Shown here piece after piece: positions 1 to 64,000 of a DNA stretch of 64,000 nucleotides. The stretch lies in sequence record KX130862; one strand, 5' to 3'. Below the pieces are notes generated by a model. The model did no database searches and had not been told where the DNA came from. It saw only the letters and a list, made by a program, of their open reading frames with translations. The translations under genes and the position numbers were made by a program. The stretch's first letter is position 1. Each line of letters begins with the position of its first letter. The DNA comes from Shigella phage SHFML-26.

Positions 1-361
1 TAATTCCAAGACGATGTTTTCCCGTTAAAGGATTAACGATGATATAGCATTTACAGCTATTGATATGAACATTAGGTTGAGTCTGATTAATGAACACTTC
101 ACAATCATACTTAGCGAGTTGATTTTCTAAAAAGACTTTCATCTCTTCAACCGCATCAGGAAGCATATCACGGGCTTGCTCAAGACGACGATTTCGATAT
201 TCTTTAATGGTCGTTTTCCGCTTGACTTGCTTAGCTAAATCTTTCTTAAGATCGGTGATATATCCAACTCGACGATTTCCTTTGAATACAGAAATCCCAT
301 CTGTAGTATCACCGTATGCTTCAACGACCATTTCAGTAGTAATAAGCTGCAAATCCATCAT
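1..361 (-). CDS. hypothetical protein, 3' end beyond window start
   Basis: ATGATG start at 361-356 preceded by GAGGA RBS; open frame continues to position 1; immediately downstream of rnlA on same strand. Confidence 0.45.
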   Translation of the reverse strand, partial: MMDLQLITTEMVVEAYGDTTDGISVFKGNRRVGYITDLKKDLAKQVKRKTTIKEYRNRRLEQARDMLPDAVEEMKVFLENQLAKYDCEVFINQTQPNVHINSCKCYIIVNPLTGKHRLGI

Positions 362-422
362 AAAGTCCTCATGTTATGTCAGTAAGACTACTATAACACA
401 ACATGAGGGACTTGTAAACAGC

Positions 423-2010
<1,588 letters not shown>

Positions 2011-2037
2011 AATAAAATGGGCCTTGCGGCCCACTCC

Positions 2038-2540
2038 TTAAAAGTATTTTTTAAAACTCATCATAACTTTATCATCAACATCATTATCAATCTGTGCAAC
2101 AAGGTAAGATGACAATTCTACTTCTTGTGGCGCAGATTGAACATTATCAGAATTAAGATATTCACGAATCCAAGGATATGGATGTTTAACCGGAGCATCG
2201 GTAATTGGGCATGGAAGACCACACTGCTTCATACGAGATACAGTTAAGTAATCAATAAAGCTCCACATGCTATTTGTATTTAATCCAGGAACATCTCCAT
2301 CTTTAAATAAATGAACTGCCCAATCTTTTTCTTGGCGGTTAACTTCCATGAAAATATCAACTGCTTCTTGTTCACACTCTTGAGCAATTTTAACCCATTC
2401 ATCGCCATCAGTACCAGATTGAAGTTGACGAATAATATATTGGGTGCCTTTAAGGTGAAGCTGCTCATCACGCGCAATGAACTTCATAATCTTAGCATTA
2501 CCTTCCATGATTTCCATATTCTTATGGAAGTTAAAGGTAC
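2038..2540 (-). CDS. nrdB: ribonucleotide reductase small subunit NrdB, exon 2
   Basis: MEIMEGNAKIMKFIARDEQLHLKGTQ... RNR beta C-terminal half; joins exon 1 in frame (676+503 nt = 393 codons). Confidence 0.85.
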
Positions 2541-3630
2541 CGTATGTTCGATTGAGCTCGCTAATTCTCAACCCGTTCTCTTATGAACTGCTGCATGTTA
2601 CCATGCAGTCCAGACTATATCACAATCCCGGAGGGATTCTCCCCATTTCGAGTCGCTTGACCCTACGTCCGAAGACTAGTCGTTGAACCTTGTTTTGCAA
2701 TTGTCGCCGTGCCATCGTTTATATGTTGATGGTGATAAATCTTTCTTATCACAATATGGACAATTCAATTGAATTCTATTTGGATTTAATTTACATCTGT
2801 CATTATGTTTTAGATAAAATCCAGGACCTTTACCAATGTGACCACAGAAATCACATGTGATTTCTTTTTGTGCAGGATGGGTCCCGTTCTTAACCATTTC
2901 TAATGTTTTTGCTGATGTTCTTTTCTTATGGTCTTCTGATAAGAAATGATGTGAACCGTCATTTACCCGTTTTGATTGAGTTTCTGACTGCATTTTACCA
3001 CCGCAAAATACATGAGTACCTTCTTTTATAGCTGCAATATTGCGTTCTTTAACTTTTGCAATATGCTCAGCTTGTTGAAAATTATGTATACCTAATGCAG
3101 CTCTATTTAAATTAGATTTACGCTGTATTTCACCATCTAAAAGATGAAATGTACCATTTTCTATCTTAGATTTAATAGAGGCAATATTTTTAGCTCGTAC
3201 TTCAGGGATATTAAAAATCTGGATTTCTCTAGATTTTGCGGCTTTAGAAGCTAATTCAGAAATTTCTTCAGGAGAATATTTCATTCTAAGCTTTATAGCA
3301 TGACAAGCCTGGTAATCTTTTTGAGCTAAATGTATATCATAATGTTCCTGTATAGAAAGGCACATCAAATTATCTAAATCATTATTTTCACGGTTACCGT
3401 CTTTATGATGGATTTCGTATGTTCTTCCATCAGAATCTTTAGGTATAGGTCCGTTAGCATCTATCCAAATTTTTCTATAGTTCAATTGTGCATCCTCTTA
3501 AAAGTATAATCATATTTATATTATACTAATTAAAGGTGCAAGCAAAACCTTGGCTGCTAGTTTTCCTATAAAGGACTTTCCAGCAATTAAAGGAGTTTTC
3601 GATAAACGTTACCGTTTAAAGGCGCATTTT
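2541..3630 (-). mobile_element. group I self-splicing intron in nrdB (about 1090 nt) carrying I-TevIII
   Basis: Exon 1 ends on U, intron ends on G; 3' core (approx 2571-2690) resembles the td intron 3' core at 8081-8225; contains an HNH endonuclease ORF. Confidence 0.8.
2676..3485 (-). CDS. I-TevIII: HNH homing endonuclease I-TevIII, full length (269 aa)
   Basis: Intron-encoded ORF with HHKDGNRENNDLDNLMCLSIQEHYDIH HNH motif and C-terminal Cys-rich zinc-finger-like region. Confidence 0.85.
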   Translation of the reverse strand: MNYRKIWIDANGPIPKDSDGRTYEIHHKDGNRENNDLDNLMCLSIQEHYDIHLAQKDYQACHAIKLRMKYSPEEISELASKAAKSREIQIFNIPEVRAKNIASIKSKIENGTFHLLDGEIQRKSNLNRAALGIHNFQQAEHIAKVKERNIAAIKEGTHVFCGGKMQSETQSKRVNDGSHHFLSEDHKKRTSAKTLEMVKNGTHPAQKEITCDFCGHIGKGPGFYLKHNDRCKLNPNRIQLNCPYCDKKDLSPSTYKRWHGDNCKTRFND

Positions 3631-4306
3631 ACGCAAAAGATACATAAAAACGAATTGCTTCTAAGGCATTAATAACGTGCAAACAGAGGTAAAGAGATTT
3701 CATTAAAGCACGTTTAGCTTCGGCTTCTTGTTTAATAGCTCGGTTTAAACGAAAATCGGCATCAGGAGATTCTTTAGCTAGTTCTACAAATTCTTTAGCA
3801 TTTTCCCATTCACGGGTTTTAATCAGAACGTCATCATAATAGCGTCCAATGGATTCAGCACGTTTCATAATAGCTTCATCTAATACAATCTCATCAAATA
3901 CCTTTGACGGATCAGTATAAAGATTTCGCATGATATGTGTATATGAACGGCTGTGAATAGTTTCACTAAAAGTCCATGTAGCAACCCATGTATCAAGACT
4001 CGGGTCTGAAATTAATGACATAAGTACAGCAGACGGCGCACGACCCTGAATGCTATCTAAAAGTGATTGATACTTCAGGTTGTTAGTAAAAATATTTTGC
4101 TGGTACTGAGGAAGCTTATTAAATTGTGCAGCATCCATCATCAAGTTTACTTCTTCAGGACGCCAAAAAAATGATAAAGATTTCTCAATAAGTTCTTCAA
4201 ATACTCTATGTCGTTGAATATCATATCGAGCTAAACCCAATCCAGAACCAAAAAACATCGGCTCAGTCAAAATATTAACAGGGGATGTATTAAAAACTGT
4301 ACTCAT
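3631..4306 (-). CDS. nrdB: ribonucleotide reductase small subunit NrdB, exon 1
   Basis: MSTVFNTSPVNILTEPMFFGSGLGLARYDIQRHRVFEEL... ending ...RFYVSFA then T of the split Cys codon; track ORF stop TAA lies in the intron. Confidence 0.85.
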
Positions 4307-4944
4307 TTAGAATCCTTAAATTTACATTTATCATAATGCCATCTTAAAGCATTGCCTTTATTAACTTTCTTGCCACAATGCGGACAAGGCGGATACTCTG
4401 TACCTTGCTTAGTTCTCAAAGAAATCAAATCACGGGTTTCTTTAGTATGAGGAACATCTCTTGTCGGAGAGATTGTACCATACATCGGATTAAGCACGCC
4501 GACTTTAGCAGCAGCTATATTCTTTTTAGCTTCTTCGGTTTTAGGTTTTCTCATGCGAGCTAAATGCTCTTTGGTAAATTTCCTTCCTTTAAGGGCTCTA
4601 CTTATCTTTTCTCTGGTTTCCATAGAAACTTCACGTCCTATAGCAGCTTCAGATAAACGTCGTCTACCTAATTCGTACAGTTGAGAAGAAATTTTATATG
4701 AGCGATTTTTACCAGTCAAGCACATTAAACCAAAAGCTTTCTTTAATCCTGGGGTGTCATATATTTTACATAAAAGCCAATGAGCTATAAAATGCTCTCT
4801 ACCTGTTAATTCAACTAAATTTTCTTTATCATCAGAACCTCCCATACATCTAGGGATTATATGATGTGTCTCTTTATATTCGGATAAAGGTTCCCGAGCC
4901 TGAGCTCGGGAAATTAGGTCATTATAGATTTTTTGATAATTCAT
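4303..4944 (-). CDS. mobE: freestanding HNH homing endonuclease
   Basis: 213 aa with ETHHIIPRCMGGSDDKENLVELTGREHFIAHW HNH motif and C-terminal CPHCGKK zinc ribbon; located between nrdA and nrdB. Confidence 0.65.
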   Translation of the reverse strand: MNYQKIYNDLISRAQAREPLSEYKETHHIIPRCMGGSDDKENLVELTGREHFIAHWLLCKIYDTPGLKKAFGLMCLTGKNRSYKISSQLYELGRRRLSEAAIGREVSMETREKISRALKGRKFTKEHLARMRKPKTEEAKKNIAAAKVGVLNPMYGTISPTRDVPHTKETRDLISLRTKQGTEYPPCPHCGKKVNKGNALRWHYDKCKFKDSK

Positions 4945-7208
4945 TACAATTTACACGCTGCACAATCGTCGGCTTTAGGAGTTTCTATTTCATAATCATC
5001 AGTACCAGAACCATCACGGGTATTATGATAATAGAAATTTTTAATGCCATAATACCATCCGTATAGCATGTCATCAATCATTATTGACATTGGAACCTTG
5101 CCTTTAGGGAAGATTTGGGGGTCATAGTATGTATTCGCCGAAGCTGATTGACAAACCCATTTCAGCATAATAGCTACCTGCGTAAGATAAGGTTTATTAC
5201 CTTTCTTAGCTAATTTCCATGTATAATCATATAGGTCTATGTTATGCTCAATATTGGGCACGACTTGATTAAAGGAGCCCTCTTTTGATTCTTTAACAGA
5301 GACTGGTCCACGTGGAGGCTCGATACCGTTTGTACTGTTAGAAACTTGGGAAGATGACTCACATGGCATAAGTGCTGATAATGTGCTATTACGGATGCCA
5401 AAGAGCTTAAGGTCTTCCCGCAGCGACGACCAGTCACAAACGTATTTTGGAGCTGCGATTTGGTCAATCTTTTTATTGTACCAGTCGATAGGTAATTCGC
5501 CTCGAGACCAACGAGTGTCTGAATAATATTCGCAAGGTCCTTTTTCTTTGGCGAGCTTAATGGATGCTTTAATGAGTCCATACTGTAATCTCTCAAATAG
5601 TTCATGTGTTAAATCGTTAGCATCTTCATAAGAAGCAAAGTTACTTGCCAACCAAGCTGCATAGTTGGTAACACCTACACCAAGGTTACGACGCTTTTTA
5701 GCTTTTTCTGCTTCAGGAACTGGATATCCTTGGTAATCCAACAGATTATCAAGAGCACGAACTTGAACTTCTGCCAATTCATTAATTTTATCTTGGTCTT
5801 GCCAGTCAAAATTATCTAGTACGAATGCAGAGAGAGTACACAATCCAATTTCAGCATCAGGACTATTCACATCATTTGTTGGAATAGCAATTTCACAGCA
5901 CAAGTTACTCTGACGAATAGGTGCCTTTTCACGAATAAACGGAGTATAGTTATTCGTATTATCAATGAACTGTACATAAATTCTTGCTGTTCCTGAGCGT
6001 TCAGTCATGAGCAATTCAAATAGTTCACGGGCTTTAATACGCTTTTTACGAATATTAGGGACTTTTTCTGCTGCTTCGCATAATTCACGGAAACGGCTTT
6101 GGTCTTTAAAATAAGAATAATAAAGCTCGCCACCCATTTAATGTGGACTGAACAAAGTAATGTAATCGTTCTTTCCGAATCGTTCCATCATCAAATCATT
6201 CAGTTGAACACCATAATCCATATGACGAATGCGGTTTTCTTCTACGCCTTTGTTATTTTTCAAAACGAGAAGATTTTCAACTTCCAAATGCCAAATAGGA
6301 TAATAAGCAGTAGCAGCGCCGCCACGAATTCCGCCCTGTGAACATGAGTTAACTGCAGCCTGAAAATGTTTCCAAAAAGGAATAACACCAGGATGGCATA
6401 CATCACCCATGCCAATCTCAGAACCTTCGGCACGAATCATACCAACGTTAATACCAATTCCAGCGCGTTTAGAGATATATTCAACAATTGAAGCGGAAGC
6501 CTTATTGATAGACTTCAATGAATCACCTGCCTCAATAACAACACATGAACTAAACTGTCGAGTCGGAGTACGGCAACCAGCCATAATAGGAGTTGGCAAT
6601 GAAATCTGTCGAGTAGATACTGCTTCATAAAAACGGATAACATGTTTTAATCTATCAACAGGTTCATCTTGATGCAATGCCATTCCAATAGTCATAAATG
6701 CAAACTGCGGAGTTTCATAAATTTGACCGGTGGTTTTATCTTTGACTAGATATTTTTCTTTTAATTGCATCGCTCCGGAATAAGTAAATTCCATATCCCG
6801 CTCGTGCTTAATTTTTGATTCTAAAAATGTAATTTCTTCCGCAGAATATTTTGACAATAATTCAGGGTCATATTTACCTTCATTTACACAGTAAGAAATA
6901 TGGTCAATAAATGAACGTGGTTCATACTGCCCATAAACATGCTTACGAAGAGCAAACATTAAACAGCGTGCAGCTACATATTGATAATCAGGTTCTTCAA
7001 CCGAAATAGAATTCGCAGCAGCCTTAATGACAATAGTCTGAATATCATCAGTTGTCATTCCATCACGGAGATAAGATTTAATATTTTCATATAATTCATA
7101 AGGATCTACTGATGTTCCTTCAGCTGCCCAAGATAAAACTTTAATAATTTTTTGTGGGTCAAAGCTCTGAGAAACACCACTACTTTTGATAACATTAATT
7201 AATTGCAT
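4944..7208 (-). pseudogene. nrdA: ribonucleotide reductase large subunit NrdA, reading frame interrupted by in-frame TAA at 6138..6140
   Basis: Track ORFs 6138..7208 (356 aa, ...LFSPH*) and 4944..6137 (397 aa, MGGELYYSYF...) are one RNR alpha frame split by a single stop codon; 356+1+397 = 754 codons. Confidence 0.85.
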
Positions 7209-7525
7209 AAGTCCTCAACTTGAAAATCGTCTTTAAACAATCGGTTAACTATATGAGCTATTATATCACCATGACACGGCTTTGGTTTACATGTGCATCC
7301 TAGCCTCATTCCACGTAAAGGCTCTAAATGTGCTTTAGTTATTTCTCCGGATTTAATTCGACGTATAAAATCTTTTTTGAATAATTCAATGGCAGCCTCC
7401 CGGCTGCCAGCATCTTTACCGACGTAATTTCCCCAAAATGTACCGCGGTGAATATTAACATCAAAGTCGGATTTATATTTATTCACTACCTGGCATAGAC
7501 GGCCCGCGCGGTGATAATTCGTCAT
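7199..7525 (-). CDS. hypothetical protein (108 aa), possible metal-binding [11 protein letters not shown] motif
   Basis: Track ORF; co-oriented between td and nrdA. Confidence 0.5.
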
Positions 7526-7742
7526 ATTGTTTTTCCGTTAAAACAGTAATATCATAGTAACAATCAGAAGAAGTTTTAACTGTAGAAATTTTATTATCAA
7601 AATACTCACGAGTCATTTTATGAGTATAATATTTTTTGCCATAAATGATAATAGGCTGATTTGGTCCTGGAACTTCTAACTCACTTGGATTAGGAAGTGT
7701 AAAAAGAACTACACCAGAAGTATCTTTAAATCGTAAAATCAT
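7479..7742 (-). CDS. hypothetical protein (87 aa)
   Basis: Track ORF; co-oriented, just downstream of td exon 2. Confidence 0.45.
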
Positions 7743-7765
7743 AAATCCTCACAATTAAATTAAAA

Positions 7766-8077
7766 TTACACCGCCATTTTTCCTTTCAAGACGCCGTGGG
7801 ACTGATAATCTTTGAGAACGAAATCTTTAGGCCTGAGTTTAAGAATGTATTCCAATTGTTCTTTAGTAGAAAGATAGCGGAATTTATAAGGCAATCCGCC
7901 TATTACCAGTTCACAAAGCTCTTTAGGTTCACGACGTAAAATTTCTTTACATTGTTCTACGTGATTCATATAGATATGAGTATTACCACCGGAAAATATC
8001 AAATCTCCCGGAATAAGATTACACATCTTAGCTACAATATGAACTAACGTAGCATATGATGCAATATTAAATGGTAG
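7766..8077 (-). CDS. td: thymidylate synthase, exon 2
   Basis: LPFNIASYATLVHIVAKMCNL... TS C-terminal part; exon1+exon2 = 286 aa as in T4 TS. Confidence 0.9.
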   Translation of the reverse strand, partial: LPFNIASYATLVHIVAKMCNLIPGDLIFSGGNTHIYMNHVEQCKEILRREPKELCELVIGGLPYKFRYLSTKEQLEYILKLRPKDFVLKDYQSHGVLKGKMAV

Positions 8078-9093
8078 CATTATGTTCAGATAAGGTCGTT
8101 AATCTTACCCCGGAATTATATCCAGCTGCATGTCACCATGCAGATCAGACTATATCTCCAACTTGTTAAAGCAAGTTGTCTATCGTTTCGAGTCACTTGA
8201 CCCTACTCCCCAAAGGGATAGTCGTTAGGCATTTATGTAGAACCAATTCCATTTATCAGATTTTACACGATAAGTAACTAATCCAGACGAAATTTTAAAA
8301 TGTCTAGCTGCATCTGCTGCACAATCAAAAATAACCCCATCACATGAAATCTTTTTAATATTACTAGGCTTTTTACCTTTCATCTTTTCTGATATTTTAG
8401 ATTTAGTTATGTCTGAATGCTTATGATTAAAGAATGAATTATTTTCACCTGAACGATTTCTGCATTTACTACAAGTATAAGCAGAAGTTTGTATGCGAAC
8501 ACCGCACTTACAAAACTTATGGGTTTCTGGATTCCAACGCCCGTTTTTACTTCCGGGTTTACTGTAAAGAGCTTTCCGACCATCAGGTCCAAGTTTAAGC
8601 ATCTTAGCTTTAACAGTTTCAGAACGTTTCTTAATAATTTCTTCTTTTAATGGATGCGTAGAACATGTATCACCAAACGTTGCATCAGCAATATTGTATC
8701 CATTAATTTTAGAATTAAGCTCTTTAATCCAAAAATTTTCTCGTTCAATAATCAAATCTTTCTCATATGGAATTTCTTCCAAAATAGAACATTCAAACAC
8801 ATTACCATGTTTGTTAAAAGACCTCTGAAGCTTTATAGAAGAATGGCATCCTTTTTCTAAATCTTTAAAATGCCTCTTCCATCTCTTTTCAAAATCTTTA
8901 GCACTTCCTACATATACTTTATTGTTTAAAGTATTTTTAATCTGATAAATTCCGCTTTTCATAAATACCTCTTTAAATATAGAAGTATTTATTAAAGGGC
9001 AGTCCTACAATTTAGCACGGGATTGTCTACTAGAGAGGTTCCCCGTTTAGATAGATTACAAGTATAAGTCACCTTATACTCAGGCCTCAATTA
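8078..9093 (-). mobile_element. td group I self-splicing intron (1016 nt) carrying I-TevI
   Basis: Intron begins UAAUUGAGGCCUGAGUAUAAGGUGACUUAUAC... right after exon 1 GGU and ends ...CUGAACAUAAUG; matches the T4 td intron as recalled. Confidence 0.9.
8225..8962 (-). CDS. I-TevI: GIY-YIG homing endonuclease I-TevI (245 aa)
   Basis: MKSGIYQIKNTLNNKVYVGSAKDFEKRWKRH... GIY-YIG N-terminal domain, Zn finger and C-terminal DNA-binding region; inside the td intron. Confidence 0.9.
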   Translation of the reverse strand: MKSGIYQIKNTLNNKVYVGSAKDFEKRWKRHFKDLEKGCHSSIKLQRSFNKHGNVFECSILEEIPYEKDLIIERENFWIKELNSKINGYNIADATFGDTCSTHPLKEEIIKKRSETVKAKMLKLGPDGRKALYSKPGSKNGRWNPETHKFCKCGVRIQTSAYTCSKCRNRSGENNSFFNHKHSDITKSKISEKMKGKKPSNIKKISCDGVIFDCAADAARHFKISSGLVTYRVKSDKWNWFYINA

Positions 9094-9641
9094 ACCCAAG
9101 AAAACATCTACTGATCGTTGATACCACTGAAGGTCAAGGTATCCATTACGCACATTAAACTGATAGAACATATGACAAGGCGGTAATGCCATATATTTAA
9201 GTTCAGCTGGATTCCATGCTGAAACAATTTGACGCCTATCATTTGGCAGTTTTTTAATACGATCAATAACTTCTATAATTTGGTCTACACCGCCAAAATC
9301 GCGCCATTGTTTTCCATAAATTGGACCAAGTTCACCGCTATGGTATCCTAAATCTTTTGCTTGATTTTCGTAATTTTCATCCCAGACTGTTTTGCCTTGG
9401 ATTAACGAATCATGCTGAATTAATCGTAAATCATTGACATTTGTGCTTCCCGATAAAAACCATATTAGCTCAGCAATGCAAGCTTTCCAGGCGAGCTTCT
9501 TAGTTGTTACTGCAGGAAAACCTTTAGTTAAATCCCAGCGTAATTTAGTACCGAACAAAGCAATTGTTCCTGTGCCTGTTCGGTCATCGGTTTCGTAGCC
9601 ATTTTCCAGGATATCTTTAATTAAAAATTGGTATTGTTTCA

Positions 9642-9642
<1 letters not shown>
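9094..9642 (-). CDS. td: thymidylate synthase, exon 1
   Basis: MKQYQFLIKDILENGYETDDRTGTGTIALFG... ends ...VDVFLG immediately before the intron. Confidence 0.9.
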
Positions 9643-10671
<1,029 letters not shown>

Positions 10672-10681
10672 ATTATTTTCC

Positions 10682-10942
10682 TTAAACAGACTTTTTCACA
10701 ATTTTCCAATCAGCTTTAAACTGCTCGACGTCAGAATGGTAAATCCAGAATCCTGCGCTTTCTCCGTCTTCATAAAGAGGACATCCATCACATTCATCTT
10801 CCCACCCCATATCACGTAAAAGGTGTTCAGCTTTTTCAACAAGCTCAGAATCTTTACCGATGATATTAAAATACCATTTACCTCTAACTTCTGAATCTTT
10901 GATGCTCTGACGTTGTAATCTCATTTTTATTCTCCTTAGCAA
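10682..10942 (-). CDS. hypothetical protein (86 aa)
   Basis: Track ORF, co-oriented. Confidence 0.5.
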   Translation of the reverse strand: MLRRIKMRLQRQSIKDSEVRGKWYFNIIGKDSELVEKAEHLLRDMGWEDECDGCPLYEDGESAGFWIYHSDVEQFKADWKIVKKSV

Positions 10943-11063
10943 GCTTTAATCAAAAGGTATAAACAGACCAACATAACTGCTGCCATAATATAAGGTGCGA
11001 ACATTTTCTTTTCTCCATTAATTTTGATAGGGTAATAGTATCACACTACTACCCTGTTGTAAA

Positions 11064-11372
11064 CTACTTTTTGAAAGTTTTTCGCAAAAGTTCAATGATT
11101 TCATCTACATTGTTTTCGTCTACAATGCAGTGAATTTTTGTTACGCCATAAACCTTGTCTTTGACTTCATCTTCTTCAGAAGTCGGTTCTTTATATTCGC
11201 GGAAACAATAAAACTCTTCTTCACTAAGTTCAAAATAATCATCACCCATACCATCATCATTATAGATTTCACCATTAGCACAAATGATTTCGGTTACATA
11301 ATCAAAGCCATCTAAACTTGATATTGATTTAACTTCAAACCAACCACCATTTTCTTGAATGATGCCGACCAT
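11064..11372 (-). CDS. hypothetical protein (102 aa, acidic)
   Basis: Track ORF, co-oriented. Confidence 0.5.
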   Translation of the reverse strand: MVGIIQENGGWFEVKSISSLDGFDYVTEIICANGEIYNDDGMGDDYFELSEEEFYCFREYKEPTSEEDEVKDKVYGVTKIHCIVDENNVDEIIELLRKTFKK

Positions 11373-11496
11373 ATTAGCATTTGATGAACTAATATCAATG
11401 AAAGATTTAATACGATGTGGATTTAACTCGTATTTTTTGTCCGATTTCCATTTGGATTTTCCTCATTTTAATAGGGGCTTAATAGCCCCTTGATAA

Positions 11497-11724
11497 TTAT
11501 TGTTCAATCAGTCCCATGTAAAATTCTGCGTCTTCAGAATCCATGCCATCACAATATTCATTAGCCATAAAGCGGGTGAGGTCTTCAAGAGGACCTTCAA
11601 TAACGATTTGAATACTCCAAAACTTAGAATCTTGCACGCTTGTAATACTAAGTTCAGGATAACGATTACGAATAATCTCTTCAATATATTCAAAATCAAC
11701 GATGTCAATATCAACTTTAGCCAT
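11497..11724 (-). CDS. hypothetical protein (75 aa)
   Basis: Track ORF 11497..11787 trimmed to Met MAKVDIDIV preceded by GAAGAGGA RBS; longer start would lie upstream of the promoter. Confidence 0.45.
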
Positions 11725-11767
11725 ATTATTTTCCTCTTCAATTATTAGCAGTATTGCTGATAGTTGT

Positions 11768-11797
11768 ATAGTACCATGGAAGGACAAGGATGTAAAC
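11768..11797 (-). promoter_or_regulatory. T4-type early promoter (GTTTACA -35, 17-bp spacer, TACTAT -10)
   Basis: Reverse complement reads GTTTACAtccttgtccttccatggTACTAT, with A/T-rich upstream element. Confidence 0.5.
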
Positions 11798-11869
11798 CGT
11801 TTTGTGAAAAAATTTTTGAAATAAAAAAGGGGACCTCTAGGGTCCCCAATTAATTAGTAATATAATTTA

Positions 11870-12775
11870 TTAAAGGTCATTTAAAAGGTCATCCAGATCC
11901 GTGTCATCAGCACTAGATGAACTGCCAGAGCTTGAGCTCATAAAATCATCTTCAGTTTTTGTATTGAAGTCATCAACATTGAATGCATCCAAATCATCAG
12001 CAACTTTATCAGCTTTCTTAGCAGCAGTTGCAGCGGCACCACCCATAGCAGCAGTTCCCATAACTTGACTGAACTTAGTGCTCAGTTCTTCAAACGATTT
12101 GAATTTATCTTTAGAAGTCATTTCAGAAAGGTCAACCATTTGTTCGAACAGTTCTTTCTGGAAAGATTCATCGTCAATGTTTGGAATCGCAGATTGATTC
12201 AGGAATTTAGATTCATCGTAGTTACTAAATCCAGAAACTTGTTTAACTTTCAGTACAAAGTTAGCACCTTCCCACGGACAAGTTACATCAACCGGAGTTT
12301 CACCCATTTCGACATCAACCGCAATCATTGCATTGATTTTATCCCAGATTTTCTTACCGAAACGGTATTTAAATACTTTACCTTCGTTTTCTGGAGCAGC
12401 TGGGTCTTTTACAACAAGAATGTTAGCCCAGTAAGAAGTTTTACGTTTAACAAGACTGTACTCTTTATTGTCAGTGTTGTACAGATCATTTTTACTGATG
12501 TATTGACATACTGGGCAAGAATCGTAATCACCGTGAGTAGATGAACATGTTTCAATATACCATTTACCATTTTTCTTGAAACCGTGATTTACAAGAATTG
12601 CGAATGGTGCTTGTTCATCATTTTTAGACGGAAGAAAACGAATTACTGCTTGACCGTTACCCGCATTATCGAGTTTCAGTTTCCACTCGCCTTTATCTTC
12701 AGAAGAAAAACCTTTATTGCCATTCAGTTTAGCCATTTGTGCAGCAAGTTCAGCAGTAGATTTACGTTTAAACAT
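11870..12775 (-). CDS. 32: single-stranded DNA-binding protein gp32
   Basis: 301 aa [49 protein letters not shown]... with acidic Ser/Asp-rich C-terminus. Confidence 0.95.
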
Positions 12776-12824
12776 TTTATTTCCTTTTTAATTTAATTAA
12801 CAGTTGGTGCTATGACACTTTACC

Positions 12825-13457
12825 TCATAGCTGGCATAATTCGCAATACTCTGGGTCTTCGAGAGGTATCCAACCTGAGTTGAAATACTTTACCATCGAT
12901 TTAGCAGTTGTATCAGTTATATTTATATTACCTTTAACTCTTCGCCATCCAGGAGTTTTACCGTACAGATTAGAGGATAATAATAACACATAATTCTCGT
13001 AAGCGATATGAGATAATTTCCAAGACTCTATATTAGCTCGTGATGTTTTCCAAGGTCTAAAATCGTCACGGTTCATATAATTAGCCAATCTCATATGCTC
13101 TCTAACTTCCGGGTCTTTGGCTGGATGAGTTTCACCACTCACACCAAATCCACCACCAGCATATACCAGATTAAAATAGTCTGGATTATCTCTGGCATTT
13201 ACTTCAAGTTGGTATTTTCGTTCTGCTTCAATAACATCCAAGTCATCATCAATTTGAATTATTTTAACGCTCGGTTTTTGATGCATTACCGCATTCAAAA
13301 ATCTTTTTTGTTTACATGAGCTCCAGTATTCCTTTCCAGAAGAGTCATATATTATTCCGTTCTCAAATGAGCAATTTAATTTACTACCGATATAGTAGTA
13401 TGGCGGAGTCTTATTTTTGACACGGTCTTCAAATGTAAACCAATATACTATATTCAT
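12825..13457 (-). CDS. segG: GIY-YIG-type freestanding endonuclease (SegG-like)
   Basis: 210 aa with N-terminal IVYWFTF...YYIGSK GIY-YIG-like motif; between 32 and 59. Confidence 0.6.
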   Translation of the reverse strand: MNIVYWFTFEDRVKNKTPPYYYIGSKLNCSFENGIIYDSSGKEYWSSCKQKRFLNAVMHQKPSVKIIQIDDDLDVIEAERKYQLEVNARDNPDYFNLVYAGGGFGVSGETHPAKDPEVREHMRLANYMNRDDFRPWKTSRANIESWKLSHIAYENYVLLLSSNLYGKTPGWRRVKGNINITDTTAKSMVKYFNSGWIPLEDPEYCELCQL

Positions 13458-13458
13458 A

Positions 13459-14112
13459 TCAATACTTGCAAGATTTCACAGTTTCAATGAAAACACTTTT
13501 AGCTTTCTGTGAATCAATATTTAAAATTTTTCTATAAGCCTTTAACTTTATAGAATAATTATTCCAGACTAAATTATCAGTCTGTTCATCGTGTTTATCA
13601 ATTATATTTAAAAACGAATCAAGCAAGATAAACGTTTCAAACGAAATTATATTCGATTGAAGTAGTTTAAAAATATAACTTGATTGAACTTTTGGATTAT
13701 ATTCAAAGATTTCTTTAAAAGCAGAAACTTCAACTTTCTTACTAAAATAATAAATGTTGCGAATATCTTCTTCAAACTTAAATTTAATTTGCTTTAAGCG
13801 TCCGATATATTCACGATAAAACACAAGTGCATCAGCGTCAGAGATGTCACCAATCCAAGCATCTTGGTTAGCAACCAAATTACTTATAAAGATTAAAGCA
13901 AGTTCCTTTAATTTATATTTTTCTGATAACTTCTGGAAAAAATACTTATCCCTTCGCTTTTGATAAGCGGCATCAGACACCCGCATGCACCAATTATACT
14001 TAATAACATCATACTTTCCATTCATATGCTGTTTTATCATTAAGTATAATTTATAAACTGATTTACCATCAATGTATCTTTCACCACCAGCAGGCATGCG
14101 GAGTTTAATCAT
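13459..14112 (-). CDS. 59: helicase loader gp59
   Basis: 217 aa MIKLRMPAGGERYIDGKSVYKLYLMIKQH... Confidence 0.9.
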   Translation of the reverse strand: MIKLRMPAGGERYIDGKSVYKLYLMIKQHMNGKYDVIKYNWCMRVSDAAYQKRRDKYFFQKLSEKYKLKELALIFISNLVANQDAWIGDISDADALVFYREYIGRLKQIKFKFEEDIRNIYYFSKKVEVSAFKEIFEYNPKVQSSYIFKLLQSNIISFETFILLDSFLNIIDKHDEQTDNLVWNNYSIKLKAYRKILNIDSQKAKSVFIETVKSCKY

Positions 14113-14447
14113 AGTAGAAAATCTAATGTATTAGTTTTTTCACAACGAACAACAGAAGGACGTAAAAGATTTTCGTCAATAGCTTCTGACTGAATTTTTT
14201 CAATTATACCCGAAGGAATAAATTTAGCAAATTGAGTTTCAGGAATAGAATTTTCTTCTAAGAATGCTGTTGTAGCTTCAAGATAACTCATTCCAAACTC
14301 TTCTACCATTTTTTCAATAATAAATCCATTTTCTTGACGATCAAGAAGCTTTGCTATTTCATCCTTTTCTTTCTTGATTGAAAGTTCTTTTTCTGAAAGA
14401 CCGGTCTCATCGACCGGACGAATATCATTTAGAGAAAACTGTGTCAT
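14109..14447 (-). CDS. 33: late transcription co-activator gp33
   Basis: 112 aa from MTQFSLNDIRPVDETGLSEKE...; track ORF trimmed to this Met. Confidence 0.85.
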   Translation of the reverse strand: MTQFSLNDIRPVDETGLSEKELSIKKEKDEIAKLLDRQENGFIIEKMVEEFGMSYLEATTAFLEENSIPETQFAKFIPSGIIEKIQSEAIDENLLRPSVVRCEKTNTLDFLL

Positions 14448-14694
14448 AAAGTTCAACTACCTCTTCAGTTTCAGCTTCAAACACATCACGGTTATCTTTA
14501 TGATACAAAGCTAATAGACGATTAAACATCTTACCATCAACGCCAAGTTCATCTTTAGCACGAATTCGAATATCTTTAATCAGTTCATTATAACCGGAAA
14601 TTTTCAGTTTATGATCAGATGCTTCTTTAATAAATTTAGCCAAGTCTTCGCCATGGATAGCTTCATCAAATTCAACCATTTCTTTTTTAGCCAT
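14425..14694 (-). CDS. dsbA: dsDNA-binding protein DsbA
   Basis: 89 aa MAKKEMVEFDEAIHGEDLAKFIKEASDHKLK... Confidence 0.8.
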   Translation of the reverse strand: MAKKEMVEFDEAIHGEDLAKFIKEASDHKLKISGYNELIKDIRIRAKDELGVDGKMFNRLLALYHKDNRDVFEAETEEVVELYDTVFSK

Positions 14695-14702
14695 TATTCA
14701 CC

Positions 14703-15620
14703 TCAAAATTCATTAATGCTATTAGTTAATTTAGAAAGACCCGCTTTTACAAAATATGAATAAATTTTGCCACGCGGTGGTAATTTATATGAATTATAGT
14801 AATTCACGATGTTTGAAGCAATATTATCAGGAATATAATCAAAATCAATTAGAACTAAATTTTCTTTATAACGATTATATTCAGATTCTGTGAGAAGCAC
14901 CTTAGCTTGCTCACGATCATTAGCAATAGCTTCAACGATTGAAGTTTTCATTGAAGGAGTCCGTTCACCTTCAACTTTGGTAAACCAAAAGTCAGATCGT
15001 ACTTTAACTGAAGCAACGTTATCCTTTTTGTCGCCTTTAAGGATTTTAGTCATACAGTCAATTTCAGCAGAACCGCTTTTAATTTTAACCCATTTCTTAT
15101 GCATCGGTGACCATTGCTTAACATTTGGATATTTGTGAAGCTGTGTAAAGTCACCATCCGATGAAATGATTAAAATCTTATGTCCTTCTAAAGAGAACTT
15201 TTTAACAAGAACAGCAATGTGGTCATCTGCTTCATACTTATCAATATCCATAACAATGTATGGCATATAAGCTTTCAATTCATCTATAACTTTATGGCTG
15301 GATTCAAAATAACCTTCCCAGTCCCAAGTAGATTCTTCTCGTGCTTTTCCACGGTTTTTCTTATAATAATAGGCGAAATCACGACGCCAATATCCAGATT
15401 TCGCGTTATCAATACACAGTACAATTTTAGTGTATCCAAGCGTTTTTGCTTTTTTGACATTAAACTTAATTGAGTTCAATATCAAATGACGAACCATTGA
15501 TAAATTAATTTTTTCTTTATCTGGGAAGTTTACAAGAGCAGTTGAAAGTGCAATTTGACTAAAGTCAATAAAGCAAATTCCTTCTTTATAATCTTCATCC
15601 AGCATCATTTCTAAATCCAT
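14703..15620 (-). CDS. rnh: RNase H (5'-3' exonuclease / flap endonuclease)
   Basis: 305 aa from MDLEMMLDEDYKEGICFIDFSQIAL...; track ORF trimmed. Confidence 0.9.
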   Translation of the reverse strand: MDLEMMLDEDYKEGICFIDFSQIALSTALVNFPDKEKINLSMVRHLILNSIKFNVKKAKTLGYTKIVLCIDNAKSGYWRRDFAYYYKKNRGKAREESTWDWEGYFESSHKVIDELKAYMPYIVMDIDKYEADDHIAVLVKKFSLEGHKILIISSDGDFTQLHKYPNVKQWSPMHKKWVKIKSGSAEIDCMTKILKGDKKDNVASVKVRSDFWFTKVEGERTPSMKTSIVEAIANDREQAKVLLTESEYNRYKENLVLIDFDYIPDNIASNIVNYYNSYKLPPRGKIYSYFVKAGLSKLTNSINEF

Positions 15621-15682
15621 ATGAACCTCGTTCAATTAGTGAGATTTCTATTATATACTATCTAAATCTTAAAGTAAACAGG

Positions 15683-15690
15683 TATAAATA
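15683..15690 (+). promoter_or_regulatory. late promoter core TATAAATA upstream of gene 34
   Basis: ggTATAAATActtatt about 35 nt upstream of the gene 34 ATG, followed by AGGAG RBS. Confidence 0.6.
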
Positions 15691-15724
15691 CTTATTATTG
15701 AAAACACAATAGGAGCCCGGGAGA

Positions 15725-18700
15725 ATGGCCGAGATTAAAAGAAAGTTCAGAGCAGAAGATGGTCTGGACGCAGGTGGCGATAAAATAATCAACGTAGCTT
15801 TAGCTGATCGTACCGTAGGAACTGACGGTGTTAACGTTGATTACTTAATTCAAGAAAACACAGTTCAGCAATATGATCCAACTCGTGGATATTTAAAAGA
15901 TTTTGTAATCATTTATAATAATCGTTTTTGGGCAGCAACGGATAATATTCCAAAACCTGCTGGAAATTTTAATAGAATTCGTTGGAAAGCATTACGTACT
16001 GATGCTGTATATACAACCGTATCATCTGGACCATATCAATTAAAATCCGGAGAAGCAATTTCAGTAGATACATCAGTTGGCAATGACATTGAGTTTACTT
16101 TACCGCCTTCTCCGCTTGATGGAGAAACCGTAATAATTCAAGATATCGGTGGAAAACCTGGCATAAATCAGGTTAAAATAAATTCTTCAAATCAGAGTAT
16201 TGTCAATTTTAGAGGTGAACAGGTACGTTCAGTTTTAATGACTCATCCAAAGTCACAGATGGTATTCATTTTTAATAATCGTTTGTGGCAAATGTATATT
16301 GCTGATTATAGCAGAGAAGCTGCGATTGTTACTCCATCGACTGCATATCAAGCACAATCTAATGATTTTATCGTACGTAGATTTACTTCTGCCGCGCCGA
16401 TTAATGTTAAGCTTCCAAGATTTGCCAATCATGGAGATATCATTAATTTCGTTGATTTAGATAAATTAAATCCACTTTATCATACAATTGTTACGACATA
16501 TGATGAAACAACGTCAGTGCAAGAAGTTGGAACTCATTCCATTGAAGGCCGTACATCGATTGACGGTTTCTTGATGTTTGATGATAATGAGAAATTGTGG
16601 AGATTGTTTGACGGGGATAGTAAAGCACGTTTACGCATTATAACAACTAATTCTAATATTCGTCCAAATGAAGAAGTCATGGTATTTGGCGCGAATAATG
16701 GAACAACCCAGACAATTGAACTTCAGCTTCCGACTGATATTTCTGTTGGTGATACTGTCAAAATTTCCATGAATTACATGAGAAAAGGACAAACAGTTAA
16801 AATCAAAGCTGCAGGTGAAGATAAAATTGCTTCCTCAGTTCAATTGCTGCAATTCCCAAAACGTTCAGAATATCCGCCTGAAGCTGAATGGGTAACAGTT
16901 CAAGAATTAGTTTTTAACGGTGAAACTAATTATGTTCCAGTTTTACAACTTGCTTATATAGAAGATTCTGATGGAAAATGCTGGGTTGTACAGCAAAACG
17001 TTCCAACTGTAGAAAGAGTAGACTCTTTAAATGCTTCTACTAGAGCAAGATTAGGCGTAATTGCTTTAGCTACGCAAGCTCAAGCAAATGCTGATTTAGA
17101 AAATTCTCCACAAAAAGAATTAGCAATTACTCCAGAAACGTTAGCTAATCGTACTGCTACAGAAACTCGCAGAGGTATTGCAAGAATAGCAACTACTGCT
17201 CAAGTGAATCAGAACACCACATTCTCTTTTGCAGATGACCTTATCATCACTCCTAAAAAGCTGAATGAAAGAACTGCTACAGAAACTCGTAGAGGTGTCG
17301 CTGAAATTGCTACGCAGCAGGAAACTAATACAGGTACTGATGATACTACAATCATCACTCCTAAAAAGCTTCAAGCTCGCCAAGGTTCTGAATCATTATC
17401 TGGTATTGTAACTTATGTATCTACTGCAGGAGCTACTCCAGCTTCTAGCCGTGAATTAAATGGTACGAATGTTTATAATAAAAACACTAATAATTTAGTT
17501 GTTTCACCTAAAGCTTTGGATCAGTATAAAGCTACTCCAACGCAACAAGGCGCAGTAATTTTAGCAGTTGAAAGTGAAGTAATTGCTGGACAAAGCCAAG
17601 AAGGATGGGCAAATGCGGTTGTAACGCCAGAAACGTTACATAAAAAGACATCAACTGATGGAAGAATTGGTTTAATTGAAATTGCTACGCAAAGTGAAGT
17701 TAACACAGGAACTGACTATACTCGTGCAGTCACTCCTAAAACTTTAAATGACCGTAGAGCAACTGAAAGTTTAAGTGGTATAGCTGAAATTGCTACGCAA
17801 GTTGAATTCGACGCAGGCGTCGACGATACTCGCATCTCTACACCATTAAAAATTAAAACTAGATTTAATAGTACTGATCGTACTTCTGTTGTTGCTCTAT
17901 CTGGATTAGTTGAATCAGGAACTCTCTGGGACCATTATACCCTTAATATTCTTGAAGCAAATGAGACACAGCGTGGTACACTTCGTGTAGCTACACAAGT
18001 TGAAGCTGCTGCAGGAACATTAGATAATGTTTTAATAACTCCTAAAAAGCTTTTAGGTACTAAATCTACCGAATCGCAAGAAGGTGTTATTAAAGTTGCA
18101 ACTCAGTCTGAAACTGTGACTGGAACGTCAGCAAATACTGCTGTATCTCCAAAAAATTTAAAGTGGATTGTGCAGAGTGAACCAACTTGGGCAGCAACTA
18201 CTCTGATAAGAGGGTTTGTTAAAACTTCATCTGGTTCAATTACATTCGTTGGTAATGATACCGTTGGTTCAACGCAGTCATTAGAATCATATGAGAAAAA
18301 TGGTTATGCAGTATCACCATATGAATTAAACCGTGTATTAGCAAATTATTTGCCATTAAAAGCAAAAGCTGTAGATAGTAATTTATTAGATGGTCTAGAT
18401 TCGCTCCAGTTCATTCGTAGGGACATTGCACAAACAGTTAATGGTTCACTAACCTTAACCCAACAAACGAATCTGAGTGCCCCTCTTGTATCATCTAGTA
18501 CAGCTACGTTTGGTGGGTCAGTTTCAGCAAATAGTACATTAACTATTTCTAATACTGGAACGGCAACTCGATTGATTTTTGAGAAAGGACCTCAAACTGG
18601 AACAAACCCGGCTCAAACGATGACAGTCAGAGTGTGGGGAAATCAATTTAGTGGGGAATCAGACACAACACGTTCTACCGTATTTGAAGTTAGTGATGAA

Positions 18701-19594
18701 ACGTCTAGTCATTTTTATTCTCAGCGTAATAAAGCTGGAAATATAACATTTAATATCAACGGTACAGTAACACCGATAAATGTTAATGCTTCAGGAACAT
18801 TGAATGCAAATGGTGTAGCAACATTTGGTAATTCAGTCACTGCAACTGGTGAAATTATTTCTCGAAGCGCAAATGCTTTCCGTGCTATTAACGGAAATTA
18901 TGGTTTCATTGTTCGCAATGATGGGTCAGTAACGAATTTTATGCTTACTGCATCGGGTGATCAAACCGGCGGATTTAATGGATTGCGTCCTTTAGCTATT
19001 AATAATGCATCTGGCCAAGTAACGATTGGTGAAAGCTTAATCATTGCAAAAGGTGCTACTATAAGTTCAGGCGGTTTAACTGTTAACTCGAGAATTCGTT
19101 CTCAGGGTACTAAAACCTCTGATTTATATACCCGTGCGCCAACATCTGATACAGTAGGATTCTGGTCAATCGATATTAATGATTCAGCCACTTATAACCA
19201 GTTCCCGGGTTATTTTAAAATGGTTGAAAAAACTAATGAAGTGACTGGACTTCCATACTTAGAACGCGGTGAAGAAGTTAAATCTCCTGGTACATTGACT
19301 CAGTTTGGTAACACACTTGATTCGCTTTATCAAGATTGGATTACTTATCCAACGACCCCAGAAGCACGTACCACTCGCTGGACACGTACATGGCAGAAAA
19401 CCAAAAACTCTTGGTCAAGTTTTGTTCAGGTATTTGATGGAGGTAACCCTCCTCAACCTTCGGATATAGGAGCAATCCCATCTGATAATGGAATAATAGG
19501 TAATCTTACTATTCGTGATTTCTTACGAATTGGTAATGTTCGCATTATTCCTGACCCAGTGAATAAAACTGTTAAATTTGAATGGGTTGAATAA
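15725..19594 (+). CDS. 34: long tail fibre proximal subunit gp34
   Basis: 1289 aa MAEIKRKFRAEDGLDAGGDKIINVALADRTVG...; internal repeats of the ...TATETRRG(I/V)A(R/E)IAT... type. Confidence 0.95.
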   Translation: MAEIKRKFRAEDGLDAGGDKIINVALADRTVGTDGVNVDYLIQENTVQQYDPTRGYLKDFVIIYNNRFWAATDNIPKPAGNFNRIRWKALRTDAVYTTVSSGPYQLKSGEAISVDTSVGNDIEFTLPPSPLDGETVIIQDIGGKPGINQVKINSSNQSIVNFRGEQVRSVLMTHPKSQMVFIFNNRLWQMYIADYSREAAIVTPSTAYQAQSNDFIVRRFTSAAPINVKLPRFANHGDIINFVDLDKLNPLYHTIVTTYDETTSVQEVGTHSIEGRTSIDGFLMFDDNEKLWRLFDGDSKARLRIITTNSNIRPNEEVMVFGANNGTTQTIELQLPTDISVGDTVKISMNYMRKGQTVKIKAAGEDKIASSVQLLQFPKRSEYPPEAEWVTVQELVFNGETNYVPVLQLAYIEDSDGKCWVVQQNVPTVERVDSLNASTRARLGVIALATQAQANADLENSPQKELAITPETLANRTATETRRGIARIATTAQVNQNTTFSFADDLIITPKKLNERTATETRRGVAEIATQQETNTGTDDTTIITPKKLQARQGSESLSGIVTYVSTAGATPASSRELNGTNVYNKNTNNLVVSPKALDQYKATPTQQGAVILAVESEVIAGQSQEGWANAVVTPETLHKKTSTDGRIGLIEIATQSEVNTGTDYTRAVTPKTLNDRRATESLSGIAEIATQVEFDAGVDDTRISTPLKIKTRFNSTDRTSVVALSGLVESGTLWDHYTLNILEANETQRGTLRVATQVEAAAGTLDNVLITPKKLLGTKSTESQEGVIKVATQSETVTGTSANTAVSPKNLKWIVQSEPTWAATTLIRGFVKTSSGSITFVGNDTVGSTQSLESYEKNGYAVSPYELNRVLANYLPLKAKAVDSNLLDGLDSLQFIRRDIAQTVNGSLTLTQQTNLSAPLVSSSTATFGGSVSANSTLTISNTGTATRLIFEKGPQTGTNPAQTMTVRVWGNQFSGESDTTRSTVFEVSDETSSHFYSQRNKAGNITFNINGTVTPINVNASGTLNANGVATFGNSVTATGEIISRSANAFRAINGNYGFIVRNDGSVTNFMLTASGDQTGGFNGLRPLAINNASGQVTIGESLIIAKGATISSGGLTVNSRIRSQGTKTSDLYTRAPTSDTVGFWSIDINDSATYNQFPGYFKMVEKTNEVTGLPYLERGEEVKSPGTLTQFGNTLDSLYQDWITYPTTPEARTTRWTRTWQKTKNSWSSFVQVFDGGNPPQPSDIGAIPSDNGIIGNLTIRDFLRIGNVRIIPDPVNKTVKFEWVE

Positions 19595-19602
19595 GAGGTA
19601 TT

Positions 19603-20718
19603 ATGGAAAAATTTATGGCAGAGTTTGGACAAGGATATGTCCAAACGCCATTTTTATCGGAAAGCAATTCAGTAAGATATAAAATAAGCATAGCGGGTTC
19701 TTGCCCGCTTTCTACTGCGGGACCATATGTTAAATTTCAGGATAATCCCGTTGGAAATCAAACATTTAGTGCAGGTCTTCATTTAAGAGTTTTTGACCCT
19801 TCTACGGGAGCATTAGTTGATAGTAAGTCATATGCTTTTTCTGCTTCAAACAATACAACATCTGCCGCTTTTGTCAGTTTCATGAATTCTTTGTCAAACA
19901 ATAAACTTGTTGCTATATTAACTAGCGGAAAGGTTAATTTTCCTCCTGAAGTGGTATCTTGGTTAAGGGAAGCAGGAACTTCAGTTTTTCCATCAGATTC
20001 CGTATTGTCAAGATTTGACGTATCATATGCTGCTTTTTACACTTCTTCTAAAAGAGCTATCGCATTAGAGCATGTTAAACTAAGTAATAGAAAAAGCACA
20101 GATGACTATCAAACTATGTTAGATGTTGTATTTGATAGTTTAGAAGACGTTGGAGCGACAGGATTTCCAAAAAGAACTTATGAAAGCGTTGAGCAATTTA
20201 TGTCAGCGGTTGGTGGAACTAATAATGAAATTGTGCGTTTACCAACTTCAGCTGCTATAAGTAAACTTTCTGACTACAATTTAATTCCTGGTGATGTTCT
20301 TTATCTTAAAGCACAGTTATATGCTGATGCTGATTTACTTGATCTTGGAACTGCAAATATATCTATTCGTTTTTATGATGCATCAAATGGATATATTTCC
20401 TCGACCCAAGCTGAGTTTACTGGGCAAGCTGGGTCTTGGGAATTAAAAGAAGATTATGTAGTTGTTCCTGAAAATGCAGTAGGATTTACGATATATGCAC
20501 AGAGAACTGCACAAGCTGGTCAAGGCGGAATGAGGAATTTAAGCTTTTCTGAAGTATCAAGAAATGGCGGCATTTCAAAACCTGCCGAATTTGGCGTCAA
20601 CGGTATTCGCGTTAATTATGTCTGTGAATCGGCTTCACCTCCAGATATAATGGTACTTCCTACACAGGCATCGTCTAAAACTGGTAAAGTGTTTGGACAG
20701 GAATTTAGAGAAGTTTAA
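19603..20718 (+). CDS. 35: long tail fibre hinge connector gp35
   Basis: 371 aa MEKFMAEFGQGYVQTPFLSESNSVRYKISIAG... Confidence 0.9.
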   Translation: MEKFMAEFGQGYVQTPFLSESNSVRYKISIAGSCPLSTAGPYVKFQDNPVGNQTFSAGLHLRVFDPSTGALVDSKSYAFSASNNTTSAAFVSFMNSLSNNKLVAILTSGKVNFPPEVVSWLREAGTSVFPSDSVLSRFDVSYAAFYTSSKRAIALEHVKLSNRKSTDDYQTMLDVVFDSLEDVGATGFPKRTYESVEQFMSAVGGTNNEIVRLPTSAAISKLSDYNLIPGDVLYLKAQLYADADLLDLGTANISIRFYDASNGYISSTQAEFTGQAGSWELKEDYVVVPENAVGFTIYAQRTAQAGQGGMRNLSFSEVSRNGGISKPAEFGVNGIRVNYVCESASPPDIMVLPTQASSKTGKVFGQEFREV

Positions 20719-20721
20719 ACT

Positions 20722-20750
20722 GAGGGAGCCTTCGGGTTCCTTTTTTCTTT
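20722..20750 (+). terminator. putative rho-independent terminator after gene 35
   Basis: gagGGAGCCttcgGGTTCC stem-loop followed by TTTTTTCTTT. Confidence 0.5.
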
Positions 20751-20757
20751 ATAAATA
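20750..20757 (+). promoter_or_regulatory. late promoter core TATAAATA upstream of gene 36
   Basis: ctttaTAAATAatatt about 25 nt upstream of the gene 36 ATG. Confidence 0.6.
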
Positions 20758-20781
20758 ATATTAAAAATAAAGGGGCATACA

Positions 20782-21432
20782 ATGGCTGATTTAAAAGTAG
20801 GTTCAACTGTAGGTGGATCTGTCATTTGGCATCAAGGAAATTTTCCGTTGAATTCAGCCGGTGACGATGTACTCTACAAATCATTTAAAATATATTCAGA
20901 ATATAATAAACCACAGGCAGCTGATAATGATTTCGTTTCTAAATCTACTGGTGGTACTTACACAGGCCCAGTTACTATTAATTATGGTGTAAATAGTTAT
21001 CTTCAATTAAGTAATAATGAAACCCCCATCCGAATTCGTTCTGGTGGCGGCACTGGTAATACTCTTGTAGTTGGTGGCTCTTCTGGCGGTATTAGTTTTA
21101 GACCAGCAGGTAGTGAAATCACTACTGGACAAATTACTATTACGCCAGAAGGTTTGACAACATTTACCAAAGCTGTAACGGCTCCATCTGTAACTGTTAC
21201 ATCTACTCCTTCCGCAGCATCTGATGTTACTCGCAAAGATTATGTTGATGGAGCAATAAATACTGTTACAGCAAATGCAAACTCTAGGGTATTACGCTCT
21301 GGAGACACTATGACAGGAAATTTAACTGCGCCAAACCTTTTTTCGCAGAATCCTGCATCTCAACCTTCACACGTTCCACGATTTGACCAAATCGTAATTA
21401 AGGATTCTGTTCAAGATTTCGGCTATTATTAA
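20782..21432 (+). CDS. 36: long tail fibre distal connector gp36
   Basis: 216 aa [29 protein letters not shown]... Confidence 0.9.
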
Positions 21433-21440
21433 GAGGACTT

Positions 21441-24400
21441 ATGGCTACTTTAAAACAAATACAATTTAAAAGAAGCAAAACTGCAGGTCAACTTCCTGCT
21501 GCTTCAGTATTAGCCGAAGGTGAATTGGCTATTAATTTAAAAGATAAAACAATTTTCACAAAAGATGACTCAGGCAATGTTATAGAATTAGGTTTAAAAT
21601 ATGGAGGAACAATTGATGGTTCTTTAACTGTTAATGGAAATATAATTGGAAATTTAACAGGTAACGCTGCAACTGCAACGAAATTAAAAACAGCACGAAA
21701 AATTAATGGTATATCCTTTGATGGGTCAAAGGATATCACGCTAACTCCATCTGACATAAATGTCAATAGCACAACATTTATAAAAAATAATGGCGAATTA
21801 CCTGTTGATGCTAATTTAGATGAGTATGGGCCTGTTGAAGAATATCTTGGAGTTTGGTCGAAAGCAACTTCAACCAACGCTCAACCAGCAAATAAATTTC
21901 CAGAACAAAATGCTGTAGGTGTGCTAGAAGTATTTGTGGCCGGTCAATTTGCTGGTACTCAGAGATATACAACTAGATACGGAAATGTTTATATTCGTTC
22001 CTTGACTGCTACATGGAACGGAGTAAATGGTCCGTGGAGTGTGTGGCGAAATATTCAATCCGGTACTCGTCCACTGTCAACAACGATTGATCTTAATGAT
22101 CTAGGAGGCGCTGAACACTTTGGTTTGTGGCGAAATAGTTCAAATTCCATTGCTACCTTTGACAGAAATTTCCCAGAAGAAGGATCGTCAGCTCAAGGAC
22201 TTTTAGAAGTATATGAAGGTGGAAACTATTCTCGCACACAGAGATATACGACCAGATTTGGTGTTGTTTATACTCGCTGTCTTACTGCTGCGTGGGATGC
22301 TTCTGCGCCTAAATGGGGACCGTGGCAACAAGTCGGTAATGTCACACCAGCGACTTTTTATGATGGAGATCTGAATGATTTTAAAACTCCTGGGTTATAT
22401 AATATTTTAGGCACTGATGCCGTTATTAATTGTCCTACAGGCGAAGGTTTACCAGCCGTTATTGTTGGTTTGCTGGAAGTTAAACAGCGTGCTTCTGGTG
22501 GTGCTATTTTCCAAAAATTTACTACTGCCGGAACAGGTGCAACTACCCGCGATCGTATTTTTGAGCGCGCATACACCGGCGGTGTTTGGGGTACATGGAA
22601 CGAAGTATATACATCTTACTCTCTTCCAATTACTTTGGGTATGGGTGGTATTAAATCTAACTTAGCAGAGTTAGACTGGCAAGCATTTGATTTTGTTCCT
22701 GGTAGTATGTTTAGCGTTCCTTTGAACAAAATAAAGAACATGCCAGCTAATATGGATTGGGGTACGATTGACGGAAACTTAATTATGTTTTCTGTTGGTC
22801 CTAGCGAGCACACCAGCACAGGACGTACTGTTCAGGTTTGGCGTGGAACTGTATCCCAGACAAACTATCGTTATTTTGTCGTTCGTGTATTCGGTAATCC
22901 AGGGAGTAGAACATGTACAGTTCGACGCGTTGTTCTTGAAGACGGATCACATACTTGGACTGCTAAACAAGATTTTAATGGCGCAGTTAACTTTAACTCT
23001 ACTGTTAACCTTAATAACACTACCACATTTAAAACAGAAGTTAAATTCCGCTCGTTGAATGCATTCCGTATGTATGGCGGAAAATTTGGTACATTTTTAC
23101 GTAATGATGGAGAGAGTCTTTATATTCTTTCCACCGACGAAGATGATCAAGATGGAAACTTTAATACAAATAGACCTTTCCGTTATGAATTAAGAACTGG
23201 TGATGTTACTTTGGGTGGTGTTAGTGGTGCTAACGTTTTAAAATTAAAACGTGATTCTCTCACCGCATTTTTTGGTGGTGATATTAACATGAAAGGCACG
23301 ATGACTTTTGACGCCGGACGTTTAGGATCACGAGATTATTTTAAATTTAACCATTGGGGTGATAGCAATAACGCTCGTGATAACATCATCCAGTTAGAAG
23401 ATAGTCAAGGCGCCCATTTTTCCACTGAACGTACTTTAGCGACAGGTGCAATTAAAACTCGTTTCTTTGGCGAAACATTCACTGATGGTACATTATACCT
23501 AAATCAGATGAATAATAGCTCTGAACGATTCTCTATCAACAATTGGGGAAATTCAGAAGTTGGTCGCGCGGCAGTATTGGAAGTCGGCGATTCAAAAGGT
23601 TATCACTTCTATGCTGAACGCAGGACAGATAACAGTTTGATGTTTGATGTTGCTGGTTCTTTGACCGTGCATGGACCTAGCGGAATAACCATCAAAAACT
23701 CAACTGGTGCACGACATATCTGGTTTAGAGATGATAGCGATGCAGAAAAGGCTGTTATCTGGGCTACAGATGAGGGTATTTTACATATTCGCAATAATCA
23801 TGGGGGTTCATTTAGTCATCACTTCCAGGGTGCAATGATTAAAGTGGGAGAGCGTGTTCCTTATGCCGGAGATCAAGGGCTTATTCGCGGTGAAGTTTCT
23901 GGTGGTGCTTATGTGAATTGGAGAGATCGCCCTGCTGGTTTGTTGCTTGACTGTCAACAAAGCGTTGATAGTGCTCATGCTATTTGGAAAGCGGTTGATT
24001 GGGGGCGTAACTTCATCGCTGCTCTGGACGTTCATTGTCCCGGTGATAGTAATAATACTGCGACAGCGATTCTTCATGTTCAGGCTGCTGATTATCAATT
24101 CCATGCAAATGGGAGCTTTGATGCCAGTGGCAACGGAAACTTTAACGATGTTTATATTCGATCAGACCGTCGCCTTAAAGACAATATAGAAGATTATACC
24201 GGAAATGCGTTAAGTTTGATTGGTAAACTGAAAGTGAAAACTTACGATAAAGTTAAATCTCTTAAGGACCGTGAAATTATCGGTCATGAGATCGGCATTA
24301 TCGCACAGGATTTACAAGAAATATTACCAGAAGCGATTAATATTTCGAAAATTGGCAATCTTGATAAACCAGACGAAGTTCTGACAATTTCTAACTCCGC

Positions 24401-24515
24401 TGTGAATGCTCTTTTAATTAAGGCCATTCAGGAAATGAGTGAAGAAATTAAAGAATTGAAAACGCCTTTCTTCACTAAAATTGCTCGCAAAATTAGTAAA
24501 TATTTTAAATTCTAA
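21441..24515 (+). CDS. 37: long tail fibre distal subunit gp37 with C-terminal intramolecular-chaperone-like domain
   Basis: 1024 aa; N-terminus [13 protein letters not shown]...[11 protein letters not shown] conserved; C-terminus ...[34 protein letters not shown]... resembles self-cleaving chaperone domains of other phage fibres. Confidence 0.9.
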
Positions 24516-24551
24516 CAACAAGGGGGAAATGCCCCCTTTGGAGTATAAATT

Positions 24552-25334
24552 ATGGCAGTAGTTGGAGTTCCTGGCTGGATTGGAAGTTCAGCCGCAAATG
24601 AAACAGGACAACGCTGGATGAGTCAAGCGGCTGGTCAATTAAGATTGGGTGTTCCTTGCTGGATGAGTCAATTTGCAGGTCGCTCACGAGAAATTATTCA
24701 CACGCTTGGAGCAGACCATAACTTCAATGGTCAATGGTTCCGAGATAGATGTTTTGAGGCAGGTAGTGCACCTATAGTGTTTAATATCACTGGAGATTTA
24801 GTATCATATTCTAAAGATGTTCCTTTATTCTTCATGTACGGAGATACACCAAATGAATATGTTCAGTTAAATATACATGGCGTAACGATGTATGGACGTG
24901 GCGGTAATGGTGGTAGCAATAGTCCTGGCTCAGCTGGAGGTCATTGTATTCAAAACGATATTGGTGGGAGACTAAGAATTAATAATGGTGGAGCTATTGC
25001 TGGCGGCGGTGGCGGCGGTGGCGGCGGATATTATTCTCCTTTTTCACGAATGAGATTAACCTTTGGCGGTGGTGGTGGGCGTCCGTTTGGTGCACCTGGC
25101 GGATCTATTGATATGCAATCAGGCGCAACTGCTGGTACTATTTCTGCACCTGGCTCAGGATCCGTGAATGGTATCTATAATGGTGGAAACGGTGGTGAAG
25201 TAGGTTCCGCGGGAGGTAGATGCAATATTCGCGGTCAAGGATCTGAATATAATGGCGGCGCTGCTGGTTATGCTGTCATAGGGTCTGCTCCAACGTGGCA
25301 AAATGTTGGAGCAATATATGGTCCAAGAGTATAA
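24552..25334 (+). CDS. 38: gp38 receptor-recognising adhesin (T2-type, glycine-rich motifs)
   Basis: 260 aa [33 protein letters not shown]... with [11 protein letters not shown] and [14 protein letters not shown] glycine-rich motifs; unlike the short T4 gp38 chaperone. Confidence 0.85.
25002..25028 (+). repeat. (GGC GGC GGT)x3 simple repeat encoding the poly-Gly tract of gp38
   Basis: Direct trinucleotide repeat within gp38 coding sequence. Confidence 0.6.
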
Positions 25335-25364
25335 TGTGAATAAATACCCTTAAAAGGAGGGTCT

Positions 25365-26021
25365 ATGGCAGCACCTAGAATATCATTTTCGCCCTCTGAT
25401 ATTCTATTTGGTGTTCTAGATCGCTTGTTCAAAGATAATGCTACCGGGAAAGTTCTTGCTTCCCGGGTAGCTGTCGTAATTCTTTTGTTTATAATGGCGA
25501 TTGTATGGTATAGGGGAGATAGTTTCTTTGAGTACTATAAGCAATCAAAGTATGAAACATACAGTGAAATTATTGAAAAGGAAAGAAATGCACGCTTTGA
25601 ATCTGTCGCCCTGGAACAACTCCAGATAGTTCATATATCATCTGAGGCAGACTTTAGTGCGGTGTATTCTTTCCGCCCTAAAAACTTAAACTATTTTGTT
25701 GATATTATAGCATATGAAGGAAGATTACCTTCAACAATAACTGAAAAATCACTTGGAGGATATCCTGTTGATAAAACTATGGATGAATATACAGTTCATT
25801 TAAATGGACGTCATTATTATTCCAATTCAAAATTTGCTTTTTTACCAACTAAAAAGCCTACTCCCGAAATAAACTACATGTACAGTTGTCCATATTTTAA
25901 TTTGGATAATATCTATGCTGGAACGATAACCATGTACTGGTATAGAAATGATCATATAAGTAATGACCGCCTTGAATCAATATGTGCTCAGGCGGCCAGA
26001 ATATTAGGAAGGGCTAAATAA
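25365..26021 (+). CDS. t: holin
   Basis: 218 aa MAAPRISFSPSDILFGVLDRLFKDNATGKVLASRVAVVILLFIMAIVWYRGD...; single N-terminal TM segment. Confidence 0.95.
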   Translation: MAAPRISFSPSDILFGVLDRLFKDNATGKVLASRVAVVILLFIMAIVWYRGDSFFEYYKQSKYETYSEIIEKERNARFESVALEQLQIVHISSEADFSAVYSFRPKNLNYFVDIIAYEGRLPSTITEKSLGGYPVDKTMDEYTVHLNGRHYYSNSKFAFLPTKKPTPEINYMYSCPYFNLDNIYAGTITMYWYRNDHISNDRLESICAQAARILGRAK

Positions 26022-26294
26022 TTATTTGTTCGTATACATCTCTAGATATCGATATACACCCTCAAAACCCTCGTTGAATTCGTCGATGAGGGTTTTCTTA
26101 TCTTCTTGAGTTAATTCAGAAACAATTTTACGGAATGAATTCTGATTTAACTTTCTACCTTCATGTGTTACTCCAATCTCATTCAGAAATGCAATAAAAT
26201 TAGCACGATTCTCAACAATATCTTCTCTGGAAAATTTAATCAAAATAGACGCAACAGTAATAATTTCACGAACTGTATCAATATTTTTATTCAT
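26022..26294 (-). CDS. asiA: anti-sigma-70 factor AsiA
   Basis: 90 aa MNKNIDTVREIITVASILIKFSREDIVENRANFIAFLNEIG... Confidence 0.9.
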   Translation of the reverse strand: MNKNIDTVREIITVASILIKFSREDIVENRANFIAFLNEIGVTHEGRKLNQNSFRKIVSELTQEDKKTLIDEFNEGFEGVYRYLEMYTNK

Positions 26295-26306
26295 TAACTA
26301 TACCAC

Positions 26307-26459
26307 TCAATTAGTTGACTTTGTTATAATATCATCAGACGCTTGATTTGTAAACTGGTCTGTGTTATTTTCTTCAAAAATTTTTTCTACGAATTCTTTG
26401 AACGACTCACGTTCCTGAGTTACATTGTGCTCGATTACCATTTCAAGATTATAACTCAT
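26307..26459 (-). CDS. small hypothetical protein (50 aa, acidic)
   Basis: ATG overlaps the stop of the upstream ORF (ATGA); hand-translated, coordinates approximate. Confidence 0.35.
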   Translation of the reverse strand: MSYNLEMVIEHNVTQERESFKEFVEKIFEENNTDQFTNQASDDIITKSTN

Positions 26460-26734
26460 TCGAAATAATCTTCAATTTCGTAATCATGGACATAAATCAT
26501 TATAGTTTCTAATACATCATCAATACTTTTTCCTGGAGCTGGAATTACGTAAAAATATCCTGCTTTTGAGAGGTCTTTATAAGTTCCAACCAAGAAATCA
26601 TTATTCTCAAGATGTAGTTCTTCAACTAATTCATTAACAATTAAGTGGTATAAATTTGGTAGAAACTTATATAGCTTTTCTAGAATATCAATTTTGATTG
26701 TATATTGAACCACAGATTGAGAATCAATAATCAT
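26456..26734 (-). CDS. arn: acidic 92-aa protein, Arn-like (anti-restriction)
   Basis: Size, acidity and position upstream of asiA fit T4 Arn; sequence identity not verifiable from memory. Confidence 0.55.
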   Translation of the reverse strand: MIIDSQSVVQYTIKIDILEKLYKFLPNLYHLIVNELVEELHLENNDFLVGTYKDLSKAGYFYVIPAPGKSIDDVLETIMIYVHDYEIEDYFE

Positions 26735-26817
26735 AGACCTTCCCCTTATGTTTCTGTTTGCGATTAGATTCTTTAAACGCTTTCTTCTTATCCTTATGAA
26801 CAGAAGCTTTATTAAAA

Positions 26818-27036
26818 TTATGTTTTGCGACTAAATTGTTCATAATGCTGAATTACCTCTCTTAAACATTTGCATGTGAATGAAAACTTTTTAGCTACAC
26901 CACATTCAAATATATGTTCTCTTAAATCGCGTGTATCGGTATATCCCATCTCAACGATAAAATGCCGTATTAGATTTTTATCTTTATCGTTGAGAGAATT
27001 AAAATAATCGGATTTTGAATTAATTTCCCTGGCCAA
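26818..27036 (-). CDS. hypothetical protein (72 aa)
   Basis: Track ORF, co-oriented. Confidence 0.45.
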   Translation of the reverse strand: MAREINSKSDYFNSLNDKDKNLIRHFIVEMGYTDTRDLREHIFECGVAKKFSFTCKCLREVIQHYEQFSRKT

Positions 27037-27316
27037 ATTGAATCACCTTCAGTTGACGTTTTAGCTCTTTTATCATCTCTTCGTTCATCGCAATATAAAG
27101 ATCGCGTAAAGCAGGTTTTAGCATTCCATTTACTGGAGAACTAAATGGGCACACATAATCTTTTCCTACAAGCTTTTTAGTTAATTCCATATCACAAAAC
27201 TGAAATGCAGGTTCATTAGCATAAATTCCCCAATTAGTTGACATCATTTTATTGGCATATTCCAATGCTTGGATTTGATTAGTAATTCCATCAATTTGAA
27301 ACTTTTTAATATTCAT
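27020..27316 (-). CDS. hypothetical protein (98 aa)
   Basis: Track ORF, co-oriented. Confidence 0.45.
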   Translation of the reverse strand: MNIKKFQIDGITNQIQALEYANKMMSTNWGIYANEPAFQFCDMELTKKLVGKDYVCPFSSPVNGMLKPALRDLYIAMNEEMIKELKRQLKVIQFGQGN

Positions 27317-27777
27317 TAGTAAAGGTCCTCGGAGTAAAGTTCTTTTTCACTACCACCACGTTCAATACGCACTTGTCCAGCGTAAGTTGCAATAATCATT
27401 GCTTCTTCACGTGTCCAATAATTACTATATTGGTCAATAAACCCTTGGTCATCATCACAAACTTGTTGAGTAACTAATTGAGGTTTAACTACATCTAAAA
27501 CTTCGGCCATATCTTTAGAATAATGACGAGCACCTGGAATAACAAGAGTTCGTCCATCTTTTAATTTAAAACGGTTGGCTGCGCAAACAATTCGTCGTTG
27601 ATACTTTTGGTTTTCATCCCAGTATGCGGTTTGCCAACAGATTTCAGGAACTTCTGCAAGAATATCTTCTTCTGTGCATTTATAACCATGTGCTTTAAAT
27701 TTTTGAACAAGACTCTCCGGAGTCTCACGAGATAAAGGAACATTCAGCATTTTTAAACGATTGATAAATGGGTTCAT
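27316..27777 (-). CDS. hypothetical protein (153 aa)
   Basis: Track ORF, co-oriented; stop/start overlaps with neighbours. Confidence 0.5.
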
Positions 27778-28103
27778 TTAAACCATCCTTTAATACGCTG
27801 CCACAAAGTTTTCTGTTGAGCTTTGTTAACACCAATTGAGCGAATAACTGGTTGAGATTCCTGGAATTCTTTATAATCAGCAAGATAAATTTCATAAGCT
27901 GCATCCGTAAATGAACTTATTGCTGCCATAAAATTATTGCGAATACCTACTGGAGCATCTTTACTTTCACGAATAATCATGTATTTACCAGTCTTAATCT
28001 TTACGATAGTTCCAAGATAAGCTCCATGGTACCAAATATCCCAACCCTCTTGAGTAGGTTCTGCACAACGACGAAGTTCATTGACAATTTCTAACTTGTT
28101 CAT
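27774..28103 (-). CDS. hypothetical protein (109 aa)
   Basis: Track ORF immediately downstream of motA. Confidence 0.5.
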
Positions 28104-28113
28104 TATTTATTCC

Positions 28114-28749
28114 TCACAGTTCAGATGCTACAGTGATTACAGATTCAATGTTTTCTGCCGAGCGTTTAATGTCAAGATACACATTACCGTTTTTAGCGAT
28201 TTTACATGACATTCCGATGTCAGTAAATTTCTGAATATGATGTTCCATCATTTTGTATCCAAAAATTCGCATATTTCCATTGTTGTTAATTTCAAAATTA
28301 CGAATTCCGTGAGTACGTTTTTCTAAAATAGCGAGATAGTTACTACGATAAGTTTCAACCTTTTTAAGAACAAATCCATTTTCATCTAAAAGTTTTAACA
28401 TGAAGTCTTTATCTTCTTCCATATCGGAAGTAATTTCGCGAGCTTTACGAGTTGCTCGTTTTTTCAGCAGTTCCGGAGCGTTTTCCTGTGCGTATAAAGT
28501 TGCTGCATTTGAAATAATATCCTGAGCTTCACCTGTAATGATTAATCCATCACCAGATTTCTCCACCAGGCCTTTTTTAATCAATACCCCAATATTACTA
28601 TTAACTACTGCGTTACCTAAATCTGGATGCACCTCACGAACTTCTGCAGCTGTAATGAAATCTTTCTTAGCAATGGTAATTAAAATCGCAGCAGTTTTTT
28701 CATTCAGAACATCGTTAGAAGCTTTGATGATGTAAGTTACTTTAGACAT
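28114..28749 (-). CDS. motA: middle transcription activator MotA
   Basis: 211 aa MSKVTYIIKASNDVLNEKTAAILITIAKKDFITAAEVREVHPDLGNAV... Confidence 0.9.
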   Translation of the reverse strand: MSKVTYIIKASNDVLNEKTAAILITIAKKDFITAAEVREVHPDLGNAVVNSNIGVLIKKGLVEKSGDGLIITGEAQDIISNAATLYAQENAPELLKKRATRKAREITSDMEEDKDFMLKLLDENGFVLKKVETYRSNYLAILEKRTHGIRNFEINNNGNMRIFGYKMMEHHIQKFTDIGMSCKIAKNGNVYLDIKRSAENIESVITVASEL

Positions 28750-28790
28750 TTTCTAATCTCCGTAATTCTGTATCAGTAGTTGATAGTTGT

Positions 28791-28820
28791 ATAGTACCAC
28801 AGTATGCTTTGGTTGTAAAC
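28791..28820 (-). promoter_or_regulatory. T4-type early promoter upstream of motA
   Basis: Reverse complement contains GTTTACA -35 and TACTAT -10; same conserved motif as at 11768-11797. Confidence 0.5.
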
Positions 28821-28875
28821 CGTTTTGTGAAAAAATTTTTAAAATAAAAAGGGAGAGCCTCGGCTCTCCCTAAAA

Positions 28876-29025
28876 TTACTGCATGACTGTGATAACTGTC
28901 ATGATAACACGTTGAATTCCGAACGCAAGAAGACCTCCTGCTACGGCTGGAACAACACCTAAACCCGCTAGTAAAATGCCACCAGATACTAATGCAGCGC
29001 TTGTAATACCAATGAATGGACTCAT
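28876..29025 (-). CDS. small membrane protein (49 aa, Gly/Ala-rich hydrophobic)
   Basis: MSPFIGITSAALVSGGILLAGLGVVPAVAGGLLAFGIQRVIMTVITVMQ; ATG overlaps gene 52 stop (ATGA). Confidence 0.45.
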   Translation of the reverse strand: MSPFIGITSAALVSGGILLAGLGVVPAVAGGLLAFGIQRVIMTVITVMQ

Positions 29026-30350
29026 TTGATTTCCTCTAAATCTTTGGTGTATTCTGTAACTACATCAGTAGTTTTCCAATATTCGTTTTCTTCTTTTTTA
29101 GCTTTAGCTTCTTCAGCAAGTTTCTTCGCTTCATCGGAGGTCATATGAAAAATATTCATTCCAACTAGTTTATCAACATAAGAAGAATACATATCAATTT
29201 TAGAAAGTTCTTCGGTCAGTTCTTTACGAGTTTTACCCTGTACAACAATTTCACCTGAAATTACTTTCTTAATGAAATGTGCCTTGGCAAAGGCTAAACG
29301 AAAAGCTGACTCAGTTTCTTTAATTTTGTTATCAATTCGTTTTTGGACATAAGTTTTACGAACTTCAACGAAGTCTTTAATTAAATCAACTACGTTATCG
29401 TAAACTTGTAGCTTTCCTTTCTCATTAATAACCGTAATATTCTGAGAACGACGCTCAATCAACCCGAAGTCTTTCATAATTTTTGCATGGCGTTCTTCTT
29501 CGTTATCGCTCAAAGAGTATTCTTTGCGGAATTTAACTTTGAAGCCAAAGCCATGCTCACCACAAGCATCATCCCATGTAATGAAGCCTTTATCTTCAAG
29601 CGGGTCTAAGATTTTACTCACATAAGTTTCACGATCATACTTATATGGAATCTCAGTGATATGCATTTGAGTTCGTGAAGTAAACTTGTATGTTCCACGA
29701 ATTTCATATTGCCCATCAATTTCAACGACTTCACCACGAAATTCTGGGAATTCTACCTTCGGTTTAGTTACTTTCTTTCCTTGAAGAGCTTGCAGTACAG
29801 CTTTCTTGACAGAAGAAACACTATGAGGAAGAATGTAAGTTGCATAACCAGTTGCAATACCGGAAACACCATTAAGAAGAACGGTAGGAATAATAGGCAA
29901 ATAGAAAGCAGGCGGAATGTGTTCTTTATCTTGATGTACTGGAGCATATTCAGTATCTTTATATACGTTATAGAAATTTTTACTTACACGAGCAAAAATA
30001 TAACGACTTGCCGCTGCCTTTTGGACAGTACGAGAACCGAAGTTTCCTTGACCATCTAACAGAGGAAAGTTATTATTCCAAGTGTTAGCCATCAAAGCGC
30101 CTGCGTCTTGTGCAGAGTTTTCGCCATGGTGATATCCGAGGTCCGCTACACCACCTGCAATAGAAGCGAGTTTGTGAAACTTATCTTTATTTCCTCGTGC
30201 CAAATCAAGAGCTCGAGCAATAACAAATCGTTGAACTGGCTTAAATCCATCAATCATATTTGGGATAGCACGATTTTCAACCGTGTACATAGCATAAGCC
30301 AATGCTTCATTATCAATGATACTTTTTAAATCGCGATTATTCAGTTGCAT
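29022..30350 (-). CDS. 52: DNA topoisomerase II medium subunit gp52
   Basis: 442 aa MQLNNRDLKSIIDNEALAYAMYTVENRAIPNMIDGFKPVQRFV... (GyrA-like breakage-reunion domain). Confidence 0.95.
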   Translation of the reverse strand: MQLNNRDLKSIIDNEALAYAMYTVENRAIPNMIDGFKPVQRFVIARALDLARGNKDKFHKLASIAGGVADLGYHHGENSAQDAGALMANTWNNNFPLLDGQGNFGSRTVQKAAASRYIFARVSKNFYNVYKDTEYAPVHQDKEHIPPAFYLPIIPTVLLNGVSGIATGYATYILPHSVSSVKKAVLQALQGKKVTKPKVEFPEFRGEVVEIDGQYEIRGTYKFTSRTQMHITEIPYKYDRETYVSKILDPLEDKGFITWDDACGEHGFGFKVKFRKEYSLSDNEEERHAKIMKDFGLIERRSQNITVINEKGKLQVYDNVVDLIKDFVEVRKTYVQKRIDNKIKETESAFRLAFAKAHFIKKVISGEIVVQGKTRKELTEELSKIDMYSSYVDKLVGMNIFHMTSDEAKKLAEEAKAKKEENEYWKTTDVVTEYTKDLEEIK

Positions 30351-30354
30351 AAAT

Positions 30355-30495
30355 TTACCATACTAGTGAATGTAGTGCCATAATAACATCAGAAATGAAA
30401 AGCACGACTTGAATTAATCCGAACATTACTCCATAATATAGTGCTACCAATAAAGTAGCAAGGGCTAATGAATAGCCCAAGATTTTCTTAATCAT
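30355..30495 (-). CDS. small membrane protein (46 aa)
   Basis: MIKKILGYSLALATLLVALYYGVMFGLIQVVLFISDVIMALHSLVW; start overlaps the ac stop; hand-translated. Confidence 0.4.
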   Translation of the reverse strand: MIKKILGYSLALATLLVALYYGVMFGLIQVVLFISDVIMALHSLVW

Positions 30496-30643
30496 TAGAT
30501 AACAGCACAAATGTTAAATATGCACACATACCCTGGGCTAAAGCCTGCGAAAACACACTACTGGCATCGATACAGATAGTTAAAACACATGCTACTATCC
30601 AACAAATAAATGAAATAACTCCTAATAATTTTGCGATATTCAT
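30488..30643 (-). CDS. ac: small membrane protein (51 aa), Ac-like
   Basis: MNIAKLLGVISFICWIVACVLTICIDASSVFSQALAQGMCAYLTFVLLSND; size and position between stp and 52 fit T4 ac; hand-translated. Confidence 0.45.
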   Translation of the reverse strand: MNIAKLLGVISFICWIVACVLTICIDASSVFSQALAQGMCAYLTFVLLSND

Positions 30644-30653
30644 AGTATTCTCC

Positions 30654-30740
30654 TCAACTATTTTTAAAACCTAAAATACCAAAGTTTTTAAGATTGTCAC
30701 GATAGAACTGCATCACATGTTCGTTATGGAAATTACTCAT
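30654..30740 (-). CDS. stp: Stp peptide
   Basis: 28 aa [28 protein letters not shown], matching the start of T4 Stp as recalled; hand-translated. Confidence 0.7.
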
Positions 30741-31198
30741 TAATATGCCTGCAAAACAAATTTAAAGTTATCAGCCAACATACGGTTTATTTCTTCAAGT
30801 GTTTGATACTCAGAATGATGATTACGAGTAAACGCCAAAGCTAACTGACCTTTACCAAATCCTGTCGTCAGAGGTTTCATCTTAGAAGCAGGCAGATAAA
30901 ATACTGTGTATGGAACATTGTTATTTGCAATAGTACGCGCAAGCTGAGACCGACGCTGACGAATATGACTTAGAACCGCACTGAATCCTTGCTTAGAACG
31001 CTGATTACCTACATAAAATCGTGCAGACACGCACGGATTACTAAATGGACGACCATCTAATTTACTCACTAAAAAGTAAAATCCAGGTTTAGATAAAATA
31101 TCTTTATGCGGAGTTCCCAAAAACCACTCACCGCCCTTGATTGTACCAATAACAGTAGCGCCTGCATTATTCAGATCAGTAACAGTCATATATTTCAT
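30740..31198 (-). CDS. ndd: nucleoid disruption protein Ndd
   Basis: [33 protein letters not shown]...; track ORF trimmed to this Met. Confidence 0.85.
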
Positions 31199-31258
31199 AT
31201 TAATTTCCTCTAAATTATTTTCTACTCCAAGGCCGCATGGATACACACGGCCATTAAA

Positions 31259-31474
31259 TTAATCGTCGCAGTCGACGCTCAATTCCCAGAATTCTTCTAC
31301 GGTATAAGTTTCAGTATCATTTTCAATACAGAAACGTTCATTACTATTGTTTGCTAAAGTAGCATTAACTGTCATTTTTTCGCTAGTGCTCTTAAGAGGT
31401 GAAATACGAATTAACTGATCACCGTTATCTAAACAAAAAATTTCACCAACTTTTACATCTTTAAAACTTTTCAT
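31259..31474 (-). CDS. hypothetical protein (71 aa)
   Basis: Track ORF. Confidence 0.45.
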   Translation of the reverse strand: MKSFKDVKVGEIFCLDNGDQLIRISPLKSTSEKMTVNATLANNSNERFCIENDTETYTVEEFWELSVDCDD

Positions 31475-31589
31475 AATTCACCTCAAGGAGTATAAAATCC
31501 AAACGCAGTTGTTGACCATCCCATCCAATATGGAAAATTTGCACCAATGTAAAACATAAGAATATAAAACCAACCGCTCAGCAAATTCA

Positions 31590-31808
31590 TCATTTTACAC
31601 CATTCCAAATTGTTTCAACCACGGATTTTAAACCATTTTGATGAATATCAATTCCGACTACTGTCATCAAATAGATTCCAACTACAACTGAACCTAAGGC
31701 AAAAATCAGCATGAAAATGAATAAAGCCGGAAAAATATTATCGAAAAACCATTCAATAAATGTAAAAGCACTGCGTTTACGCTTCATATTTTCCTCACAT
31801 AAATCCAA
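31590..31808 (-). CDS. hypothetical membrane protein (72 aa)
   Basis: Track ORF; hydrophobic core FPALFIFMLIFALGSVVVGIYLMTVVG. Confidence 0.45.
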   Translation of the reverse strand: MDLCEENMKRKRSAFTFIEWFFDNIFPALFIFMLIFALGSVVVGIYLMTVVGIDIHQNGLKSVVETIWNGVK

Positions 31809-32004
31809 AGTAAACGTTTAATACATCAATCATTAAAACGATTGGGAATATACTCAAAACTACTAGTATTATAACTACATTCCATATAGCTTTAATAATC
31901 TTTTTCATTTTCTGTTCCTCCGTAGTTGATAGGGTAATAGTACCACGGAAGAACAGTCTTGTAAACAACTTTTTAAAAATATTCGTAATAAATGTGAATA
32001 CCAA
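31795..32004 (-). CDS. hypothetical membrane protein (69 aa)
   Basis: Track ORF; C-terminal hydrophobic segment. Confidence 0.4.
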   Translation of the reverse strand: MVFTFITNIFKKLFTRLFFRGTITLSTTEEQKMKKIIKAIWNVVIILVVLSIFPIVLMIDVLNVYFGFM

Positions 32005-32150
32005 CTACTACCGCTGAAACCTGTGCAACCCACCACGCACAAGCAATAAGTACAGAATTCAAAATTTTCATAATAACCTCATCACAAAAGTAAATGTTAA
32101 ACAAATTAATGGAATACTAATTAACCAAACAAAACACCACCATAATGAAC

Positions 32151-32414
32151 TCATAGTTCAATCTCAGCGATTTTCATTTCATTATTGTTAATAGCATTTT
32201 TAAGACTATCCGAAAGAATTACATTCCAGTGGTCATTCATATGACCATTAACTAAGCGTGTAATTTCTTCGGGAGTTGAAAAATAAGGCGTATCAGACTC
32301 CCAATGCGATAATCCTAAGCGAGTATAAATCATGCCTTCATCATCGCTAGAATATTCAACTGACACAAACTCATCAGTTATTTTATGTTTAGCGTAATAA
32401 AATTTAAATTTCAT
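32151..32414 (-). CDS. hypothetical protein (about 87 aa)
   Basis: Track ORF 32151..32513 trimmed to an internal Met downstream of the early promoter. Confidence 0.4.
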   Translation of the reverse strand: MKFKFYYAKHKITDEFVSVEYSSDDEGMIYTRLGLSHWESDTPYFSTPEEITRLVNGHMNDHWNVILSDSLKNAINNNEMKIAEIEL

Positions 32415-32448
32415 TTTACTCTCCAAATCCGTATCAGTTGATAGTTGT

Positions 32449-32478
32449 ATAGTACCACGGTCCTTGTGGTATGTAAAC
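32449..32478 (-). promoter_or_regulatory. T4-type early promoter downstream of denB
   Basis: Reverse complement contains GTTTACA -35 and TACTAT -10 in the conserved motif. Confidence 0.5.
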
Positions 32479-32494
32479 CATTTTGTGAAATTTT

Positions 32495-33052
32495 TTAAAT
32501 GGAAAGATACCATCCGCTGTAGTTGCTTTTTCTTACAACCTTACGAAGGTCTTCTCTATCACCGATGAACTTCGGAGTGTATTGGATGACACCTGGATGA
32601 ATTTCTTTAGTGTTGAATATAATTATACAGTCAGCGACTTGATGATTTAGAATGGGCCCTAGATTTATTCCAGAACCATATGGATACTCTCCGCTGCATC
32701 CTGTTGTCACCGAAATCCAACGTGAGTCAGTTTGATGTGTCTTAACTTCTACACGAAGCCCGCAGTATCTTGGATGCGCCAATACATCCCATGCATATGT
32801 GTACGGATCATCGACATCTTCTTGACCTTTGTTAACATACCCGCTCATCCAATCTGCTACAAAAAACTCTGCGTACACAGCGATACGGCATCTTTCGATA
32901 ACTTCTGCCTTATCCTGATTTGGGTTTTGTTTTAAAGAGTATCTTGCAGTATCAACAATTTTGACCTTCATTTCACTAGTCAAGTCACTGTTCGATAGGG
33001 TAAATGTCGGAATCTGAAATAGTCTCTGTAACCCCGGATTCGTTTTCTGCAT
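32495..33052 (-). CDS. denB: endonuclease IV
   Basis: 185 aa MQKTNPGLQRLFQIPTFTLSNSDLTSEMKVKIVDTARYSLKQ... Confidence 0.9.
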   Translation of the reverse strand: MQKTNPGLQRLFQIPTFTLSNSDLTSEMKVKIVDTARYSLKQNPNQDKAEVIERCRIAVYAEFFVADWMSGYVNKGQEDVDDPYTYAWDVLAHPRYCGLRVEVKTHQTDSRWISVTTGCSGEYPYGSGINLGPILNHQVADCIIIFNTKEIHPGVIQYTPKFIGDREDLRKVVRKSNYSGWYLSI

Positions 33053-33314
33053 TTAAACTTTCCTTTTTACCACTAAGATAAGCGTTATACACTTTAAGAG
33101 TACCATAGTAAATTCGATCATTTTCATCTAAAGAATTACGATCAAGTTCATCGAGATTCTTTTTGTCCATGACTATAACATCATTGCAGTAAAGAACTCC
33201 AAGTTTTTCATGCCCAAACTCGAATTTATTGCAGTACACAATATTAACGTAATGATTACCATGTAGAGAAATTTCTTTTATGTCGGTGTCACCGATATTC
33301 ATACAATAAATCAT
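32985..33314 (-). CDS. hypothetical protein (109 aa)
   Basis: Track ORF; 3' end overlaps denB start. Confidence 0.45.
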   Translation of the reverse strand: MIYCMNIGDTDIKEISLHGNHYVNIVYCNKFEFGHEKLGVLYCNDVIVMDKKNLDELDRNSLDENDRIYYGTLKVYNAYLSGKKESLNAENESGVTETISDSDIYPIEQ

Positions 33315-33331
33315 AATTTACCTTAAAACAA

Positions 33332-33347
33332 AAGGGCCGAAGCCCTT
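33332..33347 (-). other. intercistronic RNA stem-loop with UUCG tetraloop on the transcribed strand
   Basis: aaGGGCcgaaGCCCtt on plus strand; same motif recurs at about 33555, 38835, 61954 and 63009. Confidence 0.5.
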
Positions 33348-33540
33348 ATTTGAATTGTTCAATTCTTTTCTCTAAACAGTCAGCATAAGATTTCATTGAG
33401 ATAAACTGCGAAAGTAACAGTTCTTGCTCAACTGCACTAACTGTTAGAAACTTTGCGCTTTCTAAAAATTTGCTCAGTGCATTAATTTTGAGCATTAATT
33501 GATCGTATTCTTCTTTTACTCGTGCTTGATAACCTAACAT
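33346..33540 (-). CDS. hypothetical protein (64 aa)
   Basis: Track ORF between rIIB and denB. Confidence 0.45.
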   Translation of the reverse strand: MLGYQARVKEEYDQLMLKINALSKFLESAKFLTVSAVEQELLLSQFISMKSYADCLEKRIEQFK

Positions 33541-33568
33541 AATTTTCCTTAGTTAAGGGCCGAAGCCC

Positions 33569-34507
33569 TTATTTAAATTGTTCAGTAACGTCTTCAACTA
33601 CTTCGTATTGGCAGGTACGCATTTTAGCATCGTTGTAATCAATCGGAATTGATACTACATCGCGAGGATGAACTTTAACTTTTACAACTCGGCTGGTTGA
33701 ACTACCAAAGTGACGAATATAAGATTTAGAACACACATGCAGACCGCGAGAACAAGTCTGTGTATCATCGTCATTCACACGAGTACGTGGCATTTTAACT
33801 ACTTTACCCGGACTGTTATCAAAGGTGTTTGAGTGACAGTCAAAGTAATTGCTGCGAACTACTTTCCAAGCATAGAAGTAGCCATCTTCTGTAATTTCAA
33901 TATCGTTTGCTACCAAGAAATCAAAGAGTCGAGATACCGCTTTTTGGCTTGGGTTTTCCAACAGATTTTCCAAGAACGGAAAATAAAATTCAAAGTTTTC
34001 GCCTTTTTCCATCGAGTCAAGAATACGATCAACCAAACCAGACCGCAATTCAATATTTTGATAGAACAAGCTTCCACCTTCAATTCGAACATCGCCGGAA
34101 ATATATTTTTCAACAGCGCGACGAACATTAATTTTTTGTGCAGCTTCTTCCAGCTTATCTGCTACAAGCAGATTAAGAATTTCCTGGAAGTTTGAATGAG
34201 TATTAGGAGTTGCGTTATAAGTTACACCGTCAACAGTAATTGAAATGAATTTTTTAGATGCATTCCAAATAATGTCAGATTTAGCAACTGGAGCAATAAC
34301 TGCATCGCTATTAACTTTAACTGTAATATCACCGCTAATAGTAACTTTAGGGCGTTTAGCTTCTTCAGCATTTTTCAAAACACGACGGATTGTGTCAACC
34401 GATACATCCTTCCAATAAGCCAATTCCTGTTGGGTGTAATTACCACTTGAATACAGTTTAACAATTTCAGCTTGTTCGTTTTTGGTCAGGCATTTAATAT
34501 TGTACAT
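33569..34507 (-). CDS. rIIB: rIIB protein
   Basis: 312 aa MYNIKCLTKNEQAEIVKLYSSGNYTQQELAYWKDVSVDTIRR... Confidence 0.95.
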   Translation of the reverse strand: MYNIKCLTKNEQAEIVKLYSSGNYTQQELAYWKDVSVDTIRRVLKNAEEAKRPKVTISGDITVKVNSDAVIAPVAKSDIIWNASKKFISITVDGVTYNATPNTHSNFQEILNLLVADKLEEAAQKINVRRAVEKYISGDVRIEGGSLFYQNIELRSGLVDRILDSMEKGENFEFYFPFLENLLENPSQKAVSRLFDFLVANDIEITEDGYFYAWKVVRSNYFDCHSNTFDNSPGKVVKMPRTRVNDDDTQTCSRGLHVCSKSYIRHFGSSTSRVVKVKVHPRDVVSIPIDYNDAKMRTCQYEVVEDVTEQFK

Positions 34508-34518
34508 AATTTTCCTTA

Positions 34519-36696
34519 TTAGGCCGCAAGGGCCTTCATAGTTTTAGCGATTTGAGAAACTTCATCATCACTTAAAGAGTTGCGATAACCGATGAAGTCG
34601 GAAACAATACGGAATTTCTTGGTAAACTCAGCAACCATTTTATCGCTGTTTTTTGAAGCATTATTTGATAATACATCAAAAAGATTAGTTACTGTCCAGA
34701 TGTCATGACCGATGGTATCTTTTCCACCATTAAAATATACGCCCCGTAATGAACTAACCATATTAGCGAGTCGTGTATATTCTTCAGAAACTTCATCTAT
34801 ACTGAAGTACTTCATCATAAAATCTAACTCAGGATACTTGATAATTTTATCAATATATCGTTTAGCTGAACTTGAATAACCTACATACTTATCATAATCT
34901 ACATCATCAAAAGCATCTACATATAAATCACGCAAAGCTTCAAAAATACATTGGCACTGACCGAGTTCTTTTACCTTTTTCTGCAAAAGCGGACGAATAA
35001 CATAAAATTCATTAATGCCAATAAGATTAGCCATACGAATCAAAATATTCATAGATGGATGACAAAGAGATGTAGTACCATCCATAGAGAAAATATCAGA
35101 ACGATGCATATACGCTACATACCCAGTAATTTCATCTGCTTCTGATGTGAGCGTAAATAATTCCTCTTTTTCCCAGCGCCCGTCTTTAATTTCAAACTTA
35201 AATGCTGTAGCAGCTTTAGGACGAGGAGCTTTACTTTTAACTACCTTTGGAATATAACTTTTTACTAAAGCTTCAATTTCTGACAAATAATGAATGTTAA
35301 CTTCATCACTTTCAAACATCGCCATAATATCAGGGAGTAAATCAATCTGCGATTCTACTTCTGGATTAATAAACAGAAGACGTTCGTTATGATGAATATT
35401 CAAAGTGTTATTAAATTCACTATCATCTAACGCTCGTGCTAATCCACGAACAATATTAACACGATTTTTAATATTATCAATAACGATATTAATTTTTGTT
35501 GTATTAATACCAAACAGACGATAACTTGATGCAACGGCTGAAGTTTCATGACTTTGCTTAATGCGCTTCAGTCGAGGGTCAAGATTTACTTCATACACAA
35601 CTCCTGCATTGCATAACTTACTATCAGGTTCAAACATGCTTTGCATCTTCTTATATGACAGATTTTTAGTCGTAAATTTGACTGAATTACTAATCATATA
35701 ATCTCGAGCAGAATACCCCATCTTCATCAATTCACGATATGTGTGACGAGGAGATGTAGATTCTTTAAATCGTTTTACATCTTCATTAAATGCTTTCTCA
35801 CTGAGTTCTTTAACTCGTTCAATAATATTTTTACGAGTGCGATCATCCAGTGAAAGAGCCTCGCGAGATGGAGCAATATCAAGTGAACCCATTGGAAACT
35901 TAATGTAATTCACTTCATTGCGAATGCTTAGCCAGTTACGGTCTCTAATAACACCATCAATAGGATAAACAATACCGCCATAGATAGCATATAATCCACC
36001 ACGATCAGGCCAGTATCTTTCTGGATTTACACCATAATAATCATCAAAATCAGGAAAATAATCAATTTCGCGGTCAAGACCATTAATGATAGCCAAATCT
36101 TTGAACGGTCGCATGATATAAGAAACTTCATAAGCAAAGTTTCTAAAATCTTTTTCTTCAACTGGAACTACGATTTCAATACCAGTTTTATCATCTGGAC
36201 CCATTTCTTTTACGAATGTAGGTTTAATCTGTGGGCCATCACCATCCATGTAAGCTACATAACCACGAATTTCACCTTTATGATACGAAGTAATACTAAA
36301 CGTATCAGTATAACTAAACGGAGATTTAGAACCTAAACCAAATCCGCCAATAAAGTCATTAGATTCAGCTTTAGATGAACTGAAGTATGAATTATACAAC
36401 CCAGGAGAATTATCATCACCTTGAATATCAAAATCACTCATACCCGGACCAAAATCTCGACAAACAAATCGCGGATCTAAACGTCCAGGAACTTGTATAA
36501 TAAATTTTTCAGGATTTCCATTAAGTGCATGAGCATCAATCATGTTAGTAATCAATTCACGGACTACTGCGCGAATCTTGTTTGTATACAAATCAGATGA
36601 CAGAATTTTAAATACTTTAGGAGATGCTGTGATGCTAAATGCTTTTGATTTAGAACCATTACCAAGAATTGTTTCTTTTTCAGTAGTGATAATCAT
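34519..36696 (-). CDS. rIIA: rIIA protein
   Basis: 725 aa [44 protein letters not shown]... Confidence 0.95.
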
Positions 36697-36706
36697 AATT
36701 TCCTCA

Positions 36707-36910
36707 TTAATTCATATTACGCTTAATAACTTCGGCAACTTCTAGTAGTTCATCTTTAGTTGCGGTGTCGGATTGAATTTTATCTCTAATATCCTTAAAG
36801 CGGTTTTTAAATTCTTCGGCTTCTCCCATATCGAAAAAGCGTTGAATGATTCTATATTCTCGATGAACTGCTTTATCAAAAAGTTCTAAATTTACTTTAT
36901 ATGATTTCAT
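36707..36910 (-). CDS. hypothetical protein (67 aa)
   Basis: Track ORF between gene 39 and rIIA. Confidence 0.5.
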
Positions 36911-36964
36911 TTCAATATCCTCATTTGCCCAATTAATTATACCACATCCTTGTGGTAAAGTAAA

Positions 36965-38785
36965 CTACTGACTCATCCATTCTTTACGAAGGTCAGCATT
37001 ATCTCCCATGAGCATTTCAAAAAGCTCTTTCCAGTTCTCAGGAAGTTTAACAACATCATATACTGGGTTTTGAATCATCTCACGATATTCAGATTTTTCC
37101 AAAGAGCCAAGTCCCTTAATATAACGGATGCTATGTTTAGGTAGAGCATCTTTGGCACTCTCATATTCAGCGACTGTATAAAACCATTCTTGTTTTTTAC
37201 CGACCTGAGCGATGATTACAGGAGTTTTGACAAAACGAATTCGTCCTTGCTCAAACAATTCTGGCCAATTACTAAAAAATCCGAGCAGAGAAGGATAAAT
37301 GCTTCCTAGACCATCATGGTCAGCATCAGTCATAATAGCAATATTATGATAATTCAAGTTTTCAGCTTTTTCACCGAGAACTAATCCAGTGATTGCGCAA
37401 ATATCAAACAGTTCTTTGTTTTTAAGCATATCTGCATAAGACATACCCCAACTGTTGAGAACTTTACCGCGCAATGGATAACCACCGTGAAGTTCTTTAT
37501 CACGAACATCAATAAGATATCCGATAGCAGAATCACCCTCAGTCAAGAAAAGAGTAGTATCAGCATCTTTACCGCAAAGATTCGCTTTGATATGTTTATG
37601 AACCTTAGCTTTAGAAGCCTTTTTAGCTGCTTTAGTTTCTGCTGCTTTTTCTGCCGCCAATTTACGAGCCAAAGCAGCTTCAATAATCGGCATTAGAATT
37701 GCTTCATTATTTAGAATAGCACGTGAAATCTTTTTAGCATCAAGCTGAATATGACTACGGATTTCACCAAATGGAGAAGTCAAACGCTCTTTAGTTTGAG
37801 AATCAAATCGCATGTTTTTCATATCACGGACAAACATAACGATAGTCAAACATTCTTTAACGCGTGCTTTAGTCACATCAATTTTGAACTTACGTTTGAT
37901 TTGTGGAATAAGGTCTTCACAAATATCATCCATAACACAGTCAATGTGATGGCCACCATTCTTAGTGTGGATGTTATTCACATAAGTTAATTGACGAAAT
38001 CCATCCGGTGAACGACCAACTGCAATAGAACAATTTTCTTGTTCTTGAACAATAGCATGCTCATCATATTGGCGTGCATATTTCTTAAAATTGCCCTGAA
38101 CCTTTTTACCATTAAAGGTAAATTGAATATCAGGATAAACTACTGCAAGTGTCTGGAGACGATCTAATGTAATGTCAAGATAAACTTGGGACAGCTCATT
38201 AGTTTCAAATGACATAAAATCAGGAATGAAAGTAACACGAGTTCCTTTCCATTTTCCAGGAATATCTTCCCATGATTTATTTTCCATGCCATTTGAACAA
38301 CGAACTACAATATTATTTTGACCATCACCAGTTTCACCGACAAACATCACAGAAAAAATGTTAGTTAAACTAGAACCAACACCGTTCATACCACCGGTGA
38401 CACGTTCTTTATCATCACCGAAGTTACCACCTGCTTTTGGAATAGTCCATGCAGCAACAGGACCAGGAATTTCTTCACCGGTAGGTGTTTTAACCATCGC
38501 TTGTGGAATACCACGACCGTTATCTTCAACTGTTACTTGATTGTTTTTAATAGTAACATTAATTTTATTTGCGAATTTAAACTTAGTACGAATACCTTCA
38601 TCTACTGAGTTATCGATAATTTCATCAATAAGCTTAACAAGACCAGGTACATACTGAACACTTTCCCATTTACCAAACAGAAAGCGCTCATGCATTTCAT
38701 TAGCTGAAGAGCCAATGTACATGCCGCTACGCTTTTTGATATGTTCAATATCACTCAGAATTTTAATTTCATTCTTAATCATCAC
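36965..38785 (-). CDS. 39: DNA topoisomerase II large subunit, uninterrupted (covers T4 gp39 plus gp60 equivalent)
   Basis: 606-aa GyrB-like ORF MMIKNEIKILSDIEHIKKRSGMYIGSS... running through the TOPRIM/C-terminal region without the gene-60 split. Confidence 0.9.
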   Translation of the reverse strand: MMIKNEIKILSDIEHIKKRSGMYIGSSANEMHERFLFGKWESVQYVPGLVKLIDEIIDNSVDEGIRTKFKFANKINVTIKNNQVTVEDNGRGIPQAMVKTPTGEEIPGPVAAWTIPKAGGNFGDDKERVTGGMNGVGSSLTNIFSVMFVGETGDGQNNIVVRCSNGMENKSWEDIPGKWKGTRVTFIPDFMSFETNELSQVYLDITLDRLQTLAVVYPDIQFTFNGKKVQGNFKKYARQYDEHAIVQEQENCSIAVGRSPDGFRQLTYVNNIHTKNGGHHIDCVMDDICEDLIPQIKRKFKIDVTKARVKECLTIVMFVRDMKNMRFDSQTKERLTSPFGEIRSHIQLDAKKISRAILNNEAILMPIIEAALARKLAAEKAAETKAAKKASKAKVHKHIKANLCGKDADTTLFLTEGDSAIGYLIDVRDKELHGGYPLRGKVLNSWGMSYADMLKNKELFDICAITGLVLGEKAENLNYHNIAIMTDADHDGLGSIYPSLLGFFSNWPELFEQGRIRFVKTPVIIAQVGKKQEWFYTVAEYESAKDALPKHSIRYIKGLGSLEKSEYREMIQNPVYDVVKLPENWKELFEMLMGDNADLRKEWMSQ

Positions 38786-38834
38786 TTATCCTCGTTTGGT
38801 TTCGGGAATATTATACTCCGGTAATCATAAAGCT

Positions 38835-38853
38835 AAAGGCCCGAAGGCCTTTT
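38835..38853 (-). other. RNA stem-loop (UUCG loop on transcript) upstream of gene 39
   Basis: aaaGGCCcgaaGGCCttt palindrome. Confidence 0.45.
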
Positions 38854-39121
38854 ATTTAAAACGGATAGTCGAATCCTTAAAGAACAACCCAGAACATACG
38901 GTTCCTTCTACTTTTTGCCCAGTAGGTCCAATAGCACGAAATCCAGTATGCTGGAAATCATTTTCAGAGCAACCGAACCAGTTATATCCAGTGATTTCAA
39001 TATTAGTAAAACCACTTGAAGACAAAATTTTAGTTGCATTATCAGCATCAGTACATCCTACTAAAGACACTACTAGTACTAATGCCGCGATAGAACGATT
39101 AATATATTTCATAATTTTCAC
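38852..39121 (-). CDS. putative lipoprotein (89 aa)
   Basis: Signal peptide with lipobox LVVSLVGC. Confidence 0.55.
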   Translation of the reverse strand: MKIMKYINRSIAALVLVVSLVGCTDADNATKILSSSGFTNIEITGYNWFGCSENDFQHTGFRAIGPTGQKVEGTVCSGLFFKDSTIRFK

Positions 39122-39489
39122 TCAAATTTAATGGCTTGAAGGAGACTAATAATTCTCAAGCGACTTCCTTCATCTTTAACTGTAAAAGAAAGAGGGTCAC
39201 CAGACTTCATAGTGATAGTGCATTCAAAATCAAAATCTTCGGGAACTTCTTCGAAGAAGTCAAATTCTTCATCATAAATTAAAACTTCACTCCGAAGACT
39301 GTGAAGAATTTTTCCGTCATTTCCAGATGCTGTACTAATCATTGTAACATTATTACCTTTCATATCTTCAACGATAAATTCGCTTGTAGATATTACATTA
39401 CTAATAGAACCATTCCTATAAATAGCAGAAAATAGATATTTCTTTTCTTCACCTTCGCGAATGCGATATTTCTTACCAATTTTAAACAT
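39118..39489 (-). CDS. hypothetical protein (123 aa)
   Basis: Track ORF. Confidence 0.5.
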   Translation of the reverse strand: MFKIGKKYRIREGEEKKYLFSAIYRNGSISNVISTSEFIVEDMKGNNVTMISTASGNDGKILHSLRSEVLIYDEEFDFFEEVPEDFDFECTITMKSGDPLSFTVKDEGSRLRIISLLQAIKFE

Positions 39490-39491
39490 AA

Positions 39492-39668
39492 TTACCCTTT
39501 AAGTAAGTCGTAAAATCCACCATTCACATGCTTAGGGGCAGAGACTAACCGAATAGCAATCCGATGACAATCAGGACATACATCAGTATCTCTTTCAGAA
39601 ATTTTCTTGATTTTTTCGTATTCTTTTGCGCAGTCTTTTGATTGACATTTATAATCATAAAGCGGCAT
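39492..39668 (-). CDS. small zinc-ribbon protein (58 aa)
   Basis: MPLYDYKCQSKDCAKEYEKIKKISERDTDVCPDCHR... with CxxxxC...CPDC spacing; hand-translated, below track size cut-off. Confidence 0.4.
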   Translation of the reverse strand: MPLYDYKCQSKDCAKEYEKIKKISERDTDVCPDCHRIAIRLVSAPKHVNGGFYDLLKG

Positions 39669-39670
39669 AA

Positions 39671-40084
39671 TTATTCCTTAAAGTGAGCTTTCAACATCTG
39701 ATACAAGGACCATGCCTGTTCATTATTTTCAATAGTAACTTTCATTACAGGGAATTTAGATTGATCAGTTATCGGTGCAGATTCTTCCTGCTCTTCAGCT
39801 GCCTGGTATGGATTTTCAACTTCATTAAAGAATTCAGCTTCATTCGATGAAAGCCAAATAAAATCTTCATCCAAAATATCTTTACCAGAAGATAGTACTA
39901 AATTTCCAGCAAATGACATAATTTTAATAGGACGCCCAAGAGCATCCACATCTAAAATTTTAAAAGGATGCATACCTAAACGGCGTGCATAGATTCCGTT
40001 ATCAGTATGGTCTTTAATAAAATTTTCTTGAGCTTGTTTATTTTTAAATTGATACCATTTATTAACTTCAAATCTAATAGCCAT
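39671..40084 (-). CDS. hypothetical protein (137 aa)
   Basis: Track ORF. Confidence 0.5.
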
Positions 40085-40302
40085 TAATAAATTTCCTTCC
40101 AGTAAGTTGTGCCATCTTCAGTGATTTCACGGAATACACCATAAATTGGTTGTTTATCACCGACTTTCTCATATACATAAACCGAAGTCAAGTGAGTAAA
40201 CTTGATAGTGTGTTCCTTTTGAACTACTACCAAATCTGGATCGAATAATACATCTTCAAATTCATCATTAGTGCAATTCTGAACAATTTTACGTTTCATC
40301 AT
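40084..40302 (-). CDS. hypothetical protein (72 aa)
   Basis: Track ORF. Confidence 0.45.
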
Positions 40303-40473
40303 AATTTCCTCATTAATTGAACATTGGAGCGATGCGTTTCAGAAGAGTATCAGCGCACCTTTAACGAATTATCCATTTTATTCTTCAAGTTGTTTTCTGT
40401 ATCAGTAGTTGATATTGATATAGTACCATAATCAACTACTGATGTATATAGTTTTATGAAAAAATTTTAAACT

Positions 40474-40965
40474 TTATGCATAGCGAGCTTTGCTGTAGTG
40501 TTTAATCCAACTTTCAGGAATGACTTTGTATGTTCCTAAAAATACCGCGTTGTATAACTTAACGCCATCTTCTACCCATTGATCAGTAATGTATGCACAC
40601 ATAGCGCGAGTACGCTGAGGAAGTGGTTGTCCACCTTCGGTAAATTCAAACTCATAAGGAGCAATGAACTTGATAGCTTGACCAAGTTTCCACTTAAAGT
40701 CTACACCTACATGCGAAGTATCAATCGTTTCAATTCCTTTAGCAGGAACAGCTTTCAAAAACGCAGGCTCAAGAAATTTCCATCGAACATAACCAAACTG
40801 GGGCTTAGACATTCCATCTTTAGCAATGATACGTACTTTTACTTCAGAATCTTCATCTTTAACACCGTGTTTAAGCTGAATGCTTACAACTTCGACCAAT
40901 TTTCCTGCTGCTTTAGAACGGGATTTATCAGATACACGAGCAATTTCACCGATATTAATATTCAT
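40474..40965 (-). CDS. hypothetical protein (163 aa), paralogue of 41042..41584
   Basis: C-terminal segment CAYITDQWVEDGVKLYNAVFLGTYKVIP shared with neighbour. Confidence 0.5.
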   Translation of the reverse strand: MNINIGEIARVSDKSRSKAAGKLVEVVSIQLKHGVKDEDSEVKVRIIAKDGMSKPQFGYVRWKFLEPAFLKAVPAKGIETIDTSHVGVDFKWKLGQAIKFIAPYEFEFTEGGQPLPQRTRAMCAYITDQWVEDGVKLYNAVFLGTYKVIPESWIKHYSKARYA

Positions 40966-41041
40966 AATTATCTCTCACTTGTTAAAAAGATTTTATACTC
41001 CACAGGACCATTATACTCTGGTCCCAAGAGTTTGTAAACTA

Positions 41042-41584
41042 TTAATTCAAAATAGCTACCACTGCACTACGAGGTACTACGCTAAAATCACCTGCATGAA
41101 CAACGTTCAGGAGTTCAACACCATCTTCAATCCATTGGTCTGTTACCCAACCGCAGACGCAAATGAATGGAGTCTTGATAGCAACTGCACGAGTCAAAAG
41201 GTCAGTAGGATCAACTTCTTGGAAGAGGATAAGCTCTGCTTCAAAGACTATAGTTTTAATTACTTCATCATTATCTAAGCGATGTGCTCGAATCACATAA
41301 GCTTTATTCTTATCATGCCAATTACTTTTTGAAAAACTTTTAACCACAAACTCGCCTTCACCAAAAACACTAGTCAATGCTTTATAACCCAAATCTAGTT
41401 CAGTAGTTTTAATTTCAGTTTCAACCAGTTTGTAGGTTTTGCCAATTTCGATGGTCCGAGCAGTCATAAATGTTTCCTTAATTTCTAATGGTTTAATAAG
41501 AGTGCCGTACATGCTTGCTATATCCATATCAAACAGCTTATCTACAGGATTCGGTGTGTATTCAGGATTATAATTAAATTTCAT
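41042..41584 (-). CDS. hypothetical protein (180 aa), paralogue of 40474..40965
   Basis: C-terminal segment CGWVTDQWIEDGVELLNVVHAGDFSVVP. Confidence 0.5.
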   Translation of the reverse strand: MKFNYNPEYTPNPVDKLFDMDIASMYGTLIKPLEIKETFMTARTIEIGKTYKLVETEIKTTELDLGYKALTSVFGEGEFVVKSFSKSNWHDKNKAYVIRAHRLDNDEVIKTIVFEAELILFQEVDPTDLLTRAVAIKTPFICVCGWVTDQWIEDGVELLNVVHAGDFSVVPRSAVVAILN

Positions 41585-41586
41585 AA

Positions 41587-42126
41587 TTATCTCATTTCAA
41601 TAAAATCTACAAGTTCAGCATGGGATTTACGGAACATTACTTGGTGTCCGCCAATAATAACTTGGTCATCTGGCACTTCGTATACAGCAAGATAAAATCC
41701 TTTAGAAGATAATTCTTCACGCTCTTCTCGTGTGAACCATCTCATCATATCATATTCGCTAGCGAAAGCAAAATGATAAAGAGCTACAAACCATCCGGGA
41801 ATATGATATTCTACTCCAACATAATCTTTCTTGAACTTAGTATTAATTACGATATTAGCATTTTTAACTAATAGTTTGTCTTCGTGCGGAAGAGGAATTC
41901 TTTTATTATCATTACTATGATGCATAAAATTAGGTCTGTCATAACCTACGTGTAATAACCACTCTTCACTCCATGAATCTATTATACTTCTATATGGCGT
42001 TATTTGAACACAAAGATTTCGACGTATTGTTATAGCATCTTCATAATTAAGAATACTAAAAGATGATTCAACACGATAAATTTTCATTTTATTATCCTCA
42101 GTAGCTATGGTGTTATAATACCACAA
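41587..42126 (-). CDS. hypothetical protein (179 aa)
   Basis: Track ORF. Confidence 0.5.
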   Translation of the reverse strand: MWYYNTIATEDNKMKIYRVESSFSILNYEDAITIRRNLCVQITPYRSIIDSWSEEWLLHVGYDRPNFMHHSNDNKRIPLPHEDKLLVKNANIVINTKFKKDYVGVEYHIPGWFVALYHFAFASEYDMMRWFTREEREELSSKGFYLAVYEVPDDQVIIGGHQVMFRKSHAELVDFIEMR

Positions 42127-42150
42127 CTAACCGAGGAAGTAAACAACTTT

Positions 42151-42834
42151 TTATCGTTTTGTTGGAAGAGACAGAGGATCGCATTCTTCCTCTGACGGAG
42201 CATCTTCAAGACCCATAGCATATCGCAAAGCATACTTCATCATCAGGATGTCTTTCGCACAGTCATGAATAGAATCATGCGCAACGAATCCATCTAAAGT
42301 TCCTTTTGGAAGAGGACATGTGGTCATATCACGAACAAGCAGAAGTGCTTCAATTCTGGTACGAATATCACGCTGATTCCAGAATTTACACGGTTCTAAC
42401 TTAAATGTATCAAGCTCATTCTCAGAAACGCCATTAAGACGTTGAATATCACGAATGAGATCGACTAAAATTGGAAAATCAAACGACATTCCACGGCACC
42501 AACCTTGAGATTTCCAAGGATCGATATTATGTGCATTGATGTAATCATTAAATTTTGCAATACCGTCGATAGTGCTTACATCTTCATCGGACGGTGCAAT
42601 ATTTTTTCGAGCTTCAGGGGATTGATTCTTCCACCATTCGATAGTGCTTTTAGTAAAAAGACGGTGTCCTTTTTGGCTTTTTAAATCAAATTTGATTTTA
42701 ATGCCACGTGAAACTAATTCATCGAATGTTTCAACGACTTCTGGATTAGGGTCAAAAGCAATTACAGCTAAATCAATAACAGCTGCCTTTTCGCCGCTTC
42801 CCATTGTTTCAAAATCTATAATAAAATCAAACAT
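42151..42834 (-). CDS. dexA: exonuclease A (DEDD 3'-5' exonuclease)
   Basis: 227 aa MFDFIIDFETMGSGEKAAVIDLAVIAF... Confidence 0.85.
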   Translation of the reverse strand: MFDFIIDFETMGSGEKAAVIDLAVIAFDPNPEVVETFDELVSRGIKIKFDLKSQKGHRLFTKSTIEWWKNQSPEARKNIAPSDEDVSTIDGIAKFNDYINAHNIDPWKSQGWCRGMSFDFPILVDLIRDIQRLNGVSENELDTFKLEPCKFWNQRDIRTRIEALLLVRDMTTCPLPKGTLDGFVAHDSIHDCAKDILMMKYALRYAMGLEDAPSEEECDPLSLPTKR

Positions 42835-43076
42835 TAAATTTTCCTTGCTAAATCGCGAATTTGACCTACAGTATAGTCTTGAATATAAACTTTATTAATA
42901 GGCTCATCAATAAATTTTGCCATAGATTCAATGTCTTTTTGTATCTCTTCAAGACTGTATACTATCTTTGAAGCTTTTTCGCGAATAGTAATATTTTCAG
43001 GACCCGGATTTTCTTCAATGACAGCTTTAACATTTGTCATAAGAGATTTAAACTGGTACCAACTCAATTCAATCAT
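42834..43076 (-). CDS. hypothetical protein (80 aa)
   Basis: Track ORF. Confidence 0.45.
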   Translation of the reverse strand: MIELSWYQFKSLMTNVKAVIEENPGPENITIREKASKIVYSLEEIQKDIESMAKFIDEPINKVYIQDYTVGQIRDLARKI

Positions 43077-43329
43077 TAATAATCGCCTTATAAAGATAGC
43101 TAATTTCGCCTAAAATATAATCATTGATTGTAACAGTTTTCACTTCACCACAAAAGAATTCTAACGCAATTAAATCTCGTTCAATTTCTTCTAATTGAAG
43201 CCTCAACTTACTAGATTCTATTTTTACAGTTTCACGATTTTTGCTATAAGCAATTTCATAAATTTCGCTTACTTTATCTTGAAGAAGATAAAACTGATCT
43301 TTAGTTATTTCCACGAATAGCTTCCTCAA
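43069..43329 (-). CDS. hypothetical protein (86 aa)
   Basis: Track ORF. Confidence 0.45.
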   Translation of the reverse strand: MRKLFVEITKDQFYLLQDKVSEIYEIAYSKNRETVKIESSKLRLQLEEIERDLIALEFFCGEVKTVTINDYILGEISYLYKAIIND

Positions 43330-43561
43330 ATTTAATCAGTAATTTACAAACACTTTCATCTAGTGTAATTACCGTATCTGTATTACTGTGATATGATTGT
43401 TTTTCAATTCGTTTAATTGCTAATATAGTATCACTTATAAGATAAAGCTTATGAAGGAGCTCAGCTCCTGTTACCATAACATTAAGATTATCTTGCTTAT
43501 TAGTATGCTTCCTTATACCATCTATTAGACGATTTAAATATTTTGAATTGATGTTAATCAT
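43301..43561 (-). CDS. hypothetical protein (86 aa)
   Basis: Track ORF. Confidence 0.45.
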   Translation of the reverse strand: MININSKYLNRLIDGIRKHTNKQDNLNVMVTGAELLHKLYLISDTILAIKRIEKQSYHSNTDTVITLDESVCKLLIKFEEAIRGNN

Positions 43562-43567
43562 ATATCC

Positions 43568-44887
43568 TCACACATAAAATACATCATAACGACCACGAGT
43601 AACACCAACATAAAGAAGTTGTTGAGCCAATTCAGCATCTGCATAATGAATACAAGGCGTATAAATGAAAGCACGGTCTACAGACATGCCCTGTGCTTTA
43701 TGGAATGTTGATGCAGGAAGTGCTTTCACTTTACTAAACTGTGATTTAGCATCCCAAAAATCACTCCATGGAGCTTTTCCGCCTTTGTTCCAATTTTTAT
43801 AAGTTTCTGCCGTTTTACCTAAAAATAGATTAAACTTATATAGCTCTTCATCAGATGAAATTATTTTAATCTTTTCACGATAATATTCATCATCGCCGTA
43901 AGTTTCTACTGTTAAATCCCAATGACGAATTAAGTATTCTCCAGAAACACCACGAGCTTTAACAAAGGTTGATGTATACTCTGCTTCTATAATACGAACT
44001 AATTGTCCGTTGTTAAAAATAATTTCTGACACAGGCTTTCCATCAATTTTATATGTTTTAATTAATGGTTCCTGCATTACAATAATTTCACCGACAATAA
44101 AATCTTTATCAGTTTCAAAAATCTTTTTACGAATAATGCTATTTAACTTATCAACAGATTTATTCGTAAATGCCATTACGCGATTTTCAAACAAATCATC
44201 TAGAGATTTGACGATTGAAAAATAATTTACCATAAAATCGCGTAAAGCGGTATCACCAGTAAATCCACGTACTCCATGCCCGTCAACAACTTTATCATAA
44301 ATCCACTTACCGTTACGAACGTCAGTAGCTACATCAATAATAGGAGCATTACTGCGTTTAACTTCAGTGAGTTCACACTGATAAAAATCTTTATGTGTAA
44401 AGAATGGACTGATATAAGCAGTGTTTTCTCCTGGGTCAACAGGTCTAATCTGCTTATTATCACCTATTCCAATTATAGTACACCACGGCGGGATAGTTGA
44501 AAGCAGAATTTTAAATAGCTTTCTATCATACATTGACACTTCATCGCAGATTAATACCCTGCATTTAGCTAAATCTGGTACTTCCTTCTGCTCAAAGAGG
44601 ACATTTTCTTCATATGTTACAGGGTTAATTTTAAGAATACTGTGAATAGTACTCGCTTCTTTCCCTGATAGTTTTGAAAGAATCTTTTTAGCTGCATGAG
44701 TAGGAGCTGCTAAAATAATACCAGTTTCACCCGTAGATATTAAAGCTTCAATGATGAACTTAGTAAGAGTAGTCTTACCGGTACCGGCAGGTCCATTAAT
44801 AGTTACATGATGTTTCTTTTCTTTAATAGCCTTCATAACAATGTTAAAGGCATTTTTCTGGCCTTCGGTCAAATCATCAAATGTCAT
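43568..44887 (-). CDS. dda: Dda DNA helicase (SF1B)
   Basis: 439 aa with Walker A GPAGTGKTT; MTFDDLTEGQKNAFNIVMKAIKEKKHHVTINGPAGTGKTT... Confidence 0.9.
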   Translation of the reverse strand: MTFDDLTEGQKNAFNIVMKAIKEKKHHVTINGPAGTGKTTLTKFIIEALISTGETGIILAAPTHAAKKILSKLSGKEASTIHSILKINPVTYEENVLFEQKEVPDLAKCRVLICDEVSMYDRKLFKILLSTIPPWCTIIGIGDNKQIRPVDPGENTAYISPFFTHKDFYQCELTEVKRSNAPIIDVATDVRNGKWIYDKVVDGHGVRGFTGDTALRDFMVNYFSIVKSLDDLFENRVMAFTNKSVDKLNSIIRKKIFETDKDFIVGEIIVMQEPLIKTYKIDGKPVSEIIFNNGQLVRIIEAEYTSTFVKARGVSGEYLIRHWDLTVETYGDDEYYREKIKIISSDEELYKFNLFLGKTAETYKNWNKGGKAPWSDFWDAKSQFSKVKALPASTFHKAQGMSVDRAFIYTPCIHYADAELAQQLLYVGVTRGRYDVFYV

Positions 44888-45195
44888 CGTAAATTCCCTG
44901 CAATTGGTATACTAACAATACGCCCAGTATCTAAAATTCGCTGATATAATCTTTGTGTGTCTACGTCAGGCTTAACATGTTTAACTTCTATTTTATTAAA
45001 CCAAAATTTACGTGGAGTCTCAACTAATCTTGGAATTCCCTTACCTAAAGCTAGTCGATACTGCTCTTTAAGAGTAGTAAATACTTTATCAGCAATCTTC
45101 CATTCAAAAAATACAGCAGGACGATGTTCATCAAGAGGAACAGGCACTGCAAATCCATCTTTGTCTCTATAAACTATCGCATATACATAAAACAT
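44884..45195 (-). CDS. hypothetical protein (103 aa)
   Basis: Track ORF; stop overlaps dda start. Confidence 0.45.
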   Translation of the reverse strand: MFYVYAIVYRDKDGFAVPVPLDEHRPAVFFEWKIADKVFTTLKEQYRLALGKGIPRLVETPRKFWFNKIEVKHVKPDVDTQRLYQRILDTGRIVSIPIAGNLR

Positions 45196-45196
45196 A

Positions 45197-45943
45197 TTAT
45201 CCTCGGATAAGTTTAAAAATTGAACAATTTAGCGGGTATCCTCTTTTCAGTTTAAGTTTATCAATAAAAGACAAATTTTGATACCGCTCTACACCTTGAA
45301 TAATTTTATCACACATATCATATTGCATTTCTGCTTCTGACAACTTTTTCACAGTTTTCCAATCCGAGCCTTTAAGAAGAACGTTCAATTTAACAACTTC
45401 AGCGCCTTCTGCTATACGAGAACCATCAATACGAGCTTTGAGTGCTACAATCGTTAGCTTAATGTCTGAGGTTTGTTTTGATTTAGAAAGCTGAGAAATG
45501 TGTTCAATTCGGTTTTCACGTTTTTTCTGTATAGCTTTAATTTGATTATAAGTCTTTTTGATTTTAGCCCATTTCTTTTCATCTAAATTTAGTTTATAAA
45601 CTTTTTTCGCAGATGAACGACCAATTCGCAAAGCAAATAAATCACGCTTTTCAATCAACTCTTCTAAAGTATAATCAGAACGAAATGTATTGTACTTTTT
45701 CTTTACTGCAATAACATTCCCTTTAATGTATCCAACGTTATTATCAAAACGTTCTAATGATAATTTCTCTCCTTCAATACGATTATCAAAAGGTTCTCCT
45801 GAGTAAGCACAAACTTTTTGATCTAAAATGTTCTTAATGTAATTGAAGTCTAAGTTAAAATCTTTAGAACGTCTTTTTGCAGATGCCTGAGTATGCTCTA
45901 GACGACGTTTAATTTTACGAATTTGATTATTAGACAGCTTCAT
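45197..45943 (-). CDS. hypothetical basic protein (248 aa), Srd-like by position
   Basis: Track ORF between dda and modA; Lys/Arg-rich. Confidence 0.45.
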   Translation of the reverse strand: MKLSNNQIRKIKRRLEHTQASAKRRSKDFNLDFNYIKNILDQKVCAYSGEPFDNRIEGEKLSLERFDNNVGYIKGNVIAVKKKYNTFRSDYTLEELIEKRDLFALRIGRSSAKKVYKLNLDEKKWAKIKKTYNQIKAIQKKRENRIEHISQLSKSKQTSDIKLTIVALKARIDGSRIAEGAEVVKLNVLLKGSDWKTVKKLSEAEMQYDMCDKIIQGVERYQNLSFIDKLKLKRGYPLNCSIFKLIRG

Positions 45944-46066
45944 ATTTTTCTCACATCTTACGGACGGTTAACTACTTATACTATAACATTTTTACTTTAA
46001 CTTGTAAACAACTTTATGTAAAAATGCTTTAAAACTTTCATGGTATAATGAATCTAAGTCCTTCCA

Positions 46067-46669
46067 TTATAGATTAAATCCTTCAAAATCAAGAGTATAG
46101 ATAGTGTATGTTGAACACTTTTTGTACTCATATCTATCTGCAATTCTAAATACACTTCCAGCTGGTATCATTACTTCTTGTTCATCTGAAACTAATTCCA
46201 TATTACGATAACGATGACTATCCGGAAACTTAAAGTTTGGATTGTATTCTTTACAACGTAAAGCTTTTATAGCATACTCCTGGAAATTAAACACCATAGG
46301 AGCTTTGAATTCAAAAATAACTTGTGTGTTGTATTCTAATCCAGAAGCAAAATGTAGAGCTATATTTTTATCATATGAAGCTGATACTACTTTATCAAAT
46401 GTAATAATATCAATTCCTTGATTTAACACCTGTTTAATCTCAACTGGAACACCTCTCCAAAGAGGTTTATCGTTTGGAACCAAACGAGATTTGACTATTT
46501 CATTTAACCAAGAATGATCGTCTGGTTTATTAGTAATACAATGAATTAAAAGTTCAATTTCAGATAAATTAAATCCTTCGGAAAGTAATTCTTCACGAAT
46601 AGAAGCACGCACCGATGCATCCATTGATTTGATTTTAAAATCTTTTAATTGCATTGCTGAATATTTCAT
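46067..46669 (-). CDS. modA: ADP-ribosyltransferase ModA
   Basis: 200 aa with R ... S-x-S ... E-Q-E arrangement (LWRGVP, SASYD, DEQEVMIP). Confidence 0.7.
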   Translation of the reverse strand: MKYSAMQLKDFKIKSMDASVRASIREELLSEGFNLSEIELLIHCITNKPDDHSWLNEIVKSRLVPNDKPLWRGVPVEIKQVLNQGIDIITFDKVVSASYDKNIALHFASGLEYNTQVIFEFKAPMVFNFQEYAIKALRCKEYNPNFKFPDSHRYRNMELVSDEQEVMIPAGSVFRIADRYEYKKCSTYTIYTLDFEGFNL

Positions 46670-47289
46670 TCAACTACCTCAATATCATAAACTTTAAATG
46701 TTCCAAATGAATCGTGTAATTTTTCTTTTGAAATAGAAGTTATTTTATACTTTCCAATTGGAATCATCCATTCTTGTTCACGCACAATCATCATTAAGTT
46801 ATCAGTACGCTCTGAATCTAATCCATCAGTATCTTCATATGTATACTTAAACTCAGTATTAGGAGAAGAAAGTATAATATCGCTGATATGGTCAGAATAA
46901 TTAAAAGCTTTATCAGTTTTTAAGCGAAATATTATTTCAGTGAAATACTCAACATAAGAAAAACCACATGCTGTGTGCAAACTAGTAGTAAATGAATCTA
47001 CTCTGTTCGTTGAAAACACTTCTCCGACTTGTAAATCTTTAATGAGTTCTTTTGTCGATTTTGATATACCACGATATAACTGATATGGTGATTTAGTTAA
47101 ATGCTTTTTAATGATTTTATTCAACTGCTGATGAAGAGCTTCATTCTTTTTAGCTTCCATACATTGCCAAAGAATTGACTGTTCAAAGTCAGTAAATTTT
47201 TCACAGACCTTTTTATACATATCATATTGAAAATCAACGCTTTCAGCTTTTATAGATAACTGTTCAACATCTGCAAGATTAATAATCAT
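46666..47289 (-). CDS. modB: ADP-ribosyltransferase ModB
   Basis: 207 aa with LYRGIS, FSTNRVD, REQEWMIP motifs; tandem with modA. Confidence 0.7.
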   Translation of the reverse strand: MIINLADVEQLSIKAESVDFQYDMYKKVCEKFTDFEQSILWQCMEAKKNEALHQQLNKIIKKHLTKSPYQLYRGISKSTKELIKDLQVGEVFSTNRVDSFTTSLHTACGFSYVEYFTEIIFRLKTDKAFNYSDHISDIILSSPNTEFKYTYEDTDGLDSERTDNLMMIVREQEWMIPIGKYKITSISKEKLHDSFGTFKVYDIEVVE

Positions 47290-47356
47290 GATAGCCTCCG
47301 TATACTTCAGAAGCTATCATATCATTGTTAGAAAGGAAAGTAAACAACTTTTTGAA

Positions 47357-47539
47357 TTATTTTGCCCAAGGAGCCCAAGGCGGAGGGTCAAGATGGTATG
47401 AAGCTAGTTCTTCTAGAAGAGCATCTGGGGCTTCAATTCCATAATTCTGTAATACTATACGGTACTCTTTCTTATAATCACTAGAATCATTCTGGATATT
47501 CGTAGAATGATTATCTTCTAACATCTCAAATAAATCCAT
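47357..47539 (-). CDS. hypothetical protein (60 aa)
   Basis: Track ORF. Confidence 0.4.
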   Translation of the reverse strand: MDLFEMLEDNHSTNIQNDSSDYKKEYRIVLQNYGIEAPDALLEELASYHLDPPPWAPWAK

Positions 47540-47547
47540 ACTAATTC

Positions 47548-48030
47548 CTAGCGATAAAAACCAAAATAACGATTAGCTTCAATAATCTTTCTTTCTTCTT
47601 CAGACATTCTCCAGCGTAGTCCAACATCAAAATGAGCCCAGACCATCTTAACAAATGCATTTATATCTTTAATATCTTCAATAATGAATGTTTTACTTTT
47701 AGAAGGTTGACCTGCTAAATTAAGTGCTAATTTAACTTTATCGTCTTCAAACAGGGCAAAAAGACCATATTCATGAGCTCTTTTATAGCCTTTAATAGTT
47801 AAAGCTTCAGAAGAAGAAAACGGTGAATCAGTATTCTGTAAAATATCTTCAGTATGCTTTATAATTAGAATAACATTTTCTGGATATTTTCTTTCTTTTA
47901 TATCTTTAATTAAAAGATCCGGATTTTCTGCTAAAGGAATAATTAATGAGCATTTTTTATCAAGTGCATTTACTGATTTACCTTCTTTAGACATAAATTC
48001 TATTGAATAATGTTTTGCTACTTCAATCAT
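47548..48030 (-). CDS. hypothetical protein (160 aa)
   Basis: Track ORF. Confidence 0.5.
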
Positions 48031-48183
48031 GCGATTTCCTCTTGCCTACTAATGGACCATCAGGAATTTTGTTTTCCTGGATATATTTCTCATTTTCTTC
48101 CATCATTTTACTGCCAATTTTAAGAAGCAAATCCATTGCTTCATTTGCTTTAGCTTTAGCCTCTTCTAATATCATATCTCTGT

Positions 48184-48387
48184 TCACGATTTATCCCCAT
48201 AGATGTCTCTCATTAATTTAAGCGCTGAGCGTTCTAATTTCTTTTCTTTCTCAGCACTAATCATTGATTTCATCCATTCTTCCGATTCGTTCTGCATTTC
48301 TTTATTTACTTGTTCAACCCAACCATCATCAATGTACATTGAGTTTGGTCTATTGAACCATTCAAACATTTTCTTCAGAACTTTCAT
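48184..48387 (-). CDS. hypothetical protein (67 aa)
   Basis: Track ORF. Confidence 0.4.
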
Positions 48388-48859
48388 TTGTTTTACCTAA
48401 AACAACAGTAGGAGCATCATCAAATTCATGAATTTTTAGCAAATTTGGATGTAAACTATTCCATACAGAAGAAATAAAGTATGATAAAGCGTCTTCACTC
48501 GCAATTATAAATTTATTTCCTTTATCTATTTTCCAACTATATACTGAATCATACGAATAAAATGATAAAGGTTTATTATTATAATGTTCTGTGCTAACGT
48601 TAATGTATTCTGATTTAGTAAATGCTTCAATTGCTCTAAACGGAATATTTGGCACAGTTTCAATAATACCAATCTTTTTAAGTTTTATTTCAGCATCTTC
48701 TGGAACTGGCATTGAAACGAAATTTTCTACGAGATACATTGGGTCACAATAACCCTTATCAATCATTACTGCTACAGTAATTGGAACATCTTTAGCAAAC
48801 GACATGCTATTACTGCTAATATACATTTCAAACAAAATCGCTTCCATAATTTTCCTCAA
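48362..48859 (-). CDS. hypothetical protein (165 aa)
   Basis: Track ORF. Confidence 0.5.
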
Positions 48860-49194
48860 TCACAAGATGTAGATGAACAACTAGAATCACAAGAACTTCC
48901 ACATGAATCGCCCGTCCATACATGAACAGGAACATTAGTGTCATATGAATCAGAACTAGACTGTGTATTCTGCGTATTAGATGATGTAGGTGTTGACCAG
49001 CGCCAAGGATTTTTATAATATTCTTGGGCTTCTTCATAAGTCATAGTAACTGCTTCTACTGTTCCATCTCCCATATAAACATATTCAACTACAGTTAAAG
49101 GAAGGTAGTCATTTGAAATAGGAACTACACCTTCTCCGGGAGTTGTAGAGAAAAAATCCGTAAAGAAACTTTTAAACCAATTAAAGATAAACAT
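48856..49194 (-). CDS. hypothetical protein (112 aa) with Ser/Cys-rich C-terminal tail
   Basis: C-terminus ...[20 protein letters not shown]. Confidence 0.5.
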
Positions 49195-49400
49195 TACAAA
49201 AAGCCTCTTTTGAATTCAACTTGCTTCTCGCCATAATCATATCGAATCTCTGCATTAAATTCAACAGAACCATCTGCGTACATCATAAATGAATGCACAA
49301 CAACTTCTGTAGACCATGGCTGTAGTTCATATTTCTTCATTACATGCCGTGAAATGATAATATCTAAATCTTCATTTGGTTTAATCCAGCGATTTAACAT
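49194..49400 (-). CDS. hypothetical protein (68 aa)
   Basis: Track ORF. Confidence 0.45.
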   Translation of the reverse strand: MLNRWIKPNEDLDIIISRHVMKKYELQPWSTEVVVHSFMMYADGSVEFNAEIRYDYGEKQVEFKRGFL

Positions 49401-49498
49401 AGTGCTCTCCTCTATAAGATAATTCTATTATACCATACTCATTTTGGAAAGTAAACCGGTAAAATGAAAAAAGGACTCCCGAAGGAGTCCTTGAATTA

Positions 49499-49735
49499 TT
49501 AACCACCTATTTCTGTAGGCGTAAACATTGCAGCATTCTTAGTTTTCCAAGTTGCTGCATCGGAAACTACATCAGAATAAGCTGCTTTTTCTGAAGGAAA
49601 GATTTGATAATGAGAATCTGCAATACGGTGTTCATTTGAATATACATCAAATGCTACAGAAACTTCCATACCTTTAACTTCTTTGCCTTCACCCGCTGGA
49701 TGAGTAAAGGTCTTGATGTTAACGAAACCACCCAT
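49499..49735 (-). CDS. soc: small outer capsid protein Soc
   Basis: 78 aa with the pattern FVNIKTF...KE.SVAF..YS..H.I...HYQ.FPSEKAAYS shared with T4 Soc. Confidence 0.8.
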   Translation of the reverse strand: MGGFVNIKTFTHPAGEGKEVKGMEVSVAFDVYSNEHRIADSHYQIFPSEKAAYSDVVSDAATWKTKNAAMFTPTEIGG

Positions 49736-49774
49736 AATAAACTCCTTTATTGTTTAATTACAGGTGTATTTATA

Positions 49775-49948
49775 TCAGTCTTCAATGAAAACTTGTGCCA
49801 GGAATTCGTGTTCATCTTGAATTTGTTTATATAAAGCCATTACAGCATTTATATTAGAGCTATCTACTTTAAGTTGATAGGCATACCACTCGTATAAATT
49901 AATTAAAGCTTTTTGTCGTCTAATAAATTCTTCTTTGGATATTTTCAT
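49775..49948 (-). CDS. small hypothetical protein (57 aa)
   Basis: Hand-translated; ATG overlaps the stop of 49945..50145 (ATGA). Confidence 0.35.
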   Translation of the reverse strand: MKISKEEFIRRQKALINLYEWYAYQLKVDSSNINAVMALYKQIQDEHEFLAQVFIED

Positions 49949-50145
49949 TTTGAATGCTCTATAATTAATTTTAAGGCTTCTTTACTGACAAAAATTTCAT
50001 CAAGACCTTCTTCTACACCCCAATCAACTACACGAAGCTGATTAGATAAGAGCTCGTATGTGAGCTCCTTGTCATAATTTTTAAATAGCTGGTCAATACG
50101 TTTCTTGTGGGCTTTCTTAAGCTGGCGTTTATTTAAACGAGCCAT
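49945..50145 (-). CDS. hypothetical protein (66 aa)
   Basis: Track ORF immediately downstream of gene 56. Confidence 0.45.
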   Translation of the reverse strand: MARLNKRQLKKAHKKRIDQLFKNYDKELTYELLSNQLRVVDWGVEEGLDEIFVSKEALKLIIEHSK

Positions 50146-50663
50146 TAATAACCTCGGTCTTGACGAGCGAAGTTTTCAGCATTTTTCAGATAATAAAGTT
50201 TAAAGATTTCTTCAGCCGTAAGACCGAGGCCTTGGAACATGTTCAGAACGAAATGAAGAATATCAATCATTTCGAATTTAATTTCCAACTGGTCTTGTGG
50301 AGACAAATCAGTAATCAGAGTTTCACGTCGTTCACCATGTTGAGCTTTCCAAGGCTTCCATACAGCAGATGCATCTTTTTCACCATTGCTCATACCACCA
50401 AGAGAAGTCAATAGTTCGCGGAATTCATCATCAATATAATCTTTCTGATTACGCAGCCAATCAACAACTTCACCCGCAGTAGCCAAATCATCAGGATGAC
50501 GGTTATATTCAGGTTTATCTTTAGCTAAACGAACCTGCAGAGATTTCTGCATATCAAGCATAACTTGCAACGGGTCTTTTTCATCACCGAGAATATCCCA
50601 GTATTCATTTTGAGCTTTATCAGCGCCTTCAATCAGTTGTGAACATTCATTAAAGTATGCCAT
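50145..50663 (-). CDS. 56: dCTP pyrophosphatase (dCTPase-dUTPase) gp56
   Basis: MAYFNECSQLIEGADKAQNEYWDILGDEKDPLQVMLD...EIFKLYYLKNAENFARQDRGY; track ORF trimmed to Met with AAGGAAA RBS. Confidence 0.85.
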   Translation of the reverse strand: MAYFNECSQLIEGADKAQNEYWDILGDEKDPLQVMLDMQKSLQVRLAKDKPEYNRHPDDLATAGEVVDWLRNQKDYIDDEFRELLTSLGGMSNGEKDASAVWKPWKAQHGERRETLITDLSPQDQLEIKFEMIDILHFVLNMFQGLGLTAEEIFKLYYLKNAENFARQDRGY

Positions 50664-50734
50664 TATTTTTCCTTTCAATTCATGGGTTAGTAGATTAATT
50701 ATACAATAAATATATAAAGCAATAAGGAGGATAT

Positions 50735-50935
50735 ATGGTACAAAAATTAATGGCACTTGTTAATGCCATAAAAGGTAATAAAAAACGTATAGCTTTTACT
50801 ATTTCTGCTATGGTAGGAATTTTACTCTGGAATTTTGTTTTATCACCAATTGCTATTGCTCATGGTGTTAATATTCCAGTAATTACTCTTGATACATTCG
50901 TAGATTTAGCATTTGCTTTAGTTGGGTTAATTTAA
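50735..50935 (+). CDS. small hydrophobic protein (66 aa) on the opposite strand
   Basis: Strong SD AAGGAGG 6 nt upstream of ATG; two predicted TM segments; sits in the 56-61 intergenic gap. Confidence 0.5.
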   Translation: MVQKLMALVNAIKGNKKRIAFTISAMVGILLWNFVLSPIAIAHGVNIPVITLDTFVDLAFALVGLI

Positions 50936-51960
50936 ATCTTAGCGTATTTAGATAGCCGCATTTTAGCCATCAACCCTTGGGCAATATTATTTTTCATATA
51001 TTCCATAATTTGTTTAGGGGTTGCACCTTCCTTTCTAATCATATCATTAACATCTTTTGATTTCCAGGGAGATTTATCCCAAAACATAACCCTTTCTCCT
51101 GCATCAACTAATTTAGTCATTCGTTTAATAGTGTCAGGGTGACGAGGTTCATTATCTAAAACCCATACACGTCTATCTTTAAATGGAACAATTTCTAGGT
51201 CTAATTGACCACCCGTAATAGCTATACCATTTTCAATAAAAAGTGAATCTATAGGTCCTTCTAGAACATATACATCACCATCTTTGACTCGTTCGACTCC
51301 ATAAATTTTTGTTGCCTCAGGATAAGCTTTGATGGTGATATATTTTTGAGGAGCATCTTTCTTTAATGCACGTCCTTGAAAAGACTCAGCTTTTCCGTTA
51401 GCATTATAAATTGGAATAACAAGACGAGGCTCAGGTATTTCCTTTTTATATGTTCCTGGCGCTATACTATTAACTAATTTAGGCCATTCGGTTGTAAACC
51501 AAAGATATTTCCATTTATCCTTTGGAATACAACGAGCTTTTACATATTTTATAATTGGATGGTCTTCCGCCAGTTTATCTAATCTAATGCATGACGGAAG
51601 AGATTTAATTATTTTCTTCTCAGGTTGTTTAGGAAGTTCTTTAGGTTTTTCTACTGGACGACTTTTACCTTTTTCCTTTCTTATTTCAAAGATATACTCA
51701 CGATATAAATCAGGTTCAAACTCCTTTAAATATATTCCGATTGGTGCATGATAGTTACAGTTATAACAATGAATATTTCCTTCATTATTATCGCCATAAT
51801 ACCATCCACGGGCTTTATTTTGGTCGGTTTTTGAATCTCCACAAACAGGACATCTAAACCGTAATTTAAAAGTTGAACTATTATTTACTTGTGTGAATTT
51901 AGGTAAATGAGCTAATGCACGGTATGCAAACTCATTATCAATCCAAGGTATTGATGACAT
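50932..51960 (-). CDS. 61: DNA primase gp61
   Basis: 342 aa with N-terminal zinc-ribbon CPVCGDS...CYNCNYH and TOPRIM region. Confidence 0.9.
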   Translation of the reverse strand: MSSIPWIDNEFAYRALAHLPKFTQVNNSSTFKLRFRCPVCGDSKTDQNKARGWYYGDNNEGNIHCYNCNYHAPIGIYLKEFEPDLYREYIFEIRKEKGKSRPVEKPKELPKQPEKKIIKSLPSCIRLDKLAEDHPIIKYVKARCIPKDKWKYLWFTTEWPKLVNSIAPGTYKKEIPEPRLVIPIYNANGKAESFQGRALKKDAPQKYITIKAYPEATKIYGVERVKDGDVYVLEGPIDSLFIENGIAITGGQLDLEIVPFKDRRVWVLDNEPRHPDTIKRMTKLVDAGERVMFWDKSPWKSKDVNDMIRKEGATPKQIMEYMKNNIAQGLMAKMRLSKYAKI

Positions 51961-51962
51961 TT

Positions 51963-52127
51963 TTACTCTTCTTTTTCTTTAGATTCCTCTTTTTTCTTTT
52001 TAGGAATCTGTTCAGGACCTTTATTTACTACAGCGCCTGACGTTGTTCCAGTGGAGATATTTTCAGGATTACCACCTGAATCTCCAGCTACCATATCTTC
52101 TTTAATAAATTCTTTATATGTTTTCAT
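51963..52127 (-). CDS. small hypothetical protein (about 54 aa, Lys/Glu-rich tail)
   Basis: Hand-translated ORF directly upstream of gene 61. Confidence 0.4.
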   Translation of the reverse strand: MKTYKEFIKEDMVAGDSGGNPENISTGTTSGAVVNKGPEQIPKKKKEESKEKEE

Positions 52128-52128
52128 A

Positions 52129-52755
52129 TTAACCTCTATTCATAAAAGCATTAAAAATTTGGTCATCAATAGAAACATCTACTTTAGACTGTTTTTCTGA
52201 TGGTAATTCATATCCACATATTACAATTTTGTGATCAATATCAAAATACACAGAAGCAATATGATTAATGATGTTTTCAGTAAAGTCTAAATCAACATCA
52301 ATATCTTTTTGACCACAGCCCAAAGGATAAATAATGCGAGTAATTCGATTATCTTTAACAAAGATTCCACCGACATACTCTGTGCTGTGTTTAAAGTCTA
52401 CACGCCGACGAAATGAAAAATATTCAGGCTCTTTATGAGCTCTGCTCATAGGACACAACGAGTAACTAGAATAAGAGATGTCAAATCCTACGCCTTCGAT
52501 ATGAGCCAAAGTGTCATGATTAAACCAATTATAATCGTACGCCAAATCCATTAGATTATAATATGTAAAAGGCACCGGATTAACATCATTAGTCACAAGC
52601 ATATAATTAGCAACTGCTATAATTTCATTGTTTTTAACGAATACAAACCGTGATTGATGTGAATGACCCGGACCCGCGTTTTCACGATTAATGATATAAC
52701 ACTGGGCACCTTTATATTTGTATGTATCTTTACACTTGTGCATTTGATAGAGCAT
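52129..52755 (-). CDS. hypothetical protein (208 aa), 61.2-like by position
   Basis: Track ORF; position and length fit T4 gene 61.2. Confidence 0.5.
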   Translation of the reverse strand: MLYQMHKCKDTYKYKGAQCYIINRENAGPGHSHQSRFVFVKNNEIIAVANYMLVTNDVNPVPFTYYNLMDLAYDYNWFNHDTLAHIEGVGFDISYSSYSLCPMSRAHKEPEYFSFRRRVDFKHSTEYVGGIFVKDNRITRIIYPLGCGQKDIDVDLDFTENIINHIASVYFDIDHKIVICGYELPSEKQSKVDVSIDDQIFNAFMNRG

Positions 52756-53048
52756 TATTCACCTACTACTTCAGCAATGATATTTTTATTATTAAAGTTT
52801 TTATCGCAATACAGAACATAATTATACTGCATTACACCACCAGACTTAAGCTGTTTTTGTACTTCAGCTTTCATTTCAGGACGATCACGCTCAACGATAT
52901 TCATAATATCTGCTTCAATTTGAGTTTCAACCTCAGTCTGATCTGCAGTCATAGACCATTCGCACAAATCTTTGTCATAACCCGCCATAGCAGGCTGAGC
53001 AGCGCAAGAAGATAAAGCAAAAATTGCAGCAAAGATAAATTTTTTCAT
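52755..53048 (-). CDS. sp: secreted 97-aa protein, spackle-like
   Basis: Signal peptide MKKFIFAAIFALSSCAAQPAMA; size and position fit T4 sp. Confidence 0.6.
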   Translation of the reverse strand: MKKFIFAAIFALSSCAAQPAMAGYDKDLCEWSMTADQTEVETQIEADIMNIVERDRPEMKAEVQKQLKSGGVMQYNYVLYCDKNFNNKNIIAEVVGE

Positions 53049-53111
53049 GATAATCTCCTCAGTAGTTTATATTTATAGTATCTCAATTTCCAATAAAAGT
53101 AAACAGTTATT

Positions 53112-53363
53112 TTAAAACTTCTGCAAATCACATGTTACAAACTGTTTCTCTAACTTGGCGATTTTACGAAAGTATCTTTTGCATTGACGAATCTGTCGCT
53201 TTGTAGGGCGCACAACAAACTTAATAAATTCCACTCGACCAAATGGAGGGCTTTCTTCTGCCGGAATATCTAATACTAATTCCCACGTATCTGCAATAAG
53301 TGCTTTGAATTGAGTATTTTTCCTGACGTTATACGGAGTAGGTTTAAATAAAACAATATGCAT
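53112..53363 (-). CDS. small basic protein (83 aa), 61.4-like by position
   Basis: Track ORF 53112..53405 trimmed to Met with GAGGA RBS just after the dmd stop; Lys/Arg-rich. Confidence 0.5.
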   Translation of the reverse strand: MHIVLFKPTPYNVRKNTQFKALIADTWELVLDIPAEESPPFGRVEFIKFVVRPTKRQIRQCKRYFRKIAKLEKQFVTCDLQKF

Positions 53364-53364
53364 A

Positions 53365-53547
53365 TTATCCTCGGCAATCCACTTCACATACTTTCTTGTC
53401 ATCAATGAAAGCTTTAACTAATGCTTTATTAACTTCAGCATATTGAGTAGTAGCCCATTGAACGTCATCTTTCATCATTGTGATCTCTTTAGTAAACATG
53501 CTTTCGTTCTTAAACCACCCCATAAAAACTACCTTTACCAATTCCAT
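53365..53547 (-). CDS. dmd: Dmd (antitoxin against host RnlA/LsoA)
   Basis: 60 aa MELVKVVFMGWFKNESMFTKEITMMKDDVQWATTQY... Confidence 0.75.
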   Translation of the reverse strand: MELVKVVFMGWFKNESMFTKEITMMKDDVQWATTQYAEVNKALVKAFIDDKKVCEVDCRG

Positions 53548-53605
53548 AACAATCTCCTCATTTAACCAACAAGACTACTATACCATAGTCTTGTCAGCTT
53601 GTAAA

Positions 53606-55033
53606 CTAAAATTTTAATTCATTTGCCAAAGCATCTAACTGAGCTCGAGCGGATTCGTTTCTTTGATAGCGATTCTGTTCAGCCTGAATCTGCTGTGAAC
53701 CTGCTACTTCGTTCACTTCAGTTGGAGTAGAATCTTGTTCAATTTCTACCCATTTCTGATTTCCTTTTTGAACACCCATCAAAAACTTATTCCATTTATT
53801 CTTATCACCGTATCGTGATTTGATTTGCTTAATAAGTTGTTGTTCAGCAGCTGCTAGCTCCTCGGTTTCAATGACCGCAAGCATAAAATCGGCTGTTGCT
53901 GGAAGGCCGGCAGATTCTGCAATATCGCTCATGTTAACATCAGAAGAGTCCCAAGCTTGTTTACCAACCTGTGCTGCGGTCCAAAGAACAGTTTCGGTTT
54001 CAACAGCCAGAGCACGCAATTCCTCTGCGATAGCTTTAACAGTTGTGTAACTATTTTCTGAATAAACTCTGATGCGGCAAGATTTACAAATACCCAGATA
54101 GTCAACAATAATGATTGTTGGAACAAAATTCTTCTTGAGCTTCAATTCATTCAAGAGAGACCTGAATGTATTAGCGTCTGCTCCACCAGTAGGATACTGT
54201 TTAACGATTAAACGTCCAAGAGTAGATTTCTCACGCCATTTTTCCATTTTTCCTTTATACTCAGCGTAAGAAATATGCCCATCATCAATGTCATCAAGAG
54301 AAACATCAAGCATATTAGCATCAATACGCTTAGCACAGACTTCTTCTGCCATTTCCATGGAAATGTAAAGAACATTATGTCCGAGCTGCAAATAATCTGC
54401 TGCCAATGAACACAGACCTAATGACTTACCGACGTTAACACCAGCCATTAAAACGTTCAGTGTTCCAGTTTCAGCTCCACCTTTAGTAATTTTATTTAGA
54501 ATTTTGAGTCTAAATGGAACCTTACGAGCTTTATTCATATAAGATAGCCAACGTGCTTCGTAGTCATCCATCCAATCATGACCAACGTAACTATCAAATG
54601 AAATTGATAATGCTTGGCGCATGATGTCAGGAATAGCACCTACATCTGGCATTTTCTTATTTCGTTTTTCCGGAGGAAGCTCAGCATTAGTTTGAATTTC
54701 AATTATTTTAGACGTAGCATTAAACATCGCCCTTTGCTGAACATATTTTTCTGTTTCTTTTACTAACCAGCTATGGTCTTCTGGAGAATCGGCTAGTTTC
54801 GAAATAAGTGTTTTTACACCAGAATATTCTGTTTCAGTAAATGAACTATTTTCTAATGCAACATTTAACGCATTAATAGATGGAACGCTATGGTACTCAT
54901 TAACATGAGATTTAATTAATTTGAATGTATTTTTAGCTGGACCACTTTCAAAATATTCTGAATCCATATATGGCCAAACTTTTGAAAAATAAGCTTGATC
55001 AAATATGAGATGAGAAAGAATAATTTCTACCAC
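53606..55033 (-). CDS. 41: replicative DNA helicase gp41
   Basis: 475 aa DnaB-family with Walker A GVNVGKS. Confidence 0.95.
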   Translation of the reverse strand: MVEIILSHLIFDQAYFSKVWPYMDSEYFESGPAKNTFKLIKSHVNEYHSVPSINALNVALENSSFTETEYSGVKTLISKLADSPEDHSWLVKETEKYVQQRAMFNATSKIIEIQTNAELPPEKRNKKMPDVGAIPDIMRQALSISFDSYVGHDWMDDYEARWLSYMNKARKVPFRLKILNKITKGGAETGTLNVLMAGVNVGKSLGLCSLAADYLQLGHNVLYISMEMAEEVCAKRIDANMLDVSLDDIDDGHISYAEYKGKMEKWREKSTLGRLIVKQYPTGGADANTFRSLLNELKLKKNFVPTIIIVDYLGICKSCRIRVYSENSYTTVKAIAEELRALAVETETVLWTAAQVGKQAWDSSDVNMSDIAESAGLPATADFMLAVIETEELAAAEQQLIKQIKSRYGDKNKWNKFLMGVQKGNQKWVEIEQDSTPTEVNEVAGSQQIQAEQNRYQRNESARAQLDALANELKF

Positions 55034-55042
55034 ACTTACTCC

Positions 55043-55405
55043 TTAAAAGAATTTAAATTTTTTCTTTGACCTTTTATTAAATGCATCTTGTAGTTGCATT
55101 GTAATACATTTTTCTACATGAGGAGCTAACTCAGCTTTTCTTTCTTGGTCAAGAACAGCAAAGTCCATTACGACTTTTCCATCAACCCAATCTAATTTTG
55201 TCACATACACAATGTGTGTAGAACCGTCTTCTAGTTTAATGACAATCTCCTGGATAACATTTTCCATAGCGGATTTAATTATCTTAAGAGACTCATTAAA
55301 AAGACGTTCTTTTCTTTCTTCTTCCCCCTCCGAAGAGGGGGATTCATCGATAATTTCTAGATCTAAATCTAAATCATCTTTATTCATTAAATTCTTCCAT
55401 ATCAC
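55043..55405 (-). CDS. 40: acidic 120-aa protein, gp40-like by position
   Basis: Between uvsX and 41 as T4 gene 40. Confidence 0.55.
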   Translation of the reverse strand: MIWKNLMNKDDLDLDLEIIDESPSSEGEEERKERLFNESLKIIKSAMENVIQEIVIKLEDGSTHIVYVTKLDWVDGKVVMDFAVLDQERKAELAPHVEKCITMQLQDAFNKRSKKKFKFF

Positions 55406-56561
55406 TTAACTGCTCGAGGTCAGTTTCTAAATCAGCAGCTGATTTACTTTTACTTTCTGGAGATTTAAATTTTTCAACCTTTGAGTTAATCAATTCATCA
55501 ACTTCAGCTTCAACAATTTCATTACTATCAATAGCACCTAACTGATAAGCACGTTTAATAGCATCTCGGAATGGTTGATGCTTAAATAAAGGACCCCAGA
55601 ATGTAGTGCAGTTGGTATCTTTTGCACGCCAAGATTTTTCTTCGCGAATCATCTCACCGGTTTCTTCATCAAGAAATTCACGAGCATACCAGCCATTTTT
55701 AGGTTTTACCACGAATCCTAATTCTAGAGCCATATCTAACAATCCAGAATAAGGATCGATACCACCGTCAAATTTAACATCAATAAAGAATTTACTTTTT
55801 TCTTTAACGGTACGAGATTTTTCTACATTTAGAACAAATTGATACCCCTGAAGATCGGAACCATCTTTAATCTGGCGCTTACCGATAATGAATACAGTAT
55901 CAGCCGAATACATTACGCCTGTACCACCTGTCATCACGGTTTTACTAAACATTTCGATTGTTTCAATTGTATGGTTAACCGCAACACATGGAATATTTTT
56001 AATGCTAAAATAAGGAGTAACAATACGGAATAATGACTTCAGTGATTTAGCACGAGTCATATCTGCCACAGATTTTTCATTCAAGGCATCTTCCGTTTCT
56101 TTCTTAGAAGCCATATTACCAATTGAGTCGATGAATACAATAACTTTTTCACCACGCTCAATAGCTTCAAGCTGATTCACCATATCAATTTTCAGCTGTT
56201 CAACTGACTGGATTGGTGTGTGAATTACTCGTTCCGGGTCAACTCCCATGGATCGCAAATAAGCTGGAGTAATACCAAATTCGCTATCATAGAATAGACA
56301 AACCGCGTCAGGATATTTGTTCAAATACGCCGCAACCATAGTCAAAGACATATTTGATTTAAAGTGTTTAGAAGGACCTGCAAAAATGGTTAAACCAGAC
56401 TGCATACCACCGTCAATCGCACCTGAAATAGCGATATTAAGCATTGGGATTTTTGTACGGATTACATCCTTTTCATTAAAGAATTTAGATGTAGTCAGTT
56501 CAGCAGTCATTTTAGAAGTGGAAGCTTTAATCAAACGGGATTTTAAATCTGCAATAGACAT
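55380..56561 (-). CDS. uvsX: RecA-like recombinase UvsX
   Basis: 393 aa MSIADLKSRLIKASTSKMTAELTTSKFFNEKD...; C-terminus identical to T4 UvsX as recalled. Confidence 0.95.
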   Translation of the reverse strand: MSIADLKSRLIKASTSKMTAELTTSKFFNEKDVIRTKIPMLNIAISGAIDGGMQSGLTIFAGPSKHFKSNMSLTMVAAYLNKYPDAVCLFYDSEFGITPAYLRSMGVDPERVIHTPIQSVEQLKIDMVNQLEAIERGEKVIVFIDSIGNMASKKETEDALNEKSVADMTRAKSLKSLFRIVTPYFSIKNIPCVAVNHTIETIEMFSKTVMTGGTGVMYSADTVFIIGKRQIKDGSDLQGYQFVLNVEKSRTVKEKSKFFIDVKFDGGIDPYSGLLDMALELGFVVKPKNGWYAREFLDEETGEMIREEKSWRAKDTNCTTFWGPLFKHQPFRDAIKRAYQLGAIDSNEIVEAEVDELINSKVEKFKSPESKSKSAADLETDLEQLSDMEEFNE

Positions 56562-56638
56562 TCATTTTTTCCATAGGCATCATTATATTTTCCTCACTGG
56601 TTAAAGATAGAGTAATTATAACACAATAAATTTAGGCA

Positions 56639-57487
56639 TTAATCAACTGCTATTGGATGAATAGCATTAAACTTATGAAACGCTTCTGATTTTTCTTTGC
56701 GCGAAACACACATGCGAAGAACCTTTAATGGCTCGTCTTCTTCACCTAATGATTTTCGTTTTTCAATATTAGAAGTTTTCCAACGAGCTTGCTCTGGAAA
56801 CTCTCTATTGATTTGCTCAAGCGCTCTATTATGTTTAGAATTACTACGAATTGAGCTACATCCGCCTGGAGCTTGCGCTTTTCCAGATACAACCAGATAT
56901 TTGAACAAGGCCAAATGCGGATAACCTTGATTAATTAAATTGAGAAATGCATACATATCTTCGCATAAATCAATTTTTCCATACCCAATTTGTTCTGTTG
57001 TAAGTTTTCCAAGGTCATACCAAGTATTCGTGAATCCATATGAATTTTCACGATAATTACCCCAAGATGAAGTAATTTTAAAAATTGGTAAACGAGCATG
57101 ACCATGATAATACCCGCAATCCATGGCATCTTCAACGTATTGAATCAATTCATAGAACTGTTCACGAGTTAGCTGATTAATTTTATCTACGCAGCGACGA
57201 TCATCTTTCTTTCGCATTGAACTCATACGAATAGTAGTATCATCATCAATCATCCAAATTCGTTGACCTGCATACATATCAGTAATTGCTTTACGAGTAC
57301 CAGCAATTCCGTTAACATCATCAGGAATAGTTATAATTTTAGCTCTAGACCCGTAAGCGTCATAATAAGCTTTTTCTTCGTGTTCACGCACTACAATATG
57401 AGGTTCATAATCAGTCGGAAACATATCAAGGGCAGAAACTGCCCCTACGCGTTGATAGCTTGGAATTACGAATTGAATCATTTCCAC
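56639..57487 (-). CDS. putative glycosyltransferase (DXD motif) at the position of T4 beta-glucosyltransferase
   Basis: 282 aa with WMIDDDTT DXD-like motif; does not match T4 beta-gt as recalled; adjacent to gene 42. Confidence 0.5.
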   Translation of the reverse strand: MEMIQFVIPSYQRVGAVSALDMFPTDYEPHIVVREHEEKAYYDAYGSRAKIITIPDDVNGIAGTRKAITDMYAGQRIWMIDDDTTIRMSSMRKKDDRRCVDKINQLTREQFYELIQYVEDAMDCGYYHGHARLPIFKITSSWGNYRENSYGFTNTWYDLGKLTTEQIGYGKIDLCEDMYAFLNLINQGYPHLALFKYLVVSGKAQAPGGCSSIRSNSKHNRALEQINREFPEQARWKTSNIEKRKSLGEEDEPLKVLRMCVSRKEKSEAFHKFNAIHPIAVD

Positions 57488-58218
57488 TCACCGTTATAAT
57501 CTTTTTTCGCAATATGAGTTTCGCCAGTTTTCCACCAATGGTCAACCAAATAAAAATGACGGGAATACACATGAAGGCTCCCGACATTCCATATAATGGA
57601 ACCTGCTTTATACTGACGAGTTGAATCACCTGCATTCAAATCAGATACTAATTTATCTAGTACGTATTTTTGCCATGCATAATCATTACGGAATCCGAAA
57701 ACCACGTCATTTGAACGCATGCTTACTACTGCATTGACTTTCTTGTCACGAATCAGATACTGTACGGTATTCGTACACATGAAATCTGACATACCATCTT
57801 TATTGTAGTCAAACTGCATAGATGGACGAGTATAAATCATGATACCACGTCGAGAATCAGGATTTTGACCAAGTTCAGCTAGACACATATCATATTGAGC
57901 ATAGTTATCTTCTGACCAGATAGCCCAACCATAATTCGAGTTAATTTCACCTTTAGAAGATGCTACCTGCTGCCAAATCTTTGGTGTTTCACCTGGAATA
58001 TCTTTAACAAACAAGCTCTTAGATTTATACCATTCAAGTTCACGCTGGATGTATTCATCATTAAGAGCGCCAAAAATAAACGGTTCATCTGCTACAAATG
58101 ATGCGCCAATAATTTCAATAGTTTTAACGCCAGTTTTATCAACTACGAAATCTTTTTCTTTTAATGCAAGCCCCAAATGAAGACGGATTTCTTCAACTGT
58201 CATAGAGTCACTAATCAT
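57478..58218 (-). CDS. 42: dCMP hydroxymethylase gp42
   Basis: 246 aa thymidylate-synthase-fold enzyme MISDSMTVEEIRLHLGLALKEKDFVVDKTGVKTIEIIGASF... Confidence 0.9.
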   Translation of the reverse strand: MISDSMTVEEIRLHLGLALKEKDFVVDKTGVKTIEIIGASFVADEPFIFGALNDEYIQRELEWYKSKSLFVKDIPGETPKIWQQVASSKGEINSNYGWAIWSEDNYAQYDMCLAELGQNPDSRRGIMIYTRPSMQFDYNKDGMSDFMCTNTVQYLIRDKKVNAVVSMRSNDVVFGFRNDYAWQKYVLDKLVSDLNAGDSTRQYKAGSIIWNVGSLHVYSRHFYLVDHWWKTGETHIAKKDYNGEWK

Positions 58219-58371
58219 TTAAACCTCAATTGATACATTCATATTTAACTTGTAACAGTAATAAACCCCAACCTAAAATAATAGTTGGAATCATAAGAGG
58301 AACCGTTACACTATAGTATATACTTATTATAATCATCAAGATTAAAAGCAATACTGCTAAAATTTTGCTTT

Positions 58372-58623
58372 TCATTCCTTCTCTCTGATGATAATTACCT
58401 GATTTGGCTGTGCAGACTTTTTGGTTTCACCCGCAATTGACCAAATAAAGGTAATAAACCAACCAATAATTGACCAGTTAAACAGTAAAGATGTAAAAAA
58501 GATTCCTACTGTCGATTTTGACCCACGCATCAAGGCGATGAACCATGGAAGCATGTATATAATAATAGCCAACACGCCTGAAACTAAAACCATAAAAATT
58601 GAACCTGCTACTAAAGTTTCCAT
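58372..58623 (-). CDS. imm: immunity (superinfection exclusion) membrane protein Imm
   Basis: 83 aa with two TM segments METLVAGSIFMVLVSGVLAIIIYMLPWFIALMRG... Confidence 0.8.
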   Translation of the reverse strand: METLVAGSIFMVLVSGVLAIIIYMLPWFIALMRGSKSTVGIFFTSLLFNWSIIGWFITFIWSIAGETKKSAQPNQVIIIREKE

Positions 58624-58630
58624 GTTTTCC

Positions 58631-59023
58631 TCACTTAGTCAAATTTTTTACGCATGAATTATAAGAATTCACTACATACTCCATCGGAGCATTTTTACCA
58701 GTACGCCATTGGTAATTATTAGCCCAATTAGCCCAAAGTTCGGCACAGTAGTTTTCAATTTTTTCTTCGCGTGTAATTACATCTGAATTACGATACGCTT
58801 GAGCAGATTCATCTGGACGAATAGCTTCGTCAAAATTCGCCTGCATTTGTTCTACTGTCTGTTTTGGAGCCTCTTTATAACACTTAACATTAGGATTATA
58901 AAATTTGCTTGAACAATTTACAATTTTTCCTACATCAGACTGATTTACTACCGGTCCTTGAGCTACACAACCAGTAAGACCTAATGCAATAACCAAAATA
59001 GCGATTTTCATTTTACTCTCCAA
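58631..59023 (-). CDS. putative lipoprotein (130 aa)
   Basis: Signal peptide with lipobox LGLTGC. Confidence 0.5.
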   Translation of the reverse strand: MESKMKIAILVIALGLTGCVAQGPVVNQSDVGKIVNCSSKFYNPNVKCYKEAPKQTVEQMQANFDEAIRPDESAQAYRNSDVITREEKIENYCAELWANWANNYQWRTGKNAPMEYVVNSYNSCVKNLTK

Positions 59024-59044
59024 ATCCGTATCAGTTGATAGTTG

Positions 59045-59075
59045 TATAGTACCATGGAAGAACAGGGATGTAAAC
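59045..59075 (-). promoter_or_regulatory. T4-type early promoter
   Basis: Reverse complement contains GTTTACA -35 and TACTAT -10 in the conserved motif. Confidence 0.5.
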
Positions 59076-59195
59076 CGTTTTAGTTGAAAAATTTTTAAAT
59101 TGAATCCAAAGGGTCCAGAATCATCTGTTTTTCATAAGTATAGATTTATATTACTTGTATGAAAAAGGGACCCGGAGGTCCCTAGATTTATTCTA

Positions 59196-61706
59196 TCAGC
59201 CAAACAGGAAGTCTAACGAAGCTTTTTCTTCATAGTCCATACCTGCCGATTCACACATACCTGCAAGCGGCTTAACAAACGATTTTTGGAACAAAGTTGA
59301 GTAGTCAATCCAAGATAGTACGTCAGAACGAATTTCTTTTGGAAGTTCTGTACCTGATGGCCAAGCAATGCACTTGTCACCAAATGGATTTCCTTCACGT
59401 AATGGAAGAACCATTACTTTATTTCCATCCAAAATTGGAGCTACACCTAAACCACTAACAGCTCGACGATAAGTTAGCACACCACGAATATGGAATGGGC
59501 ATTTAAATCCTGGCCAACCTTTATCATCATATTTCGCTATATCGTTCGCAGTTTTTACTTCAGCAATAACTTTATAGTCAAGTTGACGATATTCTTTCTC
59601 GAAGTTCTTGTAGTATTCTTGGACAGACTCTTCACCTTCCTGAAGAATACGACGAATACTTTCTTCGAGAGCTTCTTGCACCGCTTTTGGTGTTGAACTC
59701 TGCTGAGTTTCCATACCCATGATTTTTAGATGCGGTTCGGCAAATCGCTTATCTTCCATATCATAAACGTTCAGAGCATAACGTTTTTTCGCTTTCCAAA
59801 ATCCACCAACACCCTTTGAACCAAGCGGAGGGCAAGAAATAGCTTCACGGTCCATATGCATCAGATGCTCGCGGTTATTCATATAATCACATAACTCACG
59901 ATATGCAACATCAATCATAGGTTCCATCTTTTTCTTACCAAACTGATTCATGAATTCAACTAAATCATTTTGTTCTTTAAAGCGGTCAAGACCTACTTTT
60001 TCAATTACTTTATCTACACAAACATATACCGAATCAGTATCACCTGCTGCGATGAAATCTTCACCATTAGTTCCACATACTTTATTCAGATATTCATTAA
60101 TTTTGCGAGCAATCCATTGAATACCGACTTGACCGAAAATTGTGATAGCAGTAGCATTTCGCAAATCATAGTAGCGGAAATGAATATTACCAAGAGCACC
60201 ATAAAGACTGTTAATAAGAATTTTACGGTTCAACTGATTTGTGTTAGCAAGTGTAGCAGCTTTTTCACATTCTTCAATCAGACTGTTAAGAACAGATTCG
60301 GTGTAATTCGATAATTCGTTTAAGAAATCATCATTGAACTTAACATATCGTTCAACTTCCGGTTTAGTTGAACAGGACCCTGCGCCTTTCATAATAATCT
60401 TTTTAATAGCTTCGGCATTCATTTCTTCAGCGAACATTTTCTTTTTCCAATCTTTACGCTGGAAAAATACTTTAGCGATTTCCTTTGGAATGATACCTTC
60501 TTGATGCTTATCATACATCCATCCATTCGGAGAACAAGAATATTCATCACTCGGTTTAGGAGCTGTTCCTGCGATATATTCATGAATTGGATGAACTTTA
60601 AACTGCCCACGAATAGTCTCAGGACTAATGTTAACCTGACGAATAATGCTCGGATACAGAGACGTCAAGTCAAAACTCATAATATATCGACGAGCAATTG
60701 GTTTAGGTTCAAATACAAATGCACCCGGAAAACTCTGTTTAACGTGCGAACCTTGTTGAGGAATAACCTTATGTTCACCTTTCAATGAGTTAAAAATAAT
60801 AGCATCCCAAGTTTTAATAGGACTCATTACACCAGAAAAAGGCATTTTAGCATAATAAGACATACTTAAAACTAGATCGATAAACCCGCGAATTTTATCA
60901 ATTGCTTGAACTGATTCTACGTCAATGATGTTATAACTAATGTATCGTTGATGATTAGTCTCACGAAGTTTATTAATAGGACCGTCGTATGGTAATTTAC
61001 CTTTTTTGGTTTCATGTTGAGCAACTGATTCCAAAGAGAATGACGGCAAATTAGTAAATGCGAATTTCTTATACAAATCTAAATAATCAAGAATAGATAC
61101 GCCATCAATAGAATAAATTTCTTTGCTACCGTACATATTTTGAATTAGTTTAGATTTTACCCGACCGATTGGAGAGAAACGTTTCATACTGCGTTCACCT
61201 AGAATCATTTTAACGCGATTCATAATATATGGAACGTCAAACCCCTCAATATTCCAACCAGTAAAAATAGCAGGTCGTTTCTGTTCCCAGAGATTGATAT
61301 ATTCCATGAGCATATCACGCTCATTATCGAATGGCATATAAATTACTCGGTCAAGAATTTCTTGAGGAACTTCATCACCACCTTCACAGTCAAGCTTAGC
61401 AGCTAACTTTGCATCCCATTTTGATACTGAACCGTACATTGAATTCAAAAGGTCGAAAACATAAAAACGATCATCAATTGAATCGTAATGAGTGATAGCA
61501 TCAATTTCATATTCAGCTTTCATTGGGTCAGGAAATTTATCACCAGTAACCTCAATGTCACAGTTAGCTACACGAACAAATTTTCGGTCATAAACAATTT
61601 CTGAACCATACGTATCACTGATATAAGCGAGTTTAAAATCGTTCATACCGAGAGCTTCGAGACCGATGTCTTCCATTCGTTTCATCCAATCTCGAGCATA
61701 TTTCAT
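59196..61706 (-). CDS. 43: DNA polymerase gp43 (ORF as called; canonical N-terminal ~63 codons lie upstream and are interrupted)
   Basis: 836-aa family-B polymerase starting MKYARDWMKRMEDIGLEALGMNDFKLAY..., corresponding to T4 gp43 from about residue 63. Confidence 0.9.
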   Translation of the reverse strand: MKYARDWMKRMEDIGLEALGMNDFKLAYISDTYGSEIVYDRKFVRVANCDIEVTGDKFPDPMKAEYEIDAITHYDSIDDRFYVFDLLNSMYGSVSKWDAKLAAKLDCEGGDEVPQEILDRVIYMPFDNERDMLMEYINLWEQKRPAIFTGWNIEGFDVPYIMNRVKMILGERSMKRFSPIGRVKSKLIQNMYGSKEIYSIDGVSILDYLDLYKKFAFTNLPSFSLESVAQHETKKGKLPYDGPINKLRETNHQRYISYNIIDVESVQAIDKIRGFIDLVLSMSYYAKMPFSGVMSPIKTWDAIIFNSLKGEHKVIPQQGSHVKQSFPGAFVFEPKPIARRYIMSFDLTSLYPSIIRQVNISPETIRGQFKVHPIHEYIAGTAPKPSDEYSCSPNGWMYDKHQEGIIPKEIAKVFFQRKDWKKKMFAEEMNAEAIKKIIMKGAGSCSTKPEVERYVKFNDDFLNELSNYTESVLNSLIEECEKAATLANTNQLNRKILINSLYGALGNIHFRYYDLRNATAITIFGQVGIQWIARKINEYLNKVCGTNGEDFIAAGDTDSVYVCVDKVIEKVGLDRFKEQNDLVEFMNQFGKKKMEPMIDVAYRELCDYMNNREHLMHMDREAISCPPLGSKGVGGFWKAKKRYALNVYDMEDKRFAEPHLKIMGMETQQSSTPKAVQEALEESIRRILQEGEESVQEYYKNFEKEYRQLDYKVIAEVKTANDIAKYDDKGWPGFKCPFHIRGVLTYRRAVSGLGVAPILDGNKVMVLPLREGNPFGDKCIAWPSGTELPKEIRSDVLSWIDYSTLFQKSFVKPLAGMCESAGMDYEEKASLDFLFG

Positions 61707-61895
61707 TGATGGTAAATTTTTGAGGTAGCGCTAGTTTTTACCATAGATGTCTTTGTACTTTGACTCTTCCTTACAATGCCTAAACATAGTTGGAAGATAT
61801 TCTACTTCACGAGTACGTTCCTTTCCGTTTTCATCAATATAACGTTCAACAATGTTATTTCCGACTGTTTCAATAGAGATATAAAATTCTTTCAT
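61707..61895 (-). other. 43: interrupted 5' segment of gene 43 (54 codons, TAG, 8 codons, in frame with the main ORF)
   Basis: Reverse complement encodes [65 protein letters not shown]; coordinates approximate. Confidence 0.6.
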
Positions 61896-61953
61896 AGATA
61901 TTCCTTAGTTTATAGCCCGAGTTATTAGGCTCTTGATATATTATACTCCAAAT

Positions 61954-61971
61954 AAGGGGCCGAAGCCCCTT
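61954..61971 (-). other. RNA stem-loop (UUCG loop) upstream of gene 43
   Basis: aaGGGGCcgaaGCCCCtt palindrome about 60 nt upstream of the MKEFYISIE start. Confidence 0.45.
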
Positions 61972-61973
61972 GC

Positions 61974-62195
61974 TTAAATTAGTACTATTTGTCGGTGAAA
62001 AATTGTCATTCCATCTGCATTAATTGACTTAACGACCGCAGTAAAGTGTTTTTGTTCTGGGTGAATTAATTTTTGAAATTCTACCTGAAATTTTAGTTGA
62101 AGGTTTTCTGGTAAATCGAAAAGTGTTTCTGTTGCAGAAAGATTATATTTTTCTTTAAGAGACGCCATGTATTCTTGTGGAGTTATAGCAGTCAT
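61974..62195 (-). CDS. small hypothetical protein (73 aa) between regA remnant and gene 43
   Basis: MTAITPQEYMASLKEKYNLSATETLFDLPENLQLKFQ...; ATG 2 nt after the regA-frame stop; does not resemble gp62 as recalled. Confidence 0.4.
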   Translation of the reverse strand: MTAITPQEYMASLKEKYNLSATETLFDLPENLQLKFQVEFQKLIHPEQKHFTAVVKSINADGMTIFHRQIVLI

Positions 62196-62196
62196 A

Positions 62197-62976
62197 TTAA
62201 TTACCAATCGTATATTTAGGAACGAGTTTCCATTCATGCTTTTGTTTAAAAGAAATAACTCGGAAGTTATTAGTTAAATCTTTCATAAAAGTTCTTTGAC
62301 CAGGAACGATTTCAATCAGTCCCCAATCTTCTAATAGCCATGCAATCGAATCACGACGAACTTCATCTTCTTCTGTCATTTCAACTTGGCGACCATCCAT
62401 ACGAAGCATTTCTTTAAAATGAACGATATAGTGCTTGCAGATTTCAGTCAATCGACGAATCATCTGCTTCATCATTTCAATTTTATCTTCATCGGTCGGT
62501 TGACCGAACGTAATAACTCGGCAGCGTGACTGAAGTGGTTTAATAATACCATCAATATTATTAGCAGTAATAATAATACTGCAGTTTGAACTATAAGCTT
62601 CCATAAAGGAACGAAGATGTCGCTGAGACTCTGCTAACCCTGAGCGGTCAAATTCATCAATAACGATTACTTTTTGACGACCATCAAATGAAGCTGCACT
62701 AGCAAAATTAGTCAAAGGACCACGAACGAAATCAATTTTACAGTCTGATCCATTCACAAACATCATATCAGCATTTACATCATGACACAATGCTTTTGCT
62801 ACAGTTGTTTTACCTGTTCCTGGAGAAGGAGAATGAAGAATAATATGTGGAATTTTACCTTTACTTGTAATAGATTTAAAGGTTTCTTTATCAAAGGCGG
62901 GAAGAATACATTCATCGATAGTAGATGGACGATATTTCTGTTCAAGAATGTGTTCTTTTTCATTTACAGTAATCAT
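62197..62976 (-). CDS. 44: in-frame fusion ORF: clamp-loader gp44 N-terminal ~185 aa joined to RegA C-terminal ~76 aa
   Basis: MITVNEKEHILEQKYRP...SPSPGTGKTT...DEFD...SRC...MIRRLTEICKH then YIVHFKEMLRMDGRQVEMTEEDEV...KYTIGN without a stop. Confidence 0.8.
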   Translation of the reverse strand: MITVNEKEHILEQKYRPSTIDECILPAFDKETFKSITSKGKIPHIILHSPSPGTGKTTVAKALCHDVNADMMFVNGSDCKIDFVRGPLTNFASAASFDGRQKVIVIDEFDRSGLAESQRHLRSFMEAYSSNCSIIITANNIDGIIKPLQSRCRVITFGQPTDEDKIEMMKQMIRRLTEICKHYIVHFKEMLRMDGRQVEMTEEDEVRRDSIAWLLEDWGLIEIVPGQRTFMKDLTNNFRVISFKQKHEWKLVPKYTIGN

Positions 62977-63008
62977 AATTTCCTCATTCAAGTTTTAGTG
63001 TAAATTAT

Positions 63009-63026
63009 AAAGGGCCGAAGCCCTTT
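63009..63026 (-). other. RNA stem-loop (UUCG loop) between genes 45 and 44
   Basis: aaaGGGCcgaaGCCCttt palindrome. Confidence 0.45.
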
Positions 63027-63027
63027 A

Positions 63028-63714
63028 TTAAAAATCGTGGGTAGAATCAGCTTCAAGAGCTACTACATAATTCGCATGTTCACCTTCAAATTTAGCAGCA
63101 CCTTGTTTACCTTTTGCCCAGAGCAGAAGTTTATAATTTCCTGGTTGCATTTTCATATTTGCCATGTTGATAATGAAATTAAATGTATTTTCACCATCAT
63201 AATCACCAAGAGTCAAAGAATATTTAACACGGGTCAAAGCAGAATCTTCTACTTTATTAAAACCGTTAATTACGATTTTACCTTCTTTTACTGTGATAGC
63301 AATTGTATCAATCTGCAGACCACGAGATACACGCAACAGCTGTTGAAGGTCTTCAGCTTTAATTTCAGTAACAACAGATGCTACCGGGAATGGAATTGGT
63401 TTATTAGGAGCAACTACTGTGCTCGGATCAGCTGCTGGCCAAAAAATTGTTGAACGAGCATCAGCAATTTTAATATTTCCATCTTCTGACTGGGAAATTT
63501 CTGCATCGTCATTAACTAGGGACAGAATACCGAGAAAACCGTTCAAATCGTAAATTGCTACATCAAAATCAATAGTGTCAGAAATATTTGCTTCCGCATA
63601 AGTTGTACCATTAACTGCGCGAGTCATAATAAATTGACCAGATTTAAGCATAATGCCAGAGTTAATAGTAGCGAAATTTTTAAGCAGAGCAGTAGTATCT
63701 TTAGACAGTTTCAT
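63028..63714 (-). CDS. 45: sliding clamp gp45
   Basis: 228 aa MKLSKDTTALLKNFATINSGIMLKSGQFIMTRAVNGTTYAEANISDTIDFD... Confidence 0.95.
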   Translation of the reverse strand: MKLSKDTTALLKNFATINSGIMLKSGQFIMTRAVNGTTYAEANISDTIDFDVAIYDLNGFLGILSLVNDDAEISQSEDGNIKIADARSTIFWPAADPSTVVAPNKPIPFPVASVVTEIKAEDLQQLLRVSRGLQIDTIAITVKEGKIVINGFNKVEDSALTRVKYSLTLGDYDGENTFNFIINMANMKMQPGNYKLLLWAKGKQGAAKFEGEHANYVVALEADSTHDF

Positions 63715-63768
63715 GTAATTTCCTTCAATTCAAATGAGATTTAATTTTATAACTAATTTAATAAAGCA

Positions 63769-64000
63769 ATTAACGATTAAAATCGGCAGCAATTGTTTCC
63801 GCAACAATTTGAGCAGCAACAATTAGACGTTCATCTGCATTACCACAATAATCATCTTCAAGACGTTCACCACATGAAGTCATAATAAATTTAGCACCAG
63901 CATTTAGAGATTCTGTAGTATGTTTGCGCATTAGTTCAATCCATTTATTACTTACTTCACGATCGATAGCTTCATAATACGCATGACGAGCAGGTGCAGA
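63769..64000 (-). CDS. hypothetical protein, N-terminus beyond window end (RpbA position)
   Basis: Open frame from 64000 to stop at 63769-63771 ending ...[17 protein letters not shown]; upstream of gene 45. Confidence 0.4.

Follow-up and report, generated by a model that had tools for sequence, protein, structure and literature searches.

The window analysed here is a 64,000-nt stretch of Shigella phage SHFML-26 (KX130862). Its first 10 kb has a T4-type gene order in which all genes lie on the minus strand: rnlA (1583..423), denA (2034..1600), nrdB, a mobE-type gene (4944..4303), nrdA (7208..4944) and td. The features described below are likewise on the minus strand. The nrdB gene is interrupted. 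Exon 1 (3631..4306, 676 nt) starts with an ATG at 4306 and exon 2 (2038..2540) consists of 503 nt including the stop codon. The 1090 nt between them (2541..3630) were assigned to a group I intron of the IA2 type, with P7.1 and P7.2. The intron contains an open reading frame for the homing endonuclease I-TevIII (2676..3485). Between nrdA and nrdB there is a mobE gene of the T6 type, which codes for a free-standing HNH endonuclease.

Splice boundaries and ribozyme fold

The splice boundaries were set using the annotated T4 splice as a guide. For exon 1 the T4 join gave the junction, which agrees with the intronless T2 and T6 genes. Exon 2 was defined by its open reading frame and the junction alignment, and the intron by its splice boundaries, by comparison with T4 and RB3 and by folding evidence. 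Exon 1 ends with ...TTTGCGT at 3631 and the intron begins with AAAATGCGCC at 3630, its RNA starting with AAAAUGCGCC. At the other end, the intron finishes with ...ACATACG at 2541, the G of ...ACAUACG being the 3' terminus of the RNA, and GTACCTTT opens exon 2 at 2540. Without splicing, the reading frame from the ATG at 4306 meets a stop shortly after ...FYVSFA; coding sequence for the C-terminal part of NrdB picks up again near 2540. Once joined, the exons (676 + 503 nt) form one reading frame for a 392-aa NrdB with no internal stops. The peptide across the junction, SFA-C-TFNF, is that of T4's curated join, and the spliced DNA is collinear with the contiguous nrdB genes of T2 (MH751506) and T6 (MH550421), with no indel at the junction. 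An earlier note on this DNA had proposed an nrdB intron of about 1090 nt at 2541-3630. Those coordinates proved exact, and intron removal restores the NrdB reading frame.

Fourteen helices were written out for the intron, namely P1, P2, P3, P4, P5, P6, P6a, P7 (a pseudoknot), P7.1, P7.2, P8, P9, P9.1 and P9.2. The 5' half of the ribozyme core (3532..3630) holds the 3' strand of P1, which is the guide sequence, followed by P2 with a GUAA loop, the 5' strand of P3, P4, P5, and the 5' strands of P6 and P6a. The 3' half (2541..2704) holds P6a', P6', P7, P7.1, P7.2, P3', P8, P7', P9, P9.1, P9.2 and the terminal G with which the intron ends. In P1 the exon sequence ...GCGU pairs with intron GCGC (positions 6-9). 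The last U of exon 1 supplies the U of the wobble pair in P1 (U-1.G6), and this pair is invariant in the 10 variants compared. The helices that mark subgroup IA2 were both found, P7.1 as GUC-UUCG-GAC and P7.2 as GGGUC-AAGC-GACUC, and P7.2 shows one compensatory change (U-A to C-G) in DCP80. A P10 pairing was searched for by eye, and nothing was seen beyond a possible 2 bp.

The fold was evaluated on an alignment of 10 cores from which the ORF had been removed (the window, RB3, T4, PD112, DCP80, UTK0003, HY03, FL44, ESh36 and AV114). The helices comprise 72 pairs, and 719/719 cells of the alignment contain standard pairs. Compensatory changes on both sides were found at 8 pairs, located in P2, P5, P7.2, P9 and P9.2, a number reached by 0/500 shuffles. 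When the 3' partners were slid by 1-3 columns as a register control, pairing was 34-44% and compensatory pairs numbered 0. In the 5' half, all pairs are standard in the 10 variants, the compensatory changes fall in P2 and P5, and the Rfam alignments of ORF-less homologues agree. Every pair of the core from P3 to P8, including the P3/P7 pseudoknot, can form in 10/10 variants. P3, P4, P6, P7 and P8 are invariant among these 10 closely related variants, for which covariation is uninformative, and the pairing proposed for them is supported by how well ORF-less relatives fit the Rfam model. The fold from P1 to P9, which the earlier note had proposed to check, is supported by 72 pairs and 8 compensatory changes.

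An Rfam scan of the whole window at the gathering threshold produced no matches, because the 785-nt ORF insertion in P6a splits the core. We considered whether this meant that no intron is present and rejected the idea. A permissive search gave a partial match to the group I model RF00028 at 35.6 bits, covering the 3' half only, against a gathering threshold of 50 bits. Natural copies of the intron that have no ORF, in PD112 and DCP80, matched RF00028 at 68.6 and 74.1 bits, above the same threshold, and their aligned core differs from that of the window by a handful of positions. The core consensus, J8/7 included, was also recognised, and GUUCAACGACUA and GAUAUAGUCU could both be aligned with the model. 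The td intron in this window likewise had no Rfam match at the gathering threshold. Self-splicing has been described for the nrdB introns of T4 and RB3 (PMC2790892, PMC1865063).

One polymorphism lies beside P1, at exon position -2 (window 3632). Intron-bearing alleles read GCG-T, with the G pairing with C in P1, while T2 reads GCA-T and T6 reads GCT-T. The difference is silent in NrdB and may have arisen through co-conversion or have been selected for pairing in P1.

The I-TevIII gene and its control region

The I-TevIII ORF (2676..3485) encodes 269 aa followed by a TAG stop and was identified by its open frame, by Pfam and PHROGs matches and by comparison with RB3. It begins with TTG, the start annotated for I-TevIII in the RB3 record, and has an AAGAGGA Shine-Dalgarno sequence upstream. 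No frameshifts or stops were found within it. The last 29 nt (2676-2704, including the TAG) overlap P6a', P6' and the 5' strand of P7.

Residues 4-48 of the protein matched Pfam HNH_3 with 48.7 bits, well over the cut-off of 24.8, and the full length matched PHROG 12324, annotated 'intron-like DNA endonuclease' (640 bits). The H-N-H catalytic motif (H26, H27, N39, H48) is encoded at 3342..3410, as judged by comparison with the RB3 enzyme. Two zinc fingers of the form CX2CX12-13HX3C (aa 211-231 and 242-263; 2697..2855) make up the DNA-binding and dimerisation region. The earlier note had reported a 269-aa HNH endonuclease with an intact motif and a zinc-finger-like C-terminus, and this description holds for the motif and for both fingers. 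A Pfam FlgM match at residues 74-114 (26.6 bits) was set aside, being helical, of low complexity and unsupported by its context. When I-TevIII was searched against the sequences of solved structures, nothing meaningful was returned, the best hit being an unrelated deaminase (E = 0.48).

The RB3 enzyme has been purified and characterised; its cleavage sites were mapped and it acts as a dimer (PMC1865063). The substitutions H26A, H27A, N39A and H48A each abolished cleavage, and the double mutants C211A/C214A and C242A/C245A lost zinc and DNA binding (PMC1865063). The 8/8 residues shown by mutation to be required (H26, H27, N39, H48, C211, C214, C242 and C245) are all kept in the window. The two proteins are identical at 266/269 positions, the changes being D23Y, V129A and A265T. 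Y23 is also found in the 89%-identical I-TevIII of Salmonella phage UTK0003, and the T265 codon has the T4 sequence. From these comparisons Y23 and T265 look like ordinary polymorphisms. A129 is found neither in RB3 nor in the Salmonella-phage copy. We considered whether D23Y might disable the HNH motif and rejected this, given Y23 in the Salmonella-phage copy and in five records with identical intron DNA.

Upstream of the ORF, in the P6a loop, a hairpin (3489..3540) pairs the Shine-Dalgarno GAGG (3494-3497). Its predicted stability is -17.9 kcal/mol (z -3.7), and 0/200 shuffles were equally stable. At the top of the hairpin is TATAAATA (3513-3520), which is the consensus of T4 late promoters. 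[quoted passage not shown]

Relatives of the intron and its likely mobility

The intron and its endonuclease have already been described, and the element is known in identical form in public records. The exact I-TevIII protein is present in NCBI and UniRef as YP_009277600.1 and YP_009278950.1 (Shigella phages SHFML-11 and SHFML-26). Over all 1090 nt the intron DNA is 100% identical in five phage records, two of SHFML-11 and one each of vB_Eco_BCPEco_001, vB_Shso_BCPShso_001 and vB_Sen_BCPSen_003. The phages with identical introns, SHFML-11 among them, differ in the flanking genome (∼97% over 25 kb), and SHFML-11 has no mobE between nrdA and nrdB, unlike the window. Over 25 kb, the best match to the genome of the window was PV654517.1 (98.6%), and no record was identical.

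The RB3 nrdB intron and I-TevIII were reportedly treated by Eddy and Gold in 1991 (cited in PMC2988022). RB3 (X59078, AY262130, KM606994) has the same nrdB insertion site and a 269-aa HNH and double-zinc-finger protein (Robbins et al. 2007, PMC1865063), and its ORF likewise lies in the P6a loop with the 3' end overlapping P6' and P7. The intron DNA is 99.0% identical to that of RB3, RB5, RB6, RB7, RB9 and RB10. Compared with RB3 there are 11 substitutions and one 1-nt indel. In and around P9 the window has T4 bases and not RB3 bases, a change that is compensatory (G-C versus A-U).

The T4 nrdB intron (598 nt) uses the same splice sites. Its retained parts are ∼99.5% identical to the window, and its 3' core is the same base for base. 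It corresponds to the window intron minus 491 nt (positions 210-700; 2931..3421 in the window) and minus one A at position 64. With the deletion the HNH motif is lost and the frame shifts; what is left is a 97-aa out-of-frame remnant that is annotated as defective, and the T4 copy is not self-mobile (PMC2790892). Alignment of intron and ORF to T4 and RB3 thus bore out two points of the earlier note, that the T4 intron ORF is truncated and inactive and that full-length I-TevIII is known from RB3-type phages.

A further form has no ORF. In vB_vPM_PD112, BYEP01 and DCP80 the nrdB intron is only ∼301-306 nt long (L004 1501-1801 in PD112; L005 1501-1806 in DCP80), with the ribozyme core and insertion site seen in the window. 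These introns lack exactly positions 142-926, a segment flanked at the start and end of the ORF by the direct repeat ACAATTG, and they keep the late promoter, hairpin and Shine-Dalgarno sequence. Because of the repeat at the boundaries and the retained control elements, the ORF-less introns look like deletion derivatives of the full-length intron and not its ancestors.

At least 80% of the full-length intron was present in 83 phage records, and an uninterrupted full-length I-TevIII was encoded in 86. A probe spanning the spliced junction matched 550/827 records with a recognisable nrdB, with at least 80% of the probe length in one place, and most of the matches listed were in a single piece. 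Therefore the intronless allele is the majority form of nrdB. Roughly one nrdB-bearing record in ten has the full-length intron. The earlier note had set the phage apart from T4, T2 and T6, which is accurate, since T4 has the deleted form and nrdB of T2 and T6 is uninterrupted. The full-length intron does not make the phage unusual, given the 83 records that hold this form and the five that are 100% identical.

Taken together, 3630..2541 is almost certainly an RB3-type full-length T-even nrdB group I intron with an intact I-TevIII gene in its P6a loop. By analogy with the T4 and RB3 introns, the pre-mRNA would fold into the P1-P9.2 ribozyme and self-splice, the RNA being cut after the U of the U.G wobble in P1 and ligated after the terminal G. 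Splicing would restore the 392-aa NrdB; the fold and the frame are found in the window, and catalysis would be expected from the self-splicing T4 and RB3 homologues. On early transcripts the I-TevIII ORF would be silenced by the hairpin that pairs its Shine-Dalgarno sequence; this hairpin and the late-promoter motif are both present here. I-TevIII would be made late, from the promoter inside the hairpin, if the timing follows published T4 work. An I-TevIII dimer would bind the intronless nrdB of a co-infecting phage through the two C-terminal zinc fingers, and recombinational repair would copy the intron into the broken nrdB allele, as suggested by RB3 biochemistry and by conservation of the required residues. 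The phage's own nrdB would be immune because the intron interrupts the I-TevIII target.

The sequence requirements for each step of homing are intact, and activity of this allele would be expected by comparison with RB3. Homing of the RB3 intron has been demonstrated experimentally, and the residues needed for cleavage and DNA binding are kept in the window (PMC1865063). The earlier note's phrase 'potentially mobile' is a fair reading of these facts. Mobility may be only modest because RB3 I-TevIII is itself weak and labile, with low specific activity, low DNA affinity and ∼4% homing (PMC1865063). The T4 td intron, which encodes I-TevI, and the nrdD intron, which encodes I-TevII, are likewise group IA2 introns whose homing endonucleases are under late-promoter and hairpin control. 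I-TevI and I-TevII are GIY-YIG monomers in other host genes, in contrast to I-TevIII, an HNH dimer (PMC2988022).

Two other explanations were weighed. In one, this I-TevIII allele is dead or too weak, and the intron persists or spreads only by hitch-hiking on gene conversion triggered by MobE. A T6-type mobE does lie directly upstream of nrdB (4944..4303), and MobE-driven trans-homing of the defective T4 intron has been documented (PMC2790892). Also in its favour, the RB3 enzyme has low specific activity and DNA affinity (PMC1865063), three substitutions separate the window protein from the enzyme tested, and Y23 sits three residues before H26. We consider this explanation unlikely. The ORF is open and full length with all experimentally required residues in place, and Y23 and T265, shared with a divergent Salmonella-phage copy and with T4 respectively, have the look of ordinary polymorphism. 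The 86 records with an uninterrupted I-TevIII argue for ongoing selection on the ORF, and phages without mobE, such as SHFML-11, carry identical introns. Because a T6-type mobE is just upstream of nrdB, trans-homing by MobE would be available here as a secondary route, which is not exclusive of self-homing by I-TevIII.

The other explanation dispenses with splicing altogether: nrdB would have been fragmented by insertion of a free-standing endonuclease gene, and the two NrdB pieces would be translated separately. It takes its support from the many deposited records in which 'nrdB' is split over two CDSs, separated by a 'hypothetical protein'. We find it barely credible in view of the complete group I fold with compensatory changes, the ORF-less relatives that score above the Rfam threshold, the canonical boundaries (an exon-end U in the U.G pair and a terminal G in the intron) and the exact restoration of a frame equal to that of intronless alleles. 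Furthermore, the curated records of T4 and RB3 annotate a join. The preferred reading, a spliced intron with an intact endonuclease gene, agrees with both the open I-TevIII ORF and the restored NrdB frame.

The value of this result is mainly in correct annotation. The element is a mobile group I intron of the textbook kind. In sister phages, automatic annotation mostly gives two 'nrdB' fragments and a 'hypothetical protein'; the correct form is a single spliced nrdB, join(4306..3631, 2540..2038) on the minus strand, whose intron contains the I-TevIII gene. Tequatrovirus genomes can also be typed conveniently by the state of this intron, which may be full-length, deleted as in T4, ORF-less or absent.

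Neighbouring mobE, td and nrdA genes

The mobE-type gene (4303..4944) encodes 213 aa and differs from T6 MobE by one residue. Its product resembles the MobE proteins of T4 (141 aa) and RB3 (243 aa) in the first ∼60 aa (HNH) only, with no relationship in the C-terminal parts. A NUMOD3 motif is present, as is a C-terminal CPHCGKKVNKGNALRWHYDKC finger that is identical to the second zinc finger of I-TevIII at 13/28 positions. The td gene (7766..9642) also contains a group I intron, with an open 245-aa I-TevI ORF at 8225-8962, and over 1.88 kb the region shares 96.4% identity with T4 td.

In nrdA, codon 357 (6140..6138, minus strand) is an in-frame ochre TAA. At this codon GAA (Glu) is found in RB3, in T4 and in PV654517.1, the closest relative. 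The TAA stands directly before the ATG of Met358 (TAAATG), and ORFs of 356 and 397 aa result. For the 201-nt stretch around the stop, 0/459 matching phage records exceeded 98.0% identity, so the stop is private to this genome, where it reflects either a genuine nonsense mutation or an error in sequencing. A split nrdA like that of Aeh1 was considered and rejected; the Aeh1 gene is split between the equivalents of Cys439 and Cys462 and needs special tails (PMC3045599), whereas here there is a single GAA-to-TAA change at codon 357, a different site.

If the stop is real, the large subunit of the aerobic ribonucleotide reductase would be non-functional or produced in two pieces through re-initiation, in a phage whose nrdB hosts an intact mobile intron and adjoins mobE. 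One could go on to suppose that nrdB is under little or no selection and that the operon serves mainly as a carrier of two selfish endonucleases, though we regard this whole reading as unlikely. Shortly upstream of the stop, nrdA codons 264-287 (window 6300-6420) contain a cluster of six amino acid differences from both RB3 and T4 (K264E, E269D, R271C, T273P, T284A and K287N), a pattern that would fit either a mosaic segment or a relaxation of constraint on the gene.

Follow-up and report, generated by a model that had tools for sequence, protein, structure and literature searches.

Is the ribonucleotide reductase large subunit of Shigella phage SHFML-26 truly encoded in two pieces, or has the deposited sequence divided a gene that is whole in the phage? 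In record KX130862 the nrdA frame is interrupted by a stop codon and resumes directly at an ATG, an arrangement that might be read as a natural nonsense allele, as a gene expressed in two parts, or as an error of the consensus. We considered these readings by comparing a 64-kb stretch of the record (64,000 nucleotides, referred to here as the window), taken from a genome of 168,993 bp, with the corresponding loci of related T4-like phages.

The interrupted nrdA frame

The locus comprises the following features, with positions counted from the first letter of the window.

4944..7208, minus strand: nrdA, encoding the alpha subunit of class Ia ribonucleotide reductase in 754 codons plus stop, broken at codon 357
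6138..6140, minus strand: in-frame ochre TAA at nrdA codon 357, where relatives have GAA (Glu) and distant ones Asp
6135..6137, minus strand: ATG directly 3' of the TAA, corresponding to the native Met358 of NrdA in the alignment with relatives

Translation from 7208 to 4944 yields a 755-codon frame with one internal stop, so that the uninterrupted reading frame of an NrdA gene is lost at codon 357. The plus-strand letters at this point (6140..6138) are TTA, and the frame around the stop reads ...KNDYITLFSPH * MGGELYYSYFKD.... The initial annotation had described a TAA followed by an ATG within the nrdA frame, and both are present on the minus strand, at 6140..6138 and 6137..6135, with a gap of 0 nt between stop and start (TAAATG). 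The two resulting open reading frames encode 356 aa (7208..6138) and 397 aa (6137..4944) and are deposited as ANN86853.1 and ANN86852.1. That the halves add up to 754 codons also holds: the sum of 356, 1 and 397 equals the length of the intact NrdA in G4498, vB_ECOLIGBLB0003, WilhelmHis and BW-1.

Apart from the stop, the frame has the features expected of a class Ia enzyme. The SHFML-26 protein aligns colinearly to the 754-aa NrdA of relatives, with 97-98% identity, and comparison of the closest relative's intact NrdA with E. coli R1 gave E=1e-258 over residues 5-753. The catalytic motifs lie in frame (QFSSC at 218, NLCCE at 432, LCTLSAF at 455, FYY at 724 and the C-terminal CAAC), and they supply the equivalents of C225, N437/C439/E441, C462, Y730/Y731 and the C-terminal Cys pair. 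The break itself falls at the equivalent of E. coli D360. No Shine-Dalgarno motif was found in the 35 nt upstream of the ATG (GAAAGAACGATTACATTACTTTGTTCAGTCCACATTAA).

The identity of the ancestral codon is apparent from alignment with the nrdA genes of relatives. Where SHFML-26 reads CAT TAA ATG GGT, the phages G4498, UFV-AREG1 and PYPS2T read CAT GAA ATG GGT, and position 357 is Glu or Asp throughout the relatives examined (34 to more than 40, depending on the comparison), with GAA in the close ones. The earlier proposal that a sense codon, probably GAA, had become TAA by one G to T change agrees with this alignment, which supports derivation of the stop from the Glu357 codon by a single G>T substitution. 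Met358 is kept in close relatives and replaced by Val, Ile or Ala in distant ones; judged from these sequences, the ATG evidently predates the G>T change and is not a product of mutation.

We looked for the TAA allele in independent sequences. The closest genome overall is that of vB_ECOLIGBLB0003, with 98.6% identity across 25 kb; its gene order is the same, and its 2265-nt nrdA is intact. Exact-pattern scans with the TAA-bearing sequence gave 0 matches in IMG/VR and 0 in metagenome contigs, whereas the GAA-bearing pattern matched 5 times in IMG/VR and 6 times in the metagenome collection. None of 452 phage records that match a 91-nt nrdA stretch is identical to SHFML-26 over it. Likewise, a megablast search of 50,697 phage records, a set that does not include the SHFML-26 record, returned no identical nrdA stretch, the best match being 97.5%. 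By exact protein look-up, each of the two fragment proteins occurs on 1 contig only.

Two clusters of changes unique to the record

The stop codon belongs to a larger set of differences that are concentrated in two short stretches of nrdA. Both have a noise-like appearance and consist of residues unique to this record.

6333..6419, minus strand: patch 1, with K264E, E269D, R271C, T273P, T284A and K287N
6061..6140, minus strand: patch 2, with E357*, D371S (GAC>AGC), Y377C and D383V

The ten residues in these patches, together with A595S, distinguish the SHFML-26 NrdA from that of its closest relative. We compared them with NrdA from T4-like loci in GenBank and IMG/VR, of which 11 are close and 23 more distant. 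With the exception of A595S, the SHFML-26 residues are absent from 34 of the 34 relatives, among which the patch positions are invariant or nearly so. Patch 1 aligns to E. coli R1 residues 267-290, and across the two patches six of the residues that have been hit are identical in the E. coli enzyme (E272, T276, T287, K290, Y379 and D385 in E. coli numbering).

To place these changes in context, we scanned the window against four related genomes and scored as unique the changes found in SHFML-26 alone. The whole window holds 352 synonymous and 96 non-synonymous unique changes. Within nrdA there are 11 unique non-synonymous base changes, one of them the TAA, and all 11 lie inside the two patches of about 80 nt each, while the unique changes in the remaining ~1900 nt of the gene are synonymous only. 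Confinement of 11 changes to 359 of 2265 nt has a probability of p~1e-8. The ratio of non-synonymous to synonymous unique changes is 11:1 in the patches, with zero synonymous changes in patch 2 (6061-6140), and 85:351 in the rest of the window (Fisher p=2.7e-7). For large conserved genes of the window, namely rIIA, gp39, gp52, gp41, uvsX, gp42, beta-glucosyltransferase and both exons of nrdB, the number of unique non-synonymous changes is 0-2 per gene. The window outside the patches shows the usual signature of purifying selection.

The nrdA patches, by comparison, look like unselected noise. Their mutational spectrum, too, sets them apart from the natural non-synonymous changes of the window, coding-strand A being the starting base in 8 of 11 cases against 22 of 85 elsewhere (p=0.003). 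Computed over the ancestral patch sequence, random substitution would be non-synonymous in 79-82% of cases and would create a stop in 3-7.5%; given some 12 substitutions of this sort, at least one stop is to be expected roughly half the time. A single stop codon is unsurprising here because about a dozen noise-like changes fall in the patches.

The gene for the partner subunit lies nearby and is intact in both of its exons.

3629..4306, minus strand: nrdB exon 1, intact, with 7 synonymous and 0 non-synonymous unique changes
2038..2541, minus strand: nrdB exon 2, intact, with 4 synonymous and 0 non-synonymous unique changes

This amounts to 11 synonymous and 0 non-synonymous unique changes for nrdB as a whole. 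A 269-aa HNH open reading frame (2676-3485) lies in the intron that separates the two exons.

Several possible donors of the patch sequences were considered and rejected. Gene conversion by the host nrdA does not account for them: the ten residues are P, E, F, T, T, K, D, E, Y and D in E. coli R1, and E, D, C, P, A, N, *, S, C and V in SHFML-26. A mosaic acquired from an unsampled divergent phage was set aside as well, given that the 23 distant relatives mostly keep the ancestral residue and never show that of SHFML-26. Real mosaic patches do occur in the window and are mostly synonymous, as at 41787-42061, with 13 synonymous and 5 non-synonymous changes. A target of a diversity-generating retroelement (DGR), which is unlikely, would call for a nearby template repeat and for changes at adenines only; the window has no second copy of the patch, and bases other than A are affected by three of the 11 unique changes and by two additional differences.

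Defects in replication genes of the same record

Every long open reading frame of the relatives was checked for stops in the SHFML-26 window. Besides nrdA, the stop-bearing frames are gene 43 and a few short frames that are mostly antisense and spurious. Gene 43 and its surroundings contain the following features.

61700..61733, minus strand: defective patch in gene 43 (DNA polymerase), with 3 single-nt insertions and a C>A change relative to BW-1
62431..62432, no strand assigned: deletion junction at which ~1115 bp is missing relative to all three relatives that cover the stretch (WilhelmHis, BW-1 and D5505)
62197..62976, minus strand: 259-aa open reading frame made by the deletion, fusing the N-terminal part of gp44 to the C-terminal part of RegA (ANN86944.1)

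Gene 43 (61895..59196) is interrupted by an in-frame TAG at codon 55 (61733..61731). On the plus strand, the insertions are T residues at 61713, 61726 and 61732 and the substitution lies at 61700; together they convert ...YGKNCAPQKFPSMKD... into ...YGKN*RYLKNLPSMKY.... The 54 codons upstream of the TAG contain no unique change. The gene is split into parts of 54 aa and 836 aa, which GenBank lists as two 'DNA polymerase' CDS (ANN86942.1 and ANN86941.1), and exact look-up finds each of these fragment proteins on one contig.

The deletion junction lies ~700 nt beyond the gene 43 patch. The missing DNA corresponds to the first ~45 codons of regA, gene 62 in full and the final ~138 codons of the clamp-loader gene 44, and it is absent from elsewhere in the 64-kb window. 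The resulting fusion is annotated as a clamp-loader subunit and, like the polymerase fragments, is known from one contig only.

It is established in T4 genetics that DNA replication of the T4 type depends on genes 43, 44 and 62. For the clamp loader of T4, an essential role in DNA replication is stated in bioRxiv 10.1101/2023.10.18.562948. The ShigaShield/ShigActive product combines five phages, SHFML-26 among them; the SHFML-26 genome was read on a MiSeq instrument, and CLC Genomics Workbench was used at default settings for de novo assembly and annotation (PMC5376334). Because these genes are essential and the phage is propagated commercially, we infer that both defects, in gene 43 and in 44/62, arose in the deposited sequence and do not belong to the phage itself. 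On this inference such defects cannot be real, and the assembly holds local consensus errors.

The record of SHFML-11, a sister phage from the same laboratory, offers a control. Over 50 kb it has no comparable patches in conserved genes, and the patches are therefore no general signature of the pipeline. This comparison neither adds support for a problem specific to the SHFML-26 record nor argues against one.

Origin and significance of the nrdA stop

From these sequence comparisons, we suggest that the nrdA TAA is most likely a consensus or assembly artefact of the SHFML-26 record, and that the split should most probably not be counted as a feature of the phage's biology. The variant is confined to one record, noise-like changes accompany it, and other defects of that record are incompatible with viability. 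The nrdA patches probably share a cause with the defects in the essential genes, and would then represent further local errors; for example, coverage in these stretches may have been so low that error-bearing reads determined the consensus, and a stop codon would simply fall out of random base changes in a patch. Some considerations count against this explanation. A viable phage could carry the nrdA stop, which does not hold for the defects in gene 43 and 44/62, and a high-coverage Illumina consensus is normally accurate, which would mean that coverage was locally poor. The defects also differ in kind, with substitutions only in nrdA, mainly insertions in gene 43 and a deletion in 44/62, and may not stem from a single error process. 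Split-gene artefacts in deposited phage genomes have much in common with the present case, including a stop found in a single record, one-off changes, broken essential genes and fragments listed as separate CDS; they are, however, more often homopolymer indels, whereas the nrdA patches are pure substitutions.

The initial annotation leaned toward a real nonsense allele. On this reading nrdA has suffered a genuine loss of function, the host NrdAB supplies the activity, and the missense changes are genuine mutations that selection on the gene no longer removes. We consider this unlikely, and find an artefact to be the better explanation because of the noise-like patches and the broken essential genes of the same record. 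The allele does have points in its favor: one G>T change from GAA is enough to create it, T4 nrdA is dispensable and its mutants are viable, the missense changes look unselected as they would in a dead gene, and nrdA is disrupted in other Tequatrovirus records, for instance by a 127-nt duplication in PYPS2T and a homing-endonuclease insertion in UFV-AREG1. Decay of a dead gene should nevertheless run along its whole length, which is at odds with the confinement of 11 of 11 changes to two patches and the purely synonymous remainder, and relaxed constraint is missing from the partner nrdB as well. No independent contig has the TAA, and the impossible defects elsewhere in the record make its local accuracy untrustworthy. 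Classical T4 nrdA and nrdB mutants, viable since the host enzyme supplies dNTPs, resemble SHFML-26 in that one base change creates a stop in a gene T4 can spare, but they are isolated laboratory point mutations, whereas here a stop and ten further changes at conserved residues fall in two patches in a natural isolate. A different kind of real event, a strand-asymmetric and adenine-targeted hypermutation (DGR-like, by another reverse-transcriptase route or by translesion synthesis), could in principle have rewritten the two stretches and left the stop as a by-product. Such a process would fit the tight clustering, the absence of any base change shared with variants in 11 close relatives, and the bias of the starting base: coding-strand A is the origin of 8 of the 11 patch changes, which go to G, T and C (binomial p=0.006), compared with 22 of the 85 other non-synonymous changes (p=0.003). 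We nevertheless regard it as very improbable. The bias was spotted post hoc, only about 1 in 6 of the patch adenines is altered, and C>T, G>T, G>A and T>C changes are also present; moreover, the window has no second copy of a patch to serve as template, no reverse transcriptase is known from T4-like phages, and the insertions in gene 43 are not what such a process makes. If it were real, it would mean that a local mutagenic process acting on phage DNA had gone unrecognised and had knocked out a dispensable gene of nucleotide metabolism.

Two further readings would preserve a working enzyme, and we give them little credence. In one, translation terminates at the UAA and reinitiates at the AUG, and the 356-aa and 397-aa fragments form an active alpha subunit. 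The contiguity of stop and start suits this scheme, and T4 rIIB provides documented cases of translation restarting after a nonsense codon. The split NrdA of phage Aeh1, moreover, can be fully active (PMC3045599). In that phage, whose NrdA is the only known functional split form, the mobE insertion separates NrdA-a from NrdA-b between the equivalents of C439 and C462, the halves are translated independently, and activity drops 2000-fold when the acquired tail peptides are removed (PMC3045599). The likeness to SHFML-26 lies in two open reading frames that jointly cover the whole of NrdA. SHFML-26, in contrast, has no insertion, no tails and no ribosome-binding site, its cut at the D360 equivalent is placed differently, and its fragments begin and end with native NrdA residues. 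Nine additional missense changes at conserved residues lie on both sides of the cut, and the arrangement is found in no relative. The earlier judgment that the two fragments are unlikely to give a working alpha subunit is reasonable on these grounds, and we see only a remote chance that the split is functional. In the other reading, the nrdA TAA and the gene 43 TAG are both neutralised, either by programmed recoding or by a suppressor tRNA (ochre or amber) that the phage encodes. The presence of two in-frame stops in one record, and the fact that T4 tRNA genes can mutate to suppressors, might be taken to favor it. Against it stand the absence of tRNA genes from the 64-kb window (the T4-type cluster sits elsewhere in the genome, outside the window) and the conservation of neither stop in any relative, and readthrough could not mend the three frameshifting insertions of gene 43 or the 1.1-kb deletion. 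The likelihood of this reading appears close to nil.

Among close relatives, the nearest parallels to the SHFML-26 arrangement are the homing-endonuclease insertions of Tequatrovirus nrdA, which likewise leave two nrdA open reading frames. In UFV-AREG1 the split lies after residue ~494 and is accompanied by an I-HmuI-like endonuclease open reading frame and a duplicated 43-residue segment, neither of which is present in SHFML-26; an Rfam scan of the split UFV-AREG1 gene gave no match to a group I intron. The 477-aa NrdA fragments of vB_EcoM_112, REP3 and IME537 are putative cases of the same kind of insertion.

Were the SHFML-26 stop true, it would merely be a natural example of the dispensability of phage ribonucleotide reductase, long known from T4 genetics. 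The importance of the case is mainly one of curation, as SHFML-26 is a RefSeq entry as well as a component of a commercial Shigella phage product. The record annotates the split NrdA, the split DNA polymerase and the clamp-loader/RegA fusion as genes. These fragments are now in UniRef and nr, where they could mislead surveys of split ribonucleotide reductase genes or of the gene content of therapeutic phages.

Defects in gene 43 and across regA, gene 62 and gene 44
The window carries a disruption in the gene for the essential DNA polymerase and a deletion in the neighbouring regA region, and the features concerned are as follows.
61895..59196, minus strand: gene 43, essential DNA polymerase
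61700-61733, minus strand: defective patch within gene 43
62197-62976, minus strand: annotated 259-aa gp44-RegA fusion ORF, left over at the deletion
Three 1-nt insertions and one substitution give gene 43 an in-frame TAG at codon 55, and GenBank lists the pieces as two 'DNA polymerase' fragments of 54 and 836 aa. The 90% cluster that holds the 836-aa fragment has E. coli OpgD as its representative, which looks like a clustering oddity. At 62431/62432, about 1115 bp are absent that all three relatives covering this stretch (WilhelmHis, BW-1 and D5505) retain; this DNA codes for the N-terminus of RegA, the complete gene 62 product and ~138 codons at the C-terminal end of gene 44. We found no obvious repeat at the junction.

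Short changes unique to this record
Smaller changes absent from the related genomes compared occur elsewhere in the window, one of them in a small conserved ORF.
53112-53417, minus strand: small conserved ORF with an altered end
A 1-nt deletion at 53126 changes its final residues to ...VTCDLQKF*, in contrast to ...VTCDYAEVLK* in relatives, and may be another consensus error. Two short clusters of changes lie in the N-terminal region of rIIB (34351-34417; S65P, G46D, Q45K, D43Y and one synonymous change) and at 30645-30698, the latter indel-rich near 30.6 kb. Because both regions tolerate variation, natural differences and errors are indistinguishable there.

Homing-endonuclease ORFs near nrdA, nrdB and td
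Homing-endonuclease ORFs are densely packed in the nrdA/nrdB/td region of the window.
2676-3485, minus strand: full-length 269-aa HNH ORF inside the nrdB intron
4303-4944, minus strand: 213-aa HNH+NUMOD3 ORF in the nrdA-nrdB interval (mobE position)
8225-8962, minus strand: 245-aa ORF inside the td intron
The start of the 213-aa ORF overlaps the nrdA stop, and all three ORFs are shared with the closest relative, vB_ECOLIGBLB0003.

Disrupted nrdA in other phage records
In the UFV-AREG1 locus, in its own coordinates, nrdA is also in pieces.
1733-5124: split nrdA of UFV-AREG1
Here an I-HmuI-like endonuclease ORF interrupts the gene after residue ~494, a 43-residue segment (452-494) is duplicated, and no intron match was found in Rfam. 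Annotated 477-aa NrdA N-terminal fragments appear in the protein cluster from vB_EcoM_112, REP3, IME537, RPN226, FL12 and other Tequatrovirus records; these may reflect a similar arrangement, resembling the genes-in-pieces of Aeh1. In Yersinia phage PYPS2T, a 127-nt tandem duplication around codons 310-352 (about 2700-2890 of its own locus) splits nrdA into ORFs of 352 and 447 aa, a disruption that could be either real or an assembly artefact.

Many partial T4-like NrdA, RegA, gp44 and gp45 proteins in the clusters (MFP9..., WP_4114...) bear the label Enterococcus faecalis, which suggests that the assemblies behind them are contaminated with T4-like phage DNA.

Follow-up and report, generated by a model that had tools for sequence, protein, structure and literature searches.

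In phages T2 and T6, gp37 of the long tail fibre is cleaved at its C terminus and then capped by gp38, and the T6-like adhesins, including those of RB3 and RB5, use Tsx, the binders of which have one set of four hypervariable segments (HVSs) in common (Trojet 2011). In the BASEL supplement, WilhelmHis, Paracelsus, and KarlGJung are likewise entered with Tsx as primary receptor. A chaperone-terminated gp37 with a gp38 cap, an adhesin of glycine-rich motifs (GRMs) and HVSs, and exchange of cassettes within conserved flanks are established in T2, T6, S16, and PP01. T4 differs in that its gp37 has a receptor-binding tip of its own, with Collar and Phage_fiber domains and no S74 domain, and its gp38 is an unrelated chaperone. 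S16 belongs to another genus and binds OmpC, and the mechanism proposed below is modelled on the structure of its gp37-gp38 complex (PDB 6F45). Shigella phage SHFML-26 has been cited as a component of the ShigActive and ShigaShield phage preparations. We analysed a window of 64,000 nucleotides from this phage (KX130862) and conclude that it very probably encodes a distal fibre end of the T6 type, in which an S74-chaperoned gp37 trimer is capped by a Tsx-binding gp38.

In the window, genes 34, 35, and 36 lie upstream of gene 37, and gene 38 lies directly 3′ of the S74-terminated gene 37, from the stop codon of which it is separated by a 36-nt spacer. Gene t (holin) comes next. A first-pass annotation had proposed open reading frames for genes 37 and 38, which were found exactly where it placed them, with all of the peptides that it quoted present in the translations. 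The genes are as follows.

15725..19594, + strand: gene 34, proximal half-fibre, 1289 aa (Pfam Gp34_trimer and Gp34_2nd)
19603..20718, + strand: gene 35, hinge connector, 371 aa (annotation in syntenic records)
20782..21432, + strand: gene 36, distal connector, 216 aa (Pfam Phage_T4_gp36)
21441..24515, + strand: gene 37, precursor of the distal half-fibre, 1024 aa (full-length phrog_1699 match, E 1e-232)
24552..25334, + strand: gene 38, fibre-tip adhesin, 260 aa (Pfam GP38 and Gp38_N)
25365..26021, + strand: gene t, holin, the conserved right flank of the exchangeable cassette (Pfam Phage_holin_T, E 4e-117)

The products of genes 37 and 38 are identical over their full length to the SHFML-26 RefSeq proteins YP_009278975.1 and YP_009278976.1 (NC_031011), and phrog_1699 carries the label "long tail fiber protein distal subunit". 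The description of gp34, gp35, and gp36 as T4-like agrees with identities to T4 of 91.2%, 95.1%, and 70%, respectively. Identity to T6 was 99.2% for gp34, 97.6% for gp35, and 100% for gp36 (which is also 100% identical to that of vB_ECOLIGBLB0003), such that genes 34 to 36 are about 98 to 100% T6-like. T6, RB3/RB5, WilhelmHis, Paracelsus, and KarlGJung resemble SHFML-26 both in gene order and in having an S74-terminated gp37. Rfam and tRNA scans of the entire window returned no matches.

The gp37 precursor was divided into the following features.

21441..21638, + strand: gp37 residues 1 to 66, conserved N terminus common to T4 and T2 gp37
21798..22334, + strand: gp37 residues 120 to 298, two tandem shaft repeat domains of about 90 residues
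22995..23183, + strand: gp37 residues 519 to 581, Gp34_trimer-like shaft domain (Pfam PF21446, E 1.9e-15)
24147..24161, + strand: gp37 residues 903 to 907 (DVYIR), the predicted final strand of the mature protein, on which gp38 would dock
24162..24512, + strand: gp37 residues 908 to 1024, S74 intramolecular chaperone (Pfam PF13884) with putative catalytic Ser908/Lys913, predicted to be released after the trimer has folded

As the first-pass annotation had noted, gp37 diverges past a conserved N terminus. Only residues 1 to 66 are shared with T4 (79% identity, E 4e-28; 76% to T2), which we infer form the junction with gp36, and immediately past this region the DNA is 32% identical to T4, down from 90%. 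Beyond residue 66, similarity to T4 comes down to a handful of weak local alignments (22 to 46% identity, E 5e-05 or weaker). The two shaft repeats are 38% identical to one another (E 1e-19 when segment was compared with segment) and overlap phrog_4618; residues 100 to 400, which contain them, gave no Pfam match and a single, nonsignificant PDB match (4AOE, E 0.84). The Gp34_trimer-like domain also matched the gp34 structures 4UXE and 5NXF (E 1e-13).

The C terminus of gp37 had been called chaperone-like, and profile search identified it as such. Peptidase_S74 (PF13884) matched residues 908 to 965 over 56 of 58 model positions (E 1.7e-14) with a score of 54.2 bits, above the gathering cut-off of 22 bits, and the region aligned in the PDB with S16 gp37 (6F45_A, E 1.2e-06), 8JOV, and MYRF (7DC3). 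The chaperone thus occupies the last 117 of the 1024 residues, at the extreme C terminus of the distal fibre subunit. A Ser/Lys dyad, which is catalytic in the S74 family, stands at the start of the domain in i/i+5 spacing (S908-D-R-R-L-K913, an S-D-x-R-x-K pattern); SDRRLK aligns with SDRRIK of S16, and the MYRF chain reads ADLRAK there. Cleavage is predicted after R907, as the junction DVYIR|SDRRLKDNI aligns with DLNVS|SDRRIKKDI of S16, the cleavage site of which has been mapped, and phages of the fPS group have the same DVYIR^SD junction (PMC7917993). The C-terminal 200 residues of T2 gp37 also align and read NVYIRSDIRLK, although T2 gp37 as a whole is 1341 aa long and 30% identical. One could imagine instead that the S74-like domain is a degenerate, uncleaved remnant and that gp37 stays full length, but the dyad and its flanking motif are intact, the final 40 or so chaperone codons are nearly unchanged (3 to 5 differences per 100 nt from KarlGJung and T6), the full domain is kept in the gp37 of T2, T6, and KarlGJung, and C-terminal cleavage of gp37 is documented in T2, T6, and S16 (PMC7917993; Trojet 2011). 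We consider such a remnant highly improbable.

Gene 38 had been described as encoding a 260-aa, T2-type, glycine-rich adhesin. Its length, adhesin character, and motifs were upheld, and the subtype was not: gp38 is 93% identical to that of T6 and about 51 to 55% identical to that of T2, which makes it T6 type. PF21721 (Gp38_N) matched residues 1 to 42 (E 6.1e-20, 40 of 40 model positions), PF05268 (GP38) matched residues 47 to 260 (E 3.8e-72, 218 of 218 positions), and the protein falls in phrog_2056, "tail fiber protein; host specificity" (E 1e-112). Such E values, like those of the S74 and phrog_1699 matches, lie well outside what chance would give. In the PDB, gp38 matched the PP01 receptor-binding domain (9V85, E 5.5e-79) and S16 gp38 (6F45_D, E 1.3e-49) from end to end, and matches to solved structures at this level (E 1e-49 to 5.5e-79) settle its fold. 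Its parts are listed below, with the five-GRM/four-HVS scheme taken from Trojet 2011 and Lutz 2025.

24552..24677, + strand: gp38 residues 1 to 42, attachment domain with W9, W22, and W37 (Pfam Gp38_N)
24894..25277, + strand: gp38 residues 115 to 242, receptor-binding region (homologue alignment)
Glycine-rich motifs, gp38 residues: GRM1, 115-121; GRM2, 151-159; GRM3, 172-184; GRM4, 211-222; GRM5, 235-242
Hypervariable segments, gp38 residues: HVS1, 122-131; HVS2, 160-171; HVS3, 185-210; HVS4, 223-234
25047..25049, + strand: gp38 R166 codon CGA, within HVS2 (alignment)

Variation among ten gp38 homologues is concentrated in HVS1 to HVS4. Residues 5 to 257 align with S16 gp38, in which all glycine-rich motifs are conserved. 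The S16 hypervariable loops are different, and its HVS2 is far shorter. W9, W22, and W37 align with tryptophans of S16 gp38, and N-terminal tryptophans of gp38 have a role in docking (PMC7917993). T2 has the same architecture and a gp38 of the same Pfam family.

The order 37-38-t is also that of T4, and a T4-style organisation, in which the gp37 tip binds the receptor and gp38 is an assembly chaperone absent from the virion, would account for it. The remaining comparisons run the other way. BLASTP of gp38 against T4 gp38 gave a best E value of 1.7 over 12 residues, such that assignment as a T4-type chaperone was rejected, as had been expected; gp38 is instead a full-length member of a structurally solved adhesin family. 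Moreover, where the T4 tip has Collar and Phage_fiber domains, this gp37 has neither and carries S74 instead. The sequence effectively refutes the T4-style organisation, which we regard as extremely improbable. Because gp38 has full-length homology to the S16 and PP01 adhesins and S74 replaces the T4 Collar and Phage_fiber domains in gp37, the earlier proposal that gp38 rather than the gp37 tip is the probable receptor-binding determinant is supported.

The T6-type fibre end would be assembled as follows; domains, motifs, identities, and mosaic breakpoints were computed here, and cleavage, docking, and Tsx binding are taken from homologues. Translation of gp37 would give the 1024-aa precursor, and its C-terminal 117 residues would act as the nucleus from which the fibre shaft trimerises and folds. 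The chaperone would then cleave itself off between R907 and S908 by means of the Ser908/Lys913 dyad and leave exposed a flat, trimeric tip that has DVYIR at its end. A single gp38 would dock on this tip through its N-terminal tryptophan domain, and its five GRMs would form a polyglycine scaffold that holds the four hypervariable loops towards the cell surface.

When aligned with adhesins of known specificity, gp38 grouped with the T6-like Tsx adhesins. Full-length identity was 99.6% to KarlGJung (one substitution), 97.3% to WilhelmHis, and 96.9% to RB3, and the T6 group as a whole (93 to 99.6%) has the same four HVSs. Over residues 114 to 260, identity was 99.3% to KarlGJung, 98.6% to WilhelmHis, 95.9% to RB3, and 95.2% to T6, versus 56.7% to vB_ECOLIGBLB0003 (whose adhesin gene is about 91.5% identical in DNA to gene 38 of RB32) and 51.6% to T2. 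A T2-type specificity for FadL was rejected, as the hypervariable segments of T2 (FadL/OmpF type) differ. Thus, gp38 carries the HVS1 to HVS4 set common to phages that are experimentally Tsx dependent. Since this loop set matches that of the T6, RB3, and KarlGJung adhesins, the primary receptor of gp38 on E. coli and Shigella is most likely Tsx, a nucleoside channel of the outer membrane; the known Tsx assignments rest on E. coli K-12 mutants, not on Shigella.

Residue 166 is the sole difference between SHFML-26 gp38 and the adhesin common to KarlGJung and fPS-65. Glutamine is found here in T6, RB3/RB5, WilhelmHis, Paracelsus, and KarlGJung, and arginine in SHFML-26 and Yersinia phage PST, where it corresponds to the change Q167R in T6 numbering (Trojet 2011). 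The architecture could therefore be the same and the effective receptor not Tsx, or not Tsx alone, if R166 conferred use of OmpA and/or the LPS inner core, whether on Shigella or elsewhere. PST gp38 is 96% identical, and its residue changes have been linked to a dual E. coli/Yersinia range and to a broadened receptor requirement, Tsx plus OmpA; the pair Q167R and M168I alone improved plating of T6 on Yersinia (Trojet 2011). Of the three PST changes (R at this position, I168, and I208), however, SHFML-26 has one, with M and G at the other two and serine where PST has proline at 165. Moreover, a T6 chimera with HVS2 and HVS3 of PST still recognised mainly Tsx (Trojet 2011), and on E. coli K-12, Tsx dependence was found for each of the five close relatives tested.

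[quoted passage not shown] As Y. pseudotuberculosis has no Tsx homologue (Trojet 2011), this type of adhesin may, on some hosts, work through a receptor that is not Tsx. The Yersinia finding for fPS-65 may, however, have a cause outside gp38, because heptose-less LPS mutants are also altered in outer-membrane protein content (Trojet 2011, citing Ried 1990) and in binding of the short tail fibre. We conclude that an effective receptor other than Tsx, or additional to it, is rather unlikely for SHFML-26. Equally doubtful is a reading of the Q-to-R change at position 166 as a naturally occurring switch of host range by a single residue, with recognition broadened or shifted past Tsx, for example to OmpA or to binding that depends on LPS, in Shigella or Yersinia.

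The fibre module had been thought mosaic, and comparison with relatives upheld that view. The best-matching relative changes along the module from SF2-1, in the 5′ part of gene 37, to vB_ECOLIGBLB0003, and then to KarlGJung in gene 38. An exact run of 1203 nt with vB_ECOLIGBLB0003 (23292-24494) stops about 20 nt short of the gene 37 stop, and gene 38 DNA is 99 to 100% KarlGJung-like but just 59 to 78% like vB_ECOLIGBLB0003. To the T6 group, the gp37 shaft is just 74 to 77% identical overall, and 30 to 57% at nt 23400-24300. Gene t is 97 to 100% identical in nucleotide sequence to every relative compared. In one metagenome contig, gene 37 is identical in DNA and gp38 is identical over residues 1 to 159, with dense divergence once the G9 run (GRM2) has ended. 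Segments circulating among Tequatrovirus phages have, we infer, been pieced together by recombination into this module, and gene 38 is exchanged whole as a cassette that has the conserved gene 37 3′ end on one side and the conserved gene 38 3′ end with gene t on the other. The mosaicism is textbook T-even fibre modularity.

The biology of the locus is already known, as that of an annotated T6-like fibre tip with its exact proteins in RefSeq, and the analysis has little bearing on basic biology. The use is practical: for a component of Shigella preparations, the prediction of Tsx as primary receptor lets resistance mutations be anticipated (tsx loss) and phages that would duplicate it in a cocktail be recognised.

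Sites with possible roles in expression lie upstream of genes 34, 36, and 38.

15683..15690, + strand: TATAAATA, T4 late-promoter consensus match, 35 nt 5′ of gene 34
20750..20757, + strand: TATAAATA, site resembling a late promoter, 25 nt 5′ of gene 36
24520..24538, + strand: hairpin AAGGGGG-AAATG-CCCCCTT between genes 37 and 38 (dG -16.9 kcal/mol, z -2.06)
24540-24543, + strand: GGAG ribosome-binding site, 3′ of the hairpin

The late-promoter consensus itself is general knowledge of T4. Matches to TATAAATA in the window number 8 (9.6 expected), with no enrichment above chance, and position alone suggests a function for the two sites. A stem between genes 37 and 38 is also present in T6, T2, and T4, with differing sequences.

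From 15.7 to 26.0 kb, the + strand carries six open reading frames in a row, which were identified with Pfam.

15725-19594, + strand: gp34, 1289 aa (Gp34_trimer and Gp34_2nd)
19603-20718, + strand: gp35, 371 aa
20782-21432, + strand: gp36, 216 aa (Phage_T4_gp36)
21441-24515, + strand: gp37, 1024 aa (Gp34_trimer-like and Peptidase_S74 domains)
24552-25334, + strand: gp38 adhesin, 260 aa (GP38 and Gp38_N)
25365-26021, + strand: T holin (gene t), 218 aa

Because of this gene and domain content, and because the flanking 21 kb are 97 to 99% identical to many Tequatrovirus genomes, the window is part of a T-even phage genome. The peptides cited in the first-pass annotation were all found in the translations. 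Exact-sequence look-up matched gp37 residue for residue to ANN86874.1/YP_009278975.1 ("long tail fiber protein distal subunit") and gp38 to ANN86875.1/YP_009278976.1 ("tail fiber protein; host specificity"), both from the 168,993-bp SHFML-26 record. The top DNA match across 21441-25334, SF2-1, reached only 94.9% because the phage collection searched was without that record. SHFML-26 is mentioned in papers on the ShigActive and ShigaShield phage preparations, and none of the papers found by literature search on the phage named it in title or abstract.

The C terminus of gp37 had been proposed to be a self-cleaving chaperone, and a significant Peptidase_S74 match was found there (aa 908-965; E 1.7e-14; 54 bits, with a Pfam cut-off of 22 bits). 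The domain starts with S908-D-R-R-L-K913, in which the Ser/Lys spacing is that of the S74 family, and the last 138 aa of gp37 matched three relevant chains among PDB sequences: 6F45_A, the S16 gp37 tip and chaperone (E 1.2e-06); 8JOV, another phage fibre; and 7DC3, a eukaryotic MYRF domain. The sequence DVYIR/SDRRLKDNI of gp37 aligned opposite DLNVS/SDRRIKKDI of S16. The S16 protein is cleaved at DLNVS^SDRRIKK, and cleavage at DVYIR^SD has been predicted in closely related fPS phages (PMC7917993). Based on the S16 alignment and these published sites, we predict that gp37 is cleaved after R907, which would yield a mature protein of 907 residues and set free a 117-residue chaperone. In T6 and T2, the gp37 C terminus is cleaved and gp38 then caps the fibre (Trojet et al. 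2011). The S74 domain is also present in gp37 of T2, T6, and KarlGJung, whereas T4 gp37 has Collar and Phage_fiber domains instead.

Identity to T4 was 91% for gp34, 95% for gp35, and 70% for gp36. Consistent with the earlier remark that gp37 departs from T4 past a conserved N terminus, the common part consisted of the first 66 residues (79% identical), beyond which there were only a few weak local matches. The C-terminal 200 residues of gp37 of the window aligned with T2 gp37 at 32% identity, cleavage motif included. Within the shaft, aa 120-298 (window 21798-22334) form two tandem repeat domains of ~90 aa (mutual identity 38%, E 1e-19), with a possible third, degenerate copy at aa ~300-395; the repeats overlap phrog_4618, "tail collar fiber protein." Pfam gave no match to them, and none of significance came from PDB.

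The gp38 protein covered 218/218 positions of the Pfam GP38 model (E 3.8e-72) and 40/40 of Gp38_N, and it matched both 9V85, the PP01 gp38 receptor-binding domain (E 5.5e-79), and, over residues 5-257, 6F45_D, S16 gp38 (E 1.3e-49). Three tryptophans (W9, W22, and W37) occur near the N terminus. Alignment placed five glycine-rich motifs (GRM1 to GRM5) at residues 115-121, 151-159, 172-184, 211-222, and 235-242, separated by four hypervariable segments (HVS1 to HVS4) at 122-131, 160-171, 185-210, and 223-234. Assignment as a T4-type gp38, an assembly chaperone, was rejected, as there was no similarity to T4 gp38. The protein had been described as a T2-type adhesin with glycine-rich motifs; the motifs were borne out, but identity to T2 gp38 was 51 to 55% and the type is instead T6/Tsx. 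We conclude that the original observation and its interpretation both hold, with that one refinement. Every feature found has been documented in phages of the T2/T6 type, and these very proteins are already public.

Identity to gp38 of the window was 99.6% for KarlGJung (whose protein is also recorded for fPS-65), 97.3% for WilhelmHis, 96.9% for both RB3 and SF2-1, 96.2% for PST, 93% for T6, and 72 to 76% for vB_ECOLIGBLB0003. WilhelmHis, Paracelsus, and KarlGJung have Tsx as the primary and LPS deep core as the terminal receptor (BASEL supplement). Tsx is the receptor for T6-like adhesins (T6, RB3, RB5, RB14, and others), and one set of four HVS is common to nearly all Tsx binders (Trojet 2011); that the receptor is predictable from gp38 phylogeny has been confirmed (Lutz 2025). 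Tsx is therefore the best-supported prediction for the receptor. One caveat is fPS-65, the adhesin of which is the same but for residue 166: resistant Yersinia mutants mapped to hldD/hldE and the receptor was heat stable (PMC7917993). A Tsx homologue is absent from Y. pseudotuberculosis (Trojet 2011). Another caveat is residue 166 itself (codon 25047-25049), at which R166Q is the sole difference from the KarlGJung/fPS-65 adhesin. Among the adhesins compared, T6, RB3, WilhelmHis, and SF2-1 have Q at this position, and PST alone has R. The PST changes Q167R+M168I (HVS2) and G208I (HVS3) broaden recognition, and Q167R with M168I improved Yersinia plating (Trojet 2011); of these three changes, gp38 of the window carries just the first. 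The single PST-like arginine in HVS2 is slightly unusual and is the sole detail out of the ordinary.

Sliding-window identities and mismatch maps against relatives supported the remark that the module is mosaic, as the best-matching relative changed along it. Genes 34 to 36 were 98 to 100% identical to T6, KarlGJung, and vB_ECOLIGBLB0003; SF2-1 matched gene 37 at ~100% over 21450-22300; and an exact 1203-nt run at 23292-24494 was shared with vB_ECOLIGBLB0003, in a shaft that was only 30 to 57% identical to T6 and KarlGJung (23400-24300). Around 24400-24500, the last ~40 chaperone codons, which are similar in all phages compared, the top match switched to KarlGJung, which remained at 99 to 100% throughout gene 38 as vB_ECOLIGBLB0003 fell to 59 to 78%. 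At the DNA level, gene 38 of the latter shares ~91.5% identity with gene 38 of RB32, a phage that uses OmpA/LPS (Trojet 2011). In gene t, all compared phages were similar again. Given the switches in best match and the similar flanks, gene 38 was exchanged as a cassette through those conserved flanks. We conclude that the mosaic state is normal for the long-tail-fibre tip locus.

In a metagenome scaffold (ENA ERZ28651243, 9112-9891), gp38 residues 1-159 were identical to those of the window and gene 37 was identical in DNA; dense divergence started exactly where the G9 run of GRM2 ends, and HVS2 to HVS4 differed. The scaffold represents a natural case of loop-set exchange on an otherwise identical fibre, with the crossover at the G9 run, and a second scale of exchange. 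Such crossover between glycine-rich motifs is known from T-even adhesins (Trojet 2011).

Genes 37 and 38 are separated by a 36-nt spacer that contains a GC-rich hairpin (24520-24538; dG -16.9 kcal/mol, z -2.06). A hairpin occurs at the same spot in T6, T2, T4, SF2-1, and vB_ECOLIGBLB0003, with differing stem and loop sequences (UUCG loop in T2 and T4), which suggests that an RNA structure is conserved here, serving either to stabilise the transcript or as a weak terminator. Exact copies of TATAAATA, the T4 late-promoter consensus, lie 35 nt 5' of gene 34 (15683-15690) and 25 nt 5' of gene 36 (20750-20757), and only the one-mismatch form TATAAATT lies 5' of gene 38 (24544-24551); over the whole window, TATAAATA was not enriched. 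The 90% gp38 cluster has as its representative PJZ22119.1, labelled "receptor-recognizing protein [Bacillus cereus]," and further members labelled Shigella flexneri; these labels almost certainly reflect phage contamination of bacterial assemblies. Finally, T4 alignment identity fell to 0 to 47% at 27150-27450, where T6, T2, KarlGJung, and SF2-1 were at ~94%; compared with T4, the arn region 3' of the fibre module has an indel or a replaced segment here.

Follow-up and report, generated by a model that had tools for sequence, protein, structure and literature searches.

Background

The type II topoisomerases of bacteriophages T2 and T6 consist of two subunits (gp39 and gp52), while that of T4 consists of three (PMC11461880). 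The equivalence of the T6 39-protein to the 39- and 60-proteins of T4 is already the title statement of Huang, Wei and Casjens (1985, J Biol Chem), as cited in PMC11461880, and the GenBank annotations of T4 and T6 state the same. The explanation of the T4 arrangement by a mobile cassette dates from 2011 (Bonocora et al. 2011, as described in bioRxiv 10.1101/2022.08.31.505936 and PMC11461880), and the structures of the unsplit enzyme date from 2024 (PMC11461880). An unsplit T-even gene 39 is therefore known, and there is nothing new in finding another. In T4 and some of its relatives, the MobA homing-endonuclease/bypass cassette splits the gene into genes 39 and 60, inserting a 50-nt untranslated gap. 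The cassette is described as an element of 1097–1106 nt which displaces about 64 nt of parental sequence; its homR segment is 67–81% identical to the parental sequence, and in clade 1, the T4 clade, 9 extra cassette-derived nt lie past the gap (bioRxiv 10.1101/2022.08.31.505936). As a homing element, it has inserted independently in six clades, each of which has uninserted relatives of 96–99% identity, and its transfer into T2 has been shown experimentally (bioRxiv 10.1101/2022.08.31.505936). The site at which MobA nicks T2 goes back to Bonocora et al. 2011, as that preprint describes it. At the protein level, the residues inserted in T4 protrude from the Toprim domain and leave activity unaffected, and ATP-dependent DNA relaxation has been demonstrated for T6 Topo II (PMC11461880).

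Gene 39 is a single open reading frame

The window studied here, a stretch of 64,000 nucleotides of Shigella phage SHFML-26 (KX130862), is a Tequatrovirus segment colinear with T4 from ~135.9 kb through the genome end to ~32.9 kb. According to the ORF listing, its minus strand carries a continuous ORF at 36965..38785, of 606 aa when counted from a GTG. The second codon is an ATG (38782), and because this is the annotated start of gene 39 (MIKNE...) in T4, T2 and T6 and is preceded by a GAGGA 6 nt upstream, it is favored over the GTG, so that the product is most likely 605 aa long. The 606-aa frame given in the initial annotation is thus open from the GTG on the minus strand, while its product is probably one residue shorter. 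The chance of 606 open codons is estimated at ~1e-20 (at ~35% GC, a stop being expected every ~14 codons), although the identity of the ORF is settled by homology anyway. The features of the gene are as follows:

36965..38782, minus strand: gene 39, unsplit CDS of the GyrB-like large subunit, most likely 605 aa, stop included (ORF, Pfam, T4/T2/T6 alignments, PDB match)
38785..38783, minus strand: GTG, mechanical ORF start
38789..38793, minus strand: GAGGA, Shine-Dalgarno sequence 6 nt upstream of the ATG (sequence read directly)
38336..38644, minus strand: GHKL ATPase, HATPase_c PF02518, aa 47-149 (E 2e-9, 38.3 bits, cut-off 26.4)
37631..38035, minus strand: transducer, DNA_gyraseB PF00204, aa 250-384 (E 1.4e-13, 51.1 bits, cut-off 27)
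37313..37540, minus strand: Toprim core with E415/D486/D488 (E...DxD) and D490, and the DNA-contacting loop Y435-S444 with R438 and K440 (residues at T6 positions)
36971..37228, minus strand: TOPRIM_C, aa 519-604, inside the part encoded by gene 60 in T4 (Pfam)

HATPase_c, DNA_gyraseB and TOPRIM_C all exceed their curated Pfam cut-offs; of the two Toprim-related models, TOPRIM_C scored in the gene 39 protein and the Toprim model itself did not at E<=0.001. The residues E415 (in TEGDS), D486, D488 and D490 (in DADHDG), R438, K440 and K556 are all present at the positions they occupy in T6 Topo II, where E415, D486 and D488 form the metal-binding E...DxD motif and R438, K440, K556 and D490 contact the DNA (PMC11461880). 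The gene is flanked as in T-even phages, with rIIA.1 (36707..36910) and rIIA (34519..36696) on one side and 39.1-like ORFs on the other. Between 39.1 and 39.2 lies an ORF of 123 aa (39118..39489, minus strand) without a Pfam match, which corresponds to a 372-nt insertion relative to T4. All six public contigs examined also have this ORF, as does T6, where its annotation notes a similarity to RB69ORF005c. A scan of positions 36600-39200 for sigma-70 promoters and terminators returned sites no more frequently than in shuffled sequence.

Comparison with T4, T2, T6 and cellular enzymes

For comparison with T4, gene 39 and the two gene 60 exons were translated from NC_000866 and aligned to the window protein. 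Residues 1-473 match T4 gp39 1-473 with 466 of 473 identical (98.5%), and the C-terminal part matches T4 gp60 27-160 with 128 of 134 identical, the mismatches all lying within the first ten aligned positions. Residues ~477-605 thus represent T4 gp60 31-160, with a final 124 aa identical to gp60 37-160, and no counterpart of T4 gp39 aa 474-516 or gp60 aa 1-30 was found in the window protein by this alignment. This bears out the initial annotation in that one GyrB-like ORF stands for T4 genes 39 and 60 and that its C-terminus does correspond to gp60; the gp60-equivalent part had been put at ~90 aa, and is in fact ~129 aa long, 114 of which lie beyond the bypass site. A 1-nt deletion compensated by a 1-nt insertion also sets the T4 reference apart from the window, T2 and T6 (window 37800..37805, T4 4346..4352), as a result of which residues 326-328 of gp39 read LIR in NC_000866 and FDS in the window, a small frame-shifted patch peculiar to that record.

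The window protein aligns without gaps with gp39 of T2 (AP018813 2447..4264; 604 of 605 identical, F70L) and of T6 (MH550421; 603 of 605, D173T and Q526H), the unsplit state seen in T2-like phages. The T2 gene product is likewise 605 aa long (nucleotide identity of the gene 96.0%), and across the MobA target region there is no difference to T2 over 108 nt. The T6 gene (nucleotide identity 97.8%) shares the length of 605 aa, the domain order, the catalytic residues, the two-subunit make-up with gp52 and the neighborhood, with 39.1, the RB69ORF005c-like ORF and 39.2 upstream and rIIA.1 and rIIA downstream; structures of T6 gp39 are available under PDB IDs 8YLU, 8YO1, 8YO5, 8YO7, 8YOD, 8YON and 9IMJ (Nat Commun 2024, PMC11461880). 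In a phmmer search of the PDB, 8ylu_C (T6 Topo II) was matched across residues 1-605 with 1385 bits, and 8yo3_C, an artificially fused T4 gp39-gp60 construct, was matched as well. More distant in sequence are GyrB/ParE and the N-terminal half of eukaryotic Topo II, which have the same ATPase-transducer-Toprim architecture (E-values of 1e-59 for human Topo II beta, 2e-47 for ParE and 3e-36 for GyrB). The phage enzyme differs from these cellular type IIA enzymes in relaxing but not supercoiling DNA, according to the literature, and in having a short partner (gp52, 442 aa). In the PDB search, the alignments to human Topo II alpha and beta, yeast Topo II, ParE and GyrB run unbroken across the split site, which indicates that continuity at this site is ancestral for the whole family.

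A further possibility is that a recoding signal of another kind, such as a frameshift or a short hop, persists unnoticed within the ORF. Nothing supporting it was found in the gene 39 ORF, a single frame is open from start to stop, and the protein follows T2 and T6 gp39, and likewise the solved T6 structure, residue for residue. This colinearity refutes the idea, whose probability we consider negligible.

The cassette site is empty

The genes of T4 encode the same enzyme, but 1117 nt are found in T4 where the window has 64 nt. According to blastn, window positions 39114..37365 correspond to T4 5661..3911 (96.2% identity) and positions 37300..36607 to T4 2793..2100 (99.1% identity); between both blocks, T4 has the 1117 nt in question (2794-3910) and the window 64 nt of "parental" sequence. 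Of the two, only T4 has the 43-aa C-terminal extension (CTE) of gp39, the mobA pseudogene, ORF 60.1, the 30-aa N-terminal extension (NTE) and the 16-aa homR of gp60, the 50-nt untranslated gap and the GGA take-off and landing codons, and the window has none of these. Two features mark the site in the window:

37310..37363, minus strand: "empty site", 54 nt encoding ENLNYHNIAIMTDADHDG (aa 474-491) (T4/T2 comparison)
37310..37312, minus strand: GGT codon of Gly491 with CTA (Leu) immediately after it, where T4 has its take-off GGA, UAG and 50-nt gap (no gap in the window)

The T4 equivalent of the 54-nt site is the MobA cassette (CTE, mobA, 60.1, NTE, homR). Between the two blocks, T4 aligns only weakly (80%) and only over the 35 nt that precede the bypass site, and this is homR, the diverged copy of the target region carried by the cassette. 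The bypass position is occupied in the window by GAT GGT CTA GGA without a break, and in T4 by GAT GGA TAG CCTTCGGGCTATC...50 nt...GGA TTA GGT. An in-frame stop, a matched GGA pair and a hairpin are all missing from the window at this position, and a search of the whole window for the T4 gap/hairpin sequence, in which up to 3 mismatches were allowed, returned nothing. By tblastn, T4 60.1 likewise had no hit in the window, whose only match to the T4 mobA remnant was a MobE-like ORF next to nrdA (4303..4944), which is unrelated to the gene 39 locus. The absence of an interruption, a bypass element or a mobA-type insertion, proposed from the sequence in the initial annotation, is thus confirmed, and a T4-type split gene was rejected, since T4 2794-3910, both extensions and the gap are all missing.

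The measurements made between the window and T4 fit the element as published (bioRxiv 10.1101/2022.08.31.505936) in every point. Because of the 9 extra cassette-derived nt beyond the gap, the window returns to high identity with T4 at 37300 and not at 37309. The 108 nt around the empty site which are identical to T2 include the region where MobA nicks T2, which leads to the prediction that the phage can receive the cassette, its allele representing a putatively intact MobA target.

The locus is almost certainly gene 39 of a T2/T6-type Tequatrovirus, encoding a type IIA topoisomerase large subunit in full and uninterrupted because it was never invaded by the MobA/bypass cassette. Not being invaded, the genome would simply have kept the ancestral "parental" allele. 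No evidence was found to contradict this; a minor reservation is that the allele differs from the characterized T6 gp39 at 2 residues and from that of T2 at 1. The same layout would nevertheless result if an ancestor had carried the cassette and lost it precisely, for instance by recombination with an uninvaded co-infecting phage. T-even genomes are mosaic, the identity of the window to T4, T2 and T6 shifts between the gene halves, lineages having lost the endonuclease or the bypass have been reported (bioRxiv 10.1101/2022.08.31.505936), and a recombinational replacement would leave no scar. The window, on the other hand, retains no remnant of the CTE, NTE, homR or gap, and the 54-nt site and the 9 nt following it are of the parental type, identical to T2, and not of the cassette type (80%). 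As the unsplit form is also the majority state (see below) and that of all cellular type IIA topoisomerases, an allele that was never invaded is the more parsimonious reading, and a scarless revertant is very unlikely. Were it one after all, the locus would exemplify a cycle of gain and loss of a homing element within the gene of an essential enzyme.

Frequency of the unsplit form and its value as a lineage marker

Positions 36600-39200 were compared with 50,697 phage records by megablast, and a record was counted as unsplit when a single place covered at least 80% of the query. Among the 564 records that matched, ~520 are unsplit, and the T4 cassette (T4 2794-3910) is present in 43 (T4 strains, RB55/RB59, HY01, HY03 and others), the two classes together covering essentially all matching records. 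The unsplit form is thus the majority as well as the ancestral state, and the absence of the cassette is common to ~92% of the relatives. Public assemblies contain the exact 605-aa protein in 620 blocks. The six such contigs shown have a constant context (39.1 / 39 / rIIA.1 / rIIA) and are 95-96.5% identical to the window; their gene 39 DNA differs from that of the window by 37-62 substitutions, of which ~90% are at third codon positions and none changes the protein, a signature of purifying selection on a working gene.

The initial annotation regarded the unsplit state as a useful lineage marker, which is overstated. Over the N-terminal 1419 nt, the window gene is 96.55% identical to T4 (split), 95.28% to T2 (unsplit) and 97.74% to T6 (unsplit), while over the 345 nt after Gly491 the values are 97.97%, 98.55% and 98.26%, respectively. 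In its N-terminal part the gene is thus closer to split T4 than to unsplit T2, and relatedness does not track the split or unsplit state. Considering this pattern, the nature of the cassette as a homing element and the unsplit form being the default state, the marker is a weak one which discriminates little and should not be used alone.

Genome context and homing endonucleases

The window does look T2/T6-like on other grounds, as its gp38 adhesin is of the T2 type and b-gt, segA and segF are absent. The adhesin is 260 aa long (PF05268, E 4e-72), and the product of gene 37 (distal tail fiber, 21441..25334, plus strand) is unrelated to that of T4 past the first 66 aa. In place of T4 segA and b-gt there is an ORF for a 282-aa glycosyltransferase of the TAGT family (56639..57487, minus strand).

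In the nrdB intron, the window has a full-length 269-aa HNH ORF of the I-TevIII type (2676..3485, minus strand), the T4 copy of which is a 97-aa remnant, the window having 476 additional nt at T4 ~138,845. Between nrdA and nrdB, the MobE-like HNH/NUMOD3 endonuclease ORF mentioned above (213 aa, minus strand) spans the equivalents of T4 mobE (61% identity) and nrdB.1 (99%). The I-TevI protein of the td intron (8228..8962, minus strand) is 100% identical to that of T4, and SegG (12828..13457, minus strand) is 99% identical. No segA, segF or mobA was found in the window by tblastn of the T4 genes. With T4-like I-TevI and SegG and these three genes absent, the homing-endonuclease complement mixes T4-like and T2/T6-like states.

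Window-unique changes in replication genes

A tblastn search of every T4 gene against the window, with follow-up comparisons, brought up lesions in nrdA, gene 43 and the 44/62/regA region, which are window-unique in the sense of not being shared by the relatives examined. In the last of these, a fusion ORF (62197..62976, minus strand, junction near 62432) joins gp44 aa 1 to ~186 in frame with RegA aa 46-122 (Pfam AAA and Translat_reg). It arises from a deletion of 1114 nt relative to T4 30208-31321, which has cost the window the C-terminal third of gp44 and gene 62, the gene of the clamp-loader small subunit. Genes 44, 62 and regA are intact in the 15 best phage matches listed and in 5 public contigs bearing the neighboring 73-aa ORF, and the gp44-RegA fusion protein is not on record in an exact-protein look-up of public assemblies. 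Gene 43 (CDS 59199..61895, minus strand) has an in-frame TAG at codon 55 (region 61706..61735), created by three single-base insertions within 20 nt (61713, 61726 and 61732, net +3) which are absent in T4 and HP3. The substitution D65Y adjoins them, and the remaining gp43 is 99% identical to that of T4. In nrdA (4947..7208, minus strand), codon 357 (~6138..6140) is TAA, where T4 and Sf23 have GAA. Codons 264-383 contain nine more window-unique changes (K264E, E269D, R271C, T273P, T284A, K287N, D371S, Y377C and D383V) at which Sf23 and T4 agree, while the rest of the gene differs only synonymously from the nearest relative. The dam methyltransferase gene is also absent, 40 nt (50684..50723) being found where T4 has 919 nt. 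It was considered as a further lesion and rejected, the dam-less layout being natural and common to many relatives which match in a single piece (e.g. phage BW-1, 99.3%).

Genes 43, 44 and 62 are essential in T4. The sequence as given would therefore not be that of a viable phage unless the lesions are artefacts; the source genome as it stands may not be viable, with the 44/62/regA deletion, which would be lethal in T4, reflecting either an artefact or a defective genome. This raises the question of whether the sequence is defective, altered or wrongly assembled and its continuous gene 39 ORF likewise an artefact or a relic without function, in which case the unsplit state would tell nothing of a working phage. 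The premature stops in gene 43 and nrdA and the 1.1-kb deletion, all absent from the relatives examined, are in favor of such a reading, as is the fact that, over 24 kb, no deposited phage exceeds ~96% identity to the window. Gene 39 is intact, though, and encodes a protein identical to the one in the 620 blocks of independent assemblies, from whose public copies its DNA differs only by protein-neutral substitutions, and the layout is common to ~520 deposited genomes. We therefore consider an artefact or relic at this locus to be highly improbable: the lesions elsewhere leave gene 39 untouched, and its reading as an allele that was never invaded is unaffected.

Partner subunit and significance of the locus

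The partner of gp39 is encoded ~6.6 kb away in the genome:

29025..30350, minus strand: gene 52, 442-aa GyrA-like partner, DNA_topoisoIV PF00521 (E 9e-77), 100% identical to T4 gp52 (tblastn and Pfam)

Together with gp52, gp39 (GHKL ATPase, transducer, Toprim and Toprim-C) would form an A2B2 enzyme that uses ATP to open a transient double-strand break in one DNA duplex and move a second duplex through it. In this scheme, the N-terminal ATPase gate would capture the T-segment, while the Toprim domain and the gp52 tyrosine would cleave the G-segment, through which the other strand would then be passed. ATP-dependent relaxation with double-strand passage is what the 99.7% identity to the T6 enzyme leads us to infer for the window enzyme, and the same near-identity points to a comparable activity and subunit stoichiometry.

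The locus is useful only as routine annotation, in that it identifies gene 39, shows the MobA cassette to be absent and the uninvaded target sequence to be kept. If the allele is indeed a naive and cleavable MobA target, co-infection with a MobA+ relative would convert the phage to the split state.

Follow-up and report, generated by a model that had tools for sequence, protein, structure and literature searches.

The window (the whole 64,000-nucleotide stretch of Shigella phage SHFML-26 that was analysed, record KX130862) contains the early gene pair motB and motB.1 of a T4-like phage of the genus Tequatrovirus. The 3.5-kb stretch around the pair has 96.7% identity with Escherichia phage vB-Eco-KMB26, and matches to it occur in 659 phage records. 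The two genes are adjacent ORFs of 163 and 180 aa, as a sequence-only reading of this DNA had reported, both on the minus strand, and the equivalence which that reading drew between the interval from gene 39 to dexA and the T4 motB/cef/goF region is borne out by gene order: the minus-strand order in the window (gene 39, small ORFs, a GoF-type ORF, cef, the 163-aa ORF, the 180-aa ORF, a motB.2-type ORF, dexA) agrees with the annotation of T4 (39, 39.1, 39.2, goF, cef, motB, motB.1, motB.2, dexA). The features of the pair are:

40474-40965, minus strand: motB coding sequence, 163 aa plus stop (Pfam PF17613, PHROG 1671, DNA alignment with T4)
40477-40698, minus strand: MotB C-terminal domain, aa 90-163, a five-stranded small barrel as predicted by AF2
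40498-40605, minus strand: shared core in MotB, aa 121-156, AMCAYITDQWVEDGVKLYNAVFLGTYKVIPESWIKH (hhalign columns 121-156; BLASTP 121-152)
40762-40965, minus strand: MotB N-terminal KOW-like barrel, aa 1-68, basic (net +4, pI 9.6)
41010-41038, minus strand: candidate promoter-like site, TTTACA-17 nt-TATAAT, in the 76-nt spacer between motB.1 and motB (consensus match only)
41042-41584, minus strand: motB.1 coding sequence, 180-aa allele, plus stop (PHROG 2333; place directly upstream of motB)
41045-41215, minus strand: MotB.1 C-terminal domain, aa 124-180, a predicted five-stranded small barrel, acidic (net -4, pI 4.3)
41054-41161, minus strand: shared core in MotB.1, aa 142-177, CVCGWVTDQWIEDGVELLNVVHAGDFSVVPRSAVVA (hhalign columns 142-177; Pfam motB 142-175)
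41216-41455, minus strand: MotB.1 middle barrel, aa 44-123, possibly GoF/LSm-like, acidic (net -3)
41456-41584, minus strand: MotB.1 N-terminal extension, aa 1-43, predicted to be disordered (pLDDT <50 for aa 1-42)
41507-41530, minus strand: DMDIASMY motif, MotB.1 aa 19-26, within the N-terminal extension and followed by G-T-L-I-K-P

The 163-aa ORF is MotB itself, beyond mere positional correspondence with the T4 gene: it matches Pfam PF17613 end to end (E 5.2e-94, 312.9 bits versus a 25-bit cut-off; residues 1-163, model positions 1-162) and PHROG 1671, 'MotB-like transcriptional regulator' (E 3.2e-75), and in an alignment its DNA hardly differs from T4 motB. It possesses an N-terminal KOW-like barrel with the motif V-S-x-x-S-R-S-K, and it lies in the dispensable early region that runs from cef to motB.1/dexA. 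The 180-aa ORF, directly upstream of motB on the same strand, matches PHROG 2333 over its full length (E 1.5e-76), as does the 143-aa MotB.1 of T4T (E 1.8e-68); its N-terminus is of a non-KOW type that lacks the KOW motif, and its core is of the MotB.1 type, with a DPTDLL lead-in (aa 125-130) followed by TDQWIEDGVELLNVVH (aa 148-163). Thus, the matches to PF17613, PHROG 2333 and T4T MotB.1 identify the two ORFs as motB and motB.1.

The function of both had been given as unknown, which is outdated for MotB. T4 MotB is toxic to E. coli, binds DNA unspecifically whether modified or not, co-purifies with H-NS and StpA and doubles the burst size (PMC6070864); the binding is tight and without sequence specificity, and MotB alters the footprint of H-NS on DNA while raising burst size about two-fold (PMC6070864, PMC7827196). 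This biochemistry is assumed here to carry over to MotB of the window, which appears from the DNA alignment to be a close orthologue.

The 76-nt spacer upstream of motB varies at one base among the window, T4 and KMB26, and the candidate promoter-like site in it matches 11 of 12 consensus positions, the top score in the scanned region. A terminator scan of the motB/motB.1 region found none. An imperfect inverted repeat (40401-40443), with a 3-nt loop and 20-nt arms that are 85% complementary, is found 30-70 nt 3' of the motB stop, ahead of cef, and is invariant in the window, T4 and KMB26; it has no T-run after it, which rules out a classical intrinsic terminator, and it could act in RNA processing or stability. 

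Several neighbouring genes merit mention. Two adjacent ORFs (39118-39489 and 39671-40084, minus strand; 123 and 137 aa) match the GoF-type PHROG 622 (E 1e-28 and 5e-39), and the window, as judged from these matches, has two adjacent GoF-family paralogues besides the barrel predicted inside MotB.1. MotB.2 (41587-42087, minus strand) has a weak match to the Pfam SRA (SET and RING associated) family (E 0.08, 13 bits versus a 30-bit cut-off) that is also found in T4T MotB.2 and is absent from the Mosigvirus and Kanagawavirus homologues; it is probably noise, and an SRA-like base-flipping fold, if true, would be interesting for a phage whose cytosine is modified. Gene 39, for the large subunit of topoisomerase II (36965-38785, minus strand), is one unsplit ORF of 606 aa, whereas in T4 it is split into 39 and 60.

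The C-terminal core shared by MotB and MotB.1

The two proteins had been described as sharing a C-terminal block, and both of the peptides quoted for it are present in the translations, with a similarity far beyond chance. BLASTP aligns MotB aa 121-152 with MotB.1 aa 142-173 (16/32 identical, 23/32 positive, no gaps, E 6e-11) as the sole significant local alignment of the pair. The Pfam motB model (PF17613) matches MotB.1 aa 142-175 above its cut-off (34 bits versus 25 bits), and the PHROG MotB model matches MotB.1 aa 121-178 (E 1.4e-16). A profile-profile comparison of 15 MotB.1-type with 23 MotB-type proteins, two alignments with no member in common, joins them over 36 columns (44% identity, probability 98.6%, E 1.2e-15). 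Direct sequence similarity of the pair thus covers only the last ~36 residues of the C-terminal domain. In the C-terminal barrel a nearly invariant hairpin, [TS]-D-Q-W-[IV]-E-D-G, is followed by x-L-x-N-x-V-x-x-G. A longer profile alignment of 98 columns, which included the N-terminal parts, was discarded because one protein (P0127) was present in both alignments.

The shortness of the block is all that speaks for a chance resemblance, or for a 180-aa ORF that is not a real gene, and either is vanishingly improbable given E values of 6e-11 to 1e-15 for the core. Furthermore, 232 cluster representatives match the 180-aa ORF at E <= 0.001, nearly all of the best 120 of these being full-length (mostly 176-183 aa, 92-100% coverage), and the gene is annotated in GenBank phage records. 

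The accompanying statement that the N-terminal regions are divergent holds in part. No sequence similarity is detectable between the N-terminal parts of MotB and MotB.1, and the profile-profile comparison of disjoint alignments gives MotB.1 no likeness to the MotB N-terminal domain; however, the N-termini look replaced rather than diverged, one being KOW-like and the other a barrel of the MotB.1 family.

Searching 1.84 billion cluster representatives with a profile of the C-terminal domain yielded 26 at E <= 0.001, of which 19 had E <= 1e-10; one of the 26, a 454-aa repeat protein (P0251, E 1e-4), is without the core motif. The seed alignment came from a word-indexed search with a two-sequence C-terminal profile, which found nine proteins, mostly fragments, and served no other purpose. 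A tblastn search found the domain in 779 phage records, with a T4-like phage in every genus-level row listed. As far as sequence comparison reaches, the domain family occurs in T4-like phages only. PF17613 is matched by each of the 14 representative C-terminal domains, and no other family is matched consistently.

Among the representatives, the MotB-type core (KLYN) is found together with the KOW motif, or in one protein (P0252) without a match to the motif pattern, and the MotB.1-type core (ELLN) is found with a KOW N-terminus in eight and with a non-KOW barrel in six. Three of the proteins (P0242, P0243 and P0245) are intermediates that combine the DPTDLL lead-in of MotB.1, the ELLN core and the long first hairpin of MotB; in P0243, VVRFQWPVEFEF corresponds to AIKFIAPYEFEF of MotB in the window. 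Because these intermediates bridge both types, homology spans the whole C-terminal domain, and the main difference between the two domains of the window is a deletion in MotB.1, which removes ~20 residues from the hairpin that connects strand 1 to strand 2.

Origin of the pair and allelic forms of MotB.1

That the genes are tandem paralogues which arose by duplication, as the sequence-only reading supposed, is supported by the homology of the core, and the same reading was published in 2021 (PMC7827196, section 3.2). Klebsiella phage KLB31 (Kanagawavirus) has a single gene between its motB.2-like gene and cef (3501-3956 of its locus), which joins a KOW N-terminus to a C-terminal domain of the MotB.1 type, whereas Shigella phage SHSML-52-1 (Mosigvirus) has three tandem genes (1612-3055 of its locus): motB.1, motB and a second motB of 139 aa. 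The existence of relatives that join a KOW domain to a MotB.1-type domain, single-copy in the Kanagawavirus, suggests duplication of a whole gene and then replacement of the N-terminus. An ancestral single gene for a KOW plus C-terminal-domain protein, as still present in a Kanagawavirus, would have been duplicated in tandem; one duplicate would then have lost the first hairpin extension of its C-terminal domain and had its KOW barrel swapped for a different barrel. This sequence of events is moderately probable, and its direction, from KOW to another barrel, we infer from the distribution of the types among a few genera.

T-even genomes are mosaic, and N-terminal cassettes have been exchanged at this very locus, so that the shared block might instead reflect recent recombination or gene conversion between neighbours. 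The DNA of the two cores, however, is no more than 53% identical, and 10/32 third codon positions agree, which is near random, and the KLYN and ELLN classes of core remain distinct across genera. The divergence of the pair is therefore old, recent gene conversion is excluded by the DNA identity and the third positions, and a recent exchange as the source of the block is highly improbable.

In T-even phages the N-terminus of MotB.1 behaves as a cassette, with one type per record: the window type is the commoner in GenBank (385 phage records) and the T4 type occurs in 160. The extension of the window type carries a motif, D-x-D-[IVLT]-x-[SCH]-[MA]-Y, that is restricted to MotB.1-type proteins and varies in position, being located in the inter-domain linker directly before DPTDLL in KOW-type relatives, and N-terminal to the inserted barrel in the window. 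It has the look of a mobile, linear peptide motif; beyond aa 19-26 of MotB.1, no match to it occurs when the window is translated in all six frames. A 43-aa protein of Escherichia phage BYEP01 (P0129) consists of the first ~15 residues of MotB.2 fused to the last 28 of MotB.1, which implies a natural deletion of most of both genes, consistent with a dispensable region. Such deletions may explain small peptides consisting of the core motif only, for example the 29-aa one of RB69 mentioned in PMC7827196.

In the T4 reference genome (NC_000866.4) the annotated product of motB.1 has 119 aa and ends GGWVTDQWIGRWR. Relative to the window and KMB26, the gene has one extra G in its conserved core (record position ~7304-7305, ~4305-4306 in locus coordinates; the equivalent in the window is ~41135-41140), past which the DNA still encodes EDGVELLNVVHAGEYSVVPRSAVVAILN in another frame, to the same stop, leaving an apparent 150-nt gap before motB. 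A 41-nt probe with the extra G, each 28-nt seed of which spans the G, finds AF158101.6 and NC_000866.4, the two copies of the reference record, and nothing else. Without the G, the probe finds 28 records, among those listed at least ten other T4 genome records (OZ209023, OZ209057, KJ477684-6, MT984581, MZ375356, OL964735, OL964745 and OZ035787), plus T4T (HM137666). MotB.1 is annotated as 143 aa in T4T (HM137666) and MT984581, and the other T4 genome records listed, at least ten of them, encode or are consistent with 143 aa. Since only the two copies of the reference carry it, the extra G is a reference-sequence error or a clone-specific mutation; programmed frameshifting was considered and ruled out by the T4 records, at least ten of them among those listed, that do not have the G. 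The mass quoted for MotB.1 in PMC12152347, 13.8 kDa, is that of the 119-aa form (13,804 Da), so that experiments built on the T4 reference sequence may not have tested intact MotB.1; neither PMC7827196 nor PMC12152347 mentions a frameshift. The truncation falls inside the conserved core and may matter to work on T4 early genes.

Predicted folds, charge and possible roles

Each protein is predicted to consist of two small beta-barrels and a flexible linker. In the AF2 model of MotB (mean pLDDT 78.6), the N-terminal barrel occupies aa 1-67, the linker is of low confidence (pLDDT <50 at aa 70-86), and block means of pLDDT in the C-terminal domain are 57 at aa 81-90 and 74-93 at aa 91-163, with strands at 97-108, 117-132, 135-142, 145-150 and 154-157, the last two separated by a short helical turn. 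The model of MotB.1 is of low confidence (mean pLDDT 58.9); its middle barrel has strands at 50-53, 78-86, 95-102, 108-114 and 121-123 (pLDDT 50-73), and its C-terminal domain has strands at 133-137, 142-153, 156-163, 166-171 and 175-179, in the same order as those of MotB.

The published assignment, from HHpred, is a KOW domain plus an OB-fold (PMC7827196), and it has been proposed accordingly that the C-terminal domain is a cold-shock-like OB-fold, itself nucleic-acid-binding, which would make MotB and MotB.1 both DNA or RNA binders that differ only in an accessory N-terminus. The modelled domain would fit an SH3-like small barrel (KOW/Tudor/chromo superfold), the marks of which are five strands, a short 3-10 turn ahead of the fifth strand, and matches to solved members. 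The models and fold searches covered full-length MotB and full-length MotB.1; the strand-and-turn pattern and the lists of fold matches, which as products of full-length models are not assignable to one domain or the other, appear to fit two SH3-like barrels better than KOW plus OB-fold. In sequence searches of the Protein Data Bank, neither the MotB profile nor that of the C-terminal domain found anything at E <= 10, and a Pfam scan of the 14 isolated C-terminal domains at E <= 10 gave PF17613 and scattered single matches, leaving the OB, Tudor and SH3 families alike without sequence support. By this comparison of models the conserved C-terminal module may not be an OB-fold, and the published proposal, although a minority prospect of some weight, is on the unlikely side.

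Charge bears on the same question. MotB of the window is basic (net +6, pI 9.3; KOW barrel +4, C-terminal domain +3, shared core -2) and MotB.1 is acidic throughout (net -8, pI 4.9; C-terminal domain -4); the shared core is acidic in both, and 11/14 representative C-terminal domains have a net negative charge. A mostly acidic domain with a nearly invariant D-Q-W-x-E-D-G is a weak candidate for the unspecific DNA binding of MotB, to which the C-terminal domain of MotB could nevertheless contribute, being mildly basic overall (net +3). The conserved acidic core might instead be a shared docking or dimerisation module rather than a DNA-binding surface, bringing MotB and MotB.1 to the same partner or to each other. 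DNA binding by MotB would then be due to its basic KOW barrel together with the basic hairpin extension that is absent from MotB.1, and the acidic MotB.1 would deliver to the same site an N-terminal specificity of another kind, directed at RNA or protein. This division of labour, drawn from charge and conservation, is put forward tentatively, as plausible rather than probable. It is more speculative still, and rather unlikely in so specific a form, that the C-terminal barrel is a phage-specific SH3/Tudor-like docking module whose invariant acidic-aromatic hairpin, TDQW-EDG, serves a common host target (such as H-NS/StpA) or joins the two proteins to each other, with the exchangeable N-terminal barrels and the mobile DxDxASMY motif supplying differing effector activities.

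MotB.1 might, alternatively, be an independent LSm-like RNA binder of the GoF/MotB.1/Frd.2 group, with a C-terminal domain that is merely a unit of folding or homodimerisation and has no common target with that of MotB. An LSm-like N-terminal fold has been assigned to T4 MotB.1, GoF and Frd.2, and T4 MotB.1 gives monomer and dimer bands (Kim et al. 2025, PMC12152347). There is also a weak cross-match between PHROG 2333 and the GoF-type PHROG 622: the 123-aa GoF-type ORF of the window matches PHROG 2333 (E 0.0036) and T4T MotB.1 matches PHROG 622 (E 0.0019), both weakly, while the N-terminal part of MotB.1 in the window, taken alone, matches PHROG 2333 only, with no PHROG 622 cross-match of its own. 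The middle barrel of the window protein is possibly GoF/LSm-like. Against the independent role, the effect of MotB.1 on a reporter was much smaller than that of GoF(D25Y) (PMC12152347), and the N-terminus in the window has no detectable similarity to that of T4, whereas the C-terminal domain is 66% identical, so that selection has been strongest on the C-terminal domain. The nearly invariant, surface-type TDQW-EDG is, moreover, common to MotB and MotB.1 across genera, which suggests that they have a ligand in common and that the motif is more than scaffolding. MotB.1 as an LSm-like protein with no target in common with MotB is thus considered unlikely. If, on the other hand, the docking module is real, the weak reporter effect is uninformative provided that the 119-aa form was expressed, as this is without the last three strands of the module.

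Together, the charge pattern and the fold predictions speak against the conserved module as the DNA-binding surface, and point domain dissection toward the KOW barrel; the single-copy KOW-type gene of the Kanagawavirus offers a simpler system for the role of the module. Taken as a whole, the account given here (the genes as motB and motB.1, and their products as two-barrel proteins) is considered likely, the proposed origin and mechanism having the lesser probabilities stated above.

Comparison with published work and known systems

Patterson-West et al. (2021, PMC7827196) described the conserved C-terminal domain that MotB and MotB.1 have in common and their different N-terminal regions, grouped the relatives in four categories by N-terminal type (MotB.1 comprising categories 2-4), found both genes in forty other phage genomes and proposed duplication of one gene as the probable source of the other. 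A literature text search for 'MotB.1' found the name only in that paper and in Kim et al. 2025 (PMC12152347). The paralogy, the shared domain and the idea of a duplication are therefore already published, and Pfam labels both proteins: the observation is real and statistically solid, but it concerns a known pair of paralogues and adds little. The modest additions made here are the arguments from fold and charge, the KOW-type intermediates, the narrow distribution of the domain and the truncation in the T4 reference.

The closest known systems include, besides the T4 proteins themselves, tandem SH3-like barrel proteins such as the tandem Tudor domains of 53BP1, the KOW pairs of Spt5 and domains I-II of EF-P. 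Members of the GoF/MotB.1/Frd.2 family resemble MotB.1 of the window in that its middle part is a predicted five-stranded barrel ending in a sequence of the E-A-E-L-I-L-F-Q-E-V type, as in GoF-type proteins, but the link between PHROG 622 and PHROG 2333 is weak and indirect (E ~0.002-0.004) and the model of MotB.1 is of low confidence, so that a place in this family for the N-terminal part of the window protein is tentative.

T4 MotB.1 occupies the same locus, belongs to the same PHROG family (2333) and is identical to the window protein at 49/74 positions of the C-terminal domain (66%, T4T MotB.1), including all of the last 14 residues. BLAST similarity between the two types is limited to these C-terminal 74 residues: the N-terminal ~110 residues of the window protein have no BLAST-detectable similarity to the N-terminal domain of T4 MotB.1, and the 43-aa disordered extension with DMDIASMY is present in the window form but not in the T4 form. 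T4 MotB is of the same length class as MotB of the window (162 aa versus 163 aa), has the same place between cef and motB.1 and is preceded by a spacer one base apart; the two proteins differ by a few substitutions and in a patch of variable sequence within the first hairpin of that protein's C-terminal barrel (EFTEGGQPLPQR in the window, NFIKDDGRVVY in T4), with no categorical difference between them.

Follow-up and report, generated by a model that had tools for sequence, protein, structure and literature searches.

A conserved clockwise gene convergent with the primase gene of Shigella phage SHFML-26 and T4 probably encodes a late inner-membrane protein

Phage T4 encodes several small envelope proteins, among them Imm, Sp, Ac, RI, RIII and the holin T, and its lysis system comprises T as the defined holin together with the antiholins RI and RIII. 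Holins typically end in a charged hydrophilic tail, and the hydrophobic core of cleaved signal peptides is usually shorter than 19–24 residues. The T4 late promoter box is placed roughly one turn of the helix ahead of the start site and needs no -35 element. It is an 8-bp box, TATAAATA, and A at position -13, found at 9 of the 50 listed T4 late-promoter sites, is its commonest documented variant, next to other single deviations and one TA-to-AT variant (PMC2988020). Related phages show little conservation at -13 (PMC1524935), and the in vivo relative strength of variant late promoters is given as unknown (PMC2988020). T4 early and middle transcripts all run counterclockwise, which leaves only the late period of infection for the expression of a clockwise gene (PMC2988020).

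The small ORF described here is not a discovery, since its family already appears in annotations as a hypothetical protein. The ORF matched phrog_2024 over the full length of the profile (HMM E-value 5.4e-31, residues 2–66 against profile positions 1–65 of 65), and proteins 100% identical to it are present in GenBank as ‘hypothetical protein’ (e.g., RB32ORF030w). The members of phrog_2024 include RB32ORF030w, VR7ORF033w, S16 gp16.1, hypothetical proteins of ime09 and SH-2, and others; the small ORF does not differ from them, being a member in the same position, convergent with the primase gene 61. Literature searches found no publication on phrog_2024 or its ORF names, and no relevant T4 Ribo-seq or small-protein study.

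The DNA analyzed (hereafter the window) was a 64-kb stretch of Shigella phage SHFML-26, a T4-like phage of the genus Tequatrovirus. The 1.9 kb spanning the small ORF matched 733 phage records, with 99% identity to phages LF73P3 and PBM-1. The original prediction had described, between genes 56 and 61, about 270 nt without an ORF on the minus strand and, on the plus strand, a hydrophobic 66-aa ORF with a strong Shine-Dalgarno (SD) sequence and a late-promoter-like box upstream. All of these elements were recovered (Table 1), with a measured gap of 268 nt and a translation that matched the predicted one exactly. A 203-aa minus-strand ORF given by a mechanical ORF list corresponded to gene 56 stretched to an upstream GTG. 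The small ORF and gene 61 converge, with a 4-nt overlap of their stop codons. In the close annotated relative vB_SsoM_113, the small ORF is the sole opposite-strand gene in 32 kb, from gene 44 to ndd, which agrees with the claim that it is the only plus-strand gene inside a long minus-strand block.

Table 1. Coordinates of the small ORF, its regulatory elements and neighboring features in the 64-kb window.
Feature	Position	Strand	Remarks
Small ORF	50735..50935	+	MVQKLMALVNAIKGNKKRIAFTISAMVGILLWNFVLSPIAIAHGVNIPVITLDTFVDLAFALVGLI; ATG start, 66 aa + stop
Shine-Dalgarno AAGGAGG	50724..50730	+	4 nt from ATG of small ORF
Late-promoter-like box AATAAATA	50705..50712	+	A(-13) variant of T4 gp55 box TATAAATA
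Consensus MotA-type middle promoter	50698..50721	-	TGCTTTA, 11 nt, TATAAT; points at gene 56
Terminator-like hairpin	50740..50769	-	8-bp stem 50769..50750, then UAAUUUUUGU (U-run)
Gene 56–61 gap without minus-strand gene	50664-50931		268 nt
Gene 56 (dCTPase), flanking	50145..50663	-	true start is ATG at 50663 (MAYFNEC...)
Gene 61 (DNA primase), flanking	50932..51960	-	convergent with small ORF
soc	49499-49735	-	
Late box of soc	49767-49774	-	perfect TATAAATA
Two small ORFs between soc and gene 56	49775-50145	-	57 and 66 aa; second corresponds to soc.2 of relatives
srd	45197-45943	-	
Clockwise middle promoter	46025-46049	+	perfect MotA-box + TGn + TATAAT consensus; antisense into modA
modA	46067-46669	-	

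In the T4 record (NC_000866), gene 56 lies at 16270-16785, dam at 16846-17625 and gene 61 at 17935-18963. The statement that T4 carries dam near this position was therefore accurate, and the T4 map between genes 56 and 61, which might have been empty, holds dam and an unannotated small ORF. The latter lies at 17738-17938 (locus L001, 4239-4439) within the 309 bp left blank between dam and gene 61; its protein is 94% identical to that of the window, and it is preceded by GATAAATA and AAGGAGG. The exact T4 protein was absent from NCBI and UniProt and was present only in raw-read assemblies. Family members were also unannotated in JS10 (NC_012741, 15341-15541; locus L012, 1801-2001) and PEi20 (AP014714; locus L024, 1917-2102, minus strand). 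T4 is the reference phage of its group, yet its record leaves this conserved gene unannotated, and annotation of the ORF is warranted in the records of T4, JS10, PEi20 and the like. A counterpart of T4 Dam was not found in the 64-kb window (tblastn, best E-value 0.8), which bears out the predicted absence of a methyltransferase-like ORF. The small ORF has no similarity to Dam and was rejected as a dam remnant.

The ORF was detected by tblastn in 691 phage records and was intact, with at least 80% coverage, in 685 of them. Homologues of 61–69 aa were found in all ten T-even-like genera examined, in convergent position and overlapping the 3′ end of the primase gene 61; within >30 kb of early genes, the ORF alone is clockwise. 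The genera include Tequatrovirus, Mosigvirus (ST0), Marfavirus (PhiKpNIH-6), Mosugukvirus (PM2), Karamvirus (CkP1), Gelderlandvirus (S16), Dhakavirus (JS10), Kanagawavirus (Q7622, Kosakonia 305, and PEi20) and Gaprivervirus (VR25, with two tandem paralogues). Nine homologues from other genera also matched phrog_2024, with E-values of 1.7e-15 to 2.8e-28. In more distant T4-like phages, sampled from four genera (Krischvirus, Biquartavirus, Lazarusvirus and that of Klebsiella phage RCIP0002, whose record gives no genus), the ORF was absent beside the primase gene, and co-oriented genes directly follow the latter. Homologous loci were taken from an annotated phage collection, and a related-locus search of IMG/VR gave seven loci. 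With a HMMER profile, 1.84 billion representatives yielded six matches, all close relatives; the full-family profile, searched against 5.8 billion proteins, yielded 79 clusters, all unnamed and all on T-even-like contigs.

Two sequence subfamilies could be distinguished, and these are related to each other (hhalign probability 96%, E-value 1.7e-9). Residues W32, N33, P38, G44 and P48 were invariant in 15 diverse members. Within subfamilies, dN/dS was 0.05–0.44, and amino-acid identity was equal to or higher than nucleotide identity in several pairs (e.g., 71% against 62% for VR25b and KpNIH-6). Variable sites at codon positions 1, 2 and 3 numbered 7, 2 and 11 in Tequatrovirus and 6, 0 and 13 in Mosigvirus. 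A GGAGG, GGAG or GGTGG motif preceded the ATG in 12 out of 12 lineages. The small ORF evolves under purifying selection as a protein, and this selection together with the conservation excludes a chance ORF. Because intactness, family membership, distribution and selection agree, the plus-strand 66-codon ORF is a real conserved gene. The comparison of the 56–61 interval with T4 and its relatives, which had been proposed along with the original prediction, thus removes the objection that the ORF might lack conservation.

Both subfamilies are present in tandem in VR25 (locus L004, 2495-2692 and 2701-2901, plus strand), where the second gene has no late box of its own. JS10 carries subfamily b alone, behind a leader (ATAAATATTAATTTAACAGGAGGATA) that is almost identical to the T4 leader ahead of subfamily a. 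The tandem pair of VR25 and the likeness of the JS10 and T4 leaders suggest that there may have been an ancestral two-gene operon, followed by reciprocal loss.

Of 12 divergent lineages, 10 had an ATAAATA that ended 13–22 nt ahead of the ATG, the surrounding DNA being unalignable; in the other two (CkP1 and S16), ATTAAATA stands in its place. The preceding base, at -13, was T, A, G or C, with T in only 3 of the 12 lineages. The box of the window, AATAAATA, matches the T4 late box at seven of eight positions, and the 64 kb hold only 16 copies of ATAAATA, both strands counted, with a background of 1.25e-4 per position. The transcript would start at about 50718-50720, downstream of the box. Late, gp55-dependent transcription of the small ORF is a well-supported prediction, because the box is conserved, the A(-13) variant is documented and the clockwise strand is late-only. 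A T4 dRNA-seq preprint reports 150 phage TSSs, of which 22 are antisense.

The nearest gp55-dependent late gene of T4 is soc, which lies within this early region too. It resembles the small ORF in having a TATAAATA-type box shortly upstream of a strong SD, and both would form islands of late expression among early and middle genes. The two genes differ in that soc runs counterclockwise and its product decorates the capsid, whereas the small ORF is clockwise, has an A(-13) box and encodes a predicted membrane protein.

Over the whole window, AATAAATA was depleted, with 6 occurrences against 14.5 ± 3.5 expected from dinucleotide-preserving shuffles (0 of 100 shuffles had fewer than 6), and TATAAATA was near expectation (8 against 9.6). 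The scarcity of AATAAATA is consistent with selection against stray late-promoter-like sequences.

The hydrophobic character claimed for the 66-aa protein was evident from a GRAVY of 1.25 and a 19-residue Kyte–Doolittle peak of 2.01 at residues 23–41, above the value of 1.6 taken as the threshold for a hydrophobic segment of 19 or more residues. The same peak was 1.76–2.43 in all ten family members scored. A positive-inside bias was found, with a net charge of +5 in residues 1–18 and -2 in the C-terminal part, and the N-terminus was net positive in nine of the ten members scored (CkP1 had 0). AlphaFold2 predicted three helices, with a pLDDT of 72.6 from 6 sequences and 81.0 from 25 sequences: a basic amphipathic helix (residues 2–12), a hydrophobic helix of 27 residues (16–42) and, after a conserved loop (43–51), an amphipathic helix (52–62). 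The invariant residues fall within the loop and the last part of the long helix. The summed Hessa dG of the best 19-mer was about 0 to +3.6 kcal/mol, which makes insertion plausible, though without a strong prediction for subfamily b. Based on hydropathy scales, the positive-inside rule and AlphaFold2, the product is most likely an inner-membrane protein with its N-terminus in the cytoplasm.

Taken together, it is likely that T-even-like phages have here a genuine gene whose product, an inner-membrane protein of 66 residues, is made late in infection. At that stage, RNA polymerase with gp55, gp33 and the gp45 clamp would recognize the AATAAATA box, transcription would begin about 7 nt past the box to give a leader of about 15 nt, and the perfect SD would drive translation from the ATG at 50735. 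The basic N-terminal helix would stay in the cytoplasm and residues ∼19–42 would cross the inner membrane, with the invariant W-N-x4-P-x-A-x3-G-x3-P segment forming the helix end and a turn on the periplasmic side. The C-terminal helix, which is short, acidic and amphipathic, would then lie on the outer leaflet or dip back into the membrane. From these features we infer the late timing, the topology and an action at the cell envelope late in infection, for which lysis timing or lysis inhibition, exclusion of superinfecting phages and membrane integrity are possible roles.

A further reading, doubtful as a whole, would make the ORF an overlooked T4 gene and a hallmark of T-even-like phages, encoding a late membrane micro-protein with a dedicated envelope role. 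Its candidate roles would be the tuning of lysis or lysis inhibition, the sealing of the membrane late in infection, or the countering of membrane-acting host defence. Under the same reading, signal peptidase might yield a 24-residue periplasmic peptide, and the overlap with the primase gene could couple expression to an antisense shut-off of primase mRNA. The present evidence opens no new kind of biology. The gene is a well-defined and cheap target, the role of which is easy to test, and a function found for it could apply to its whole family, which comprises at least 79 protein clusters.

The predicted late inner-membrane protein was compared with known envelope proteins and protein families. 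Like Imm, Sp, Ac, RI, RIII and T, the product of the small ORF is small, hydrophobic or membrane-targeted (as predicted here) and non-structural, and imm and sp lie within a few kb of the small ORF on the map. Imm and Sp differ in being encoded by early-strand genes, whereas the small ORF is on the late-only strand; T and RI have a periplasmic domain, which the small ORF product lacks. Scanned against Pfam and NCBIfam, ten family members produced sub-threshold noise only (YwcE, P13 porin, SspI). A PDB sequence-profile search gave only E-values >1, and Foldseek returned family members only from BFVD and nothing from PDB. No sequence or fold similarity between the small ORF product and named protein families or solved structures was found.

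The small, late and membrane-embedded character predicted for the product would also suit a lysis protein, that is, a holin, an antiholin or another modulator of lysis timing or lysis inhibition, and the tandem paralogues of VR25 might correspond to a partner pair. This alternative is unlikely. The family has no Pfam or NCBIfam match, and the holin models of both collections gave none even at E-values up to 10. The C-terminus (...DLAFALVGLI) has no basic residues and is hydrophobic and acidic, with a mean Kyte–Doolittle value of 2.07 over the last 18 residues, instead of forming a charged hydrophilic tail. The neighboring genes encode primase and dCTPase in every lineage and do not form a lysis cassette with an endolysin or spanin gene, and T4 already has the holin T and the antiholins RI and RIII. 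One family member does carry the name ‘Holin’, but this is a single automatic UniRef entry among hundreds of ‘hypothetical protein’, as arbitrary as the ‘DNA packaging ATPase’ of other members. Both names were rejected, the second being a stray and unsupported label on 66-aa members.

The end of the long helix bears on another alternative, in which the product would be a precursor. Its first 42 residues would be a long signal sequence, cut by signal peptidase I after P-x-A-x-(A/S/T), and a hydrophobic C-terminal peptide of about 24 residues would pass into the periplasm or the outer leaflet. The motif was found at residues 38–42 in six of the seven members checked; P38 and A40 are (nearly) invariant and most members have A, S or T at position 42, which gives a pattern of Pro at -5, Ala at -3 and a small residue at -1 at the end of a hydrophobic helix that follows a basic n-region. 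The h-region, however, is unusually long: with about 19–24 residues, its hydrophobic core exceeds that of typical cleaved signal peptides and suits an uncleaved anchor. Moreover, Leu occupies -3 in Mosigvirus, and the AlphaFold2 helix runs on through the motif. Cleavage has, on balance, only a small chance of being correct.

Besides the small ORF, the gap contains two minus-strand elements (Table 1). The exact middle-promoter consensus (PMC2988021) had three matches in the window against 0.09 expected; the element of gene 56 is also present in relatives, and the annotators of fPS-2 predicted one at the same spot. The late box sits in the spacer of this middle promoter on the opposite strand, giving a divergent, interleaved pair of promoters. 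In VR25, by contrast, the late box is placed just beyond the MotA box, and the late and middle promoter modules are therefore independent. The hairpin lies within codons 2–12 of the small ORF and had a folding z-score of only -1.5; the fPS-2 annotation marks a terminator at this site, and the hairpin would terminate gene 61 transcripts. Rfam gave no RNA family in 50500-51100. A consensus scan of 50100-52200, which covers the ORF and gene 61, gave no plus-strand intrinsic terminator, so that a late transcript may run antisense into gene 61.

Such an antisense RNA could itself be the main product of the locus, silencing primase mRNA late in infection and leaving the peptide a secondary role. The convergent layout with overlapping stops in every lineage and the result of the terminator scan would be in keeping with this, as would the fact that several T4 sites have both strands transcribed at different times (PMC2988020). 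It is nevertheless improbable as the main function, since it leaves unexplained the selection on the amino-acid sequence, the conserved strong SD and the tandem paralogue pair of VR25; a peptide and an antisense role are not mutually exclusive. That the gap serves only to regulate the minus strand (a terminator for gene 61 and a middle, possibly oriA-type primer, promoter for gene 56), with a fortuitous ORF, is extremely unlikely, because the promoter and the hairpin, although both marked by the fPS-2 annotators and accompanied in the T4 record by oriA at the gene 56 promoter region, fill only about 50 of the 268 nt, the other 200 nt are open in 685 records, at a dN/dS far below 1 and with amino-acid identities that reach or exceed those of the DNA, the SD and ATG are retained, five residues are invariant across ten genera, and the hairpin was not evident on reading the Mosigvirus sequence, though the ORF is conserved there. 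The middle promoter and the hairpin account for part of the gap, not for the conserved 200-nt frame of the membrane-protein gene.

The alignment between T4 and the window ends immediately 5′ of the SD. The slot between the small ORF and gene 56 is empty in the window, and it holds dam in T4, dam and a further ORF in the Tequatrovirus-like IMG/VR contig L009 (IMGVR_UViG_2974787500_000001), a homing endonuclease gene in fPS-2 and Kosakonia phage 305, and other ORFs elsewhere; it is a mosaic hot spot. On the other side of gene 56, T4 has the homing endonuclease gene segF where the window has the 57- and 66-aa ORFs. Considering this swap together with the missing dam, the neighborhood of gene 56 is mosaic on both sides. 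The further ORF of L009 (841-1401, minus strand) encodes 186 aa and lies between dam and the small ORF. It showed a weak, sub-threshold similarity to the GATC-cutting restriction endonuclease DpnII (PF04556; E-value 0.0045, 16.8 bits against a cutoff of 23), and dam and this ORF could represent a methylase–nuclease pair in a T-even phage.

Elsewhere in the window, a perfect consensus middle promoter was found on the clockwise strand between srd and modA, reading antisense into modA (Table 1). This orientation was unexpected, as descriptions of T4 have every middle transcript running counterclockwise; the element is conserved in vB_SsoM_113 (locus L025, 17938-17962).
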